Positions 1 to 64,000 of a DNA stretch of 64,000 bases are shown piece by piece (positions within the stretch are counted from its first letter, which is position 1; each line of letters begins with the position of its first letter). Location: positions 2,671 to 66,670 of the forward strand of contig JAFPYS010000004.1 of the NCBI GenBank assembly GCA_017412085.1. The letters are read 5' to 3'. Under the pieces are notes generated by a model. That model saw only the letters and a list, made by a program, of their open reading frames with translations, searched no databases and was not told the origin of the DNA. The stretch is from Alphaproteobacteria bacterium (lineage in GTDB: Bacteria; Pseudomonadota; Alphaproteobacteria; CAAHEQ01; UBA3637). The position numbers and the translations under genes are program-made.

Positions 1-1342
1 CGGCCTCGCTTTGATCGGGTTGAGGTTGTTGTTCTGGTTGATCCTGTTGCTGTTCAGCAGAATCTTGTTGCTCATCGGATTCTTTGTCTTGATTTTGCTG
101 ATCTTGCTGATCGGGATTATCTTGCCCCTCTTGATCGTTTTGATCAGAATTTTCCTGATTCTGTTGATCTTGATTGTTTTGGTTGTTTTGCGAATTTTGA
201 TCTTGCGGAGGTAATTGTTTTTCTAAATACTCCTTGTTAAAACGCGCATCTTCATCGTCCGGATTTTGTTTTAATGCTTCGGCGTATGATTGAATAGCTT
301 CTTGAATTTGACCAGCATGAGCCAGGGCGTTCCCTAAATTATAGGGGTGATCTTTGAAACCTTGAATGGCTTTGTCATAATGGCCCTGTCGATAATCTGT
401 AATGGCTTGGGTTTGTTGTTGATACATTTCCTGATCGGGCCTTAAAAAGAATGAAGCGTGCGATGGAATACATACGAGGAACAGAATAATAAACAAAAAG
501 CCTTTGCGGAAGGTGAGTGCAAAAAAGGGCAACAAGATCAAAGCCAAAAATCCAGCCAAGTCTGCCCAAACGTCAGTTTGTTCGCTTATGTCAAGCTGCA
601 TAGTTGTTTCGGGATTTGTTGCGTCTAATAAAGATAAAATATCGGAGGCATCTGGTGTTTTTGCATGATAAGTTCCCAATCTTTTTAAGGCAGGCGAGAT
701 GGCACTGTCATCAAGGCCTAGAATGCCTAAAGGATAGGGGGTTTCGATGTTCTTTGTATCAACACCACCGGCAGTCAGATAAAGGATGCGTCCTTTGCCC
801 CCCGTTTGTTTAATTAAATCGTTGGCTAAACTAAAGGCGGCGGCTGGTTTTTGTGCGGTTGGATTTGGCAAAACAGAAGGATCTAAAGTGGGAATAATAG
901 CTCGAATTAAAGCCCGATCTTCTGTCAGAGGAATGGCGGTATATCCTTTGTCGTCATATAAAACCAGCGCGGTGCGATTTCCCTTTAATGCGGTCAGTAA
1001 ATCATGCAACTTAATTTGAGCTGCTGTTAATGAGGATCCCTGCATAGCGGGACCCAAGTCAAAAATAATCACAGTGTTAGGTAAATCGCGGCTAACTGGG
1101 ACAGGCAGTTTTTGAAAAGCTGGACCTGCGGCAGCAATCACAAAAGTTGACCACAGCCCGATCAACGACCAACGCCACAATTTGTAGCGTGCACTCTTTT
1201 TGCCACCGATAATTAAATAGGGCAATAAATTGGCATCAACCCATTTTGTCCAAGGGGTTTCAGTAGGCTGATAATGCCGAATAATGCGAGATATAAATGG
1301 AATGAGCAATAGCAAAAGAAGGAACGGTCGAATAAAAATCAT
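1..1342 (-). CDS. BatB-like membrane protein with degenerate VWA region, TPR and Q/N/D-rich tail; the 3-prime end runs off the window
   Basis: Absent from the ORF track because no stop lies in the window. My translation from the ATG at 1342 gives MIFIRPFLLLLLLIPF..., a TPR-like stretch YRQGHYDKAIQGF..GNALAHAGQIQEAIQSYAEALKQNPDDEDARFN, then QNNQNNQDQQNQ low complexity through position 1. ATGA start/stop overlap with the upstream batA-like gene. Confidence 0.6.
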   Translation of the reverse strand, partial: MIFIRPFLLLLLLIPFISRIIRHYQPTETPWTKWVDANLLPYLIIGGKKSARYKLWRWSLIGLWSTFVIAAAGPAFQKLPVPVSRDLPNTVIIFDLGPAMQGSSLTAAQIKLHDLLTALKGNRTALVLYDDKGYTAIPLTEDRALIRAIIPTLDPSVLPNPTAQKPAAAFSLANDLIKQTGGKGRILYLTAGGVDTKNIETPYPLGILGLDDSAISPALKRLGTYHAKTPDASDILSLLDATNPETTMQLDISEQTDVWADLAGFLALILLPFFALTFRKGFLFIILFLVCIPSHASFFLRPDQEMYQQQTQAITDYRQGHYDKAIQGFKDHPYNLGNALAHAGQIQEAIQSYAEALKQNPDDEDARFNKEYLEKQLPPQDQNSQNNQNNQDQQNQENSDQNDQEGQDNPDQQDQQNQDKESDEQQDSAEQQQDQPEQQPQPDQSEA

Positions 1343-2325
1343 GCGCGCCCTCCAATTAAAAAGCCCAACATCCACAAGGTTAAGCCAGCTAAGATAAACC
1401 AATACGCCATTTCTTTCCTGGGACGTATGGTGGTTTCTTCGGCTTTGGTTGTTTCCAATTCATCAATAAGATTATAAATTTTTTGCAAATCTGCTGTGGT
1501 TTTGGCGCGGAAATATTGTCCACCCGTTTCCGCTGCTACGTGCTTAAGGGCATCCTCATCCAGATCCAAGGATGGATTGATCTGAACAAAGCCCAAAAAA
1601 TCTTGAATTGTTTGGCGATCAGATCCGATGCCAATGGTATAAACTTTCACGTTTGACTTTTTAGCCAGTTGAAGGGCTTCTTCCAATTGAACAACGCCCG
1701 CATTTGCAAAGCCATCGGACATTAAGATAACAATGCGTGCTTTTTCGGGGACAGAAGCAACTGTTTGAACAGCCAAAGCCAAGCCGTCACCCATGGCGGT
1801 CTGATTGCCCGCAATACCAATGCCAATTTCATCCATAAGCCCCAACAAGCTTTTTGTATCGGGCGAAAGTGGAGTATAGGTGTAGGCTTCTGAACCAAAA
1901 ATAACTAAGCCCAAATTATCACCTTTGCGTTTTTGAATAAAGTCTTGGGCTAAATGTTTGACCATGTTTAACCGTGTCATAGGACGTCCATTCACATCAA
2001 AGTCTTCTTCTTCCATTGAGCCCGAAACATCCATGGTTAGAACGATGTTACGCACTTCTTTTTCCTGCATAATTGGATCTCCAATCCAGACAGGACGTGC
2101 GGCGGCTGTGACAAATAAAATCCAAACAAGGGTCCACAAAAGTGGAGAAAGTGCGCGATGAGAAACACTGCGTTGATTTCCAAGTTTTTTTAAACGTTCA
2201 AAAAAGGGGACTTTTAACGCGCCAGGCATGGCCTGTTGTTCGGAATTTGAGGCAGATAAAAGCTGCCGCAAAATCAGTGGCAAAGGCAGTAAAAGAAAAA
2301 CAAAAGGCCAAACAAATTGATACAT
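1339..2325 (-). CDS. BatA-like von Willebrand factor A domain membrane protein
   Basis: MIDAS motif in VLTMDVSGSM. N-terminal TM MYQFVWPFVFLLLPLPL and C-terminal TM. The ORF track start at 2361 is possible, but the MYQF start fits the family N-terminus better. Confidence 0.75.
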   Translation of the reverse strand: MYQFVWPFVFLLLPLPLILRQLLSASNSEQQAMPGALKVPFFERLKKLGNQRSVSHRALSPLLWTLVWILFVTAAARPVWIGDPIMQEKEVRNIVLTMDVSGSMEEEDFDVNGRPMTRLNMVKHLAQDFIQKRKGDNLGLVIFGSEAYTYTPLSPDTKSLLGLMDEIGIGIAGNQTAMGDGLALAVQTVASVPEKARIVILMSDGFANAGVVQLEEALQLAKKSNVKVYTIGIGSDRQTIQDFLGFVQINPSLDLDEDALKHVAAETGGQYFRAKTTADLQKIYNLIDELETTKAEETTIRPRKEMAYWFILAGLTLWMLGFLIGGRA

Positions 2326-2417
2326 GTTTATCAGTATAAAAATTTTTTTATAAAAAGGCAAGGGGTATACTTGACAGCTTGAATAAAAAAAAGTACCTTA
2401 TACGAAAGGAGTTTTGG

Positions 2418-3176
2418 ATGGTCTCATTAATTTTTTTGGCTTTAGTTCAAAGTTTGACGGAGTTTTTGCCCATCAGTTCGTCAGGACATTTGTTGTTGGC
2501 CAGTTTGTCGGGGCTGTCTCACCAAAGCATAGGGGTGGATGTTGCCTTGCATGTTGGTACGCTGTTGGCGGTTATCATTTATTTTTGGCGTGATATTTGG
2601 GATATGATGTCGCTCAGGAATTTGCGCCTCATGATGCAGCTGTTCGTCGCGACATTGCCTGTTATTGTACTTGGATTAATAATCCATTATTTCCACTTAC
2701 CACTTTTGCGTGGAGCTATCATTGTTGGAATTTGTTCAATCTTTTTTGGATGGTTATTATGGCGTGTAGATGATAAGTACCCGTGTCACCGCAAGATCGA
2801 TCAAATGGAATATAAAGATGCGTTTTTAATTGGACTTGCCCAAATTTTGGCCCTTATTCCCGGGACAAGTCGTTCGGGCATTACGATGACATGTGCGCGT
2901 TGGCGTGGTTTTAAGCGTGAAGAAAGCGCACGTTTTTCAATGCTGCTTTCCATCCCAACAATTGCGTTAGCTGGCATGTATACAACCTGGCAAGCATTAG
3001 AAGGAAAAATTGAACTGCCCGCGCCGACGGATTTAGGTGTGTCTATGATTGCTGCCGCACTCTTTGGTTTGATGGCCATTGCGTTTTTGATGAAATGGGT
3101 GCAAAAAGCTTCATTCTTTGTCTTTGCGCTTTATCGCATTATTTTGGGCATAGTAGTTATTTGGTGCTTTTGGTAA
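2418..3176 (+). CDS. uppP: undecaprenyl-diphosphate phosphatase
   Basis: LPISSSGHLLL and PGTSRSGITM motifs in a polytopic protein. AAGGAG RBS lies 7 nt before the ATG at 2418, so the track start at 2379 is probably too early. Confidence 0.9.
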   Translation: MVSLIFLALVQSLTEFLPISSSGHLLLASLSGLSHQSIGVDVALHVGTLLAVIIYFWRDIWDMMSLRNLRLMMQLFVATLPVIVLGLIIHYFHLPLLRGAIIVGICSIFFGWLLWRVDDKYPCHRKIDQMEYKDAFLIGLAQILALIPGTSRSGITMTCARWRGFKREESARFSMLLSIPTIALAGMYTTWQALEGKIELPAPTDLGVSMIAAALFGLMAIAFLMKWVQKASFFVFALYRIILGIVVIWCFW

Positions 3177-3245
3177 AAAAAGCTTGTAATTGGAAAAATT
3201 ATGAGTGTATATTTGATATACAAATTTAAGAAAGGAGAATATAAA

Positions 3246-3680
3246 ATGATAACAAATGAATCTGGCCGTTCAATGGTCGAAATGTTGGGTGTGTTAGCCA
3301 TTATTGGTGTCTTATCCGTTGGTGGTATCGCTGGCTACACAATGGCGATGAAAAAATACAAAGCCAATGAATTGGCAAATGCCGTTTCAATGACAATTAT
3401 TGCCGCAGAAACAGCTGGGACAGAAACAACATATACGGCAAAATATGGTACATTTCCTTCGGGGTTGGATCCCGTCACAAACATAAAAGTGACCCCGGCA
3501 ACGTCTAGCGCAGCTATGCAAATTCAAATTCAAGGATCCACAGCGCCAACAGACGATACATGTGCTTTTTGTAAAACATTTAAAGACAGTGTCGGCTCTT
3601 CTATGGGAGGACAGACTGTAAACATTACTTATGGCTCAACAAGTGGTGGTCATAGTGCTTCCGATTCTGCGATTAAATAA
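3246..3680 (+). CDS. type IV pilin-like protein with class III signal-like N-terminus
   Basis: MITNESG/RSMVEMLGVLAIIGVLSVGG: a Gly, then Glu at +5, then a hydrophobic helix. AAAGGAG RBS before the ATG at 3246. The C-terminal part is small, variable and contains Cys. Confidence 0.55.
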   Translation: MITNESGRSMVEMLGVLAIIGVLSVGGIAGYTMAMKKYKANELANAVSMTIIAAETAGTETTYTAKYGTFPSGLDPVTNIKVTPATSSAAMQIQIQGSTAPTDDTCAFCKTFKDSVGSSMGGQTVNITYGSTSGGHSASDSAIK

Positions 3681-3711
3681 AAGCAAACATCCCGCTTAAC
3701 CGACGGGATGT

Positions 3712-3912
3712 TTATTTTTTTAGCTCTTTTAAGACATAGACTCGTATAGCGCTGGATAAATTACCGGTATGAGTATTGTCGATTTGCATTAATAATTGGC
3801 GGACGGCCAATCCTTTTTGTTGGGCAATATCTTTTAATGCTTGCCAAAATTCATCTTCTAAGCAAAAACTAGTAGCATGTCCGGATAAAACAACAGAGTG
3901 TTTACGAATCAT
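3712..3912 (-). CDS. ribbon-helix-helix (RHH_4-like) small protein
   Basis: HSVVLSGHATSFCLEDEFWQALKDIA..NLSSAIRVYVL resembles the alphaproteobacterial RHH_4 family. ATGA overlap with sspB. Confidence 0.6.
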   Translation of the reverse strand: MIRKHSVVLSGHATSFCLEDEFWQALKDIAQQKGLAVRQLLMQIDNTHTGNLSSAIRVYVLKELKK

Positions 3913-4316
3913 TTTTTTCTCCGGCGGCTGGCTAAATCGATTACCTCTGCAGGATGATCTTGTTCTTTTTGGGGCATTGGTAAGGGGGTAAAATTAAACC
4001 CAAATTGGGCATCGGGATCCACGAATGCTTTTAATGTATGAAAAGGAATAACGACAGTGCTGGTAACACCGCCAAAACTTAAGTCCACAGAAAATTTGTC
4101 TTCATCCACGACCAAGTTTTCAAATTGATTTTGTAAGATAATGGTCATTTCTTTTGGATATTGGGGGCGCATAAAATCAGGGATGGTTGCTTGGGGTGTT
4201 TCAAAGGTAATCATGTAATAGGCCCCATCCGTCAATCCATTTTTAGCAACATCTGCTAAAATATCATGGGTGGCAACGCGAAAAGCCTTTTGTAGAAATG
4301 GTGTGTAATCCTTCAT
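3909..4316 (-). CDS. sspB: ClpXP adaptor SspB (alpha-type)
   Basis: N-terminus YTPFLQKAFRVATHDILADVAKNGL..YYMITFET and an acidic/basic C-terminal tail are typical of the SspB fold. The gene sits directly downstream of ssrA. Confidence 0.7.
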   Translation of the reverse strand: MKDYTPFLQKAFRVATHDILADVAKNGLTDGAYYMITFETPQATIPDFMRPQYPKEMTIILQNQFENLVVDEDKFSVDLSFGGVTSTVVIPFHTLKAFVDPDAQFGFNFTPLPMPQKEQDHPAEVIDLASRRRKK

Positions 4317-4321
4317 AAAAA

Positions 4322-4632
4322 TCCCCTTATAAAAGTGGGGATGATTCTGTTGCTAGGTTCATCCCCAAACCCCACTGATGTCGCTAAATGGACTTCAGGA
4401 TCAAATGTTGCTTTAGACGCAATTAAGCGGCCATTGCAACGCGAGCATTATCGTTCGCATTTATTTTTTTTAGCCCGATAACGGTGGATACCATGCCGGA
4501 TACAAAGCGAAATCTTTACTATGCGTGTCGAAACTGTGTCACCCCCATAAATGGTGGAGGTGTCGGGTACCGCCCCCGAGTCCACAACATCTATTCCATT
4601 TGCCGTTTAGCATCATAGTCAGTTGCCTGACG
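4322..4632 (-). ncRNA. ssrA: two-piece (circularly permuted) tmRNA
   Basis: On the minus strand the acceptor piece ends ..GGACTCGGGGGCGGTACCCGACACCTCCACCA, with the CCA ending at 4552. The coding piece starts GGGGGTGACACAG at 4546. GGGGGTG pairs with CACCTCC and gives a G3:U wobble. Tag ORF 4458..4423 is GCG AAC GAT AAT GCT CGC GTT GCA ATG GCC GCT TAA, i.e. ANDNARVAMAA. Terminal hairpin ATCCCC..GGGGAT plus a T-run at 4317-4343. Outer ends are approximate. Confidence 0.85.
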
Positions 4633-4638
4633 GGTATT

Positions 4639-4667
4639 ATTATACCTTAAAATGTGAAAAAACGCAA
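4639..4667 (-). promoter_or_regulatory. sigma70-type promoter for ssrA
   Basis: Minus strand TTGCGT (4667..4662), 17-nt spacer, TATAAT (4644..4639), immediately after the amiC stop. Confidence 0.55.
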
Positions 4668-4669
4668 GC

Positions 4670-5845
4670 TTATTGTTCTACATGTTTCGTAAAGTATGTA
4701 TTGACGGCACGCACCAATGCCTTGGAAAGTTTATTACGATAACTTTCTTTTTGTAATTGTTTGTCTTCGTCGCGGTTGGACAGATAACCCATTTCTAGCA
4801 GAACGGATGGGATATTAGGTGATTTTAAGACAGCAAATCCCGCATAACGGTGTGCTTTGGGGCGCAAGGTCACTTCCTTAGCCATTTCTTTTACCACTTC
4901 GTCTGCATATTTGGCGGATTGATCCATGGTATAGGTTTTAGCAAAGTCAATCAAAATATTGCCCACTTCGGGTTGATATTCACTTAAATCCATACCAAAC
5001 AAAATATCTGCTTTATTGGCGCTTTCAGCTAAGGCAGCGGCTTCTTTATCGGAAGCTTTTTCAGAAATGGTATAAACAGACAGTCCCTTGGCGGAAGAGC
5101 TGGCGGCGCTGTCGGCGTGGATGGAAATAAATAAATCAGCGTTGGCCTTGTGTGCTTTTTCAATGCGCCCGCGCAAGGTAACGTAATAATCTTTATCCCG
5201 CGTCATAACAACTTTATAACCAGCTTTTTCCAACAAAACTTTTGTTTCTTTGGCCATTTTTAACGTTAGATCCTTTTCATACTTGCCAGATCTTGAAATA
5301 GCGCCTGGATCTTGCCCGCCGTGCCCAGGGTCCAACATGACAATTTTCTTTTTGGTGACAGATTTTTTGGCTGGCTCAGATTTTTGGGGTGCTTGAGTGG
5401 CGATGTTTTGAGCGTCGTTAGAAAAGGCCTTAACACTTACTTGGGGCGTGTTGTGTTTTAAATCTATCACAAAGCGCCAGGGGCTGCCCGCCTGGGGCGC
5501 AAGAGTAAAGTGCTTTTCGGTCACATTGTCCGATGGTAAATCCAAGACGATTCGTGTTGTTGAGGGGGTTGGCTTGCCCGTTCGAATGGACGTAATAAAA
5601 CCAGTGGTTAAAAATCGTTTTTCGCGAACCCCGGGCTCAAAGGGCGCATTTTCAACATCAATTACCATGCGTGGCGGATTGGATAGGCGTGAAAGCTTTA
5701 TTTCGGCCTGATCGCTTAAATCCACGACAAAACGAACATTTTGCGCATCATTGGCAGAAAGCCGTAGATCCTGAATTTTTTGTGCGACCGCAGATGTCGC
5801 CATGAAAACGGCACAGAGCAGAAGTACAAATACTTTTTTTAACAT
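4670..5845 (-). CDS. amiC: N-acetylmuramoyl-L-alanine amidase with N-terminal AMIN domain
   Basis: Signal peptide, AMIN-like RFVVDL..RMVIDVENA, and Amidase_3 motifs MLDPGHGGQDPGA and ISIHADS. Confidence 0.88.
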   Translation of the reverse strand: MLKKVFVLLLCAVFMATSAVAQKIQDLRLSANDAQNVRFVVDLSDQAEIKLSRLSNPPRMVIDVENAPFEPGVREKRFLTTGFITSIRTGKPTPSTTRIVLDLPSDNVTEKHFTLAPQAGSPWRFVIDLKHNTPQVSVKAFSNDAQNIATQAPQKSEPAKKSVTKKKIVMLDPGHGGQDPGAISRSGKYEKDLTLKMAKETKVLLEKAGYKVVMTRDKDYYVTLRGRIEKAHKANADLFISIHADSAASSSAKGLSVYTISEKASDKEAAALAESANKADILFGMDLSEYQPEVGNILIDFAKTYTMDQSAKYADEVVKEMAKEVTLRPKAHRYAGFAVLKSPNIPSVLLEMGYLSNRDEDKQLQKESYRNKLSKALVRAVNTYFTKHVEQ

Positions 5846-6082
5846 TTTTCTCCCAAATTCAAAAAAACACTTGCTTATTTCTTCATATACCTATATAATA
5901 AAAAAAGCAATTAAAAAATTGCTGCCAAAAAAATTTTTGACAACGAAGGTGAACATTTTAATGGTTACGATGTGCTACTTTTTCATGTTCCTGATGGGCG
6001 TTTCAATGACGGCCCAAGCGTTGTCTTTTGCATCGAAAGATGCCCCAAAACAATTTTTATTTAATATGAAGGAATTACAATT

Positions 6083-8065
6083 ATGTCAAAACAAATGCTT
6101 ATTGATGCCACGCATCCCGAGGAAACGCGCGTGGTTATATTGGACGAGGGTCGGCTGGATGAATTAGATGTCGATACTGCCAATAAGAAACAAATAAAGG
6201 GAAATATCTATTTAGCGAAAGTGGTTCGCGTTGAACCGTCTTTACAGGCTGCCTTTGTGGAATATGGTGGCAACCGTCATGGCTTTTTGGCTTTTGGTGA
6301 AATTCATCCGGATTATTATCAGATTCCGGTGGATGACCGTGAGGCCTTGAAAAAAGAAATGGCAACAGAAACGGATAGCGATGAGACAGAAGAAAACGAT
6401 ACAGATGTGGAAAATGTGAGCGAAAACGACGAAGTTGTGCGCGTTCGCCCATCTTTTTATAAAAAGTATCGGATTCAAGAAGTCATTCACCCCGGCCAAG
6501 TGATGTTGGTTCAGGCCGTCAAAGAAGAACGGGGCAATAAAGGTGCCGCCATGACAACATATTTATCATTGGCTGGTCGCTTTTGTGTGTTGATGCCAAA
6601 TAACAGCCGCGGTGGTGGTGTGTCTCGTAAAATTGCGAACGCACAAGATCGCAAAGATTTGCGAGAAATCGTGGATAAATTATCAATTCCAGAAGGAATG
6701 AGTGTTATTGTTCGGACGGCTGGTCAAGGTAAAACAAAAACAGATATTAAGCGCGACTTTGATTACCTGATTAAGACTTGGAGCCAAATTCGTGAGTTAA
6801 CGCTTAAATCCATTGCGCCTAAATTAATTCATGAAGAAGGAGACATTATCAAACGCTCTTTGCGTGACGTGTTTACAACTGATATTGATGAAATTATTGT
6901 TGAAGGTGAAAATTCCTTTAAGACAACAAAGGCGTTGGTCAAATCCTTAATGCCGGCTCAGGTGAAAAAGGTAAAAGAATATAAGGGAAAAGTCCCTTTG
7001 TTCTGCCAATATCAAGTGGAAGCTCAGTTGGAACAAATTCATAACCACATTGCACGCTTGCCATCCGGTGGGTATATCGTGATTGATCAAACGGAAGCGT
7101 TGGTGGCTGTGGATGTGAACTCAGGTCGTTCTACCCGTGAGCACAGCATTGAAGAAACGGCATTGCAAACCAATTTGGAAACTTGCGAAGAATTGGCTCG
7201 TCAATTGCGTTTACGCGACCTGGCCGGATTGGTTGTGATTGACTTTATCGATATGGATGAACCCAAAAACAATGCCGCGGTTGAACGCCATTTAAAGGAA
7301 GCTTTGAAGCGTGATCGTGCGCGCATTCAGGTGGGGCGTATGTCGGGCTTTGGATTGATTGAAATGACACGTCAACGGTTGCATTCAAGCTTTTTGGAAT
7401 CCAGTTATAAGCCTTGTCCACATTGTGGTGGCTTGGGTGTTGTGCGTTCTGTGGAATCCAGCGCCATGCATGCGTTACGTTTGTTGGAAGAAGCTGCTAT
7501 CAAGAACACACGGACACAGTTAATGTTGTCTGTGACGCCAGAGGTGGCTGAATATTTGTCTAACAATAAACGTGTCCATTTGTTGGAATTAGAGAAAAAT
7601 TATCAAGTGGGCATCCAAGTGATCTCTGATGAAACTTTGCAACGCGTTGATGACTTTAAGTTGGAGCGTATTCGTGAAGACGGAAACAAGGTTGCCGTGA
7701 ATAACGAAGGGGCACCATTGCCACACGGACCAAAGGTGGATTTGGCGGCCTTGGGTGATGAAATCGTGATCGGCGATGATGTGAAAGGTCGTCGCGGTCG
7801 TCGTCATCGTGATTGGCGTCATCGTCGCAACAAAGATAAACAAAACAATGCTGAAAACGTGGCCGAGCCAACATCCGAGGAGAATTTCAAGGTGGTGGAA
7901 CAGGCGCCTTTGGCCGAGGTTGAAAAGGATCAAGCAGAGCAAAAGAAAGACAATCGTCGCTCTCGCGGGAAAAAGCAAGAGGATAAACCGACAGAAGAAA
8001 AGCCGGTTTCAACCGAAGAAGCAAAGCCCGCCAAAAAAGGTTGGTGGAACCGGTTGGTCAGCTAA
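6083..8065 (+). CDS. rne: ribonuclease E/G family endoribonuclease (short RNase E)
   Basis: S1 domain GNIYLAKVVRVEPSLQAAFVEYGGNRHGFL, catalytic AVDVNSGR, Zn-link CPHCGGLG, and an Arg/Lys/Glu-rich C-terminal tail. Confidence 0.9.
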   Translation: MSKQMLIDATHPEETRVVILDEGRLDELDVDTANKKQIKGNIYLAKVVRVEPSLQAAFVEYGGNRHGFLAFGEIHPDYYQIPVDDREALKKEMATETDSDETEENDTDVENVSENDEVVRVRPSFYKKYRIQEVIHPGQVMLVQAVKEERGNKGAAMTTYLSLAGRFCVLMPNNSRGGGVSRKIANAQDRKDLREIVDKLSIPEGMSVIVRTAGQGKTKTDIKRDFDYLIKTWSQIRELTLKSIAPKLIHEEGDIIKRSLRDVFTTDIDEIIVEGENSFKTTKALVKSLMPAQVKKVKEYKGKVPLFCQYQVEAQLEQIHNHIARLPSGGYIVIDQTEALVAVDVNSGRSTREHSIEETALQTNLETCEELARQLRLRDLAGLVVIDFIDMDEPKNNAAVERHLKEALKRDRARIQVGRMSGFGLIEMTRQRLHSSFLESSYKPCPHCGGLGVVRSVESSAMHALRLLEEAAIKNTRTQLMLSVTPEVAEYLSNNKRVHLLELEKNYQVGIQVISDETLQRVDDFKLERIREDGNKVAVNNEGAPLPHGPKVDLAALGDEIVIGDDVKGRRGRRHRDWRHRRNKDKQNNAENVAEPTSEENFKVVEQAPLAEVEKDQAEQKKDNRRSRGKKQEDKPTEEKPVSTEEAKPAKKGWWNRLVS

Positions 8066-8083
8066 AAAAAACTAAATATCAAG

Positions 8084-8116
8084 ATCCCCGAGCACTTGCC
8101 CGGGGATTTTTGTTTT
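8084..8116 (+). terminator. rho-independent terminator after rne
   Basis: ATCCCCG (8084-8090) pairs with CGGGGAT (8101-8107) and is followed by TTTTTGTTTT. Confidence 0.7.
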
Positions 8117-8146
8117 GCAAAAAAATCCCTCCGATTGCTCGGAGGG
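8117..8146 (-). terminator. rho-independent terminator after mscL
   Basis: CCCTCCG (8127-8133) pairs with CGGAGGG (8140-8146). The T-run on the minus strand is the complement of AAAAAAT at 8120-8126. Confidence 0.7.
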
Positions 8147-8173
8147 GTAAAATATGCGCTTAAGTTTGTATTC

Positions 8174-8608
8174 TTATTTCTTTTTACCTTTGCCCAACTC
8201 ACTTGTGCAATGAGGACAGCGTGTAGCGTTCAGAGGAATTTTGCTGCAACAATATGGGCACATCTTTTCAGACGGTGCTGGTTTTTCTTCAGCTTTTTCC
8301 ATCTTGGCACGTACCGTATTAACGGCTTTCACCAACATGAATACCGCAAAAGCGACGATGATAAAGCTGATCACGTTATTAATGAATAAACCATAATTAA
8401 TCGCAGCTGCATCGGGCCCATCACCCAAAACAAATTTTAATTCAGAAAAATCAACTTTGCCAAGCAACATGCCCAAAGGTGGCATCAACACATCGGACAC
8501 CAAGCTGTTGACAATCTTACCGAAAGCGGCACCAATAATGATACCAACGGCCATGTCAAGCACATTACCTTTTAACGCAAATGTTTTAAATTCTTTCAAA
8601 ATACTCAT
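8174..8608 (-). CDS. mscL: large-conductance mechanosensitive channel with C-terminal CxxC..CxxC zinc-ribbon-like tail
   Basis: [33 protein letters not shown] is the canonical MscL N-terminus. The C-terminus reads [22 protein letters not shown]. Confidence 0.9.
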
Positions 8609-8623
8609 AATTTTCTCCTTTCT

Positions 8624-9475
8624 TTAGTTTAAATGAAATAAGTCCGCATATTTTAAAGCTAAACCAATCACAAAATTATCACCAGCCTTGTGTGCGCCTC
8701 TGGCCTTGCCTCGGCGATAACTGGCATACGGTGCAAACGTGACTGTATCCGTTAAATTGACTTCAAATTTACCGGTTAAGTCTAAATCATATGTCAAATC
8801 TGTACTGACATATTTTGAATAGTGAAAATAATCTGTATAGCGCGCAGTTCCCGTTAACTTTACACCTTCGCGCAGTGGGTATTCCAAACGAGTGCCGATT
8901 TCCCATGCAAATTTTGTGTTTTTATCATGCGAATATGTAAAATCATATTCTTCCACAAATGCAAAATACAGTTCTTTCAAATATTCTCCCTCAAAGGCTT
9001 TGATACCCTCACGAGCCGACAAAACTTTGTAACGGGGTGAATCTTGATTGGCAGTAAATTCTGTTTGAAAAGCCAACTGACCAAAAGGACCTACGTCAAA
9101 ATCAGATACTTGCCATGTTTTAAAGGCATATTCAGTGGATAACCAAATCTTATCCGCACTTTCTGTGGTTTCATCTGGTCCGTCAACGGGTTTAATTTTA
9201 ACTTTACCATAATTTAAAAACAAATTGTTGCGCCACATGCCGATGTCATTAGCATAATCCAACAATGCGTCTAATGTACCAACAATATTATATTGGCTGT
9301 CCATATTAAACTGAGAAATGGGCGAATCCTGATATTCTCGTGCATTGCCAACAGTTGTATTGGAATAGCTGAGTGAAATTTCACGCAGGTTTAAGTTCCA
9401 TTGATTGCCTTCCGCATCTTCAGCCATGGCTGGCAATGCAGCAGTGCAAAGCAATAAACAGAGTAGTTTTTTCAT
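8624..9475 (-). CDS. secreted putative outer-membrane beta-barrel protein
   Basis: Signal peptide MKKLLCLLLCTAALPAMA/ED. Alternating aromatic/polar beta-strand pattern throughout. No family assigned. Confidence 0.5.
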   Translation of the reverse strand: MKKLLCLLLCTAALPAMAEDAEGNQWNLNLREISLSYSNTTVGNAREYQDSPISQFNMDSQYNIVGTLDALLDYANDIGMWRNNLFLNYGKVKIKPVDGPDETTESADKIWLSTEYAFKTWQVSDFDVGPFGQLAFQTEFTANQDSPRYKVLSAREGIKAFEGEYLKELYFAFVEEYDFTYSHDKNTKFAWEIGTRLEYPLREGVKLTGTARYTDYFHYSKYVSTDLTYDLDLTGKFEVNLTDTVTFAPYASYRRGKARGAHKAGDNFVIGLALKYADLFHLN

Positions 9476-9561
9476 ATTAGTCTCCTCAATTAAACATTTA
9501 ACGGGATCAGTATAAACATAATATTTTATAAAATCAAGCGAAATTAATTGTAAAAAATTTG

Positions 9562-9590
9562 TTGCAATTTTTTTGAAGTTGCAGTATAAT
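9562..9590 (+). promoter_or_regulatory. sigma70-type promoter for tRNA-Lys
   Basis: TTGCAA (9562-9567), 17-nt spacer, TATAAT (9585-9590), about 20 nt upstream of the tRNA 5-prime end. Confidence 0.6.
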
Positions 9591-9610
9591 ACTTTCCGTT
9601 CTCTTGGGTT

Positions 9611-9686
9611 GGGCGATTAGCTCAGTTGGTAGAGCAACTGACTCTTAATCAGTGGGCCCAGGGTTCGAGTCCCTGATCGCCCACCA
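9611..9686 (+). tRNA. tRNA-Lys (anticodon CUU)
   Basis: GGGCGAT TA GCTC AGTTGGT AGAGC A ACTGA CTCTTAA TCAGT GGGCC CAGGG TTCGAGT CCCTG ATCGCCC A CCA. 76 nt, clean cloverleaf, encoded CCA. Confidence 0.93.
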
Positions 9687-9727
9687 TTTGTGACAGCCAC
9701 CTTAAAAAGGGTGGCTTTTTCTTTTGT
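9680..9727 (+). repeat. left copy of a perfect 48-bp direct repeat (tRNA-Lys 3-prime end plus terminator)
   Basis: CCCACCATTTGTGACAGCCACCTTAAAAAGGGTGGCTTTTTCTTTTGT is identical at 11418-11465 by manual base-by-base comparison. Confidence 0.9.
9695..9722 (+). terminator. rho-independent terminator after tRNA-Lys (second copy at 11433-11460)
   Basis: AGCCACC (9695-9701) pairs with GGTGGCT (9710-9716) and is followed by TTTTTCTTTT. Confidence 0.7.
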
Positions 9728-9822
9728 TTCCATGCGGTTGTGTGAGTTCGATAAGATCATTTTCAAAAATGGTCAAATTTTCATCATTATCGAACTTTTG
9801 CTAGGTACTACTATTTTTCACA

Positions 9823-11322
9823 CTAACGAGATTCTCCGCCAATCGATCTAGATGGAAATGGTGTATTGTTTTCACCTTGAGAGCTCTCTGGCTTTTCATG
9901 GTATTCATCAACAATGGTGCCATCGTTCAATCTATGCACATAATCAATCACTTTGTAATTTTTGTAATTTGTTTCTGTCGTACTATATTCCAGACGTAAA
10001 ATTTCTTTTGTTATTTGACCGTTTGTATAGTAAACAGTTCTATCATCACTTTGTTCCATTGTTCGTTTTCCGTCATTATCATAGGATATTGTTGTCCCAT
10101 TTTCCTGTAATTGGACAGGTAGCTCGTCATCACCATATGTATACACTCTATCGTTTTTTACTGAATTATCCGGATTAAGTTCAGTTCTATGAAGAACACG
10201 ACTTTGATCATCGTAGGAACTTTTAACTATCCCCAAGTCTTCTTGTGTCCCGCGAGAGACTTGTTCTGCTGATAAAATATTTCCGTTGTCATCCCTTTGA
10301 ACATTTTTTAAATCAACTCCCGTGGGTGATAATAAACTTTCTCTATCGACCCCCAGACGTTGTGCAATACTGTCTATCAACTCATTGGCCCTTAATGAAT
10401 CCGGATGCATTGTCGGATAAAAGTCATCATAGGCTTGGGCACCAGCGCCTAACGAATAGCTGTATAACCACTTATGATTTGCAAACTCAAATTGCTGGGC
10501 TTCGTGCTCTGAAATAAAAGTATTGACCATAGGCGTATTCTGACCGGAAACGATAGATTTCAATACTTCTTCTTTGGCTTTTTTGCCTGCTGTTTCTTCG
10601 GAAAGTTTTTTGTCTTTTGTCATTAACCCAGATTTTACGCTGTTATAAACAAGGCCATCCAATACTGATGCTTGTTCCATCCAATTATTTCCAATTTGAG
10701 AAAGGTCAACTTTTGCATTTAAATGAGATACCATCAATGATGACATCAAGCGAGCCTCTGCTTCGCTTGCAATTGATAAATCATATTTTTCCATTGGTAA
10801 ATCGCTCAAATTTCCAACACCTTTCCGCATTTGTCGAACATGGCACAATTCGTGAAATAAAGTGTCAATAAGATTTAAATCATTTTGTGCCAGTTGGGAA
10901 TTTAATTCCAAAGGGAACCCTTCTTTTTTGGGATTTGCCTGTCCATAATCTGAATCATCCATATCATCAGAAAATGAGATCTTAATTTTTTGATCAGCAT
11001 TCAAATCTTCCAACAGTTTTTGTCCCTCTGGGGTTCCGGACATTTCGAAAAGGGCCATTTTTGTCTTTTGCGTGGCCAAGTCTGTTCCTGAAATATCAAA
11101 CAATTTGCTTATTTGGTTAGCGAATTCGGGACTAATTTCTTTGTCCATTTGAAGCACAAAATTTTGATAGGTATCCATTTCTGATCGTGCAGGCGGTGAT
11201 GGGACATCAGCCGTATGTTGGTTTGTTGCCAGTTCTCCCGCAACTAATACTCCTGCTAATGCGGTAGTTGCAACAAGAGGATGCCTTTGTAATTTTTTTA
11301 AAAAATTGCGTAAGGATGCCAT
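9823..11322 (-). CDS. membrane-anchored or secreted HExxH (zincin-like) protein with C-terminal YD/MORN-like hairpin repeats
   Basis: N-terminal hydrophobic segment PLVATTALAGVLVAG. TLFHELCHVRQM at 10840-10854 fits HExxHxxQ, reminiscent of DUF4157-type domains. C-terminus has YTYGDDELPV..ISYDNDGKRT..VYYTNGQITKE repeats. Confidence 0.6.
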   Translation of the reverse strand: MASLRNFLKKLQRHPLVATTALAGVLVAGELATNQHTADVPSPPARSEMDTYQNFVLQMDKEISPEFANQISKLFDISGTDLATQKTKMALFEMSGTPEGQKLLEDLNADQKIKISFSDDMDDSDYGQANPKKEGFPLELNSQLAQNDLNLIDTLFHELCHVRQMRKGVGNLSDLPMEKYDLSIASEAEARLMSSLMVSHLNAKVDLSQIGNNWMEQASVLDGLVYNSVKSGLMTKDKKLSEETAGKKAKEEVLKSIVSGQNTPMVNTFISEHEAQQFEFANHKWLYSYSLGAGAQAYDDFYPTMHPDSLRANELIDSIAQRLGVDRESLLSPTGVDLKNVQRDDNGNILSAEQVSRGTQEDLGIVKSSYDDQSRVLHRTELNPDNSVKNDRVYTYGDDELPVQLQENGTTISYDNDGKRTMEQSDDRTVYYTNGQITKEILRLEYSTTETNYKNYKVIDYVHRLNDGTIVDEYHEKPESSQGENNTPFPSRSIGGESR

Positions 11323-11417
11323 TTATTTTTCTTCCTTTCATTTCCCATTATGGTACATAAAAAAGATATTTATGTCAATTTTTTTAATTTCATTTGTTCG
11401 AAGATAGCATACACTCC

Positions 11418-11465
11418 CCCACCATTTGTGACAGCCACCTTAAAAAGGGTGGCTTTTTCTTTTGT
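11418..11465 (+). repeat. right copy of the perfect 48-bp direct repeat
   Basis: Identical to 9680-9727. The base before each copy differs (G versus C) and so does the sequence after (TTC versus AAA). Confidence 0.9.
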
Positions 11466-11496
11466 AAAAAATATTGAGATGAAGTATAATGGCCGC

Positions 11497-12228
11497 ATGA
11501 AAAAGATTCACTTGATGGTATTGTGTGTTTTGTGTGGATGTCAAGGTGTTGTGGTGCCAGAAGTATTTACTTATCGCGAGATTCAAACGAACACTTATCG
11601 ACTGGCTTCATGGCAAAAGATAACCGATACAACTAAGCCTGTCCGAATTTATATTGAAGGGGACGGGCATGCATTCAATCATTGGGGATATCCGACCGCG
11701 AATCCCACGCCGCAAAGCGTTTTTTTGCGCAAGATTGCTTTTAATGATCCGAATGCTAATGTGGTGTACTTGGCGCGTCCGTGTCAATATGTGGATGATC
11801 AACGTTGCACCGTAAAAGATTGGACAACAGGACGTTTTTCCCAAGAGATTGTGGATTCTACTGCGTTAGCCATTAAAGAGGTGGCAAGTGCACGACCCGT
11901 TGTTTTAGTTGGATATTCTGGCGGGGCGTTGCTGTCCGGGCTGATAATAAAACAAAATTCAACGCTGCACGTTACTAAATGGATAACAGTGGCGGGCGTC
12001 TTGAATCACAAGAAATGGACAGAAGATTTAAATTTACCACCACTCAAAGATTCCATTGATTTGGATAAGTTGCCAACTATTCCTCAACTTCATTTAGTCG
12101 GTGATAAAGACAAGGTTGTTTCGTATAAATTAACAAAATCATTAGCAAATAAGAAAGATGTAATTGTTGTCCCTAAGGCAACACATGATTGTGGATATGA
12201 AGAGTATTATTCGATTATTTATGAATAA
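11497..12228 (+). CDS. lipoprotein with alpha/beta-hydrolase fold
   Basis: MKKIHLMVLCVLCGC looks like a lipobox. The nucleophile elbow is LVGYSGGALLSG. An alternative start lies at 11479. The track start at 11350 reads through the direct repeat and is rejected. Confidence 0.6.
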   Translation: MKKIHLMVLCVLCGCQGVVVPEVFTYREIQTNTYRLASWQKITDTTKPVRIYIEGDGHAFNHWGYPTANPTPQSVFLRKIAFNDPNANVVYLARPCQYVDDQRCTVKDWTTGRFSQEIVDSTALAIKEVASARPVVLVGYSGGALLSGLIIKQNSTLHVTKWITVAGVLNHKKWTEDLNLPPLKDSIDLDKLPTIPQLHLVGDKDKVVSYKLTKSLANKKDVIVVPKATHDCGYEEYYSIIYE

Positions 12229-12274
12229 AAAAGCCACCGCAGAACGATGGCTTTCTTTTTTGAACCCAACCTGT

Positions 12275-13171
12275 TTAGAAGTGATAACGAACGCCAATCA
12301 ACCCTTCCAAGTTATATAAATTATCATCAGTGTGGATATAGCGTGCGCGTGCCATGGCAACCAAACTGAACATTTCATTGATCGGATAAGTGACGCCGCC
12401 CGCGACAGAAAGTCCCAAATTAATATCCGAAGTTGAAGAAACCTTTAATCCTTGATATTTTCCATTTGCTTTACCTTTAACGGCCCAAATTCCCGCGCCG
12501 ACAAACGGATAAACGCGAAGCGCTGCGTTCACGGGGAAGTCATAATAAATATTGGCGCCAAAGTCGTATTGCTTGTATTTGATTTTTCGGTGTTCTTCTG
12601 TGGCCAATTTCCCTTCTGTATGATAGTCAAATTCAGCATCTACACGCACAGTCGGCGACATGCGTGTTCCAACCGCAACGCCCCAAATAGGACTAACGGG
12701 TTTGTCAAGCCCACTGGGCCATCCCATGGTCACACCAATTCCTAAACGAAAATCGGCATAAAAAGGTCTTTTGCGCCGAACTTCCTTGGAATTATAGACG
12801 GGAGAACGGTACGGATCAGCTTTTTGTTCGGCGGATGCTGTCTCATAGGATGCGCCATATAAACCAGCCTCTAACCGTTGTTGTTGCGTTGGGTACCACA
12901 TCATTTGAGATGATCTTTGTGGCGTAACATTGCTGTATGGCGCAGGAGTTGGTTGCTGATAGAATCCATACGCTTGCGGTGACGCAGGCGCGGGAACGGA
13001 TGTGTCATAGGCGGCATTACCATAGGCGCCAGCTTGATAGGATCTATCCGCATTATAACCTTGTTCTACACGGGATTGAGAATAGGAATATCCTTGGCTT
13101 GCATCATATGTTTGTGCCCACACAGGATGGGTTATGAGAAGGCAAAGAGTAAAAAGTAAAGAACGTTTCAT
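12275..13171 (-). CDS. outer-membrane beta-barrel (OmpA-TM/Opa-like) protein with Y/Q/S-rich N-terminal extension
   Basis: Signal peptide MKRSLLFTLCLLITHPVWA/Q. About 150 aa rich in Y/Q/S/A/P. The C-terminal region has about 8 strands and ends ..IGVRYHF. Confidence 0.65.
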   Translation of the reverse strand: MKRSLLFTLCLLITHPVWAQTYDASQGYSYSQSRVEQGYNADRSYQAGAYGNAAYDTSVPAPASPQAYGFYQQPTPAPYSNVTPQRSSQMMWYPTQQQRLEAGLYGASYETASAEQKADPYRSPVYNSKEVRRKRPFYADFRLGIGVTMGWPSGLDKPVSPIWGVAVGTRMSPTVRVDAEFDYHTEGKLATEEHRKIKYKQYDFGANIYYDFPVNAALRVYPFVGAGIWAVKGKANGKYQGLKVSSTSDINLGLSVAGGVTYPINEMFSLVAMARARYIHTDDNLYNLEGLIGVRYHF

Positions 13172-13182
13172 GTATTTCTCCT

Positions 13183-13431
13183 TTAATCTTTTTTTTGAAC
13201 AAAAAGATTGCAATGGCAATGGCCCATTTCAGCAATCTCACGTTCATGTTCACCACACGGACAGTAACCACGTGATGGTTCGCACGGACAATGCCCATCA
13301 CAAGCGGTTAAACAGCGATTAATAATTTTGTCAGCAAAGGGGGAAAGTTCCCATCCTTTTGCTTTTGCATACAGCTCTACAGCGTGTTTAAAGTGTTCGT
13401 TATCCATATTCTTCCTTTCTACATACCCCAA
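13183..13431 (-). CDS. ferredoxin-thioredoxin reductase catalytic-subunit-like small Cys-rich protein
   Basis: HCPCEPSRGYCPCGEHEREIAEMGHCHCNLF resembles the FTR CPC..CPC..CHCxLF signature, but with non-canonical spacings. N-terminal ELYAKAKGW also resembles the family. Confidence 0.55.
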   Translation of the reverse strand: MGYVERKNMDNEHFKHAVELYAKAKGWELSPFADKIINRCLTACDGHCPCEPSRGYCPCGEHEREIAEMGHCHCNLFVQKKD

Positions 13432-14036
13432 AATTCAACAATAACAATTTGAATCATTGCCATGATAAATCCAGCAAAGATACCAGCGGTGACATCGTCC
13501 ATCATCACACCCATCGGTGTCTTCTTCCGATCCCAAAAGGCAACGGCTCCAAATTTAAAAATATCAAAGAAGCGGAACAGCAAGAAGCCCACCAACAACA
13601 TAGGACCATGCATCAATTCCGGCAACACCACCACAAACGGAATCATTTGACCGACAACTTCATCGATAATAACACAGGAAGGATCTTTTTCCGTTTTATC
13701 TTGAGTAAATTGTTGTACAGCCAACAAGCCCAATAAAAACAAAATAAAAATGGTAAACCATAAAAAAGGTGCCGATAAATAGCTGAGCAAGTAAACAACA
13801 GGCAATGCCACCAATGATCCGATGGTACCGGGACCCTTTGGAAAGTAGCCAAGAGGACCAAGCGTTGCAATGTGCCAAGAACCAACACTTAAAGAAAAAT
13901 TGTTTTTCTTTTTGGGTGCCGCAGGAGCCTTGTTGGAGACCACAGGAGCCTTGGAAACAACCACTTTCTTTGCTGCCGACTTTTTGGAGGGAGTTGCTTT
14001 TTTAGCAGCTTTTTTCTTTTTTGTTTTCTTTGCCAT
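13419..14036 (-). CDS. pgpA: phosphatidylglycerophosphatase A with Lys/Ala/Pro-rich N-terminal extension
   Basis: GPGTIGSLVALP and IIDEVVGQ motifs. The first ~50 aa read MAKKTKKKKAAKKATPSKKSAAKK... and contain no internal ATG. Confidence 0.8.
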   Translation of the reverse strand: MAKKTKKKKAAKKATPSKKSAAKKVVVSKAPVVSNKAPAAPKKKNNFSLSVGSWHIATLGPLGYFPKGPGTIGSLVALPVVYLLSYLSAPFLWFTIFILFLLGLLAVQQFTQDKTEKDPSCVIIDEVVGQMIPFVVVLPELMHGPMLLVGFLLFRFFDIFKFGAVAFWDRKKTPMGVMMDDVTAGIFAGFIMAMIQIVIVEFWGM

Positions 14037-14047
14037 TCAACTTTCTC

Positions 14048-15073
14048 CTACTCTGTTGTTTGATCTAATTCATCGTTCAAGGCCGGATCGTCAGGGAACA
14101 AGCTAAAATTATCTTTTAATAACTGATGCAATTCTTTGACGTCTGGCATGCTTTCATTTTTATATTGTACTAAAGTAATTTGATTTTGCAACAAATAATC
14201 TTGAACTTGTTGATAATTTTGTATTGAGCCACGAATCATAACGAGTGTGGGCAAAATTTCAGCGGATGGCTCCATTTTCTTTAAAGCCTCACGTTGGGTA
14301 AGCAGGGCCGCACAGGGTTGCATGGAGGCGCCCGTTTCATCTGTCCATGTGCAGGCCTCAATTGGTTGGGTTGTGTCCACAGTCCATGTATGAGGTTCGC
14401 TGAACAATTTACACAAAACGGCCACATCATCGGACGAGTAAACCAAATCAATAATTTTACCTTCTAAGGCCACATGTTTAAAAGCCATCATATCTAGGTC
14501 GGGATCAATATCCGCCAGAGTGTTAATGTCTTGCTCTTTAGATGATTTGTTGGTGGCGGGGTCAACCGGTGGAACAGGTGCCGCGGGAGACGGAGCGCCC
14601 CCCTCGGGGGGCTTGACACTCAGAATAGCATTGTTTTGAACATTCATGCGTATAGGAGGGGCTATCTTTGGTCTTTGTCCGGGAACGGGTGCCGGTGTTG
14701 GCGCGGTCCCAGTTGCCACAGGTTCGGTGGGCGCTGGCGTTTCGGCGACAGCGTTTTCAACCGTCGGTGTGGCTTCGGTTTGTTGAGGTATGGCCGCGGG
14801 GGACATTGGTGCGGAAGAAGTTTGAACGGGCGTGGTGGCCTCAGGAATTTGTGAGCGGTTAAAAAAATGTTTCATGATTTTACTCCATATTTGTAGCCAA
14901 TAGGCCGTTAAAAAACCAACAACAAATACAATATATACGGTGACATTGTTCCAACGAATGCGCTTGCCAGAAAAATAGCATAACGCCCATAACACGGCAA
15001 CTTCAATGGCTATGCCGGCTAAAAGTATTAATCCTCGTTTTACAATAAACACGTTTTTCCCCCCTAAGCGCAT
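14048..15073 (-). CDS. hypothetical membrane protein (2 TM, Pro/Ala/Thr-rich linker, C-terminal globular domain)
   Basis: TM segments at the N-terminus. Linker TTPVQTSSAPMSPAAIPQQTEATP...PSPAAPVPPVDP. The C-terminal ~170 aa are unassigned apart from a weak IDLVYSSDDVAVLCK pattern. Confidence 0.5.
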   Translation of the reverse strand: MRLGGKNVFIVKRGLILLAGIAIEVAVLWALCYFSGKRIRWNNVTVYIVFVVGFLTAYWLQIWSKIMKHFFNRSQIPEATTPVQTSSAPMSPAAIPQQTEATPTVENAVAETPAPTEPVATGTAPTPAPVPGQRPKIAPPIRMNVQNNAILSVKPPEGGAPSPAAPVPPVDPATNKSSKEQDINTLADIDPDLDMMAFKHVALEGKIIDLVYSSDDVAVLCKLFSEPHTWTVDTTQPIEACTWTDETGASMQPCAALLTQREALKKMEPSAEILPTLVMIRGSIQNYQQVQDYLLQNQITLVQYKNESMPDVKELHQLLKDNFSLFPDDPALNDELDQTTE

Positions 15074-15075
15074 GG

Positions 15076-16434
15076 TTAAATTGTCATGCGGATACGATCA
15101 GCAGTCATCACGGCTTGTAAATCATTTGGCCCTGTGCCGCTTATAAAACGATCGGTAAGTGGCGTTCTTACTGTAGCGCTCTCCCCGTTAAAGTCATTTT
15201 TCATGTCTGTATAAACAGCGTTCCATTGGCTATGCATCGTGGATTTTTTGCCATCAATCAAGACATTTGGTCCATCCAGGCCTTGCACCACATGGGATTG
15301 GGTAAGCTTGTATGTGTGTGTTGTGGGATCAAGCTCTTCTTGCGAGATAACGGCGGAACCAGATTCCATAAAATAGGTAATGGCGGTAATCTTGTCCCCA
15401 TTTTTATGGTAACGTGTCATCGTTTTGTTTTCTTTATTGACAATTTTTCCGCCTGGGACAGCAGTATGCGCACTCAATTCTGCCTCTGCGTCCGTCAGCA
15501 TGGTCGCTGCGGTGCTTGTCATTTGAGATAGACGTTCAAGTTCTGCTTCATGTTGAGCACCCTTTTCTGTGGCGGATGCCAACATGGTTTTTTCCATGTT
15601 ACCAATAAAACGTGCAAGAACTTCAAGAGGAAGACTCATGCAACGTTTGGCTATTTCCACCGCACATTTTTCGGGATCACTAGAGGCGGCAATGACGGCT
15701 TCCAAGCTGTCGCCATATACCTTTTGCCAAGAAGCCCACATGTCGTCTGGAATGTTGGAAACAACGTCGGCCAAAATACTTTTATGTGTTGAGAAGAAGG
15801 CCTTAATGGCGGCTTTATATGGGCGATTTTCACGTTCCAACTTTTCCATAATGTTTGTAAGACCATCTCGGTTGTTGTGGCCAAAGATAAGAATAGCCCG
15901 TCTTGGCCCACCAGTATGATCTTCTGGATCCACTGCTGGATCCAAGGTTACAGCCCAGTCCCTAACATCAGACAAAATCTTGTTTTTCAATGCGTCAGGA
16001 AGTGAATCATAAGGATACTCTATCTGATCGGGCTTAAGGGTCCAGTTTTTGATGTTTTCATGACGATTGTAATGGTCCACAAGTGTTTTGTTGCACACAT
16101 CGCTATTTTCAGCCAAGTCGTTTAAAAGCTCTCTTAATTCTTCGCGTTGTTGTTTGCTTACGGGATGAGGATGACCCGGCAGAGGAATGAACTTGTCCCA
16201 CGCACCTGCGGCCTCCTTGGACACAAATCTTGTCCATACCTGTTCGGCCGCTGCTTCAAATTTGCTTCGATTTCCCGGGATCCGAAGACTTGCATCGTTA
16301 AAGAGATCTATGAACTCTTGAGCGGAAATTGTCGTAAAATCTGCAGTTGCGAAATCTACCATTTGAAACTCCTTTTGTAAGGTATTAGTTCGTATATACT
16401 CATAGGATACCATAACTTTTTCTTTTGTCAACAA
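15076..16434 (-). CDS. hypothetical soluble protein, no signal peptide
   Basis: 452-aa ORF only 2 nt upstream of the next gene, divergent from the CWxC gene triplet. No motif recognised. Start uncertain among several in-frame Met codons. Confidence 0.5.
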   Translation of the reverse strand: MLTKEKVMVSYEYIRTNTLQKEFQMVDFATADFTTISAQEFIDLFNDASLRIPGNRSKFEAAAEQVWTRFVSKEAAGAWDKFIPLPGHPHPVSKQQREELRELLNDLAENSDVCNKTLVDHYNRHENIKNWTLKPDQIEYPYDSLPDALKNKILSDVRDWAVTLDPAVDPEDHTGGPRRAILIFGHNNRDGLTNIMEKLERENRPYKAAIKAFFSTHKSILADVVSNIPDDMWASWQKVYGDSLEAVIAASSDPEKCAVEIAKRCMSLPLEVLARFIGNMEKTMLASATEKGAQHEAELERLSQMTSTAATMLTDAEAELSAHTAVPGGKIVNKENKTMTRYHKNGDKITAITYFMESGSAVISQEELDPTTHTYKLTQSHVVQGLDGPNVLIDGKKSTMHSQWNAVYTDMKNDFNGESATVRTPLTDRFISGTGPNDLQAVMTADRIRMTI

Positions 16435-16520
16435 TAAAACGATAATATTTGATGCAAAAAACAGTTGCTTTTGAAAAAAAATCTTGTTACACTCAAGAAA
16501 AAGATGCTAAAGGGGGCTTG

Positions 16521-18554
16521 ATGAAGAAGATTTTACTGGCTGTTTTATTGATGTTCAGCGTGATGATGCCAACGCGGCCTGCCCATGCTGTTGCAGGGCT
16601 GGATACGGCATGGTCCATTATAAAGGGCGTGGGATCTGTTTTAGAATCTGCCGGTGGTTTGATTGTGGATGCCGTTGAAATGGCCGGATGCAGCTTGTAT
16701 ATAGGCTCATCATGTGCCAAGCAATCGTCACAATTTACACAAAGATTGCGTTCATACACGGAAGATAGTTGCTGGTTTTGTGGTATTTTGGGCGATGTTT
16801 TTGATATTATGAACGATATTGTGACCGAGATGTGCGGCAATCTGCAATCGGTGTTTTTGACGATGTTGGGGTTGTGCATGCTGTTTTGGTTGTTGTTCCG
16901 CGTTGGTCGGGTGGTGATAAACTTTATGCCAGAGCCAGATACAGCTTTTGTGCCTGATTTATTGAAACAAATCCTGCGCGTGATTGTGGCGACATTGTTG
17001 ATTGTCAATTATACGGCCGTTTTTGATTATATTGTCAGCCCGTTGTTGCAGTTTAGTCTTGGCCTTGGAAACCAAATTACGGGGCAAGAATTAACTGGAT
17101 ATGTGTTAGAGGCCAAATTGGATAGCCAAGAGGGAGAATCTATACAGGATAGTGCTGTTTTAAGTGCGCAAAGTAGTTTATGTCCCCAATTGGATGCGTT
17201 ATTAAAAAATTCGGACGATGCTCAGAATGGCAAAGCATACAATGAAACAACAAAGGAGTCTTTTTTGTGTTATGTTCGATTCGGTAGTGCGGCTATGATG
17301 ACGGGTATGGCCATTGGATCAACGGCGATCCATGCTTGGGGCGCGATGGGGATATTTGAAAAGTTGGGTCACATGCAATTGCCGATTATTGGATTGGAAA
17401 TTTTCTTGGCCTTCTTTGCGTTATTTCTTGCCTTCCCGTTAAAGTTATTTGATCCGTTGGTGAATTTGGCATTTGTATCGTCTATGTTCCCATTATGGGT
17501 GGTGTTGTGGGCGTTCCCATTTGGTAAGGATTATGTTAAAAAAGCGTTGGATATGTTTGCCAGTGTGATTGTGCATTTAATTGTGATTTCCATTATGACT
17601 GTTATTGTGATTAACGTTATGGATAGCGCTTTGGGCAGCAAAGCAGATCGTGAGCAATTGTTCCAACGCTTACTAAACAATGACAATGTGGCGGATGTTT
17701 TTGAAGGGACAGGTAAGACAGGATTAAGCGTTGCTATCGGTATGTTCGGACTTGTTGGAAAGGCTACCTTGATGACTTTTGCATTAGGTTATTTTTCGGT
17801 GAAGCTTTTCATGAAAACTAAAGATATTGCAAACAGCTTTAAAGGCGGTATCAACTTTGGTGCGAATGAAACGGCCACCGAGATGTTGGGGACGCAAACC
17901 AAGCCTGGGACAAAATTGGGTGCGAATGTTGTATCTGCTGCGTGGCATCGTGTTGCTCCCGATAAGGACAGTCTTACACAATCTACACGTTCCAACACAA
18001 AGTTGGGCAAGTTTACGCGTGGCATGATGTGGGCGGCGGGTGGTCCGGTGGGTGCTATGTTTGCTATGCGGCGTGCCCCAACAGAAACCGGAAATACACT
18101 TGGTGAAACACTCGGCACAACATGGCTTGGGCGTGCGGTTAATAAGATGCGTGGGCGAAATCTTTTTGCTAAAGAGGAAGATCCAACAACAAAGTCCAAG
18201 TATTATTTGAATGGAGCCAATGGTGTTGGTGTCAGAAAGGATAAAGATGGCAAGATTACGAAGTATGACTTCAATACGCACGATTACCAAGAGATGGATA
18301 AGAAGGGTGAAGTGATGAAATATAATGTCAATACAGGTAAAGTAACGTTGAATGGTACTGATTATCTGTTGGATGCAACAACCGGTGCGATGACAGATTT
18401 GGCTGGAAAAGCGGTGGTCGATCCAGATGTTTTGATGAAAGCTAGAAATCTCAAAGCGCGTGCAGAAGGTACTGCCGGTGACGGCAGAAGAGGTTGGCAT
18501 GATTTTGAAGACCGGTTTAGGGTTAAAGGTTGGACACGTTGGACTGGGCCATAA
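16521..18554 (+). CDS. CWxC polytopic membrane protein, paralog 1 (VirB6/TrbL-like topology is a hypothesis)
   Basis: RBS AAGGGGG before the ATG at 16521. Signal peptide ..PTRPAHA/VA. SCWFCGILGDVFDIMNDIV..LFWLLFRVGRVVINFMPEPD, then multiple TMs. Basic C-terminal tail with KLGKFTRG and YD-like repeats. Confidence 0.6.
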   Translation: MKKILLAVLLMFSVMMPTRPAHAVAGLDTAWSIIKGVGSVLESAGGLIVDAVEMAGCSLYIGSSCAKQSSQFTQRLRSYTEDSCWFCGILGDVFDIMNDIVTEMCGNLQSVFLTMLGLCMLFWLLFRVGRVVINFMPEPDTAFVPDLLKQILRVIVATLLIVNYTAVFDYIVSPLLQFSLGLGNQITGQELTGYVLEAKLDSQEGESIQDSAVLSAQSSLCPQLDALLKNSDDAQNGKAYNETTKESFLCYVRFGSAAMMTGMAIGSTAIHAWGAMGIFEKLGHMQLPIIGLEIFLAFFALFLAFPLKLFDPLVNLAFVSSMFPLWVVLWAFPFGKDYVKKALDMFASVIVHLIVISIMTVIVINVMDSALGSKADREQLFQRLLNNDNVADVFEGTGKTGLSVAIGMFGLVGKATLMTFALGYFSVKLFMKTKDIANSFKGGINFGANETATEMLGTQTKPGTKLGANVVSAAWHRVAPDKDSLTQSTRSNTKLGKFTRGMMWAAGGPVGAMFAMRRAPTETGNTLGETLGTTWLGRAVNKMRGRNLFAKEEDPTTKSKYYLNGANGVGVRKDKDGKITKYDFNTHDYQEMDKKGEVMKYNVNTGKVTLNGTDYLLDATTGAMTDLAGKAVVDPDVLMKARNLKARAEGTAGDGRRGWHDFEDRFRVKGWTRWTGP

Positions 18555-18571
18555 TGGGGTATTAACATTAC

Positions 18572-19900
18572 ATGAAAAACACGAATCTGAAGCGGTTTTT
18601 AGGGTGTTTTTTGGGAATAGCACTATGCTTATGTTTATGTGCTTGTAGCAGTGTTACATATGAAGATCCATCGGAATGGGAACCCACTATTTTAAATTGT
18701 TGGGTGTGTGCGATTTATGGGACAAGTTTTGAAATTTCTAATGATATTGTTTTTTCAGCCACAGCGGTTATGTTCCCTATTGCGCGGGTTATGTTGGGAA
18801 TTGGGTTGTTGTATATCTTATTGTTCCGTGTGGGTGCCATCACAATGCTGATGCCTGAAAACAAGATGGCGGGGCTGATGAAAGATACGGGTTTTATTTT
18901 TTTGAAAGCCATCTTTGTTGCGGTTTTATTGGCTAATGGAGATGCATTTTTGTTAGCGATACGAGATTACGTTGTCTATCCGCTGGGGAACTTCTTTATG
19001 ATGATGGCGAATGCTGTGTTGGATTGTGTGCCGGGTTCGGGTAAGTATTTTTCCTCAATTGCAAAAATTACGCCTGAGGGTGTGGGAGATCCGCCGAATG
19101 TGATTAAAGGTGTTGTAGTAAGCATTGGGGGAGAAGTTGTTCCTATTGATCCAGATAGAACGATTTTTGGAGATTTAGGTATACAGGTTCAATACACGGT
19201 TTCGCGTATTTTTGTGTCATTAAAATCGGGGGCTTTTTTGGTGATGCAATTGTTGGCTCGTAAAGGAATTATGGCGTGGATTTTAGGACTGATAGCAGGA
19301 TGGCAAATGTTTAGTTTGATGGTGATATTCCCGTTGGCGTTTGTGGATGGCTTTATCATGTTGGCGTTTTATATTATTTTCTTGCCTTTCACGATCACGT
19401 TGTGGGTTTTCCCCGGTACAAAGGGTTATTTTAAAAGTATTATACCGAATATTTTATCACCCTTATTTCAGTTATTGTTCGGGTGTATAATTGTTGTGTT
19501 AATGGTTACTTTGATCCAGGTTTATGCTGATATGGGGTTAGATGGTATATTGCGGGATTCGGTTGGTGATGCGAACTCTAATGTGATTGATCAAGCTGAA
19601 AATGCAAAGCCCCCCATTATTATTATGGTAATGTTATTGATTGGAATCAGAAAAATGGCGTCTGAGGTGGGAGATTTTGCTCAATTATTTACGGGAACTA
19701 AAACAGATGCAACATTATTTGGATTGATAGATGCAGTAAAGAATGCGGCGAAGAAAGTGGCGGTGGCAGTAGCGGAGGTTGCTGCGGCTACGGCAACTGG
19801 TGGTGCAAGTGCGGCCGCATCTGTGGCAAGACGTGCGGCGATTGAGGCTGCCAAAAAAGCCGCTGAAGAGGCGGCAAGGGGTAGCGGAGGTGGTCCATGA
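18572..19900 (+). CDS. CWxC polytopic membrane protein, paralog 2 (possible lipoprotein)
   Basis: LCLCLCAC/SS is lipobox-like. NCWVCAIYGTSFEISNDIV..LLYILLFRVGAITMLMPENK, then multiple TMs. Ala-rich C-terminal tail. Confidence 0.6.
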   Translation: MKNTNLKRFLGCFLGIALCLCLCACSSVTYEDPSEWEPTILNCWVCAIYGTSFEISNDIVFSATAVMFPIARVMLGIGLLYILLFRVGAITMLMPENKMAGLMKDTGFIFLKAIFVAVLLANGDAFLLAIRDYVVYPLGNFFMMMANAVLDCVPGSGKYFSSIAKITPEGVGDPPNVIKGVVVSIGGEVVPIDPDRTIFGDLGIQVQYTVSRIFVSLKSGAFLVMQLLARKGIMAWILGLIAGWQMFSLMVIFPLAFVDGFIMLAFYIIFLPFTITLWVFPGTKGYFKSIIPNILSPLFQLLFGCIIVVLMVTLIQVYADMGLDGILRDSVGDANSNVIDQAENAKPPIIIMVMLLIGIRKMASEVGDFAQLFTGTKTDATLFGLIDAVKNAAKKVAVAVAEVAAATATGGASAAASVARRAAIEAAKKAAEEAARGSGGGP

Positions 19901-22323
19901 TATCTAAAATTAAGAAATATGCACTAAGAATTTTGATGATGCTTTGTGCCATAGGTATTATGTGGCTGTTATCGTTTATTCCCGTGGGCATTTTGAATGT
20001 GATTGCAGCGATTGTCTGGGGATTATGTATTTTAACAATGTTATATCTGTGTTTTTTATATTTGAAAAATGTCCGCAAAGCGATGGTTATTTTGCTTGCT
20101 TTTGTATTGACCAGTTCTGCATGGGCGGGAAGTCTTGAAGAATGCAATGTTTATGATCGTACTTCGCCTGAACAAGGTAACTTCTGTCGATATGAGCTTA
20201 TGTCTTCACAGTTGGGCGAACCCTTATGTAGGTATATCAGGACATTTGATCCCGTTAAGGTAAAACAAGGGGAAGCTGAACGCGAAATGCGTGAGTATGT
20301 GAATAATGCCAGCAAGGTTGTGCAAGGCTATAATATTTTGACCGAAGAATATCGGTCGGGGCTTGCGGATTCTTGTCATTTGGTAACAACAGAAGAGGAT
20401 CGACAGAAGAGTATAGAGGAAAGACGCCGCATTTTAAGTAATAATAATTCGGCTATTTGTTGCGCGTGGGCTATGGAATCTTTATTCCAAATATATAGCG
20501 CAACCAATGGCGAGCGTTTGATTGAAACGGTTCCGATGATGATGGCCAACGAGAAAATGCAATGTTGGCCGTGTGATGTGATTTACTTATTGATTACGTT
20601 GGCTAATACACTGGCGTACCGGTCTGCTCCAACAATGGCAGCCGTTGCTTTGTTCTTTTTAAAATGGTTCTTTATTTTTTGGATAGTTTTAAAAGTTGGG
20701 GCATTATTCTTGGGACGCAATTTTAATGGAAAAGCCTATAATGCATCTCAATTTATAAGGGAATTATTTGCCCGAGGTATATTGGTAATGCTTGCGGCGT
20801 TGATTTTGACAGATACGGCAGCTCAGCTAGATGATAAAACTGTGACAAATATGACGCAAATCAATGTAACACGACAAGAAACCTTTTTAGATAAAGCATA
20901 TCAAGAAGTGATTAATCCGCCATTTGAAATGATTGCGGGACTTGGTATTGAAATGGCGCGAGCACTGATTAATGGAGAGCAAAGTTTTTACGCCAATGTA
21001 GCTTCGGCGGCTGGGGTGTATGGCGTGGCAATGGAGCAAACAGATTATTGCTCTCAGCCAAAGGGATGTCGTGAAAAGGGAGATACGGGTTGTTGGTTAG
21101 GTGATAGCCCGATGTATCAATATGCAACAAGAGGAGGTGCTAGCGGCTCTGACTATATGTTGGATGTCACTTCACAAGGTCGAGCAATTGCGGATGGGAC
21201 GACGCGCTCTTTGTTATGCCTCACCCAGATGGCTTTTCAAGGATTGGCTCCTATTAGTGCGGCGGGATCTATTATTGCAACCTATTCAATTGTGAACAGT
21301 TTAACATTACCGTGGCCTTTAAATGGTGTTTTCCCAATGCTTCCTGAGTTATTATATGGTTTGTTGCTAATGATTCTTTGTTGGTTGTTGGGGGTTGCGG
21401 TGGCTTTTAGATTAATTGACATTATGATAAGAGTGGCGATGATGATTATGCTGTGTCCTATTTTTATCGTTGCAGCTGTCTTTCCGGCGACTAGAGATAA
21501 AGCGAAAATCGCGCTTATTTTTTTTGTTAGTGCGGTGATGGGGTTTGTAGAAGTGGCGTTAGCTGTTGGTGCAACTGTGCCATGTTTTTATCATGCAATT
21601 ACACGAAAAGGTAAAGAAAGGGAATTAATTGAAGCGATGGTCGCACCATCGTCGACTGAGTATGTGCCCAATTTATATGCACAATTTGCTCGTGATGGTG
21701 GATTTGTGGAAGATATGAAATTTTTCTTGTATATTTGTGTCGCTGCATGGATGGGAGTCAAATTATTAGAAAGTGTGGAAAAATTCTTTGAGCAGATTTT
21801 TGATCTTAATAATATTGGGCAAATTGGTGCGCCAAAGGATGCAAATGGCAATCCGACTGGGACAATGACAGCCGGCGCGACAAGTGTCCGCGCCTTTGTA
21901 GGCGATACGTTTGATAAGATGAAAGAAGTTCGAAAGAAGGGACGTATCCTTGCAAAAGGTTTTGCTCCAGGATTAGAAAAAACCAAATTGGGTCGGGGTT
22001 TGCAAAGTGCTAGCAGTTATACGGGAAGGAAGTATGTTGAAGGTAAAACGGCACTAAAAAACAGTCGTTTGGGCAGAGGTACAGCGGCGACGGCGCGGAA
22101 AGTTAGCACTGGTTATACTGCACTAAAAAATTTTGTAAGAAATAATCGTTTGACACGGGGAATTAAAACTTTGGCACAAAATACAAAGGTAGGACGGGCC
22201 GCCACATTCCTTGTGAATAATAAATTAACAAGGGGAATATGGAGAGTGGCGAAACAAGTGCCATCCCATGTTAAGGAACAAACCAAACAAAGTGTTCACG
22301 ATTTCTTCCATCCGCCGAAATAA
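19897..22323 (+). CDS. CWxC polytopic membrane protein, paralog 3
   Basis: ATGA overlap with paralog 2. QCWPCDVIYLLITLANTL..IFWIVLKVGALFLGRNFNGK, many TMs. C-terminal basic repeats KLGRG / RLGRG / RLTRG / KVGRA / KLTRG. Confidence 0.6.
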   Translation: MISKIKKYALRILMMLCAIGIMWLLSFIPVGILNVIAAIVWGLCILTMLYLCFLYLKNVRKAMVILLAFVLTSSAWAGSLEECNVYDRTSPEQGNFCRYELMSSQLGEPLCRYIRTFDPVKVKQGEAEREMREYVNNASKVVQGYNILTEEYRSGLADSCHLVTTEEDRQKSIEERRRILSNNNSAICCAWAMESLFQIYSATNGERLIETVPMMMANEKMQCWPCDVIYLLITLANTLAYRSAPTMAAVALFFLKWFFIFWIVLKVGALFLGRNFNGKAYNASQFIRELFARGILVMLAALILTDTAAQLDDKTVTNMTQINVTRQETFLDKAYQEVINPPFEMIAGLGIEMARALINGEQSFYANVASAAGVYGVAMEQTDYCSQPKGCREKGDTGCWLGDSPMYQYATRGGASGSDYMLDVTSQGRAIADGTTRSLLCLTQMAFQGLAPISAAGSIIATYSIVNSLTLPWPLNGVFPMLPELLYGLLLMILCWLLGVAVAFRLIDIMIRVAMMIMLCPIFIVAAVFPATRDKAKIALIFFVSAVMGFVEVALAVGATVPCFYHAITRKGKERELIEAMVAPSSTEYVPNLYAQFARDGGFVEDMKFFLYICVAAWMGVKLLESVEKFFEQIFDLNNIGQIGAPKDANGNPTGTMTAGATSVRAFVGDTFDKMKEVRKKGRILAKGFAPGLEKTKLGRGLQSASSYTGRKYVEGKTALKNSRLGRGTAATARKVSTGYTALKNFVRNNRLTRGIKTLAQNTKVGRAATFLVNNKLTRGIWRVAKQVPSHVKEQTKQSVHDFFHPPK

Positions 22324-22384
22324 CATTTTTTGACAAAAAAAACGATTTTTTTCATTTTGTCTATTTTCTTAAAATTTTTTTTGG

Positions 22385-22397
22385 TGTATAGTATACA
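22385..22397. promoter_or_regulatory. 13-bp palindrome upstream of the XRE regulator gene (candidate operator)
   Basis: TGTATAGTATACA is a perfect inverted repeat around a central G, 19 nt upstream of the ATG at 22416. It overlaps a TATAGT -10-like hexamer. Confidence 0.3.
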
Positions 22398-22415
22398 TGG
22401 AAAAGGAGACTGAAA

Positions 22416-23402
22416 ATGGAAGAAATTGTGTTCCCTAACCAAATTCGTATGATGCGGCGTGTTGCCGGTAAGTCTATGCAGGATATTGCTGATTTGTTGC
22501 ATTTAAGTATTTCCGCAATCAGCAAGATTGAAAAAGGGTATCGGCGTTTGAATGAAACACAGTTGCAACAGGTGGCCACTTTTGTGGATTGCCCAGTGAG
22601 TGCTCTTTTTGTGGCAGAAGGAACGGCCCAACCTGAGGTTATCCAGGCGTGGAAAGAAGAACAAGGTCGTCGCCACAAGATGAATGTGGGGGGCGGTTTG
22701 AAGACATTGGGTGCTGGTCTTCGCTATTTAAGAGGTCAGAAGAAGATTACCTTAGCCAATTTGGCGGCGGGAGCTCATATGACGTTGTCCGTTTACCATC
22801 GTATTGAGATGGGTCAAAGAGAGGTTGATGAAGTGGCATTTAATGCAATTGCTAGTGCCTTGGGAATGACAACAACCGATCTTCAAAAGAAAATTTATGA
22901 TTTAGATATGTCGGGTGCGTTGGAGGATTTAAAAAACAGCGAAACCCGCACGGGTGTAAATCTTTTTAAAGGTGGGTATAACGATTTGCCGATCAGCCGG
23001 CTGATGTTGCGCCGAGCGGAAGATCAAGAAGTGACAGTTCCTATTGAGGCTTTGCCAGGACAAGATGGAAAGCTCTATCGGGATAAAGCGCATTCTGTGG
23101 GGGCTGTTGTGTGCCCTTCCACTTTGGCAAATGATCCGGAATTGTATGCGGTTCGTTTGGGATCTCGTGAATCTTTTGCGGGCGTTTTGCCGCCAAGCGC
23201 GGTGTTGGTCGTTTCGCCTACGATGCCGTTGAGAGAGGGAGATTTAGCTGTGAAATTGAAATCAGAAAATGAAATTGAGATTGTGCGGGCACATAAAGAC
23301 GCTATTACAGGTTGGGAAATTTATTCTTTTGCAACGCAAGAAACGGAAAGGGTGTCTAATATAACATCGCTGCAAAGAGTTGTGTGGATTGCCTTGTTAT
23401 AA
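22416..23402 (+). CDS. dual-HTH XRE-family regulator with CI/LexA-like (S24-like, apparently degenerate) C-terminal domain
   Basis: Two HTH_3-like units: GKSMQDIADLLHLSISAISKIEKGYRRL and KITLANLAAGAHMTLSVYHRIEMGQREV. The C-terminus YAVRLGSRESFAGVLPPSAVLVVSP..REGDLAVKL..EIEIVR is like the CI autoproteolysis fold but lacks a clear Ser-Lys dyad. Confidence 0.65.
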   Translation: MEEIVFPNQIRMMRRVAGKSMQDIADLLHLSISAISKIEKGYRRLNETQLQQVATFVDCPVSALFVAEGTAQPEVIQAWKEEQGRRHKMNVGGGLKTLGAGLRYLRGQKKITLANLAAGAHMTLSVYHRIEMGQREVDEVAFNAIASALGMTTTDLQKKIYDLDMSGALEDLKNSETRTGVNLFKGGYNDLPISRLMLRRAEDQEVTVPIEALPGQDGKLYRDKAHSVGAVVCPSTLANDPELYAVRLGSRESFAGVLPPSAVLVVSPTMPLREGDLAVKLKSENEIEIVRAHKDAITGWEIYSFATQETERVSNITSLQRVVWIALL

Positions 23403-23414
23403 AAGGAGAAAAAA

Positions 23415-23984
23415 GTGGATAAAGAAACAACGGTACAGACAAAGTTTCACGACTTTTTAAAACAAAGGAACAGCAAGACCAATGTTGCCATGCAAAAGGC
23501 ACAAAAGTTGGTTAATTTGTACCGTGTCTTGAATGACTTTGGACCTGATTTTGTGACCGAATATAATGTCATGCTGAAGGAATGCTCTGAAGAAGTTCAA
23601 ACAGCTTTGCAGGCATTGGTGGGTGGACCAGAGGTTCGGCAATATTTGGAATTTTTAAAGTCGGAAGATCAAAAACAAGAAGACACAGAAAATTCTGCAT
23701 CCAATTCTCAACAGGCAGGATGGTTGCCGTCGCCCGCAGAGGAGCAAAAGGGAATGGAAACAAATGGGGAAATATCGTCGGATATGTGGAGTAATTTTGT
23801 GAAGGAACAAGACGCCAAGATAACGAAGATGATGGATGAATTTAGACAAGAGCAAAACGAAACCTTAACACGGCTGATGAATCAAGTAGCATCTAGTTTG
23901 CAAGCCAAAAAGGATGGTTCTGCGCCTGCGGTCCCCAAAACGGAGAAGCCTGAATATTTGGAAATTATTGAAGAGAAAAAGTAA
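23415..23984 (+). CDS. hypothetical protein (helical, acidic)
   Basis: GTG start with AAGGAG RBS, 12 nt after the regulator stop. No motif recognised. Confidence 0.5.
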   Translation: MDKETTVQTKFHDFLKQRNSKTNVAMQKAQKLVNLYRVLNDFGPDFVTEYNVMLKECSEEVQTALQALVGGPEVRQYLEFLKSEDQKQEDTENSASNSQQAGWLPSPAEEQKGMETNGEISSDMWSNFVKEQDAKITKMMDEFRQEQNETLTRLMNQVASSLQAKKDGSAPAVPKTEKPEYLEIIEEKK

Positions 23985-23993
23985 GGAGACACA

Positions 23994-25241
23994 ATGAATC
24001 TTGAGCGCATTTCTGAAGCATTACAAAGTTACACAGGGCAGGAAGATTCTATGCACGCTGTTACCGCCGTTCTGCAAGAAGAATTGGGGGATAATTGGAC
24101 GGAAACGGTTTTTGATGATCTTCAAGGGTTGGCACCAGCTTTGAAGGAAAATTTGACGCACGTTTTCAATTATTATGCGGCCACGATGGCGTGGAATGAA
24201 ATTCAAGGTTATTTGGCAGATCCAGATCTTCAAAACACGCCAGAATTACAAGAAAGATTGCCCGTTTTAAAACATTGGTTGGATTTCTTTGGTGCTCCTG
24301 GACAGGCGGCTTATCAGAGTCTTGAAGATCGATTGTCAGGGGAGGCTTTGCCATCAGAGAACGCTGATGGAACGGATGCGGCAGATGATAGTGAAGCAAA
24401 TGCTGGGGCTTCTGATTTGGAAGAGATGGCAAGTGAAGAGGATGAGAAAATTCCTTCAGCTGAGTCTGAAGAGACAAAAGAGGATTTACCTGTTGAAGAG
24501 ACTGAAATATCGGATCCAGTTGAAGCGTTGTCGAAAGAAGAAGACGTGCCGAACGTTGAAGAAACGACGGAAGAACCTGTGCCTGAAAATGATACGGCTC
24601 AGGCAGATGATTCTCCTGAGGCTTTTGAGATTTCAAAATTAAATACGCAGGTTGAGCTGTTAGATAAAAATCAGGCCTGGTTGGCGGCCAGATGTATTCA
24701 ATTAAAGGATATAGAAATTTATGCCTATCCATTTTATGGGTATATTGTGGATATGATGCGCCAAATTATAAAAAGCATGAATGCGATTTTGGAAAATGAG
24801 GCAGCAAAGAATCTTGTTGAAACGAAGTTTCCGGGAGGGATGACGGCCTTTGATAATAAAAAGCAAGCCATAGAGCATGATATTGCGTTGGCCGAGCAGA
24901 ATTGCGAATCGGCGACAACGGCTTTGATTTCCGAGGATATGGATATGGATGAAGTAAAACGTACTTTGGGAACAATTGATGACAGTGATACTGTTGAATA
25001 TGTGGGACCTGCACCAGATGGATTTGAATTGATTGATGATGAAACGCCGCTGGATGAAACAGCTATTAAAAAGCAATATGAAAAGTTGGAAAATATGGAT
25101 GCTTTAACGGGGGATAAAACAGAACAATCGTCTGAATCAAATGAGGCAGAAGAAAATACTTCACAAACACAACAAAAAGGTGTACAAAGAAAATTGTCCT
25201 TTTCATTAAAGCGTAAGAAACCAGCAGGGGGAACGAACTGA
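23994..25241 (+). CDS. hypothetical highly acidic protein
   Basis: 415 aa with a long D/E-rich centre (EEMASEEDEKIPSAESEETKEDLPVEETE..). RBS AAGGAG. Tightly packed in the operon. Confidence 0.5.
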   Translation: MNLERISEALQSYTGQEDSMHAVTAVLQEELGDNWTETVFDDLQGLAPALKENLTHVFNYYAATMAWNEIQGYLADPDLQNTPELQERLPVLKHWLDFFGAPGQAAYQSLEDRLSGEALPSENADGTDAADDSEANAGASDLEEMASEEDEKIPSAESEETKEDLPVEETEISDPVEALSKEEDVPNVEETTEEPVPENDTAQADDSPEAFEISKLNTQVELLDKNQAWLAARCIQLKDIEIYAYPFYGYIVDMMRQIIKSMNAILENEAAKNLVETKFPGGMTAFDNKKQAIEHDIALAEQNCESATTALISEDMDMDEVKRTLGTIDDSDTVEYVGPAPDGFELIDDETPLDETAIKKQYEKLENMDALTGDKTEQSSESNEAEENTSQTQQKGVQRKLSFSLKRKKPAGGTN

Positions 25242-25254
25242 TCAAAGGAGGCAC

Positions 25255-26397
25255 ATGAAGATACGGTATATTTTACAAGCAGCGATGGTAATTTGTATGT
25301 CTTGTCAAGTGATGGCGGATATTAATGTGCGCCGCGCTTCTCCAGCCGCGTATGTGGATCCTGAAATGCCATTTCGTTGTATGCTGCCCGGAACAGATAA
25401 GCAAGTTTCCAATACAATTGTGTTAACGCCAGATGATTTTTCGTTCATTTCATTGCAAAGTGGTGATATGTTGCCAAGATATGCGGTAAATGGTTATACT
25501 TTCCATAATAAGCCAATTGATGCGGTATTATCTGATTTATTAAAATCTGCGGGCATCAAAGTGCTTGCACCACAAACGGAATATACACTGTTGGATGGTA
25601 AGAATGTAAAGGGTGAGTTATCTTCCGTTGTTGAACAATTGGCTGATGCGGGTGAAATTTTTTACAGCTACAAAGAATCAACAAAGACGTTAACATTATT
25701 GCGTCGCACGGAATTTGCGTTAACTGTGCCCCAAAACAAGGTTGTTTTGTTGGCTGTGTTGGATGCGTTACGGGGAAGTGAGATTGAAAATTTGAATGTG
25801 GATTGGGAGAAATATCAAATTCGTATGAGCGTGTCTCCGGAAGAATTGCAAAAAGCCAAAAAAATAGTTCGTCAAATTTTGGATGATTCTTATCTTTTGG
25901 CGGCGGATATTGAGGGATATCAAGCGATTCCATATCAAAATTCAATCGCGTGGCAAGGGGTGTTAAACGAAAGCACCGGATTGTTGTCATCCATCGGACG
26001 CGCAATGGTTGGACGTCCCGTTGTTTTAAAGAGCAAGACAAGTGTGGATTCTTTTTTGGCGCGTGTTGAGAAGGCTTACCAGTTAACGCCTTTGGTGGCT
26101 GGACAGGCTGTCGTTCCAAATGGTTGGCAAATGCGCTTTAACGTCAATGAATGTGCAAACAACACATTGCCATATCCCAATATGTCGATTGTTATGAAAA
26201 CAAGAATTAAAGATCAATCCAGCGAACGGACACAGGTGACATTGGTCAGTGCTGGATCGACGGTGTCTTCTTTTGATGTCAGCAGCGCTTTGAATCAAGA
26301 AGTGGCGTTGATTGGCATCCCGACAAAAGTTGGTAATGCGGAATTGATGTTTACGCTTAAGTTTAATTTAATACGTTTTATACAGAAAGGAGAATAA
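25255..26397 (+). CDS. secreted protein with possible STN/secretin-N0-like and NolW-like modules
   Basis: Signal peptide MKIRYILQAAMVICMSCQVMA/D. YTFHNKPIDAVLSDLLKSAGIKVL and LLAVLDALRGSEIENLNVDWEKYQIRMSV look like secretin N-domains. No canonical secretin C-domain seen. Low certainty. Confidence 0.45.
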   Translation: MKIRYILQAAMVICMSCQVMADINVRRASPAAYVDPEMPFRCMLPGTDKQVSNTIVLTPDDFSFISLQSGDMLPRYAVNGYTFHNKPIDAVLSDLLKSAGIKVLAPQTEYTLLDGKNVKGELSSVVEQLADAGEIFYSYKESTKTLTLLRRTEFALTVPQNKVVLLAVLDALRGSEIENLNVDWEKYQIRMSVSPEELQKAKKIVRQILDDSYLLAADIEGYQAIPYQNSIAWQGVLNESTGLLSSIGRAMVGRPVVLKSKTSVDSFLARVEKAYQLTPLVAGQAVVPNGWQMRFNVNECANNTLPYPNMSIVMKTRIKDQSSERTQVTLVSAGSTVSSFDVSSALNQEVALIGIPTKVGNAELMFTLKFNLIRFIQKGE

Positions 26398-26398
26398 T

Positions 26399-27001
26399 AT
26401 GACAGATTTTCAAGCTCCACCACCACCACCATCAAATGGTTTTGTGCCACCCCAACCGATGCCGGAACAACAGGCAGAACCTGTTGATACGTCTGTGCCA
26501 CCAGTTGCGCCCGCTCCAGTTGAAGAAGAACATCCTGAAGAAACCGTAGACAATGGGAATAATGCGGCGATAAATAAATTTGTAGCACAAAAGGAAATGT
26601 TGAAGGAACGGTTTAATGCTTTGCCAAGCGGCAAAAGAAATATTATTGTAGCCGCGGGTATATTTGTGGTCGGTTTATTGATGGGTGCCATTTTGTTTGG
26701 GGGTTCATCAGATGAGCCGGTTGTACAAGCCCCAAGAGGTTTGCAAGGAGTTGTATTAAACCCGGATATTAAAGAGAACGAGCAATTAAAACGGTGTGGA
26801 CAGGTAGATCCATCTAGCCCATGTGTTTTATACATTATGAATAGCTATACGTATGATAAAATGGCTAAGGATTTCTTTGAAACGGCCGTTGCTGTGACGC
26901 GCCGAAAAGATTTGGTTATCCAAATGGATAATGTGCGTTATGCTCAAATGCGTATCCCACCAGGTTATTTCGCACAAATCAAAATTCCGGCTTATAAGTA
27001 A
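26399..27001 (+). CDS. bitopic membrane protein with Pro-rich N-terminus
   Basis: Starts 1 nt after the upstream stop. MTDFQAPPPPPSNGFVPPQP.., a single TM IIVAAGIFVVGLLMGAILFGG, and a ~100-aa C-terminal domain. Confidence 0.5.
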   Translation: MTDFQAPPPPPSNGFVPPQPMPEQQAEPVDTSVPPVAPAPVEEEHPEETVDNGNNAAINKFVAQKEMLKERFNALPSGKRNIIVAAGIFVVGLLMGAILFGGSSDEPVVQAPRGLQGVVLNPDIKENEQLKRCGQVDPSSPCVLYIMNSYTYDKMAKDFFETAVAVTRRKDLVIQMDNVRYAQMRIPPGYFAQIKIPAYK

Positions 27002-27007
27002 GAAAAA

Positions 27008-27035
27008 ATCCCCGATCAATCTGTCGGGGATTTTT
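27008..27035. terminator. bidirectional hairpin terminator between convergent genes
   Basis: ATCCCCGA (27008-27015) pairs with TCGGGGAT (27024-27031). An A-run precedes it and a T-run follows. It overlaps the last codons of rimI. Confidence 0.6.
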
Positions 27036-27456
27036 CCCAAGTAAAGCAAAGTGCATCAAATGTTTGATTGCCTTCGTGATAGTAGTTTTTTCGGCATCCT
27101 GTTTGTACAAATCCGGCTTTAAGGTACAATGAAATGGCGGGGGTATTAGTGGACTTAACCTCCAAAAAAATACGATGTTTATGATTTTGAGTGGCCAAAG
27201 TTTGTAAATCCGTCAACAGTGCTGAAGCCAAGCCTTTTCGCCTGTGATCAGGATGCACTGCCAAAGTCAAGATTTCAAAATCTTCGCCTAAATCTGAACA
27301 CAAAATAAAGGCCTTTTCATCTCCGAGACCAAAGGTAGTGGGTAGATTTAAGATCTTTGTAAAATTATCACAGGACCATGGCTGTGCGAAGCAAAGCGCA
27401 TGTAGGGCGGATAAAGGTTTGGCATAGGAAGGTCCTTTAAATGGTAACATCGGCAT
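27016..27456 (-). CDS. rimI: ribosomal-protein-alanine N-acetyltransferase
   Basis: GNAT motif LAVHPDHRRKGLASALL. About 146 aa. Overlaps tsaB in the classic tsaB-rimI arrangement. Confidence 0.8.
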   Translation of the reverse strand: MPMLPFKGPSYAKPLSALHALCFAQPWSCDNFTKILNLPTTFGLGDEKAFILCSDLGEDFEILTLAVHPDHRRKGLASALLTDLQTLATQNHKHRIFLEVKSTNTPAISLYLKAGFVQTGCRKNYYHEGNQTFDALCFTWEKSPTD

Positions 27457-28060
27457 CTCTTAAATAAAGGGGGTGTGGTTCGGTTGTTTTTTCGGGGCAA
27501 TACAGTGCAATCTGTGCCGCAGAAAGGGCTAAATCTTGTATGGGGCAGATTGTTTTGCACCCAATTTTTTGTGCCAGTTGATCGGCCCCAGTACCACAAG
27601 CAGTAAATGGCAAATCCTTTTTTAGTTGCGCACTTGTTTTAAGAGAGGGTTTGTCTTTGGCGGTACCTTTAGCATCAAAACTTTGAACAAAATAATCATC
27701 GCGTTTGCTGTCCAAAACGATTATAACATCTTTCTTTAAACCATGAACCGTGGCTGTGAAATTGTCTATTCCTAACACAGGAATATTGAGAGCTAATCCT
27801 AACCCTTGGGCGGTGGCAAGACCAATGCGCACGCCGGTGAAAGATCCTGGGCCAATTGTGACAGCAATGTGGGTTAAATCTTTTGGGGCTTTTTCCATTT
27901 GTTGAAGGACATCTTGAATCATACTCATTAAAGCCTCTCCTTGCCCGCGTGCAGCGGTCATGTGAGAAACGGCAAAAGAGTCATTTTCTGTGCATAACGC
28001 GACAGATGTTTCGTCGGAAGCTGTATCAATGGCCAAGCATAACTTTTGTTGTTTTGTCAT
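27437..28060 (-). CDS. tsaB: tRNA t6A biosynthesis protein TsaB
   Basis: CLAIDTASDETSVAL.. and IAVTIGPGSFTGVRIGLATAQGL are typical of TsaB/YeaZ. Confidence 0.85.
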   Translation of the reverse strand: MTKQQKLCLAIDTASDETSVALCTENDSFAVSHMTAARGQGEALMSMIQDVLQQMEKAPKDLTHIAVTIGPGSFTGVRIGLATAQGLGLALNIPVLGIDNFTATVHGLKKDVIIVLDSKRDDYFVQSFDAKGTAKDKPSLKTSAQLKKDLPFTACGTGADQLAQKIGCKTICPIQDLALSAAQIALYCPEKTTEPHPLYLRDADVTI

Positions 28061-28105
28061 GCGTTCAGTATATTCTTTTTACAAATAAAAAGCAAGAGTG
28101 AAATC

Positions 28106-28134
28106 TTGACATTTACTTTAAAGTATGATATAAT
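28106..28134 (+). promoter_or_regulatory. consensus sigma70 promoter
   Basis: TTGACA (28106-28111), 17-nt spacer, TATAAT (28129-28134), upstream of the ORF starting at 28166. Confidence 0.65.
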
Positions 28135-28165
28135 CCCGACACTTTTTCGTGAAAACAGAGGATTG

Positions 28166-28594
28166 ATGATGAAACAAAAGAAAGTGGCTATTAAAATGTT
28201 GTCTGTAAAGGGACATCAATTGTATGAAAATACCATTCATACGCAGGGAACAGATCGTGCGATTGAGATTTTGTATAATATGCGCCGTAATCCTGCTGCT
28301 CAAATGGTTGGTTTTATTGATGAAACTGGCAGAAAACACGTTGTCGGGAATGTTTTGCCTGCTGCAAAATTAGATGCACTGCACCATAGTCCCAATGTGT
28401 CAACATGGGATCATTTGACCCTGGGAATGATGAAGTATAAGACAGAACAAGATCCATCGATGCACGTTGTTCAAGTAAATAGTCGCGATCCGATATATGT
28501 GTTGATCGAAAAAGGGGATATCGTGATGGATCCATTGATGAATCAGATTTTTCCACCCGTTGTTACCCAAACGGTTGCAAAGGGTAGAGAATAA
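28166..28594 (+). CDS. hypothetical protein (142 aa)
   Basis: RBS AGAGGA before ATGATG at 28166, downstream of a consensus promoter. The track start at 28046 would overlap tsaB and precede the promoter. Confidence 0.5.
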   Translation: MMKQKKVAIKMLSVKGHQLYENTIHTQGTDRAIEILYNMRRNPAAQMVGFIDETGRKHVVGNVLPAAKLDALHHSPNVSTWDHLTLGMMKYKTEQDPSMHVVQVNSRDPIYVLIEKGDIVMDPLMNQIFPPVVTQTVAKGRE

Positions 28595-28642
28595 AAAAAG
28601 TTCTTGCACTTTTTGTATTTCTGTGTTAGAATGCATCCAGTT

Positions 28643-28718
28643 GCCGATTTAGCTCAGTTGGTAGAGCAACTGATTTGTAATCAGTAGGTCGTTAGTTCGA
28701 ATCTGACAATCGGCACCA
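28643..28718 (+). tRNA. tRNA-Thr (anticodon UGU)
   Basis: GCCGATT TA GCTC AGTTGGT AGAGC A ACTGA TTTGTAA TCAGT AGGTC GTTAG TTCGAAT CTGAC AATCGGC A CCA. 76 nt. Confidence 0.92.
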
Positions 28719-28754
28719 TTTTTATTTCTGGAGCGTGGCGAATCTGGAAATTAG

Positions 28755-28783
28755 TTGACAAAAATCGAATTTTGTGATATAAT
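28755..28783 (+). promoter_or_regulatory. consensus extended -10 sigma70 promoter
   Basis: TTGACA (28755-28760), 17-nt spacer ending TGA, TATAAT (28778-28783). Confidence 0.65.
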
Positions 28784-28811
28784 GGGAGCACACTAACGAA
28801 AGGAGTGTCCT

Positions 28812-29306
28812 ATGTCAAAGAATATCCATAAAGAAAATATTTTGAAACTTGTTCAATATAACGCTGTTAAAAAATTTGATACAATTTCTAATATCTATCG
28901 TGAACAATTGGCGGATGATAAGCGTGGTCCAACACCACAAGAAGTGCAATTGGCACGTTGGTCTGCTGGTTTATCTTTGAAGGCCTTTGAAAAGGCTTTA
29001 ACAACCTATGTTGGCCCAGAAATGACAACTCCGGATACCTCTTTGACACCCGAAGAACGTGCAACATATGTTAAAGGCAATATGGTTTCTACGTTGCAGG
29101 GTGCTGATTTGGTAGGGTTAGCTAAAGAAAAAGCCGCGATGAAAACGCCTGAAGATGAAAAACGTTATGTTGAGGAACAAGCCCAACGTATGATGACTGG
29201 TTGGGATCTTGCAGATAAGTTTCGTCAAAAGGATCCTGCCAGAGCTGAAGCTGGTGTTCAACGGTTGATGAAAGCTGCCGCAGAACGTGCCGCTAGAGGC
29301 GAATAA
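28812..29306 (+). CDS. hypothetical helical protein (164 aa), distant paralog of the next gene
   Basis: RBS AAGGAG. KAFEKALTTYVGPEM and MMTGWDLADKF align with KATQQALASYAAPWM and LMVTWGNEDKAY in the downstream ORF. Confidence 0.5.
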   Translation: MSKNIHKENILKLVQYNAVKKFDTISNIYREQLADDKRGPTPQEVQLARWSAGLSLKAFEKALTTYVGPEMTTPDTSLTPEERATYVKGNMVSTLQGADLVGLAKEKAAMKTPEDEKRYVEEQAQRMMTGWDLADKFRQKDPARAEAGVQRLMKAAAERAARGE

Positions 29307-29334
29307 TTATTATAAACAAAAGAAAGGATATAGA

Positions 29335-29784
29335 ATGAGCGAAAATCGTAAAAATGCAATATATAGACATGCTCAGTACTTGAATCTAGGAATCAAAGAT
29401 TCCAAAGAATGGAAAACAAAAGAGGATCGTCTTGCAACGAAGGAAGAAGTTGCCGCAGGTATGAAAGAGGCGGAAGTTTATGTGAAAGCAACCCAACAAG
29501 CGTTGGCATCGTATGCGGCACCATGGATGGATAAAGCATATGGCGCATTAGATAAGGAAACAGAGGGCCTTTTGTTGCGTGGTTGGGCGCAAGGGATTGT
29601 GCGTGCCCATACTGGGATGGATCTTCAAGAAATGATATTCCGTCAAGAAAATATGTCTCAAAGACAATGGGATGCTCGTATTGAATCCGAAAAGAATAAA
29701 TTGATGGTGACATGGGGCAATGAAGATAAGGCGTATCTGGCAGAACAAGCACGTTTGCGTGCCGCCCGTACTGCTTCTAAATAA
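29335..29784 (+). CDS. hypothetical helical protein (149 aa), distant paralog of the previous gene
   Basis: RBS AAAGGA before the ATG at 29335. See the paralogy motifs above. Confidence 0.5.
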   Translation: MSENRKNAIYRHAQYLNLGIKDSKEWKTKEDRLATKEEVAAGMKEAEVYVKATQQALASYAAPWMDKAYGALDKETEGLLLRGWAQGIVRAHTGMDLQEMIFRQENMSQRQWDARIESEKNKLMVTWGNEDKAYLAEQARLRAARTASK

Positions 29785-29802
29785 CAAATAAAACCTTAAA
29801 AA

Positions 29803-29836
29803 ACACCTCGGAAATAAACTTTCGGGGTGTTTTTAT
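29803..29836 (+). terminator. rho-independent terminator
   Basis: ACACCTCG (29803-29810) pairs with CGGGGTGT (29823-29830) with one G:U, followed by TTTTT. Confidence 0.65.
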
Positions 29837-29897
29837 TTGTGCTTGATTTTTTTGTTTTTTTTCGCTATCATACCTTCATATTGCAAGGAGTAATAAA

Positions 29898-31196
29898 ATG
29901 ACAACACCATTGATCAAACCAGCCACGATTACGGGCTTTCCGGAATATTTGCCAGAAGAGCGTATTTTGGAACAACAAATGTTGGATAAAATTCGGGCTG
30001 TGTTTGAAAGTCATGGTTTTTGTTCCATTGAGACGCCAGTTGTGGAAAAATTGGAAGTTTTGTTGTCAAAAAGTGCGGACACGAACAAAGAAATGTACGT
30101 TTTGGGTCGCTTGCAAGCCGAAGAAAAAGAAGAAGCCAAGATGGGCCTTCGCTATGATTTAACAGTTCCTTTTGCACGGTATGTGGCACAACATGAAAAT
30201 GATTTGGTGTTTCCTTTTAAGCGTTATCAAATGCAACCTTGTTGGCGTGGTGAACGGCCTAAGTTAGGGCGTTATCGTCAATTTACACAATGTGACGTGG
30301 ACATTGTGGCGCGTGAAAAATTGGCGCTTGAATATGATGCTTTGATCCCAGCGGTTGTGTGCGAAGCATGGCGAAAGATTGGATTTGAAAATATTGTGTT
30401 GCAAATTTCTAACCGTAAAATTTTGGCCGGTTTTGCCGAAGGTTTAGGCATTGAGAAGGTTGGCGATACGTTACGTGTGCTGGATAAATTGAAGAAAATC
30501 GGCGCAGATGGTGTGCGTGAAATGTTGACGGATTTAGGGCTTTCTGTAAAGCAAATTGATGCTTGTTTAAAGATTGCTGAAATCAACACAGCTGATTTAT
30601 CTTTTGCGGACAAGGTGCGCGCGTTGGGTGTTGAAAATGAAACATTAGAGTTGGGACTTAATGAGTTGACAGAGTGCGTTAAATTATATGCGTCATTGTG
30701 CAAGGTGCCATATCGTGTGGATATGTCGCTTGTACGTGGATTTGATTATTATACCGGTACGACCTACGAGGTGCAATTGGTGGGCACTGATTTTGCGGAT
30801 TCCATCGGCGGTGGCGGCCGTTATGATAATTTGGCTTCCACGATGACCAAAAGCCGCTTGCCCGGCGTTGGCATGTCTATGGGCATTTCTCGTGCGTTGG
30901 GTGTGGCGTTGAAATTAGGGTTAATGAAAACTGGGGCAAAATCTCCAACAAAAGTATTAGTGGTGAATGTGGAAAACGCTGATAAATCTAAGATGCTAGC
31001 GGTGGCTGAAAAATTACGGGCACGCGGCATTAACACGGAAGTGTATTTAGAGGGCGGTAAATTGGCCAAACAGCTAAAGTATGCCAATGATAAGAAAATT
31101 CCATATGTGTGGTTTGATATTGACAATATGGTTAAAAACATGGAAACTGGAGATCAGGCTGTAGCAGATCCGAATAAATGGATGCCCGAAAAATAA
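29898..31196 (+). CDS. hisS: histidine--tRNA ligase
   Basis: Class II motifs FKRYQMQPCWRGERPKLGRYRQFTQCD and GGGGRYDNL, with a C-terminal anticodon-binding domain. Confidence 0.88.
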   Translation: MTTPLIKPATITGFPEYLPEERILEQQMLDKIRAVFESHGFCSIETPVVEKLEVLLSKSADTNKEMYVLGRLQAEEKEEAKMGLRYDLTVPFARYVAQHENDLVFPFKRYQMQPCWRGERPKLGRYRQFTQCDVDIVAREKLALEYDALIPAVVCEAWRKIGFENIVLQISNRKILAGFAEGLGIEKVGDTLRVLDKLKKIGADGVREMLTDLGLSVKQIDACLKIAEINTADLSFADKVRALGVENETLELGLNELTECVKLYASLCKVPYRVDMSLVRGFDYYTGTTYEVQLVGTDFADSIGGGGRYDNLASTMTKSRLPGVGMSMGISRALGVALKLGLMKTGAKSPTKVLVVNVENADKSKMLAVAEKLRARGINTEVYLEGGKLAKQLKYANDKKIPYVWFDIDNMVKNMETGDQAVADPNKWMPEK

Positions 31197-31206
31197 AGGA
31201 GGAAAT

Positions 31207-31740
31207 ATGAAATTTGTTGTGTGGATTATGAGTTTGTTGTTGTCAGTAAAAGCGTTTGCAAATCCCGCTTGTACGACGTTGTGTCCATTGATTGTGGGGG
31301 GCGGCTTGGCCATTGCTCAAAAAATGGGCGTGAAAGATGAAGTTGTTGGTGTTTTAGCTGGCGCTTTGTTGGCCATTTTTGGTTATTGGATGATCCGTTT
31401 TTGTGAAAAAAGAAATTGGAATTTTCCTGGACGTAATTTTATTTTGATGGCACTTTCTGTTGGATCCATCGGGTTTGTTTATGTGAATACGTTGCAATAT
31501 AATCCAGGTTTGCATTGGAATTTGCTTTATATTGATTCATTCTTGTTGGCCGCTTTGTGTGGTGCCGCTGCCCATATTGCGGGTGTCCATATTTATGCCT
31601 GGCTGAAAGAAAAAAATGGAGGACATGCACATTTCCCATTTGAAAAAGTTTTGATTCCAATTTTGTTAGATGGTATCGTTTGCTGGATTTTCTGGGGAAC
31701 GAATTTGTGTGATTGTCAGGAAATTTTAATCCTAAAATAG
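31207..31740 (+). CDS. hypothetical integral membrane protein
   Basis: Signal-like N-terminus and about 4 further TM segments. RBS AGGAGG. No family recognised. Confidence 0.5.
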   Translation: MKFVVWIMSLLLSVKAFANPACTTLCPLIVGGGLAIAQKMGVKDEVVGVLAGALLAIFGYWMIRFCEKRNWNFPGRNFILMALSVGSIGFVYVNTLQYNPGLHWNLLYIDSFLLAALCGAAAHIAGVHIYAWLKEKNGGHAHFPFEKVLIPILLDGIVCWIFWGTNLCDCQEILILK

Positions 31741-31762
31741 AGGCAATGAAGAAAGGGGAGAA

Positions 31763-32728
31763 ATGAAAGTAACGACAGAGTTTTGTTATGTGCTAAATGG
31801 CGATGGTCGTGCGAAGTTGACGACATTGCAGTCTATTTCTCACCAAACAAAGGAGCCCGTCTGGGTGCACATCGATTATGCCAACGAAAAGAATCAAGAG
31901 TGGTTGAAAAAACAAAAATTGTCTCCAGCTGTTTTGGAAAACTTGTTGGATTCGGATACAACACCACGTTATTTTAAAGAACGCAAAGGCATGTTGATCG
32001 TTTTACGCGGTGTTAATGCCGTTGCCAATGAAGAAGATGACATGATTGCCCTTCATATTTGGATGACTAAAAACAGGTTATTAACCTTATCGCATCGTGC
32101 TTTACCGACCATTGCAAAAATAGTTGAGGAATTTAAAAAAGGTAAGGGGCCTATGACCACAGAGGATTGTTTTGTGGAATTGGCAAGGCAAATGAATGGA
32201 CGCGTGGAAAAGGTGCTTGTGGAGATCAATGAAGAAGGCGATGAGTTAGAGGAGGCTGTTATTGCGGAAACTTCTTTTCGTGAAGACGCAAATTTGCGTA
32301 ACAGATTGAGTGTGCTGCGCCATAAAGTGGTTGGTCTAAGACGTTATTTGATTCCACAACGAGACATGATGAATAAGCTAGCTACAGAAGAAAATTTGTT
32401 TACACAAGAAAATATTCAACAATTACAGGAAGTGTCGCGCGATTTGTCGGCCATTGTGTCAGAATTGGATTTTGCGCGAGATCATTCGGCGGTTACACAA
32501 GAAGAATTGGATTCGCAAACAAATATAGAAATGAGCCGCACAATGTACCTAATGAGCTTGATCATGGTTGTCTTTACGCCACTTACCTTTATTACGGGTT
32601 TATTGGGCGCCAATGTGGGAGGTATTCCATTCGGAGAACATCCCTATGGATTTTTGGCAATTACAATTATTTTGATTGTGATTGCTATTATACAGGCAAT
32701 AATTTTGAAAAAAGTACACTGGTTTTAA
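31763..32728 (+). CDS. zntB: CorA-superfamily divalent cation transporter (ZntB-like)
   Basis: Two C-terminal TMs bracketing LLGANVGGIPF, a GxN motif of the ZntB type. The N-terminal cytoplasmic domain is acidic. Confidence 0.7.
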   Translation: MKVTTEFCYVLNGDGRAKLTTLQSISHQTKEPVWVHIDYANEKNQEWLKKQKLSPAVLENLLDSDTTPRYFKERKGMLIVLRGVNAVANEEDDMIALHIWMTKNRLLTLSHRALPTIAKIVEEFKKGKGPMTTEDCFVELARQMNGRVEKVLVEINEEGDELEEAVIAETSFREDANLRNRLSVLRHKVVGLRRYLIPQRDMMNKLATEENLFTQENIQQLQEVSRDLSAIVSELDFARDHSAVTQEELDSQTNIEMSRTMYLMSLIMVVFTPLTFITGLLGANVGGIPFGEHPYGFLAITIILIVIAIIQAIILKKVHWF

Positions 32729-32729
32729 A

Positions 32730-33380
32730 TTACCAATTGTTGCATACCGCGGTAGTGGCTTGATACATTTCGGGTGTATCAATGGCTGCATTTTTTTCAT
32801 CCAGCTTTGCTTTGATATGGTCAAGAACAGGTTGAAGAGCAGACGCGATTGTTGCGGTGTATTTTGAGACGGCCGGTTTTATCTCACCACGATTATAAAC
32901 AATCTTAGGGGATAAATTCATTACCGTATCTGTTACAACTTTTTCGACATCTTTTTTAAAAAATGCAAGGGCTTGCGATGCAACGGCGACATGATAATCT
33001 TCATGTTCTTTTATAGTTTGATATTCACAGCTTGAAGGGACATATTTTTTGTCAATATAAACAAGCAGTGTCGGATAATTCATTTCAATCGTAACATCAG
33101 ATAAAGTAACACAAATTTGTTCAAGTTGTTGAGTTAGTTTGGGCTTAACTTCAATCGTGACATCCGGTTTCGCGACTGTTAAACCGAGCGTATAGGGTGA
33201 AAAGTTAGCCTGTGTCATTTTTAAAAATTGTTCTTTTGAATATTGGGTAACATATTTAGGATTGCCAGGTCGAGTTTTGACTTGAATACGGGTGCTCATC
33301 CTTGTGCAAAAAGGTGTTGCATTTTGAGCAAAAACAGGCAATACTAAAAAGCAGAATAAAAATATCAATAACTTTCTCAT
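32730..33380 (-). CDS. secreted HExxH protein (DUF922-like putative Zn protease)
   Basis: Signal peptide MRKLLIFLFCFLVLPVFA/Q and motif KEHEDYHVAV. The size fits DUF922. The track start at 33443 would overlap the xthA start. Confidence 0.45.
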   Translation of the reverse strand: MRKLLIFLFCFLVLPVFAQNATPFCTRMSTRIQVKTRPGNPKYVTQYSKEQFLKMTQANFSPYTLGLTVAKPDVTIEVKPKLTQQLEQICVTLSDVTIEMNYPTLLVYIDKKYVPSSCEYQTIKEHEDYHVAVASQALAFFKKDVEKVVTDTVMNLSPKIVYNRGEIKPAVSKYTATIASALQPVLDHIKAKLDEKNAAIDTPEMYQATTAVCNNW

Positions 33381-33409
33381 ACTTTCACTATAACACAGGA
33401 AAAAAGAAA

Positions 33410-34195
33410 ATGCAAAAAATAATTTCATGGAATGTGGCATCAATTAGAGCGAGGATGTTGGCCCTTGAAAAATTGTTGGCCCAGGAAAATCCTGATATTG
33501 TATGTTTGCAGGAAATTAAATCAGAAGAAAATAATTTCCCATTTTTTGAATTAAAAACGCTGGGATATGAAGCGGTTATTAATGGGCAAAAATCATATAA
33601 TGGAGTGGCTATTTTATCAAAAGAAAAACTAATAAATATTAACACGAAATTGATGGACGAAGAGGTACCGCAGGCCAGGTTTATTGAGGCCCAAATGTCC
33701 GATGGGACGGTGGTTATTTCTGTATATGTTCCCAATGGTAATCCACCCGAGAAAGATCCAGAGGATAAGACAAGATTGGCATATAAATTAAAGTGGATGA
33801 ATGCTCTGAATAAACACATAAAACAGTTACTATCCGCTGGTAATAAAGTCATTTTGGGCGGTGATTTCAATGTCATTGAGCGAGATACGGATGTGTATAA
33901 TCCAGACTTGTTTCGTGATAATGCCTTGATGTTGCCCGAGGTTCGGGAAGTTTATGGTGAATTGACGTCACTACCGATTACAAACGCAATCAGATTAAAA
34001 AATCCAGAACCTAACACATATTCTTTTTGGGATTTTCAGATGGGTGCTTGGCCGAGAAATAAAGGAATTTTGTTGGATGCATTATTTATAAATAGTGACC
34101 GAGAGAAGATGATTGAATCTGCTGGCGTTTATAAAGAAGTGCGCGGATGGGATAAAACTTCTGATCATGCCCCCATTTATTTGGCGCTTAAATGA
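33410..34195 (+). CDS. xthA: exodeoxyribonuclease III
   Basis: IISWNVASIRAR, CLQEIK, GGDFNV and TSDHAPI motifs of the EEP/ExoIII family. Confidence 0.88.
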   Translation: MQKIISWNVASIRARMLALEKLLAQENPDIVCLQEIKSEENNFPFFELKTLGYEAVINGQKSYNGVAILSKEKLININTKLMDEEVPQARFIEAQMSDGTVVISVYVPNGNPPEKDPEDKTRLAYKLKWMNALNKHIKQLLSAGNKVILGGDFNVIERDTDVYNPDLFRDNALMLPEVREVYGELTSLPITNAIRLKNPEPNTYSFWDFQMGAWPRNKGILLDALFINSDREKMIESAGVYKEVRGWDKTSDHAPIYLALK

Positions 34196-34458
34196 CCCAG
34201 CGTGTTGGATAATTGTTCTTGTGTTAATCCTTGTATTTCTATTGTTTTGCAACGGTTGGTTTGCCCCGACACAATCACCACGAATCGTTTTGGCACCTTA
34301 AGATAATCAGATAAAAAGTCTATTAAAGCTTCGTTTGCTTTGCCATCGACGGCCGGCGCATGAAGTGCTATTTTATAATGCGTTCCATTCCAAACGCCGG
34401 CCCATTCAGAACGTTTGGCATTTGGTTGAACGCGAATCTGAAGACGACATTTATTCAT
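34177..34458 (-). CDS. DUF167 (YggU-like) protein
   Basis: RLQIRVQPNAKRSEW..ALHAPAVDGKANEALIDFLSDYLKV is typical of DUF167. The track start at 34494 is also possible. Confidence 0.7.
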   Translation of the reverse strand: MNKCRLQIRVQPNAKRSEWAGVWNGTHYKIALHAPAVDGKANEALIDFLSDYLKVPKRFVVIVSGQTNRCKTIEIQGLTQEQLSNTLGHLSAK

Positions 34459-35026
34459 GTGGTGGCAACAAAAGGTTCTCGTCTTGTTTTTCAATCAGAC
34501 CTTGTGCCTCTTTTAACTGATAAATTTCTTCTCTTAATGAAGCAATTTCTTGCTGTAACGAGATTAATTGTGGTTCCAGCTGTTTAGCCATTGCGATAGC
34601 GGTATCGTATGTTTGCGATTTTGCACGATATAAACGAAATGTACGAATAACCGCATAAATAACAGCGATAATCCACAACAGATTCAAACCCCACAAACAA
34701 AGTGTTTGCAATATATTGCTGGTCATTTCAAGGGTGTTTAATTTTGTGGCCGCTGAAAATTTAGAAAGCTGGGCAGATAGGTAATGCATAATAGCAGATG
34801 GGTTTGTTAAGGACGAATTGCTTTTCATTATTTCGGCAAAATGTTCCAACGAGGTAAGCCTATCTTGTGCTTGGTCAACACCAAAATGGGCCCGAATAAG
34901 GCGGGGCAGGACCGATTTGGCATGCCAACAAATACCCCACACGGGAAGCAACCAAACTAATTGCCACAACGCCGATGAAATGAGACGGCAAATGGGACGG
35001 GCAATAGCAACCAATTTTCTTTTCAT
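34451..35026 (-). CDS. hypothetical membrane protein with C-terminal coiled coil
   Basis: Two or three hydrophobic segments plus LISLQQEIASLREEIYQLKEAQ. No family recognised. Confidence 0.45.
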   Translation of the reverse strand: MKRKLVAIARPICRLISSALWQLVWLLPVWGICWHAKSVLPRLIRAHFGVDQAQDRLTSLEHFAEIMKSNSSLTNPSAIMHYLSAQLSKFSAATKLNTLEMTSNILQTLCLWGLNLLWIIAVIYAVIRTFRLYRAKSQTYDTAIAMAKQLEPQLISLQQEIASLREEIYQLKEAQGLIEKQDENLLLPPHE

Positions 35027-35037
35027 ATCTTATCCTT

Positions 35038-36990
35038 TTAAAAAAAGCTGTAGGGATCAATGTCAATTCTGACATCAACAACTGACGGTATTTTAACCTG
35101 ATTTAACCATTTTTGCAATATATTTTGAATTTTTAATGTCTTATCCGATTTAATTAATAAGCGATAACGATGTTTATCACGCAATTTCGCAATGGGGGCG
35201 ACAACGGGGCCCAACACTTCAAAGCCCTTAATAAATGGTGCTTTTTGGGCAATGGTTTTGGCCGTTTGATAAGCAAGGGCGTTGTTTTTGCTGCTGATAA
35301 TAAGACCAACAAGTTTTCCATAGGGAGGCATTTTTAATAATTTTCTTGCTGTCATTTCTTCGGACAGAAAAGCATTGCGGTTGTTTTCTTGTAATGCCTT
35401 TAAAATCAAGTTGTCTGGTGCATATGTTTGCAATAAAGCAAGTCCTTTTTTGGCTTCACGTCCAGCACGGCCCATTACTTGATTTAATAATTGAAATGTG
35501 CGTTCTCCCGCACGTAAATCACCACCAGCCAATCCCATATCTGCATCGATAACACCAACCAAAGTTAAGTTTGGGAAGTGGTGACCTTTTGCCAACATTT
35601 GGGTGCCAATTAAAATATCAATCATGCCGTTTTGAATGCGATTTAACAAATCTTCAAATTGTTGGGGGGAATTTAAAGTATCAGAAGTAATTTCTGCAAT
35701 ACGTGCTTTTGGAAAGAGGCTTAAAACTTCTTCTGCAACGCGTTCTACCCCAGGGCCGCATGAGACCAGTGTTTCCTTTTCGTGGCAACAGGGACATTCT
35801 GTGGGTCTTTTTTGTGTGTAACCGCAGTGATGACATTGTATGATGCCCGCTTGTTTGTGTTCAGTCAGCCATGCGCTGCAGTGCGGGCATTGTAAACGTG
35901 TTCCGCAAGAACGACATAAGACCAAAGGAGCATAGCCACGTCTGTTGATAAAAAGCAAGGATTGTTCGTGGGCGGCCATTTTTTCTTGTAGGGCATTTTT
36001 TAATTGGGGAGAGATAAATTTAATGGGGCCTTTTTCTTTTTGCCGCATATCCACAAGTTCAATCTCTGGCAAAGTTGCGCCAGCAAAACGTTCTGGCAAA
36101 TGGATGTGTTGATAGCGGCCATCCACGGCGTTGCAATAAGTTTCCAAGCTGGGGGTCGCGCTGGCCAAGATGATGGGGCAGGGTGCTTGGTAAGCCCGGA
36201 CAATAGCCATATCTCTGGCGTTATAAAGAACGCCATCTTCTTGTTTAAACGAGGCATCATGTTCCTCATCCACGACAATTAAGCCTAAATCTTTAAACGG
36301 CAGGAATAATGCGGATCTTGCGCCGACAACAACTTGGGCCGTTCCGGATCTGACGGCTTCCCACGTGTCCCGACGTGTTTTTGGGGTGATAGAGGAGTGC
36401 CACAAAGCGGGCGCAACACCAAAGCGTTTTTCGAATCTGGAAAGCCACGCTGTGGTTAAAATGATTTCTGGAAGAAGCACCAATACTTGTTTATTTGTTT
36501 GTAAAGCGTGTGCAATCGCTTCAAAATAAACTTCTGTTTTCCCAGACCCCGTAACACCATCCAGCAAAGCGACTTGGAAGTCTTTTAATGCCAATAACTG
36601 CTTAACGGCCTTATTTTGTGCCGGCGAAAAAGAGATGTCTGAAAAATCCGGATTTGGAGGCAAAAAAACAAGGGGTTTTTTACTGACCTTTTCAATTTCT
36701 GGATGTAGTGCCATTTTGAGAATTGATCCCACCGGATTCATTGTATATCCGGCTACCCAATTGATAAAACGAATCGTTTTAGAAGGGAGTGGCGGCAACG
36801 GCAAGACTTCTGAGATAGATTTTAATTTGTCTTGCGGAAATGGATTATTGAATTTTTTATCCCATACGATTCCCAGCAACTTTTTTCTGCCCAAGGTGGC
36901 ACGCACGAATGTGCCAACGGGTAATTCGGTATCGTGTAAATATTCATAGCAGCCCAGTGCCACTGGGAACAAAACAGGAAGTCGTTGCAT
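35038..36990 (-). CDS. priA: primosomal protein N-prime (replication restart helicase)
   Basis: Walker A LLDGVTGSGKTEVY, DEEH box VVDEEHD, and Cys-rich zinc module CRSCG..CPHCS..CHHCG..CPCC. Confidence 0.92.
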   Translation of the reverse strand: MQRLPVLFPVALGCYEYLHDTELPVGTFVRATLGRKKLLGIVWDKKFNNPFPQDKLKSISEVLPLPPLPSKTIRFINWVAGYTMNPVGSILKMALHPEIEKVSKKPLVFLPPNPDFSDISFSPAQNKAVKQLLALKDFQVALLDGVTGSGKTEVYFEAIAHALQTNKQVLVLLPEIILTTAWLSRFEKRFGVAPALWHSSITPKTRRDTWEAVRSGTAQVVVGARSALFLPFKDLGLIVVDEEHDASFKQEDGVLYNARDMAIVRAYQAPCPIILASATPSLETYCNAVDGRYQHIHLPERFAGATLPEIELVDMRQKEKGPIKFISPQLKNALQEKMAAHEQSLLFINRRGYAPLVLCRSCGTRLQCPHCSAWLTEHKQAGIIQCHHCGYTQKRPTECPCCHEKETLVSCGPGVERVAEEVLSLFPKARIAEITSDTLNSPQQFEDLLNRIQNGMIDILIGTQMLAKGHHFPNLTLVGVIDADMGLAGGDLRAGERTFQLLNQVMGRAGREAKKGLALLQTYAPDNLILKALQENNRNAFLSEEMTARKLLKMPPYGKLVGLIISSKNNALAYQTAKTIAQKAPFIKGFEVLGPVVAPIAKLRDKHRYRLLIKSDKTLKIQNILQKWLNQVKIPSVVDVRIDIDPYSFF

Positions 36991-37034
36991 TTTCTTTCTT
37001 TTTCCTTTATGCTCTATCTATAAGGATACACAAA

Positions 37035-37988
37035 ATGACACAAGAATTCAACCCTTTCTCTGTTACCGTTACAACAAATTTAATCGAAAAGATTGAAAGT
37101 TGGCAACGTTATCTTTTAACGGAACGGCGCTTGTCAGAATTGACGGGGGAGTCGTATCTTTTTGACCTAAAAGAATTTTTTGATTTTTTAAAACAACATT
37201 TAGGACGCGTTATAGACGTTCAAGATTTGGAAAAATTAACCATTACTGATTTTCGTTCGTTTTTGATGTGGAGATCGGACCAAAAAATTGCACGAACCAG
37301 CATGGCGCGCGGTGTTTCTGCATTAAAAAATTTCTTCAGATTTTTGGCGCGTGAAGGTATTGTCCAAAATGATGCAATTATGTCAATTAAGTCCGCAAAG
37401 GTCGGTCATGGATTGCCGCATCCCCTGACAGTCGAAGATGCACAAAAATTTTTGGAATTGGCCCAAGGAATGAATAAAACGAGTTGGGAGGGATATCGGG
37501 ATAAGGCTTTATATACACTTCTATACGGTTGTGGGTTGCGTATAAGTGAGGCTTTATCATTAAATATTAAGGATGTAACCCAAAACCCGTCTGTGTTAGT
37601 GATTACGGGAAAAGGGAATAAGCAGCGTCTTGTCCCAGTTTTGCCGGCGGTGCATCATGCAATACAGCTGTACTTAAACCATCATCCACACCCAATGCCA
37701 GAAGCACCGTTGTTTATCGGAAGTCGCGGCGATCGTATTAATCCCGGTGTTGTCCAACGTAATGTGCGGACTATTCGCCATGCAATGGGATTGCCAGATA
37801 CAGTAACGCCGCACGCTTTTAGACACAGTTTTGCGACCCATTTATTACAAGGGGGTGGAGATTTGCGAACGGTTCAAGAATTGTTGGGACATTCGTCTTT
37901 GTCCGCAACACAACGATATACTGAAATAACAATGGAACACTTGGAAGAAGTGTACGAACACGCCCATCCGCGGGCTCACTCTAAATAA
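37035..37988 (+). CDS. xerC: tyrosine recombinase XerC/XerD family (chromosome dimer resolution type)
   Basis: N-terminal SAM-like YLLTERRLSELTGESYLFDL..RGVSALKNFFRFL. Catalytic HAFRHSFATHLL and LLGHSSLSATQRYT. The ATG at 37035 is preferred over the track start at 36909, which overlaps priA. Confidence 0.7.
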   Translation: MTQEFNPFSVTVTTNLIEKIESWQRYLLTERRLSELTGESYLFDLKEFFDFLKQHLGRVIDVQDLEKLTITDFRSFLMWRSDQKIARTSMARGVSALKNFFRFLAREGIVQNDAIMSIKSAKVGHGLPHPLTVEDAQKFLELAQGMNKTSWEGYRDKALYTLLYGCGLRISEALSLNIKDVTQNPSVLVITGKGNKQRLVPVLPAVHHAIQLYLNHHPHPMPEAPLFIGSRGDRINPGVVQRNVRTIRHAMGLPDTVTPHAFRHSFATHLLQGGGDLRTVQELLGHSSLSATQRYTEITMEHLEEVYEHAHPRAHSK

Positions 37989-38317
37989 AACTCTTTCTCT
38001 GTCGCTTCAACTGGGCAACGATTTCCGCGGAATTTCCAATCGATGACAATGCCTTCATCCGTGTAAACAATGAAATCGCAATAGTATACATAATTATTGA
38101 CACCGCGTCTTAAGAAACTTTGGTTATCATAGTGATATTCTCGAATGCCCCACTTATCAACATATTGACTTGTTGGGACGCCAAAGTTATCGTACAAAGA
38201 AGCAACTGTTTGTCCGTGATAGATTGTAGAACGTTCTACATCGATGAAAACAGCATCGTCCACTCGGCAAGCGCCAAGCAAGAAAAATAATGCTAAAGCT
38301 AATCCCTTTTTCATCAT
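37976..38317 (-). CDS. small lipoprotein, hypothetical
   Basis: MMKKGLALALFFLLGAC is a canonical lipobox. 113 aa. Confidence 0.55.
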   Translation of the reverse strand: MMKKGLALALFFLLGACRVDDAVFIDVERSTIYHGQTVASLYDNFGVPTSQYVDKWGIREYHYDNQSFLRRGVNNYVYYCDFIVYTDEGIVIDWKFRGNRCPVEATEKEFYLE

Positions 38318-38404
38318 AGTTTCAGTGTAAAATGTTTTTTTGGTTTATTCAAGTCTTTTTTAAAGCCCCTTGAAAAAAAGTGAAAAAAACGGTATAATAT
38401 TCCC

Positions 38405-39436
38405 ATGAAAACGGAAGTGTTTGATTTTAATTTACCATCGGAATTAATAGCCAATAAACCGTGTGAGCCGCGTGATGCTGCCCGGTTGTTGCATATTGAC
38501 GGCACTGCTTTAACTGATGGACACATGTGTGATTTGGCCGATTGGTTAAAGCCAACTGATGTGCTTGTTTTTAATGACACAAAGGTAATTCCAGCGCGTT
38601 TATATGGAACGCGTGGCGAAGCACAAGTTGAGGTAACACTGTTTAAACAAATTGATTTGTCCAGGTGGGAAACATTAATCAAAAATGCCCGTCGTTTGCA
38701 TATGGACGATGAAATTGTATTTGCACCCAATTTTAAGGGAATGGTTGTGGATAAAACCGAATCTGGATCTGTGATTATTCAATTTAATTGTCAAGGATCG
38801 GATTTGTTTGCTAGATTGCACGAAGTGGGTACCATGCCGTTACCCCCCTATATTAAACGCTTGCGTGGTGGTTTGGAATCAGATAAAACGGATTATCAGA
38901 CAATGTACGCACGTCATGAAGGCGCAGTGGCCGCGCCAACGGCGGGGCTTCATTTTACTCAGCGTATTTTTGATTCTTTAAAAGCACGAGGGATTCGATG
39001 GGAATTTGTGACATTGCATGTGGGGGGCGGGACTTTTTTACCGGTGAAGGTAGAGGATACCAAAGATCATAAAATGCACGCAGAGTATGGGGTAATAAGT
39101 GCCGATGTGGCAGAACGATTAAATGTGGCACGGAAAAATGGATCACGAATCGTTCCGGTGGGGACAACCTCTTTAAGGTTGTTGGAATCTGCGGCCGATG
39201 ATCAGGGCGTTATTCATCCGTTTGCAAAAGAAACGTCGATTTTTATTACGCCCGGCTATTGTTTTAAAGCAACAGATGCTTTGTTTACTAATTTCCACAC
39301 GCCCAAATCCACCTTGTTTATGTTGGTCAGTGCGTTAGCGGGTTTGGATGTTATGCAGAATGCATACAAACACGCCGTAGAAGAACGATATCATTTTTTC
39401 TCCTACGGCGATGCTTGTTTAATTGAAAAGGCCTAA
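38405..39436 (+). CDS. queA: S-adenosylmethionine:tRNA ribosyltransferase-isomerase
   Basis: FDFNLPSELIA, GTMPLPPYIKR and TAGLHFT motifs. 343 aa. Confidence 0.92.
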   Translation: MKTEVFDFNLPSELIANKPCEPRDAARLLHIDGTALTDGHMCDLADWLKPTDVLVFNDTKVIPARLYGTRGEAQVEVTLFKQIDLSRWETLIKNARRLHMDDEIVFAPNFKGMVVDKTESGSVIIQFNCQGSDLFARLHEVGTMPLPPYIKRLRGGLESDKTDYQTMYARHEGAVAAPTAGLHFTQRIFDSLKARGIRWEFVTLHVGGGTFLPVKVEDTKDHKMHAEYGVISADVAERLNVARKNGSRIVPVGTTSLRLLESAADDQGVIHPFAKETSIFITPGYCFKATDALFTNFHTPKSTLFMLVSALAGLDVMQNAYKHAVEERYHFFSYGDACLIEKA

Positions 39437-40122
39437 TCTTTAAATCTGGCCAAAATAATCACGTTGATAATAACGGTGATGAAGCATATGGCCCATGTGG
39501 AATAAACCAATCCGCCAAAAGCCAGAATGAGTGAGAGCAACAATCCCAAAACCCATGTCACGGCGGCGACGCGCCAAGCTCTGTGCGTCGCTAATTTCGC
39601 ACGGACAAGCCATGCAAAAAATGCGGTCAACAGAACAGCCAACAGATAGGCAATCCACGATACAATAAAGAAGAAAATAAAAATACCAACAGCAAATGAA
39701 AATACAAAACGCCGTAACAGGCTGTATACATAAGTTGGTGAAACCAATTGCGCATCTGGCAGGGGAGCGCGGTCTACACGTGTGCCACGATCGGCAACAC
39801 TGAACATCGCAGAGCGTGTAACGTAGAAACCATCTGGGACGGGCAAGGAAATAGATTCTTGTGTGGTGTCAATGATCACAGGAATTCGTGTCATTGGGAT
39901 GAAAGAGCCCCATTTAATGTTGTTGTTTTGAATAGCGCCATCCTTGATAACAAATGTCGGAACTGAATCCACAAATTCAGTAATCATCTGATTTTTAAAG
40001 AACTTTTGTCCCACATAATAAGTCATTGTTCCAAAAATAACAGAGAGCAATAATGTGGCAAAAAAGACAAGTTTTAGACCACGACCTTTGCCGGATTTAA
40101 TATATTGAGCAATTTTTTTCAT
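39433..40122 (-). CDS. membrane protein, DUF1189-like
   Basis: N-terminal TM, an extracytoplasmic segment, then 3-4 C-terminal TMs. The architecture and N-terminus resemble DUF1189. Weak call. Confidence 0.4.
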   Translation of the reverse strand: MKKIAQYIKSGKGRGLKLVFFATLLLSVIFGTMTYYVGQKFFKNQMITEFVDSVPTFVIKDGAIQNNNIKWGSFIPMTRIPVIIDTTQESISLPVPDGFYVTRSAMFSVADRGTRVDRAPLPDAQLVSPTYVYSLLRRFVFSFAVGIFIFFFIVSWIAYLLAVLLTAFFAWLVRAKLATHRAWRVAAVTWVLGLLLSLILAFGGLVYSTWAICFITVIINVIILARFKD

Positions 40123-40199
40123 GTTTTCCTCCTTATTTAAATGATAATACTATATAAGCAGATTTTTTCCATGATTGTCAAGAGTTATTTTCTTGGATA

Positions 40200-41180
40200 C
40201 TAAAAACCTCCAGAGGCACCTCCACCGCCAGAAGATCCTCCACCACCACCGAAGCCACCACCAAAACCACCGCTGTGAGAGAAAAATCCGGCAGCGCGTC
40301 CATATCTCATAAGTCTTTTATCCTTGTTCTTCATTTGAAGGTATGTTGTGTAAGGAAATTTGGGGAAATGCATATAAAGTCGAATGTAAGGGATTATACT
40401 TGGAAAAAATATAACTGCTAAAAAAAGTAAGATTGAGAGGCTTGCTTTTGATAAAAGAGGTATAGAACCGTCGTATACCAATAACCAACCCAAAAGAACA
40501 GGAGAAAAGAATTCATGAGAACAATGTATGAAAAAGAGTCGACGATTGAGTTTGGAGTCCCTTCTTAAACGTGTGCGGTTGTTCTCGGCAAATTTTTCAA
40601 GGATAAGGGGAATGCCTATAAAAAAGAACACGATAAAAAATGGTAGGAATATAAAAAGTACTAAGATCGTTTTTGTTTTGGATAAATTGACTGTTTGTGT
40701 TGAAGTGTCAGATGCGCCATTTAAAATATCAGCAACATCGTTGGCGGCTAATTTAAGGGCGTCTCCGAAATGGTTGGCTTTTGCGAATGGTGTCATTTTT
40801 CTGACGATGTAACTTGCATGCGCATCGGTTAATATATATTCCAAACCATAGCCGACTTCGATTCGCATGAAGCGTTCATTGGGGGCAAGTAAAATTAACA
40901 CGCCATCGTTGCGTTCTTTGTCGCCTAATTCCCAGTGACGAAATAACATGTTGGCGTATTGATCAATATCGTAACCTTCCAAGGAGGGGACAGAAGCGAC
41001 CACAACTTGTTGGGGTTGTATGGCCTGCAGGCGTTGTGTTAGATCATATCGCTCTTCTTGCGTTAAAACGCCGGCGGCATCCACAACATAACCTGTAAGA
41101 GATGGAAAATTCTGCGCCCAGAGTGGAAGAGCCACCAACAGGGCACAGAAAAATCCAAAAATTTTATGCAAAATATGCAT
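40200..41180 (-). CDS. TPM-domain (YgcG-like) membrane protein with Gly-rich tail
   Basis: Signal peptide, LTGYVVDAAGVLTQEERYDL, TMs, and C-terminal GGFGGGFGGGGGSSGGGGASGGF. Classic lemA-TPM gene pair. Confidence 0.75.
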   Translation of the reverse strand: MHILHKIFGFFCALLVALPLWAQNFPSLTGYVVDAAGVLTQEERYDLTQRLQAIQPQQVVVASVPSLEGYDIDQYANMLFRHWELGDKERNDGVLILLAPNERFMRIEVGYGLEYILTDAHASYIVRKMTPFAKANHFGDALKLAANDVADILNGASDTSTQTVNLSKTKTILVLFIFLPFFIVFFFIGIPLILEKFAENNRTRLRRDSKLNRRLFFIHCSHEFFSPVLLGWLLVYDGSIPLLSKASLSILLFLAVIFFPSIIPYIRLYMHFPKFPYTTYLQMKNKDKRLMRYGRAAGFFSHSGGFGGGFGGGGGSSGGGGASGGF

Positions 41181-41188
41181 GTCTTCTT

Positions 41189-41770
41189 TTATTCAAAAGA
41201 AACAACGGGAGCCACCTGAGCTTTTTCGTCAGCTTCGATCATAGCGCGTGTTTTCATTTGTGTGAAATTTCTGATAATAAAAGATGATGGGAAGACGCGC
41301 AATTGTGTATTGTATGCACGTACAGCTTCAATATAATCGCGACGTGCCACAGCAATTCGGTTTTCGGTGCCTTCCAATTGAGATTGTAACGCCAGGAAGT
41401 TTTCATTAGCTTTAAGTTCTGGATAAGCTTCTGCAACAGCCATTAAACGCGATAAAGCTGAGGAAAGTTCTCCCTGTGCAGCCATATATTGTTTTAATGA
41501 AGCCTCATCATTTAAGTTAACTTGAACTTGATGTGCCTTAGCTCTGGCTTCAACAACATCTATTAATGTTTGCCGCTCATGGGTTTGATAACCCTTGACG
41601 GTGTTAACTAAATTGGGAATTAAATCACTGCGCCGTTGAAATTGATTTTGAATTTGTGACCATTTGGCGTTTGCATCTTCATCTAATTGAACAGTATGAT
41701 TAATCACACCGATGCCCCACGTGATTGCAGCCATTACTACGAGTACTAAAATAACTAAAAATTTTTTCAT
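41189..41770 (-). CDS. lemA: LemA family protein
   Basis: N-terminal TM then WSQIQNQFQRRSDLIPNLVNTVKGY..ALSRLMAVAEAYPELKANENF. Confidence 0.85.
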   Translation of the reverse strand: MKKFLVILVLVVMAAITWGIGVINHTVQLDEDANAKWSQIQNQFQRRSDLIPNLVNTVKGYQTHERQTLIDVVEARAKAHQVQVNLNDEASLKQYMAAQGELSSALSRLMAVAEAYPELKANENFLALQSQLEGTENRIAVARRDYIEAVRAYNTQLRVFPSSFIIRNFTQMKTRAMIEADEKAQVAPVVSFE

Positions 41771-41896
41771 GTTTTTTCCTTTCAAAAGTTGATAGAAAAA
41801 GTAAAACATATTTTAAGATGATGTGCAAGTAAAAAATGCGTCGTTTGATTTAAATATAAAAATGTGCTATCATATAATGGAAAGGATGAAAATAAC

Positions 41897-42292
41897 ATGG
41901 ATAAAAATTTAGTAACAGTAACAGCAGGAGTGATTGAATATCAGGGGAAGATTTTAATTGCACAAAGACGAAAAGATAAGAGTTTGGGCGGATTGTGGGA
42001 GTTTCCCGGGGGAAAAATTGAAGCAGGAGAAACTTGTCCACAAACCTTGAAACGTGAGATCAAAGAAGAATTTGATATTGATATCGTTGTTGGTGATTAT
42101 ATATGGGAACACACATATGAATACCCAACATTTACATTAAAAATGTATGTTTATGGTGCCTCCTGGGATGGTTCAGGTGAAATCCACATTTGTGATCACG
42201 AACAGTACCGCTTTGTTTCATTAGAGGAGATGAAGGATTTTGAATTCGCAGGAGCGGATATCCCCGTCATTGAATTTTTGAAACAGCGTTAA
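41897..42292 (+). CDS. NUDIX hydrolase (MutT/NudG-like)
   Basis: Nudix box GGKIEAGETCPQTLKREIKEEFDI and a WEFPGG motif. Confidence 0.8.
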   Translation: MDKNLVTVTAGVIEYQGKILIAQRRKDKSLGGLWEFPGGKIEAGETCPQTLKREIKEEFDIDIVVGDYIWEHTYEYPTFTLKMYVYGASWDGSGEIHICDHEQYRFVSLEEMKDFEFAGADIPVIEFLKQR

Positions 42293-42316
42293 AGAGCTAT
42301 AAAAAAAAGGGGGACA

Positions 42317-43681
42317 ATGAAGTCTTTTCGTGAAGACTTATTTCAAAAAATGGATGTTCGGCGTGCAGTTTTAACGCTGGTGTGGCCGACTATCATTAGC
42401 CAGCTTATTGGCGTGGTCTATAATATGTCTGATTCGTTTTGGATTGGCCAGTTGAACAGTCCAGCCCAAATGGCAGCGGCAACATTGTGCCTTCCAACTT
42501 TTCTGTTCACGATGGGGATTTCCAACATTTTTGGCATCGGTGGTGCCAGCTTGATGGCCAGATGTTTAGGGACAAAAAATTACAAAAAAGCACGCGCTAC
42601 ATGTTCATTTTGTGTGTGGACGGCAATCGTCTGTGCTTTGATATATAGTTTTCTGTTTTATGTATTTGATCGACAAATTTTACATTTTATTGGCGCAACG
42701 GAAGAGACATATCTGTACAGCGAAAAATATGCGTTTTGGGTGGTTGTGTTGGGTGCCATTCCGGCCACATTGAATGGATTATTTGGTCACTTGGTGCGAT
42801 CAGAAGGATATGCAAAACAAGCAAGTTTTGGGATGGTTTTAGGGCTTGTACTAAATATAATTTTAGATCCTGTTTTTATTTTCGTCCTTAATCTGGAAAT
42901 TGTTGGGGCAGCGATAGCGACAATTTTGTCCATGATGGTTGGATGTGGTTATTTTATATGGTTTATTAAAACGCGGCCGGCTAAAAGTATTTTGACATTG
43001 AAGTTGAAATATTATCAAGCCAGAAAACGGATTGCGTCAGAGGTTCTGTTGGTGGGTTTTCCAAGCACATTGATGAGTTTTATGGCGGTGGCCTCGAATG
43101 TTGTGTTGAATGTATTAACCGCTGGATATTCAACATTTGCGATTGCAGGTATGGGCATTGCCAAACGCTTGGACATGGTTATTTTTGCCATTTCAAATGG
43201 TATGGGGCAAGGCGTATTGCCTTTGATTGGTTATACTTATGCTGCAAAGGACTTTAAACGTTTGCGTTCGGCCATTAAAATTACATTTATTTACAGTATG
43301 ATTTTGGCGGTTTTGATAACATTGTACTTGTATTTCGGTGCAAATTGGACAACCCAGTTGTTTATTGAAGAGCCAACAACGGTTGCGTATGGACGGGATT
43401 TTTTAAAGATTATTTGCTTGACATGCCCGTGTGTCTCGTTAACGTTGATTATTATGACAATTTTTCAGGCGGCCGGCAAAAAGATTCAACCAACTATTTT
43501 GTCCATTATCCGAAAGGGCGGATTGGATATCCCGCTTATGTTTATTTTGAATGCATGGATTGGCGTAATGGGGCTGGCCTGGGCGATACCGGTGGAAGAT
43601 GTATTGGCCATGGTGGTTGCCATAGGGCTGTTTATTCCATTTTGGCGTGAGCTTAAAAAGAAAGAAAAGGGGGCCAAATGA
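42317..43681 (+). CDS. MATE family efflux transporter
   Basis: 454 aa with about 12 TMs. The N-terminus VLTLVWPTIISQLIGVVYNMSDSFWIGQL is typical of MatE. Confidence 0.8.
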   Translation: MKSFREDLFQKMDVRRAVLTLVWPTIISQLIGVVYNMSDSFWIGQLNSPAQMAAATLCLPTFLFTMGISNIFGIGGASLMARCLGTKNYKKARATCSFCVWTAIVCALIYSFLFYVFDRQILHFIGATEETYLYSEKYAFWVVVLGAIPATLNGLFGHLVRSEGYAKQASFGMVLGLVLNIILDPVFIFVLNLEIVGAAIATILSMMVGCGYFIWFIKTRPAKSILTLKLKYYQARKRIASEVLLVGFPSTLMSFMAVASNVVLNVLTAGYSTFAIAGMGIAKRLDMVIFAISNGMGQGVLPLIGYTYAAKDFKRLRSAIKITFIYSMILAVLITLYLYFGANWTTQLFIEEPTTVAYGRDFLKIICLTCPCVSLTLIIMTIFQAAGKKIQPTILSIIRKGGLDIPLMFILNAWIGVMGLAWAIPVEDVLAMVVAIGLFIPFWRELKKKEKGAK

Positions 43682-44328
43682 AACTCATAACCTTTCAGAC
43701 AAAAGAAGCTTTATGTGTTTTACAAAAGACGGGCATTTTACGTGCGGATGTGTCCAAAATTGATGTCAAGAAATATGGTGTGCCGTACGAATATATCGTG
43801 ACGTGCATGAAAAAGAAAATAAAACAAGGTAAAAATGAGCACTATCCCCTGTGGGCATGGGCCAAATGTGGCGCTTGTATTGGCCCGAGGAAAAGAAAAA
43901 ATTTTGAAGGACGCAAACAAGACTTGGTTAAAATTACTTTTGAAAAACCAGATAATGAAGTGTTGCTTTCTGATTATATGGCTTATTCATTTATTCTAAG
44001 TGGTCATATTGTTCCCAATACAAAAACGGAGTATAAGAAATTTTTACAACAAAATACACTGTTGTTGGATGCGTTGAAGGGCTTCGTTCGTCAAGATAAA
44101 AGTGGCAAAGGCGCCGCTAAATTATTTCCAAAAATAAAAAAAACATGGGCACGTATTTTTAATCTTAAATCAACCGTGCATCAGGCGTGTGTGTGGAATA
44201 TTAAAATGTCGGAAGTGAAAAAGATAGAAAAATTATCAGATGGACGATATTTGTATGGGACAATGAATGCAAAGCGCATGGATGGAACACGCCCCGATTG
44301 GAAAAAACGTTACCTTGATTTTTTATAG
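43678..44328 (+). CDS. DUF3841-like protein
   Basis: MKLITFQTKEALCVLQKTGILRAD...HYPLWAWAKC resembles the DUF3841 N-terminus. ATGA overlap with the MATE gene. Confidence 0.5.
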   Translation: MKLITFQTKEALCVLQKTGILRADVSKIDVKKYGVPYEYIVTCMKKKIKQGKNEHYPLWAWAKCGACIGPRKRKNFEGRKQDLVKITFEKPDNEVLLSDYMAYSFILSGHIVPNTKTEYKKFLQQNTLLLDALKGFVRQDKSGKGAAKLFPKIKKTWARIFNLKSTVHQACVWNIKMSEVKKIEKLSDGRYLYGTMNAKRMDGTRPDWKKRYLDFL

Positions 44329-44338
44329 GGAGATTTTG

Positions 44339-45187
44339 ATGCAATACGAATATATAGAAGTAAAAACCAAACAAAATATCTTTTTAAATGGATTTTATGC
44401 TAAGGGAGGTAATAAGTCCTGTGTCTTGTTTGTGCCGGGATTTGCGGGCAATTTTATGGAAAACAAGTTTGCACGAGTTTTGGTGGAAGAATGTTTTAAA
44501 AATAAAATGGATGCTGTGTTCGCTCACAATCAAGGGTCGTCTCAGGTTATGAGTTTTCCTTGCCTAAAAGCAGATGGAACCATTTCTAGTGTTGTGAGAG
44601 GGGCGGCGTATGAACATTTGGAAGATTGCGTGTATGATTTGGATGCGTGGTTTGATTTTGTAAAAGATTATGAATCGGTTTACTTGATTGCACACAGTTT
44701 GGGGTGTAATAAAGTGGTTCATTATTTGCGCGATCACAAGCCTACCAACCTTAAAAAGGTGGTGTTGTTGGCACCGCAAGATAATGCCGGATTTTTTGAT
44801 TTACCAATGCACGCTGGGATGGTGGATGAAGCCAAAGAAAACATAAAGGCGGGGTGGGCGGATCGCCTTTTGACAAAGAAAATGTTTGGTTGTTTAGTTA
44901 TGTCAAGCGCAACATGTTTGAATTTCATTTCTCATCCTGAATTTAATAATATTCCTTATAAGACGGCAAATGGCGATATGCCCATGTTACGAGAAATCAC
45001 CTGGCCGACATTGGTTGTGATTGGATCCCAAGAAAGCGAACAGGCTGAAGTATGTATGCAAAAAGTTGCAATGGCTTTGCCGCGGGGACAATATGCGGTA
45101 ATTCCCAATGCCAACCATTTGTTTAAGAACCAAGAAAAAGCGTTGGCAAATAGGGTAGTAGAATTTTTAAAAGAGTTTGACTTTTAA
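44339..45187 (+). CDS. alpha/beta-hydrolase fold protein
   Basis: CVLFVPGFAGN, nucleophile elbow IAHSLGCNK, and late IPNANHLF (His). The ATG at 44339 is preferred over the track start at 44267. Confidence 0.65.
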   Translation: MQYEYIEVKTKQNIFLNGFYAKGGNKSCVLFVPGFAGNFMENKFARVLVEECFKNKMDAVFAHNQGSSQVMSFPCLKADGTISSVVRGAAYEHLEDCVYDLDAWFDFVKDYESVYLIAHSLGCNKVVHYLRDHKPTNLKKVVLLAPQDNAGFFDLPMHAGMVDEAKENIKAGWADRLLTKKMFGCLVMSSATCLNFISHPEFNNIPYKTANGDMPMLREITWPTLVVIGSQESEQAEVCMQKVAMALPRGQYAVIPNANHLFKNQEKALANRVVEFLKEFDF

Positions 45188-45211
45188 GAATTTAGTGATA
45201 TAATTTAGTCT

Positions 45212-46129
45212 ATGAAAATCAAGTTAAAAAATACAAAATTAGTGGATGCAGATAAAAATCCGATCAGGTTTTTTCACGCAACACCTTGTGAAAAATTTGA
45301 ACGGTTTTTACCACTTTCCCATTTTGGGACAAGTAAGGCCGCCAACCAGCGCGCCATGCATTTTGTTTATGAAGCGTTGGGAATGAAAGAACCAAACGTT
45401 TGTCCAGAGGAAGTTTCCCCCAATCTTGCGAAAAAATTAGCCAAGCAATCTACTGTTCCTCCATTGCGGATATTTCCTGTTTATTTGGCAATGAAATCCC
45501 CCGTGGTTATGCCGGATTTAACACTTCATGATTTGGCTCAATATTATCATTGGTTTTCGCGCAAATATGTTCCTAAAACAAAATATTTAACAAGAAATGA
45601 GTGGTTGGAAGGCACTGTGGTCGGTCAGGCGCGAATAAAATATAAAAATCTGTTATCGGATTTTATTTTTTTGGATCCTTTCACTCGGTCAGAAGCGGAT
45701 TTAAAGAAAGAACTTGAGGCAGAATCCTTTTACTCCGTTCCAACAAAAACAGAAATACCTAACCATGTTCCTGTATTTTTGGGTCCCGTTCTTCCAAAAG
45801 TGGATAGGCACCTTTATCCTTTAGCGGAAAAGGTTGCGTTTCAAAGAATGATGCGGTACCTAGAGGGTGAAGGGCACGATGGTTTTTCGTATCAAAATGA
45901 ATGTGAGGACGAAGGACAAAAAAGCTATATTATTTTCCGCCCAGAGCAAGTGTTTAATGCCTTGGATAAAACCCAAGAGCATGTTGTCCCAGAGCAAACA
46001 CCCGAGCAAAAGGCGTTCTTGCTCAATGTGGAACTGAATTTTTTTGCGGCACATGATACCCTTTCGCCATCACAAAGAATACAAAATCATTCGCAAAAGT
46101 TAAAGACACGCAATGCGATGTCCAAATAA
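45212..46129 (+). CDS. hypothetical protein (305 aa)
   Basis: No signal peptide. Contains IRFFHATP, HFGTSKAA and GFSYQNECEDEG..SYIIFRPEQV. Any ADP-ribosyltransferase-like reading is speculative. Confidence 0.45.
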   Translation: MKIKLKNTKLVDADKNPIRFFHATPCEKFERFLPLSHFGTSKAANQRAMHFVYEALGMKEPNVCPEEVSPNLAKKLAKQSTVPPLRIFPVYLAMKSPVVMPDLTLHDLAQYYHWFSRKYVPKTKYLTRNEWLEGTVVGQARIKYKNLLSDFIFLDPFTRSEADLKKELEAESFYSVPTKTEIPNHVPVFLGPVLPKVDRHLYPLAEKVAFQRMMRYLEGEGHDGFSYQNECEDEGQKSYIIFRPEQVFNALDKTQEHVVPEQTPEQKAFLLNVELNFFAAHDTLSPSQRIQNHSQKLKTRNAMSK

Positions 46130-46162
46130 AAAGGCCAGCATTTTTGCTGACCTTTTGTTTTA

Positions 46163-46182
46163 TGGTTGCGGGGATGGGATTT
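46163..46182. repeat. 20-bp direct repeat of the tRNA-Met 3-prime end (fossil att-like site)
   Basis: TGGTTGCGGGGATGGGATTT is identical to 46291-46310, which is the 3-prime 20 nt of the tRNA read on the plus strand. Confidence 0.85.
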
Positions 46183-46290
46183 ACCGCCTACGGCGTTGCC
46201 TACACGTTGTTCCGGCCGAACCAGTGGTTCATTCACCGCACCCCCACACATAAAAATAAAAGCACCCCGAGGATGAGGTGCCTTTCTTTT

Positions 46291-46368
46291 TGGTTGCGGG
46301 GATGGGATTTGAACCACATGACCTCCAGGTTATGAGCCTGGCAAGCTACCGGACTGCTCTACCCCGCG
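46291..46368 (-). tRNA. tRNA-Met (anticodon CAU) with initiator-type acceptor stem
   Basis: Minus strand: CGCGGGG TA GAGC AGTCCGGTA GCTT G CCAGG CTCATAA CCTGG AGGTC ATG(T)GG TTCAAAT CCCAT CCCCGCA A CCA. It has the C1/A72 mismatch of bacterial tRNA-fMet. The T-stem needs a 1-nt bulge, giving 78 nt. Confidence 0.8.
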
Positions 46369-46514
46369 CTAGGAATGGGGCTATTATACGCCTTTTCCGG
46401 CTTCTTGTCAAGTGCCTTTTCAGATAATTTTTCATTAAAATAAAAAAAATGCTTGCAATATCAAAATAAAAAGATTAGATTAGCAATTGTTGAATCATAG
46501 AAAAGGAGAGAAAT

Positions 46515-46946
46515 ATGAAAAAACAATTATTATTAGTCGCCGGTTTGGCTTTATTAACAAGCGCTTGCGCCAATTTGTGTGAAACAGATTGCGGAGCAAA
46601 GGCCTGTAAGAAAGGTGATGTTGTGTACACAGCTACACCAGCTTTGTTCGGTTTTAACTCTGTAAAGTTATCTGCCGATGATGAAGCCTACTTGAAGGAA
46701 GCTGCCGATCGTTTGAATGCAGAAGTCAACGCAGACAAGACTGTGACAGCCAATGGTTATGCCTCTATGGAAGGTCCAGCCAGCTACAACGTGGATTTGT
46801 CTCGTCGTCGTGCTGAAGCCGTCAAGGGCTATTTGGTGGACGAAGGCGTTGCCGCCAATCGTATTTCTGTCAAAGGAAACGGCGCAACAGACCAATTTGG
46901 TCCTGCTTACAAAGACAACCGCCGCGTGGAAGTGGTCGTCGACTAA
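46515..46946 (+). CDS. OmpA-family (Pal-like) peptidoglycan-binding lipoprotein
   Basis: MKKQLLLVAGLALLTSAC is lipobox-like. OmpA_C motif NVDLSRRRAEAVKGYLVDEGV. Confidence 0.8.
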   Translation: MKKQLLLVAGLALLTSACANLCETDCGAKACKKGDVVYTATPALFGFNSVKLSADDEAYLKEAADRLNAEVNADKTVTANGYASMEGPASYNVDLSRRRAEAVKGYLVDEGVAANRISVKGNGATDQFGPAYKDNRRVEVVVD

Positions 46947-46964
46947 GCATAAATACGCTTATGA

Positions 46965-46998
46965 AGGTCGGAAAGTTTTGCTTTCCGACCTTTTTTTA
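46965..46998 (+). terminator. rho-independent terminator
   Basis: AGGTCGGAAAG (46965-46975) pairs with CTTTCCGACCT (46981-46991) and is followed by TTTTTTT. Confidence 0.75.
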
Positions 46999-47059
46999 TA
47001 AAAAAAGCTTGTTTTTTTACAAAATGTCTATATACTGAAATTAAACGAAAGGGGATCCA

Positions 47060-48046
47060 ATGAAAAAATTGGGCGCTGTGATATTGTTAAGCACGATGTG
47101 GACGTTGCCGCTTTGGGCGGATTTTGTGTCGGGAGATGAAGCTTTTGAAAATAAACGCTATTCCGAGGCAATTCAGCATTTTAGACCTTTGGCGGATGCG
47201 GGGGATTTCCGTTCGCAATATTACATGGCCTACATGTACTTAAACGGGTATGGAACCGCCAAAAACGATCAATTGGGATTGGCTTATTTACGGAAGTCAT
47301 TGGATCAAGATTACCATGCTGCACAAGCGTTGATGGGATTTTTATATAGTCAAGGTATTGGTGTACCAAAAGATCATAAAAAGGCGATTGAATTTTATCA
47401 AAAGGCGGCGGAAAAGGGCAATACGTCGGCATTGTTAAATTTAGGGCTTGCATATTATGAAGGGGATGGTGTGCCGCGCAATTTAGCCAAGGCGATTGAA
47501 TTGCTGAAAAAAATTCCTATTCAGCAGCAGCCATCGGCTGGTAGGTATTTGGGGGATATTTATTTGGCACAAGATTTTGACAACATAGATAAAGCGATAG
47601 CTGCCTATCGTGAAGCCGCCAAAGCAGGTGATTTGGCATCATATACAGCATTGGCGGATATTTATATGCAAGGGAATGGCGCAGAGCAAGATGTGGAGCG
47701 TGCTTTGAAATATTATTTGTATGGTGCTTCGCAAGGGTACGCCCCCGCTCAATATGCTCTAGGAATTATTTATGCCAATGGAAAGAATGTGTCACGAGAT
47801 CCTGCATTGGGACATGCGTGGCTTTCTTGGGCGATGAATCAAAATTATAGTCCAGCAAATATGGCTTTAACACAGCTGAAAACAGAGATGACCTTGACGG
47901 AGTTAGATCGGGCTCGCCAGGAATTTATAGGTATTCAACAGCGCGTATTAAATAAAGTTACTTCTCCATTTGAAGAGGAACAAAGAATTTTGGAAGAACA
48001 ACTTGCCCAACAACAAGCAAAGCCCCCAAGAAGGAGACGGCGTTAG
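47060..48046 (+). CDS. Sel1-repeat (SLR) secreted protein
   Basis: Signal peptide and at least six repeats of the type YYMAYMYLNGYGTAKNDQLGLAYLRKS. The C-terminus is basic (PPRRRRR). Confidence 0.85.
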   Translation: MKKLGAVILLSTMWTLPLWADFVSGDEAFENKRYSEAIQHFRPLADAGDFRSQYYMAYMYLNGYGTAKNDQLGLAYLRKSLDQDYHAAQALMGFLYSQGIGVPKDHKKAIEFYQKAAEKGNTSALLNLGLAYYEGDGVPRNLAKAIELLKKIPIQQQPSAGRYLGDIYLAQDFDNIDKAIAAYREAAKAGDLASYTALADIYMQGNGAEQDVERALKYYLYGASQGYAPAQYALGIIYANGKNVSRDPALGHAWLSWAMNQNYSPANMALTQLKTEMTLTELDRARQEFIGIQQRVLNKVTSPFEEEQRILEEQLAQQQAKPPRRRRR

Positions 48047-48055
48047 GAGGAGAAT

Positions 48056-48370
48056 ATGAACGATTCGTTTTGGCATAAATTATTTTCTTTTAGACTTGTT
48101 TCTTTGTGTGGGATTCTTATCGCTATATACGTTTTTTCATTAACATCCGAAACAAGATCTTTATCTTCTTTTTTGTTCAGTGCGCCGCTGTATATTGTTT
48201 CGTCATTGGTTGCGATTGCTGTTCGGATTATTTCTTGGATCGTGGTGGACAAAGGAACATTCTATGAATTTTCACATATCTTGGGACAGACATTAGAAGA
48301 TTGTATCATTATTAACCTGGTTGTTGTTTGTACTTTAAGCTTCCTATTTTTGGTGACATCCTTTATTTAA
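48056..48370 (+). CDS. small hypothetical membrane protein
   Basis: Strong RBS GGAGGAG 5 nt before the ATG. Three hydrophobic segments. Preferred over the antisense ORF 48043-48252. Confidence 0.5.
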   Translation: MNDSFWHKLFSFRLVSLCGILIAIYVFSLTSETRSLSSFLFSAPLYIVSSLVAIAVRIISWIVVDKGTFYEFSHILGQTLEDCIIINLVVVCTLSFLFLVTSFI

Positions 48371-49061
48371 AAAAAGGCAAAAGAATCTGCTGCCCCTGTG
48401 AGATTGGGGGCAATCCCTTACTGTGGGTGTAATTATCTAATTTATCCTTGATGTCAGATGCCAAATAGGTAATTTTCAGAGGAATCTCTTTCCCCTTTAA
48501 TTTCTCCCAAATGGAAAGAGAGGATTGTTCCGTTGGAATTGTGGTGGTAAAACGAGCTTTTGTTTGTCCGAGCTCTTTGAAAATTAAATCAAATTGAAGT
48601 TGATTAGAGGCAATCTGCTTGGCCGAAATTTGTACATCACAATTTATATCATCATAACCCAATGCAGCAAGCATAACTAAAGGAGAGTGCAGAGCTTCTT
48701 TTTGTGGGGAAAAGTTAACAATATCACGTTTGAAAGAATATGGATCTGTTTTCTGAAAGAAAGCAATTAATTTGCCATGGATATTTTGTAAATTCAGTTG
48801 AAATTGTGTGTCATCGTTGGTTGCTTGAAGGCGTTGTATTGTAAATGTAGGATACTCCTTGTGGGTAACATTATATAAAACCAAAGAGCGGCCGTTTAAT
48901 GTTAGACCGGTGTCTGTGTAAGCCAACTTTTCAGACAGAAGGTGTTCTTTAAAAAAACGAGTACGCAAATTATGAACGCGAGTAATCGAGCATGTCATCA
49001 ATCCGGACAATAAAAGAAATGAAAAAGTAATCGCTAAAATAACATAATTATTCTTCATCAA
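48363..49061 (-). CDS. hypothetical protein with N-terminal signal anchor
   Basis: MMKNNYVILAITFSFLLLSGLM.. Overlaps the upstream gene by 14 nt, suggesting an operon with dacC-like. No family recognised. Confidence 0.5.
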   Translation of the reverse strand: MMKNNYVILAITFSFLLLSGLMTCSITRVHNLRTRFFKEHLLSEKLAYTDTGLTLNGRSLVLYNVTHKEYPTFTIQRLQATNDDTQFQLNLQNIHGKLIAFFQKTDPYSFKRDIVNFSPQKEALHSPLVMLAALGYDDINCDVQISAKQIASNQLQFDLIFKELGQTKARFTTTIPTEQSSLSIWEKLKGKEIPLKITYLASDIKDKLDNYTHSKGLPPISQGQQILLPFFK

Positions 49062-50127
49062 GACACCACTCCTTTTGGCATAATTGTGCCGATGACACCA
49101 ACACCATCATGCGTTCGTTGTCGGCATTAAACTCTCCTTTGATAAAATACCATCCAGGAGAAAGGGTTGTTTGTGTTTTCAACATTAATGGAAGCGGTTG
49201 GGTGGCGATTGCAAAATAAGCAGAATCAGTATGATCTATGTAAACAACTGTTTCGCCGGGAATAGCCTTTCCAGACACGCGTGCGATAAGGGCCAAATCT
49301 ATGGCAGATTGTCCCTTGTTTTTGACGCGTTTTATTGTTGGAGCGGGTTGATCCTGAGCAGGCTTAGATTGCTCTTTTTTGTCTGGATGAATTGTTAATA
49401 AGTTTTCACCACTTTCTTTTCGTAATTCTGTGGGTTTGGGAATATCACTTTTATCAATAGGTTGATGATAAACGGTTGTTATAGAATCATCCGCTAAATT
49501 TATATCGGCTTGGAAAATAACGCGATCAGTTTGCGGAGGAAGGGCATCATTGATGCCTAAGATTTGGAATTTTTGACTTTGAGGGCAGAGGTCTTTTAAA
49601 TGAAGTTGCGCTTGTTTTAAAAAAGAAGTTTGAAACAAGCTGTTTTTGAAATCTTCCGTCGGTTTATGGGCTACCAACAAAATGGGGTTTTCAGAACAGG
49701 CATTAAATGATGAGTAATGGTTGCCGTCAGTTTGCGTGGCGCGCGCCACGATATAATATTTCAGGTGCAGGTCCGTGTCTTCCTTTGTTTGAAAAATAAA
49801 ATCTTGTATGCCATCATCCGGTGAAGAACGATAAAAGGTGTCGATGTTAACCAAAAAATCGGCCAGCCAATAACCTTGATGGAAGAAACCATGTAACGTT
49901 TCTATTGAACGGTTTAAAGAGTCTTTAATAACAACCGTTGTAAAACCTTGAACATAGCCATTTTTACAGTAACTTTTGTCAACATCAATCGTCCACAGTT
50001 TTTTTTGTTTTGTGGTTAGATAATAAATTTTACATGTTTGATCGGATGTTGATAATTCTTGCTCATCCAAAAAATCAGCATGTGCGGGGAAGACAAAAAA
50101 TAAAAAAAGAAAAATTAAATATTTCAT
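49048..50127 (-). CDS. hypothetical secreted protein
   Basis: Signal peptide MKYLIFLFLFFVFPAHA/D. 359 aa. 4-nt overlap with the upstream carboxypeptidase gene. Confidence 0.5.
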   Translation of the reverse strand: MKYLIFLFLFFVFPAHADFLDEQELSTSDQTCKIYYLTTKQKKLWTIDVDKSYCKNGYVQGFTTVVIKDSLNRSIETLHGFFHQGYWLADFLVNIDTFYRSSPDDGIQDFIFQTKEDTDLHLKYYIVARATQTDGNHYSSFNACSENPILLVAHKPTEDFKNSLFQTSFLKQAQLHLKDLCPQSQKFQILGINDALPPQTDRVIFQADINLADDSITTVYHQPIDKSDIPKPTELRKESGENLLTIHPDKKEQSKPAQDQPAPTIKRVKNKGQSAIDLALIARVSGKAIPGETVVYIDHTDSAYFAIATQPLPLMLKTQTTLSPGWYFIKGEFNADNERMMVLVSSAQLCQKEWCLDEE

Positions 50128-51368
50128 TTATCCCCCTGAGGCGCCACAACAAAACAGGCATAATTCTTGTTTTGCAAGGTATGACAAGCGGTCTGAGCCA
50201 TTTGTTTTGTTCGGAAACCAGTCAGGCGAGAACGATAAGTGGTTGCATTTTTGCGTTGAGTTTGAACCATGTAATTTGGAGATTGTAAAATAGACAAGGC
50301 CCTGTTTGCCATGGAAAATGCTTTCTCTTGAGTATTGAAGGCACCAATTTGAATGGACCAATTATAGTCTGGCGTTTGTGCATAAGTAACTTGATTGACA
50401 TGGCTTGGTGTTGTGTTTTTGGCATATTTTTTGCCAAGGTTTAAAACGTATTGCAACCTCATTTTCATCATGGGGGCAAAAACATCCATATTTAATTGAT
50501 TAACCATTACTTTCCTGTGAAGAGGATCAAATGCTGGCTGTAAGCGACCTTGTGCAATGGCGCGTTGTTGACGGTATACTTTATTAAAGCCGTCATCCAA
50601 CAAGGCTTTGACGTAATTGTCACGTTCTTTGACAGATTGATCGCCAATCACCACGCCGACCAAACGGCGGTTGCGTTGAGTGGCGGTGGAAATAATGTTA
50701 TATCCCACAGCAGAAATGTAACCCGTTTTGAATCCCTCTGCGCCCTTGTAATCTGTTAAAACATGGTTGTGTGTTCTATATTCCCGGCCACGATAAGTAA
50801 AGGATTGTGTTGCAAAGAGAGGATAATAATGTGGGAAATTTTTGATTGTGGCCAATGTTAAAATAGCCATATCCTGTGCGCTTGTTAATTGTTCTGGATG
50901 GTAAAGCCCCGAGGCATTTTTAAAAACGGTTTGTGACATCCCTAATTGAGCGGCGGCCTGGGTCATCATTTCCGCAAAATATTGTTCGGAAGGCGCCAAT
51001 GCTTCTGCCAAAACAACAGCGACGTCGTTGGCAGATTTTACGATCAAAGCAAGAATGGCTTCGCGCACGGTAATTGTATCGCCGGCAACAAGATCCAGAT
51101 TAGAGGGTTCTTGTGAAGCAGCCCATGTGGAAATGGGCAGTTTGGAATCCATTTTAAGCCATCCCTTATCCAACGCAGAGAAGGTAAGATAAAGAGTCAT
51201 CACTTTGGTTAATGAGGCGGGAGGCAAGGGCGTTGTGATATTTTGTCTTGTAAAGATGTAACCGCTATCGACGTCAGCGACTAAACAAGACATGGGTTGT
51301 GCAGCGGCAACTCCCCCTAAAAAAAATGTTATGAATAGTAAAATTCTCCACATGCTCCTTTTGTACAT
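50124..51368 (-). CDS. D-alanyl-D-alanine carboxypeptidase (S11, PBP5/6-like) with C-terminal SPOR domain
   Basis: SxxK in PASLTKVMT, SxN in KSANDVA, KTG in FKTGYIS. The C-terminus WSIQIGAFNTQEKAFSMANRA..YRSRLTGF is SPOR-like. Confidence 0.85.
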   Translation of the reverse strand: MYKRSMWRILLFITFFLGGVAAAQPMSCLVADVDSGYIFTRQNITTPLPPASLTKVMTLYLTFSALDKGWLKMDSKLPISTWAASQEPSNLDLVAGDTITVREAILALIVKSANDVAVVLAEALAPSEQYFAEMMTQAAAQLGMSQTVFKNASGLYHPEQLTSAQDMAILTLATIKNFPHYYPLFATQSFTYRGREYRTHNHVLTDYKGAEGFKTGYISAVGYNIISTATQRNRRLVGVVIGDQSVKERDNYVKALLDDGFNKVYRQQRAIAQGRLQPAFDPLHRKVMVNQLNMDVFAPMMKMRLQYVLNLGKKYAKNTTPSHVNQVTYAQTPDYNWSIQIGAFNTQEKAFSMANRALSILQSPNYMVQTQRKNATTYRSRLTGFRTKQMAQTACHTLQNKNYACFVVAPQGDK

Positions 51369-51442
51369 AAAAAAAAGCCACTTGGCAAGTATTATTTTGG
51401 GGTTTTATTGCTTTTTTTCGAAAAAAATGATATTTTGAAGCT

Positions 51443-53247
51443 ATGAAACACAAAATTGGGGCAGATTTTTTGCGTGAACGGTTGAAAACGGTGTCGGCTC
51501 GACCCGGCGTTTATCGCATGCTGGACGGGGCTGGCACGGTTTTGTATGTTGGCAAAGCGAAAAATCTTAAACATCGGTTAACAAATTATGTACAAGAGAA
51601 AAGATTGTCTTATCGCATTCGCCAAATGGTCAGTAAAGTGCATGATTTGATCACAGTTGAAACGGCGGGAGAATCTGAGGCGTTTTTATTGGAAGCTGAA
51701 TTGATTAAGCAATTTCATCCGTATTATAACATTTTGCTGAAAGATGATAAAAGCTATCCGTACATTTTGCTGACGAAAGAAAAATATCCGCGACTTTGTA
51801 AATATCGCGGGGATCGCAAAAAAGATGGGACGTATTTTGGGCCTTTTGATTCCGGGCTTTCCGTGAATAATACAATCAAATCGTTGCAAAAAATTTTTGG
51901 GATCAGGTCTTGTGCAAACACGTATTTTAATGCGCGCAAACGCCCGTGTTTGTTGTATCAAATTAAGCGGTGCTCTGGCCCTTGTTGCGGATGTGTCAGT
52001 GATGAAGATATGCAGCAATAGCTGCCGAAGTTCGGGCTTTTATGACAGGGAAATCCGCTCATTTGCAAGAACAATTAACCAAAGAAATGCAAGTGTTATC
52101 GAAAAAACAAGAATTTGAAAAAGCGGCAGTTGTGCGAGATAAGATATTGGCTTTGAATCATATTCAGGGAACGGGCGCATTGCAATCTGCCGAACCAACG
52201 GACACAGTTGCAATAGTGACAGAGGGATCTTATACATGCGTGCAAATTTTCTTTCATCGGCCGAACTTGTCAGGCAATATTTATCAGATGATAAAAGACT
52301 TTAATGCGGAAGAATTGCCAACCCTTTTGTTGCAAATCTATGATAAAACAATGCCGCCGTCTGTCGTGTGTTTGTCGGATCAAATGGAGGGGCGAGAATC
52401 TTTTGAAGAGGCATTATCCAAGATTGCGGGGAAAAAAGTTGCGGTCTTGTGCCCCCCATTTCGATTGGCGCGCCGCCAATGGATGAAAGAGGCAGTACAA
52501 AATGCAACTCAAACTTTACACCAAAATATGGATAAAGAAGCGGTAGCACATGAAAATTGGCAAGTACTCAGGGATTTGTTGAGGGTGCCGGCATTAAATA
52601 AAGTTGAGGTATATGATAACAGCCATATTCAAGGAGCCGCGGCGGTTGGCGCTATGATTGTGGCAACTGAGTCCGGTTTCCAAAAAAATCTGTACCGGCG
52701 TTTTAATATTGAACAGGAACAAACAAATGATGATTTTGGTATGATGCGTGAGGTCTTAACGCGTCGTTTAAAACGAGGTCTGAAGGAAAACGATCTGCCA
52801 GATGCCATTATTTTGGATGGTGGTAAGGGGCAAATGAGCCAGGTGTTGAATGTGTTTCAAAAAATGGATATTACAGGAGTCCGTGTTTTGGCCATGGCAA
52901 AAGGGGCGGGGCAGCACGACAAGGGATTGGAAACGTTATTTTTGGACGATGCGCCGACAACGCCGATTGTGCCGGATCACAAAAGTCAGGTAATGTTTTT
53001 GCTGCAACGTCTTCGGGATGAAGCCCACCGGTTCGCCATTGGTTCACATCGCGCCAAACGATCGCGTGAGATGTTCCACGAAACTTTGTTGGATATTGAA
53101 GGAGTGGGGGCAAAGCGGAAGAAAGATTTAATGGCACATTTTGGGTCTGTGCGCGCAATTTCGGGCGCTTCTATGGCACAATTAATGCAGGTAAAAGGGT
53201 TTAACGAAAAAATTGCAAAAAAGGTCTATACTTTTTTCCATGATTAG
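51443..53247 (+). pseudogene. uvrC: excinuclease ABC subunit C, split by a 1-nt frameshift near 52008-52010
   Basis: ORF 51443-52021 has the GIY-YIG motif PGVYRMLDGAGTVLYVGKAKNLKHRL and ..RCSGPCCGCVSDED. The +1 frame continues YAAIAAEVRAFMTGKSAHLQ..FEKAAVVRDKI (UVR domain), with HhH at the C-terminus (ORF 52042-53247). The break is either real or a sequencing indel. Confidence 0.8.
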
Positions 53248-53277
53248 TATATAATGCGTTCCAACGGAGGTAGAGGT

Positions 53278-53988
53278 ATGACACAAAAAAAACGCAAAAC
53301 AGCAGTCAAGAAACCGCTTAATAAAGAACAACGGCGCGGGCAAATGGTGCAAAAAGTAAAGACGACTGCACAGGTTGTTAAAAAGGGTGCTCAAGCGGTT
53401 CGTAAGGGAATGAATATTCCGAACATTTTAACAATGGGACGGATTTGGGCAATTCCCGCTATCGTATTAACGATGTTCTTGGATAAAGTTGCAGAAAATG
53501 CAGATAAGCCAACATGGGCTTGGATTGGCGTTGGGTTGTTTGTTCTTGCGGGTATTACGGATTATATGGACGGTTATTTGGCCCGTCACTTGAACCAGCT
53601 GTCGCGTTTTGGGCGGATTTTGGATCCTATCGCTGATAAATTGTTGGTGGGCTCTATTTTAATTATGTTGGCATGGCAAGGCAAATTGGACAGCATTATG
53701 GTTGTGCCGGCCGTGGTGATTTTGTGCCGCGAAATTTTGGTTTCTGGATTACGTGAGTTTTTGGCGGAAATTCAGGTGGGTTGTCCTGTAACGAAATTGG
53801 CAAAATGGAAGACCACCTGCCAAATGATTGCTTTGCCTGTGTTGATGGTGGCAAAGGCGAACTATTCTGGTTTTGCATCGGGATTCTTAACCTGGCTTGG
53901 TTGGATTGCTCTGTGGGGTGCCGCTATTCTAACGGTAAAAACGGGCTATGATTATTGGAAGTCCGGCCGTAAGTATATGGACGATTAA
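53278..53988 (+). CDS. pgsA: CDP-diacylglycerol--glycerol-3-phosphate 3-phosphatidyltransferase
   Basis: DYMDGYLARHLNQLSRFGRILDPIADKLL is the CDP-alcohol transferase motif. GGAGG RBS before the ATG at 53278. The canonical MNIPNIL start is at 53410, preceded by AAGGGA, so the basic 44-aa leader is uncertain. Confidence 0.85.
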   Translation: MTQKKRKTAVKKPLNKEQRRGQMVQKVKTTAQVVKKGAQAVRKGMNIPNILTMGRIWAIPAIVLTMFLDKVAENADKPTWAWIGVGLFVLAGITDYMDGYLARHLNQLSRFGRILDPIADKLLVGSILIMLAWQGKLDSIMVVPAVVILCREILVSGLREFLAEIQVGCPVTKLAKWKTTCQMIALPVLMVAKANYSGFASGFLTWLGWIALWGAAILTVKTGYDYWKSGRKYMDD

Positions 53989-54014
53989 ACAACAAAAGTA
54001 TATATGGAGATCGC

Positions 54015-63395: not shown

Positions 63396-64000
63396 ATGAT
63401 TAAGAACGTTTCCTTGGTGAATAAAATTGGTGGATATCGAATTAGTACGAAGGTTTATTTGCCTGATTGTGCTTTTGATAAGGTTGTGATTGTTTGTCAC
63501 GGATTTGCCAGCCATAAGAAAAGACCTGCTGTTACTGTGGTGGCAGAAAAGTTGATGTCATCTGGAATTTGTGCGGTTACTTTTGATTTCCCGTGTCATG
63601 GTTCAAGTAAAGCGTCTCCGGAAGCTTTGTGCGTTGAATCTTGTATAGAAGATATATTATGTCTAATCCGGTATGTCAAGACAAAATATAAAATACAAGA
63701 TATTTCGTTGTTTGGAATAAGTTTTGGTGGATATGTTGCTTTGAATTTTGCATTAAGATATCCACAATTGATATCCAGAGTTTTCTTAAGAGCTCCGGCA
63801 ATTAATATGGAAAAAGTTTTAATTCAAAAATTAATAGGTGTGTCAAAAGAAAAATATCAGCATGATGGATATGTGAGAATAGGTTATAAAAATCGTCTTT
63901 TGATACCATACGATTTTTACAAAGATGTGTGCTGCCATAATTTGTATCAAAATAGCCAGCAAATAGATTTGCCGATTTTTATTGTGCACGGAAAGGTTGA
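63396..64000 (+). CDS. alpha/beta hydrolase (3-prime end runs off window)
   Basis: My translation: MIKNVSLVNKIGGYRISTKVYLPD..VVIVCHGFASHKK..SLFGISFGGYVALNF (GxSxG)..LPIFIVHGKV. RBS AAGGAT. 9 nt after the radical SAM stop. Confidence 0.7.
   Translation, partial: MIKNVSLVNKIGGYRISTKVYLPDCAFDKVVIVCHGFASHKKRPAVTVVAEKLMSSGICAVTFDFPCHGSSKASPEALCVESCIEDILCLIRYVKTKYKIQDISLFGISFGGYVALNFALRYPQLISRVFLRAPAINMEKVLIQKLIGVSKEKYQHDGYVRIGYKNRLLIPYDFYKDVCCHNLYQNSQQIDLPIFIVHGKV

What the first reader, a model, noticed from the sequence alone, without database searches (positions are those of the whole stretch)
16521..22323. Three tandem paralogous polytopic membrane proteins sharing a CWxC-helix-LFRVG module, with no secretion ATPase nearby
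Three consecutive genes encode 677, 442 and 808 aa, separated by an 18-nt gap and then an ATGA overlap. Each product begins with a signal peptide or lipobox. Each then shows the same module: SCWFC..NDIV..LFWLLFRVGRVV, NCWVC..NDIV..LLYILLFRVGAIT, and QCWPC..ANTL..IFWIVLKVGALF. Many TM helices and a divergent cytoplasmic tail follow. The tails are basic with KLGRG / RLTRG repeats in paralogs 1 and 3, and Ala-rich in paralog 2. Tandem arrays of large VirB6/TrbL-like proteins are known from Rickettsiales type IV systems, and the periplasmic-loop-then-TM layout is compatible with that. However, no VirB4/VirB11/VirD4, VirB8-10 or pilin gene is present in this window, and I do not recognise the CWxC motif from VirB6. 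This could be a diverged orphan VirB6 array or a distinct, undescribed envelope complex. The paired Cys suggest a periplasmic disulfide or thiol-redox element.
Basis: partly seen in the sequence, partly recalled or inferred. Interest (0 to 1): 0.7.

Follow-up and report, generated by a model that had tools for sequence, protein, structure and literature searches.

The report
CWxC VirB6-like trio beside a hidden secretin
Three neighbouring membrane-protein genes are divergent relatives of the VirB6 core subunit of type IV secretion machines, belong to a large unannotated family marked by a Cys-Trp-x-Cys motif, and usually sit beside a previously unrecognised small outer-membrane secretin, which hints at an undescribed envelope-spanning apparatus in uncultured gut Alphaproteobacteria.

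Summary
Three tandem genes (677, 442 and 808 aa) are true paralogs and share an invariant CWxC at the start of the helix that becomes the first membrane anchor. They belong to the VirB6/TrbL superfamily. Paralog 3 hits Pfam TrbL just below cut-off, many orthologs hit it, and an AlphaFold model of paralog 2 matches only TrwI/VirB6 of the R388 T4SS. The archetypal Agrobacterium VirB6 has no CxxC. An exhaustive search found about 1500 cluster representatives; 126 of the 138 best carry CWxC. All named members are "hypothetical proteins" from uncultured Alphaproteobacteria. The window (64 kb of housekeeping genes) has no T4SS ATPase, and none lies within 10 kb of the array in 13 lineages. In 14 of 18 lineages the array adjoins a conserved module: a double-HTH regulator, two acidic cytosolic proteins, a 380-aa protein whose model matches secretins (BfpB, PilQ, InvG, GspD, pIV), and a bitopic protein. 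The two modules are separable. My best reading is that VirB6-type stalk subunits work with a secretin conduit. The main rival is a dispersed Rickettsiales-like T4SS. I rate it a new variant of a known kind, and potentially more.

The parts
16521..18554 (+). Paralog 1 (677 aa). It has a signal peptide, a periplasmic N-terminal segment, CWFC (C84-C87), the VirB6-like hydrophobic core, and a basic tail of about 240 aa.
   Evidence: Six of its 15 orthologs hit Pfam TrbL.
18572..19900 (+). Paralog 2 (442 aa). It has a lipobox-type signal, CWVC (C43-C46), a minimal VirB6-like core, and an Ala-rich helical tail.
   Evidence: The AlphaFold model has pLDDT 80.4 and pTM 0.72. The top 9 PDB fold hits are all TrwI/VirB6.
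19897..22323 (+). Paralog 3 (808 aa). It has two extra N-terminal TM helices plus a signal-like segment, a Cys-rich periplasmic domain of about 145 aa, CWPC (C223-C226), the VirB6-like core with a long periplasmic insert, and a basic tail with 5 [KR][LV][GT]R[GA] repeats.
   Evidence: Pfam TrbL gives E=7e-5 and 23.1 bits. Six of 9 relatives carry PF04610.
16770..16781 (+). CWFC codons of paralog 1.
18698..18709 (+). CWVC codons of paralog 2. In the model they lie at the N-terminal cap of helix 44-91.
20563..20574 (+). CWPC codons of paralog 3.
22416..23402 (+). Double XRE-type HTH protein (328 aa). It is the most conserved gene of the block and always lies directly downstream of the array when the partner module is present.
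   Evidence: Pfam HTH_3 twice. It is 83-88% identical in loci where the VirB6 paralogs are 30-45% identical.
23415..23984 (+). Acidic cytosolic protein (189 aa) of unknown fold. It is co-conserved with the module.
23994..25241 (+). Strongly acidic cytosolic protein (415 aa; 94 D+E against 31 K+R) with a disordered linker. It is co-conserved with the module.
25255..26397 (+). Small secretin-like outer-membrane protein (380 aa, with a signal peptide).
   Evidence: The AlphaFold model has pLDDT 78.9 and pTM 0.69. Foldseek against the PDB gives BfpB at E=4.5e-10, followed by PilQ, InvG, ExeD/GspD/PulD and pIV, with separate hits to N0-N1 structures and to secretin cores. Phage f1 pIV appears in the viral library. 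There is no Pfam or NCBIfam hit, apart from one weak Secretin_N hit among the pooled partner-gene sequences.
26399..27001 (+). Bitopic protein (200 aa). It has a Pro-rich cytosolic N-terminus, one TM helix, and a periplasmic domain of about 95 aa with 2 conserved Cys. It starts 1 nt after the secretin gene and is a candidate connector between the inner membrane and the secretin.
   Evidence: The connector role is inference only.
15076..16434 (-). Divergently transcribed cytosolic protein (452 aa). This slot is hypervariable, and no ortholog was found in any other locus.
14048..15073 (-). Membrane-anchored protein (341 aa) with a Pro-rich linker. It is conserved upstream of the array in most lineages.

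Best explanation
The three genes encode paralogous 'extended' members of the VirB6/TrbL superfamily. VirB6 is the polytopic subunit that forms a pentameric stalk and proto-channel in type IV secretion systems, rising from the inner membrane into the periplasm. These three proteins belong to a large, previously unannotated subfamily defined by a CWxC motif at the N-terminal cap of the first helix, on the periplasmic face of the inner membrane. This much is shown: the paralogy, the VirB6 fold and motif, the conservation of CWxC, and the family's size and restriction to uncultured Alphaproteobacteria. The next steps are inferred. After signal-peptide or lipobox processing, the N-terminus stays in the periplasm. 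The two Cys form a disulfide, structural or redox-switchable, that caps and rigidifies helix 1. A second conserved Cys pair (C221 and C250 in paralog 1) staples the large periplasmic loop. The three paralogs assemble into homo- or hetero-pentameric stalks, and their basic or Ala-rich tails face the cytoplasm. My preferred system-level reading, also inferred, is that these stalks work with the module immediately downstream. In that module the 380-aa secretin-fold protein would provide the outer-membrane conduit in place of a VirB7/9/10 core complex. The 200-aa bitopic protein would link the inner membrane to the secretin. The two acidic cytosolic proteins would act as adaptors, chaperones or cargo, and the double-HTH protein would regulate the locus. 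The energising ATPase is not encoded in the locus.
For: Paralogy. The TrbL/VirB6 link by sequence: P3 E=7e-5, 6 of 15 P1 orthologs, 6 of 9 P3 relatives, and 29 of 64 wider members with a best E of 4e-9. An hhalign profile aligns collinearly with A. fabrum VirB6 over 256 columns, and the family motif FPxTRD matches VirB6 FDRTRD. The link by fold: the P2 model has pLDDT 80, and the only credible PDB matches are 9 TrwI/VirB6 chains at probability 0.97-1.0, while all other hits are at 0.13 or less. CWxC is invariant in 41 of 41 orthologs and present in 126 of 138 representatives, and it sits at the start of helix 44-91 of the model. The family has 1532 representatives at E<=1e-3, and all named ones are hypothetical proteins of Alphaproteobacteria or Pseudomonadota MAGs. 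The secretin fold of the 380-aa gene. The array and the module are adjacent on the same strand in 11 of 13 lineages found from the VirB6 side and in 3 of 5 found from the secretin side. This holds down to about 23% identity between VirB6 paralogs and with different outer flanks. The locus has the same GC content as its surroundings and lies in a housekeeping context with no integrase or plasmid genes.
Against: No ATPase (no Walker A motif, no VirB4, VirB11, VirD4, GspE or PilB Pfam hit) lies in the block or within about 10 kb in any locus. The two modules are separable. L015 and L017 have arrays without the module, and L027 and L030/L033 have the module without arrays. Adjacency could therefore reflect lineage synteny. 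The window proteins themselves fall below the Pfam gathering score, and P2 has no hit at all. The secretin assignment rests on a model built from an 11-sequence alignment, and the global TM-scores are low (0.15-0.31), as expected for a multi-domain monomer model. No sequence profile confirms it. The residue next to the essential VirB6 Trp197 is Leu, Ile and Leu in the three window proteins. No disulfide geometry, oligomer or protein-protein contact was computed.
Confidence: 0.45

Rival explanations
1. The array belongs to a dispersed, Rickettsiales-like (rvh-type) T4SS. On this reading the three proteins are the VirB6 paralog set of a canonical T4SS whose VirB3/4, VirB8-11 and VirD4 genes lie in other chromosomal islands. 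The neighbouring secretin module is an unrelated system, such as a pilus or T2SS remnant, that happens to be syntenic.
For: Rickettsiales carry tandem arrays of 4-5 extended VirB6 proteins with signal peptides or lipoboxes and hydrophilic extensions, and their T4SS genes are scattered (PMC7648143; PMC2653234). The window encodes candidate host-interaction proteins: an NleD/M91-like peptidase, a Sel1-repeat protein and a weak ART hit. The array and the secretin module occur apart in 4 of 18 lineages. One module-only locus has a 711-aa protein with a prepilin-like N-terminus nearby.
Against: In Rickettsiales the virB6 array follows virB3-virB4. Here no VirB3/4 is adjacent in any of 13 lineages. 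No T4SS gene lies in 64 kb of this genome. The module follows the array on the same strand across very deep divergence and with changing outer flanks. The rest of the genomes could not be inspected, so this rival is untested and not excluded.
Confidence: 0.35
2. The proteins are membrane thiol-redox or envelope-homeostasis proteins that reuse a VirB6 scaffold. On this reading the CWxC at the membrane-periplasm interface is a catalytic redox pair, like the CxxC of DsbB or VKOR, and the proteins do not transport anything.
For: The CxxC sits at a helix N-terminus at the periplasmic face and is absolutely conserved. A second conserved Cys pair lies in the periplasmic loop. Further CxxC motifs occur in P3-type members. 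No ATPase is encoded nearby.
Against: The fold matches VirB6 and not a DsbB or VKOR four-helix bundle. No thioredoxin-like partner is encoded in the block. Three to five paralogs with long variable tails are not expected for an oxidoreductase. A conserved periplasmic CxxC is explained equally well by a structural disulfide.
Confidence: 0.08
3. The array is a decaying remnant of an integrated conjugative element or plasmid T4SS with no current function.
For: The array has no partner T4SS genes nearby, and the VirB6 paralogs evolve faster than their neighbours.
Against: The reading frames are intact, and the motif columns are invariant across hundreds of cluster representatives. The array occupies a fixed place in the core genome, and the GC content equals that of the surroundings. 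No integrase or relaxase is adjacent. There are no relatives in 72,556 plasmids.
Confidence: 0.02

Closest known systems
VirB6/TrbL family (PF04610); solved example TrwI of plasmid R388 (PDB 7O3V, 8RT9), archetype A. tumefaciens VirB6
   Same: The helical fold is the same. The alignment with VirB6 is collinear, and the conserved FPxTRD/FDRTRD motif lies in the TMS-cytoplasmic region. The N-terminus faces the periplasm, and two N-proximal anchoring helices are followed by further hydrophobic helices and a large periplasmic loop.
   Different: The CWxC motif is absent from A. fabrum VirB6. These proteins have a cleavable signal or lipobox plus N-terminal periplasmic extensions and long cytosolic tails. 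There are three paralogs in tandem. No VirB2-5 or VirB7-11 neighbours are present. The Trp equivalent to W197 is not kept in the three window proteins.
Extended VirB6 paralog arrays of Rickettsiales (RvhB6a-e of Rickettsia; VirB6-1 to -4 of Anaplasma and Ehrlichia)
   Same: Both are tandem arrays of 3-5 large VirB6-like proteins in Alphaproteobacteria. Both have a signal peptide or lipobox and hydrophilic N- or C-terminal extensions of unknown role (PMC7648143, PMC2653234, PMC12857230).
   Different: The Rickettsiales arrays lie directly downstream of virB3-virB4 and belong to a recognised T4SS. Here no T4SS gene is nearby. The neighbours are instead a double-HTH regulator, two acidic proteins, a secretin-fold protein and a bitopic protein. 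No CWxC motif is described for the Rickettsiales proteins. Direct sequence comparison with RvhB6 could not be run.
Secretins (BfpB, PilQ, GspD/PulD, InvG, phage pIV; PF00263) with their inner-membrane connectors (GspC, PilP, BfpG)
   Same: The 380-aa neighbour matches both the N0/N1 domains and the secretin core by fold. A bitopic protein gene follows it, as GspC- or PilP-type partners do.
   Different: At 380 aa it is very small and is not detected by Pfam or NCBIfam secretin models. No GspE/PilB ATPase, GspF/PilC platform protein, prepilin peptidase or pilin is present in the locus. It is instead coupled to VirB6-like genes, a pairing not mentioned in a 2025 T4SS review, where the word 'secretin' occurs 0 times (PMC12857230).
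DotA/IcmX of the Legionella Dot/Icm type IVB system
   Same: DotA is a large extended VirB6-type pentamer that forms a central channel (PMC12857230). The type IVB outer complex also contains a secretin-N0-like domain, in DotD; that point is from my own knowledge.
   Different: No Dot/Icm components were detected. The 380-aa protein here matches full secretins, not just an N0 domain.

Membership tests
VirB6/TrbL (PF04610) | A match to the Pfam TrbL profile at or above the gathering score | tested here: inconclusive
   P3 scores 23.1 bits against a cut-off of 25.9 (E=7e-5). P1 scores 11.3 bits, and P2 has no hit. However, 6 of 15 P1 orthologs, 6 of 9 P3 relatives and 29 of 64 wider members hit TrbL, with a best E of 4e-9.
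VirB6/TrbL (PF04610) | The fold of a solved VirB6 (TrwI of R388) | tested here: met
   The P2 model (pLDDT 80.4) has its 9 best PDB hits all on TrwI/VirB6, at probability 0.97-1.0 and target TM-score 0.40-0.65. The next hits have probability 0.13 or less.
VirB6/TrbL (PF04610) | The conserved TMS-cytoplasmic motif, including the essential Trp (W197 of A. tumefaciens VirB6) | tested here: inconclusive
   FPxT[RK]D aligns with VirB6 FDRTRD. The column one residue away from W197 is Trp in 84 of 169 family members and Phe in 31, but it is Leu, Ile and Leu in the window's P1, P2 and P3.
VirB6/TrbL (PF04610) | A periplasmic N-terminus, N-proximal membrane anchors, five or more hydrophobic helices and a large periplasmic loop | tested here: met
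   This is supported by hydropathy and the AlphaFold secondary structure. A signal peptide or lipobox precedes the core. The topology is predicted, not measured.
VirB6/TrbL (PF04610) | Genetic linkage to VirB4 and other mating-pair-formation genes | tested here: not met
   None was found in the 64-kb window or within about 10 kb in 13 lineages.
VirB6/TrbL (PF04610) | Pentameric stalk assembly with a VirB5-type cap | not testable with these tools
   No multimer prediction was available, and no VirB5-like gene was recognised.
Rickettsiales extended VirB6 (Rvh) arrays | A tandem array of large paralogs with a signal peptide or lipobox and hydrophilic extensions | tested here: met
   The comparison draws on PMC7648143.
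Rickettsiales extended VirB6 (Rvh) arrays | A position downstream of virB3-virB4 within a dispersed rvh T4SS | tested here: not met
   Upstream of the array are divergently transcribed unknown genes and pgpA in every lineage.
Rickettsiales extended VirB6 (Rvh) arrays | Closer sequence relationship to RvhB6 than to other VirB6 clades | not tested
Secretin (PF00263), for the 380-aa neighbour | A match to a secretin or Secretin_N sequence profile | tested here: not met
   There is no Pfam or NCBIfam hit. Only one weak Secretin_N hit (E=0.015) appeared among the pooled partner-gene sequences. PDB profile searches were empty.
Secretin (PF00263), for the 380-aa neighbour | N0/N1 ring domains plus the secretin beta-core fold | tested here: met
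   Foldseek gives BfpB at 4.5e-10, then PilQ, InvG, ExeD, GspD, PulD, pIV and RcpA. N-domain-only entries (3ezj, 5ngi, 3gr5, 4ar0) and core-only entries (7ofh, 6dv6, 6ve4) are both hit. Phage f1 pIV is hit in the viral library.
Secretin (PF00263), for the 380-aa neighbour | A 12-15-mer outer-membrane channel | not testable with these tools
   No multimer prediction was available.
DsbB/VKOR-type membrane thiol oxidoreductases | A four-helix-bundle fold with a quinone site next to the CxxC | tested here: not met
   The fold search returns VirB6 and no DsbB or VKOR entry. Only the position of the CxxC at a membrane-proximal helix cap is similar.

The most novel reading that the evidence does not exclude
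The array and the downstream module together encode an undescribed kind of trans-envelope machine. In it, VirB6-type pentameric stalks anchored in the inner membrane and stapled by periplasmic CWxC disulfides dock beneath a minimal secretin instead of a VirB7/9/10 core complex. This would be a hybrid between the type IV and the secretin-based (T2SS, T3SS, T4P) architectures. It would be fixed in the core genome of a broad clade of uncultured, host-associated Alphaproteobacteria, with no dedicated ATPase in the locus.
Probability: 0.3. Interest if true: 0.9.

Novelty: new variant of a known kind. Interest (0 to 1): 0.68.

Why it matters
VirB6 is the least understood conserved T4SS subunit, and the role of 'extended' VirB6 proteins is an acknowledged open question (PMC12857230). 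This finding defines a large subfamily, about 1500 clusters at 50% identity, that is entirely unannotated. It has a sharp and testable signature: a periplasmic CWxC at the cap of helix 1. It lies outside any recognisable T4SS locus. It is also usually paired with a cryptic mini-secretin that current profile libraries miss. If the two modules work together, this would be the first secretin-coupled VirB6 apparatus, and it would blur the boundary between major secretion-system classes. If they do not, the family still extends the Rickettsiales-style VirB6 paralog expansion to gut and rumen Alphaproteobacteria. It also gives annotation pipelines two new protein families to recognise.

Tried and rejected
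- **NCBIfam.** The search gave nothing for the three paralogs or for the partner genes.
- **PDB sequence searches.** Single sequences and family profiles gave nothing for the VirB6-like proteins. Profile A5 returned only low-complexity tail noise. The 380-aa and 200-aa partners had no credible hits. The HTH protein matched only generic XRE domains.
- **Plasmids.** tblastn of the P1 core against 72,556 plasmids found no match, so this is not a plasmid-type VirB6.
- **Genome-collection scan.** It found only 4 loci, all unnamed Alphaproteobacteria MAGs, so the taxonomy could not be refined.
- **Promoter and terminator scan.** The counts were at background level, so operon structure is inferred only from gene spacing.
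- **Pooled Pfam scan of 46 partner-gene orthologs.** It gave no recurrent family.
- **Walker A search.** It was negative in all block proteins.
- **Structure prediction with locus-derived rows.** I solved this by registering the orthologs through an exact cluster look-up.
- **R388 record.** It is not in the plasmid collection, so I used A. fabrum VirB6 instead.
- **Distant (25% identity) secretin relatives, L034-L036.** They lie among FtsA, FtsQ and Lol-like genes and were uninformative.
- **Prepilin-signal search.** It found a candidate only in L030/L033 and none in the window.
- **Prophage or ICE origin.** I rejected this because there is no integrase, the GC content matches the surroundings, and the locus occupies a fixed place among housekeeping genes.
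- **Literature searches.** Searches for VirB6 with secretin, for orphan VirB6, and for gut Alphaproteobacteria T4SS found no description of this system.

Full report
**Observation.** Genes 2 and 3 overlap by ATGA. Genes 1 and 2 are 17 nt apart, not 18. The ATG at 16521 has a good Shine-Dalgarno sequence and matches the N-termini of the orthologs. All the quoted motifs are present.

The proteins are true paralogs. P1-P2 gives E=2e-15 over 334 residues and P1-P3 gives 1e-7. P2-P3 is only marginal when compared directly (0.014), but the two are linked through P1. In a joint alignment of 21 and then 42 sequences from the three ortholog groups, C-W-x-C, an Asn, a Gly and two Pro are invariant or nearly so.

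Two minor corrections apply. P3 has two extra TM helices before its signal-like segment. The KLGRG/RLTRG-type repeat occurs five times in P3 but only once in P1.

**Source organism.** The window carries a permuted alpha-type tmRNA, so it comes from an alphaproteobacterium with about 41% GC. The region around the block holds ordinary housekeeping genes: RNase E, BacA, AmiC, HisS, CorA, PriA, XerC/D, QueA, UvrC, PgsA-type, and MATE and MFS transporters. The GC content of the block equals that of its surroundings.

**What the three proteins are.** By sequence, P3 hits Pfam TrbL/VirB6 at E=7e-5, 2.8 bits below the gathering score. P1 hits only faintly, and P2 does not hit at all. The link becomes solid at the family level. 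Six of 15 P1 orthologs, 6 of 9 P3 relatives and 29 of 64 more distant members hit TrbL, with a best E of 4e-9.

An AlphaFold2 model of P2, built on a 42-sequence alignment of all three groups, reached pLDDT 80.4 and pTM 0.72. Its nine best PDB matches are all TrwI/VirB6 chains of the R388 T4SS stalk, at probability 0.97-1.0, whereas every other hit has probability 0.13 or less.

A 169-sequence family profile aligns collinearly with A. fabrum VirB6 over 256 columns (core 24-361 against VirB6 14-274, pairwise E=0.029). The strongest signal is the family motif FPxT[RK]D against VirB6 FDRTRD(187-192). This is the TMS-cytoplasmic region that the literature describes as the only conserved part of VirB6 (PMC2653234). 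The essential Trp197 has a Trp one column away in 84 of 169 family members. In the three window proteins that position is Leu, Ile and Leu.

**The CWxC motif.** A. fabrum VirB6 has a single Cys and no CxxC. The profile alignment puts CWxC at about the very N-terminus of canonical VirB6. In the P2 model, CWVC (residues 43-46) sits at the N-terminal cap of a 48-residue helix (44-91), whose distal half is the first membrane anchor (LFWLLFRVG-type). All three proteins carry a signal peptide, a lipobox or a signal-like third helix upstream. The motif should therefore face the periplasm at the membrane surface.

A second Cys pair (C221 and C250 of P1) is invariant in the P1 orthologs and common across the family. 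It lies in the large loop between hydrophobic helices 2 and 3. P3-type members carry further CxxC motifs. The simplest reading is that these Cys form periplasmic disulfides that staple helix 1 and the loop. A redox-switch role cannot be excluded. A DsbB/VKOR-like catalytic role is unlikely because the fold is VirB6.

**Size and distribution of the family.** Word-indexed searches found only 9-18 relatives per paralog. An exhaustive HMMER search of 1.84 billion cluster representatives with the core profile found 1532 proteins at E<=1e-3, 970 at E<=1e-10 and 171 at E<=1e-30. Of the 138 new sequences among the listed top hits, 126 contain CW.C, and 78 of those are CWFC. Most of the remainder have CLFC, CFFC or CLIC, or are fragments.

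Every member that carries a source name is a 'hypothetical protein' from a MAG labelled Alphaproteobacteria or Pseudomonadota bacterium. Where a source is stated, it is goat abomasum or a human-gut SGB. There are no relatives in 72,556 plasmids.

**Genomic context.** From the VirB6 side I examined 13 distinct lineages: the window, L001, L004, L005, L008, L009, L011, L013, L015, L016, L017, L018 and L019. Arrays contain three VirB6-like genes. L013 has about five genes of that size, and L015 has four. No locus has a VirB4, VirB8-11, VirD4 or any other secretion ATPase within about 10 kb, and no protein of the block has a Walker A motif.

In 11 of the 13 lineages, the same five genes follow the array on the same strand:
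- a 328-aa protein with two XRE-type HTH domains;
- a 175-385-aa acidic protein;
- a 300-700-aa very acidic protein;
- a 380-450-aa secreted protein;
- a roughly 200-aa bitopic protein.

The outer flanks change between lineages: RimI/TsaB in most, GltX in L016, AmiC in L013. Upstream lie a conserved membrane-anchored protein (the 341-aa gene in the window) and a hypervariable cytosolic protein. The window's 452-aa version of the latter has no ortholog in any other locus.

The HTH protein is 83-88% identical between loci whose VirB6 paralogs are only 30-45% identical. The VirB6-like proteins are therefore the fast-evolving part of the block.

**The 380-aa neighbour is a secretin by fold.** No sequence profile recognises it. 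I registered its orthologs by exact look-up, which allowed an 11-sequence alignment, and the AlphaFold2 model reached pLDDT 78.9 and pTM 0.69.

Foldseek against the PDB returned the type IVb pilus secretin BfpB (E=4.5e-10, probability 1.0). It was followed by PilQ, InvG, ExeD, GspD, PulD, phage pIV and RcpA, with 15 hits at E<=1e-3, nearly all of them secretins. N0-N1-only structures and secretin-core-only structures were hit independently. In the viral library, f1 pIV ranked third. Global TM-scores are low, as expected for a monomeric multi-domain model.

The gene that starts 1 nt downstream encodes a protein with a Pro-rich cytosolic N-terminus, one TM helix, and a conserved periplasmic domain of about 95 residues with two Cys. 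This is the topology of GspC-, PilP- and BfpG-type secretin connectors. Its fold could not be tested.

**Reciprocal test.** I also started from the secretin and scanned metagenome contigs. All close relatives keep the acidic protein upstream and the bitopic protein downstream, and they keep the HTH and g189 genes where the contig reaches that far. Three of five lineages with enough upstream sequence also have VirB6-like genes (L021, L028, L032). L027 and L030/L033 have housekeeping genes there instead.

Together with L015 and L017, which have arrays without the module, this shows two separable modules that are adjacent in 14 of 18 lineages. One module-only locus carries a 711-aa protein with a type IV prepilin-like N-terminus 3 kb upstream. 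No such protein was found in the window.

**Interpretation.** These points are shown: three paralogous members of the VirB6 superfamily; a new, large, unannotated subfamily marked by CWxC; no T4SS partners nearby; and a cryptic secretin-fold gene in a tightly co-conserved neighbouring module.

These points are inferred: the periplasmic disulfides; pentameric stalk formation, by analogy with TrwI and DotA (PMC12857230); cytosolic tails; and functional coupling of the stalks to the secretin through the bitopic protein.

A comprehensive 2025 T4SS review does not contain the word 'secretin'. Targeted literature searches found no description of a VirB6-secretin system.

The main rival is a dispersed Rickettsiales-type T4SS whose other islands lie outside what I could read. 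It is fully compatible with the VirB6 data and with the separability of the modules, and it could not be tested here.

**Verdict.** I classify the feature as a new variant of a known kind: a VirB6 family member with a new motif, a new domain arrangement and a new gene neighbourhood. There is a roughly 30% chance that the array and the module together constitute a new secretin-coupled VirB6 apparatus.

Noticed in passing
window 51443-52021 and 52042-53247 (+): UvrC is split into two ORFs. One is a 192-aa GIY-YIG part, and the other is a 401-aa UVR, RNase H-like and HhH part, 20 nt apart. This could be a real split gene, a frameshift or a sequencing error.
   Followed up: no
window 13183-13407 (-), next to pgpA (13419-14036): This is a conserved 74-aa Cys-rich protein with CPC...CPC...CHC motifs. 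From memory it resembles the catalytic chain of ferredoxin-thioredoxin reductase. It lies beside pgpA at the edge of the block in most lineages. Any link to the CWxC proteins is speculative.
   Followed up: partly
window 22416-23402 (+): The double XRE-HTH protein is 83-88% identical across lineages whose VirB6 paralogs share only 30-45% identity. It shows a weak architectural resemblance to the Wolbachia Wmk two-HTH proteins (NCBIfam E=4e-5). Such extreme conservation suggests a role beyond local regulation.
   Followed up: partly
window 9823-11322 (-), 45212-46129 (+), 47060-48046 (+), 54015-59372 (+): These are candidate host-interaction genes. They comprise a DUF6782/Peptidase_M91 (NleD-like) protein, a weak ART-PolyVal hit, a protein with 5 Sel1 repeats, and a 1785-aa ORF with no Pfam hit. 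They fit a host-associated lifestyle and possible secretion substrates.
   Followed up: no
window 15076-16434 (-) and the equivalent slot in L001, L004, L005, L011, L018 and L019: The gene divergently transcribed from the array is hypervariable, ranging from 378 to 736 aa, with no detectable similarity between most lineages. More distant lineages add a conserved gene of about 211 aa in this position (L009, L011, L015, L017, L018, L019).
   Followed up: partly
L013 9770-9991 and L012 566-751: A 61-73-aa protein with two TM helices is encoded immediately upstream of a VirB6-like gene. It resembles the two extra N-terminal TM helices fused to the window's P3 (residues 1-55). It could be a VirB3-like or pilin-like element, either split off or fused.
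   Followed up: no
L030 2057-4192 (identical in L033): This 711-aa protein has a type IV prepilin-like N-terminus (G|SIMVE followed by a hydrophobic helix). It lies 3 kb upstream of a secretin module that has no VirB6 array. It has no Pfam hit.
   Followed up: partly
L013 (contig ERZ27317164:k141_151756), 1934-20463: This is an expanded variant of the locus. It has about five genes of VirB6-like size. The g189 homolog is embedded in a 1065-aa highly acidic protein (277 D+E), and the bitopic protein is extended to 620 aa.
   Followed up: partly
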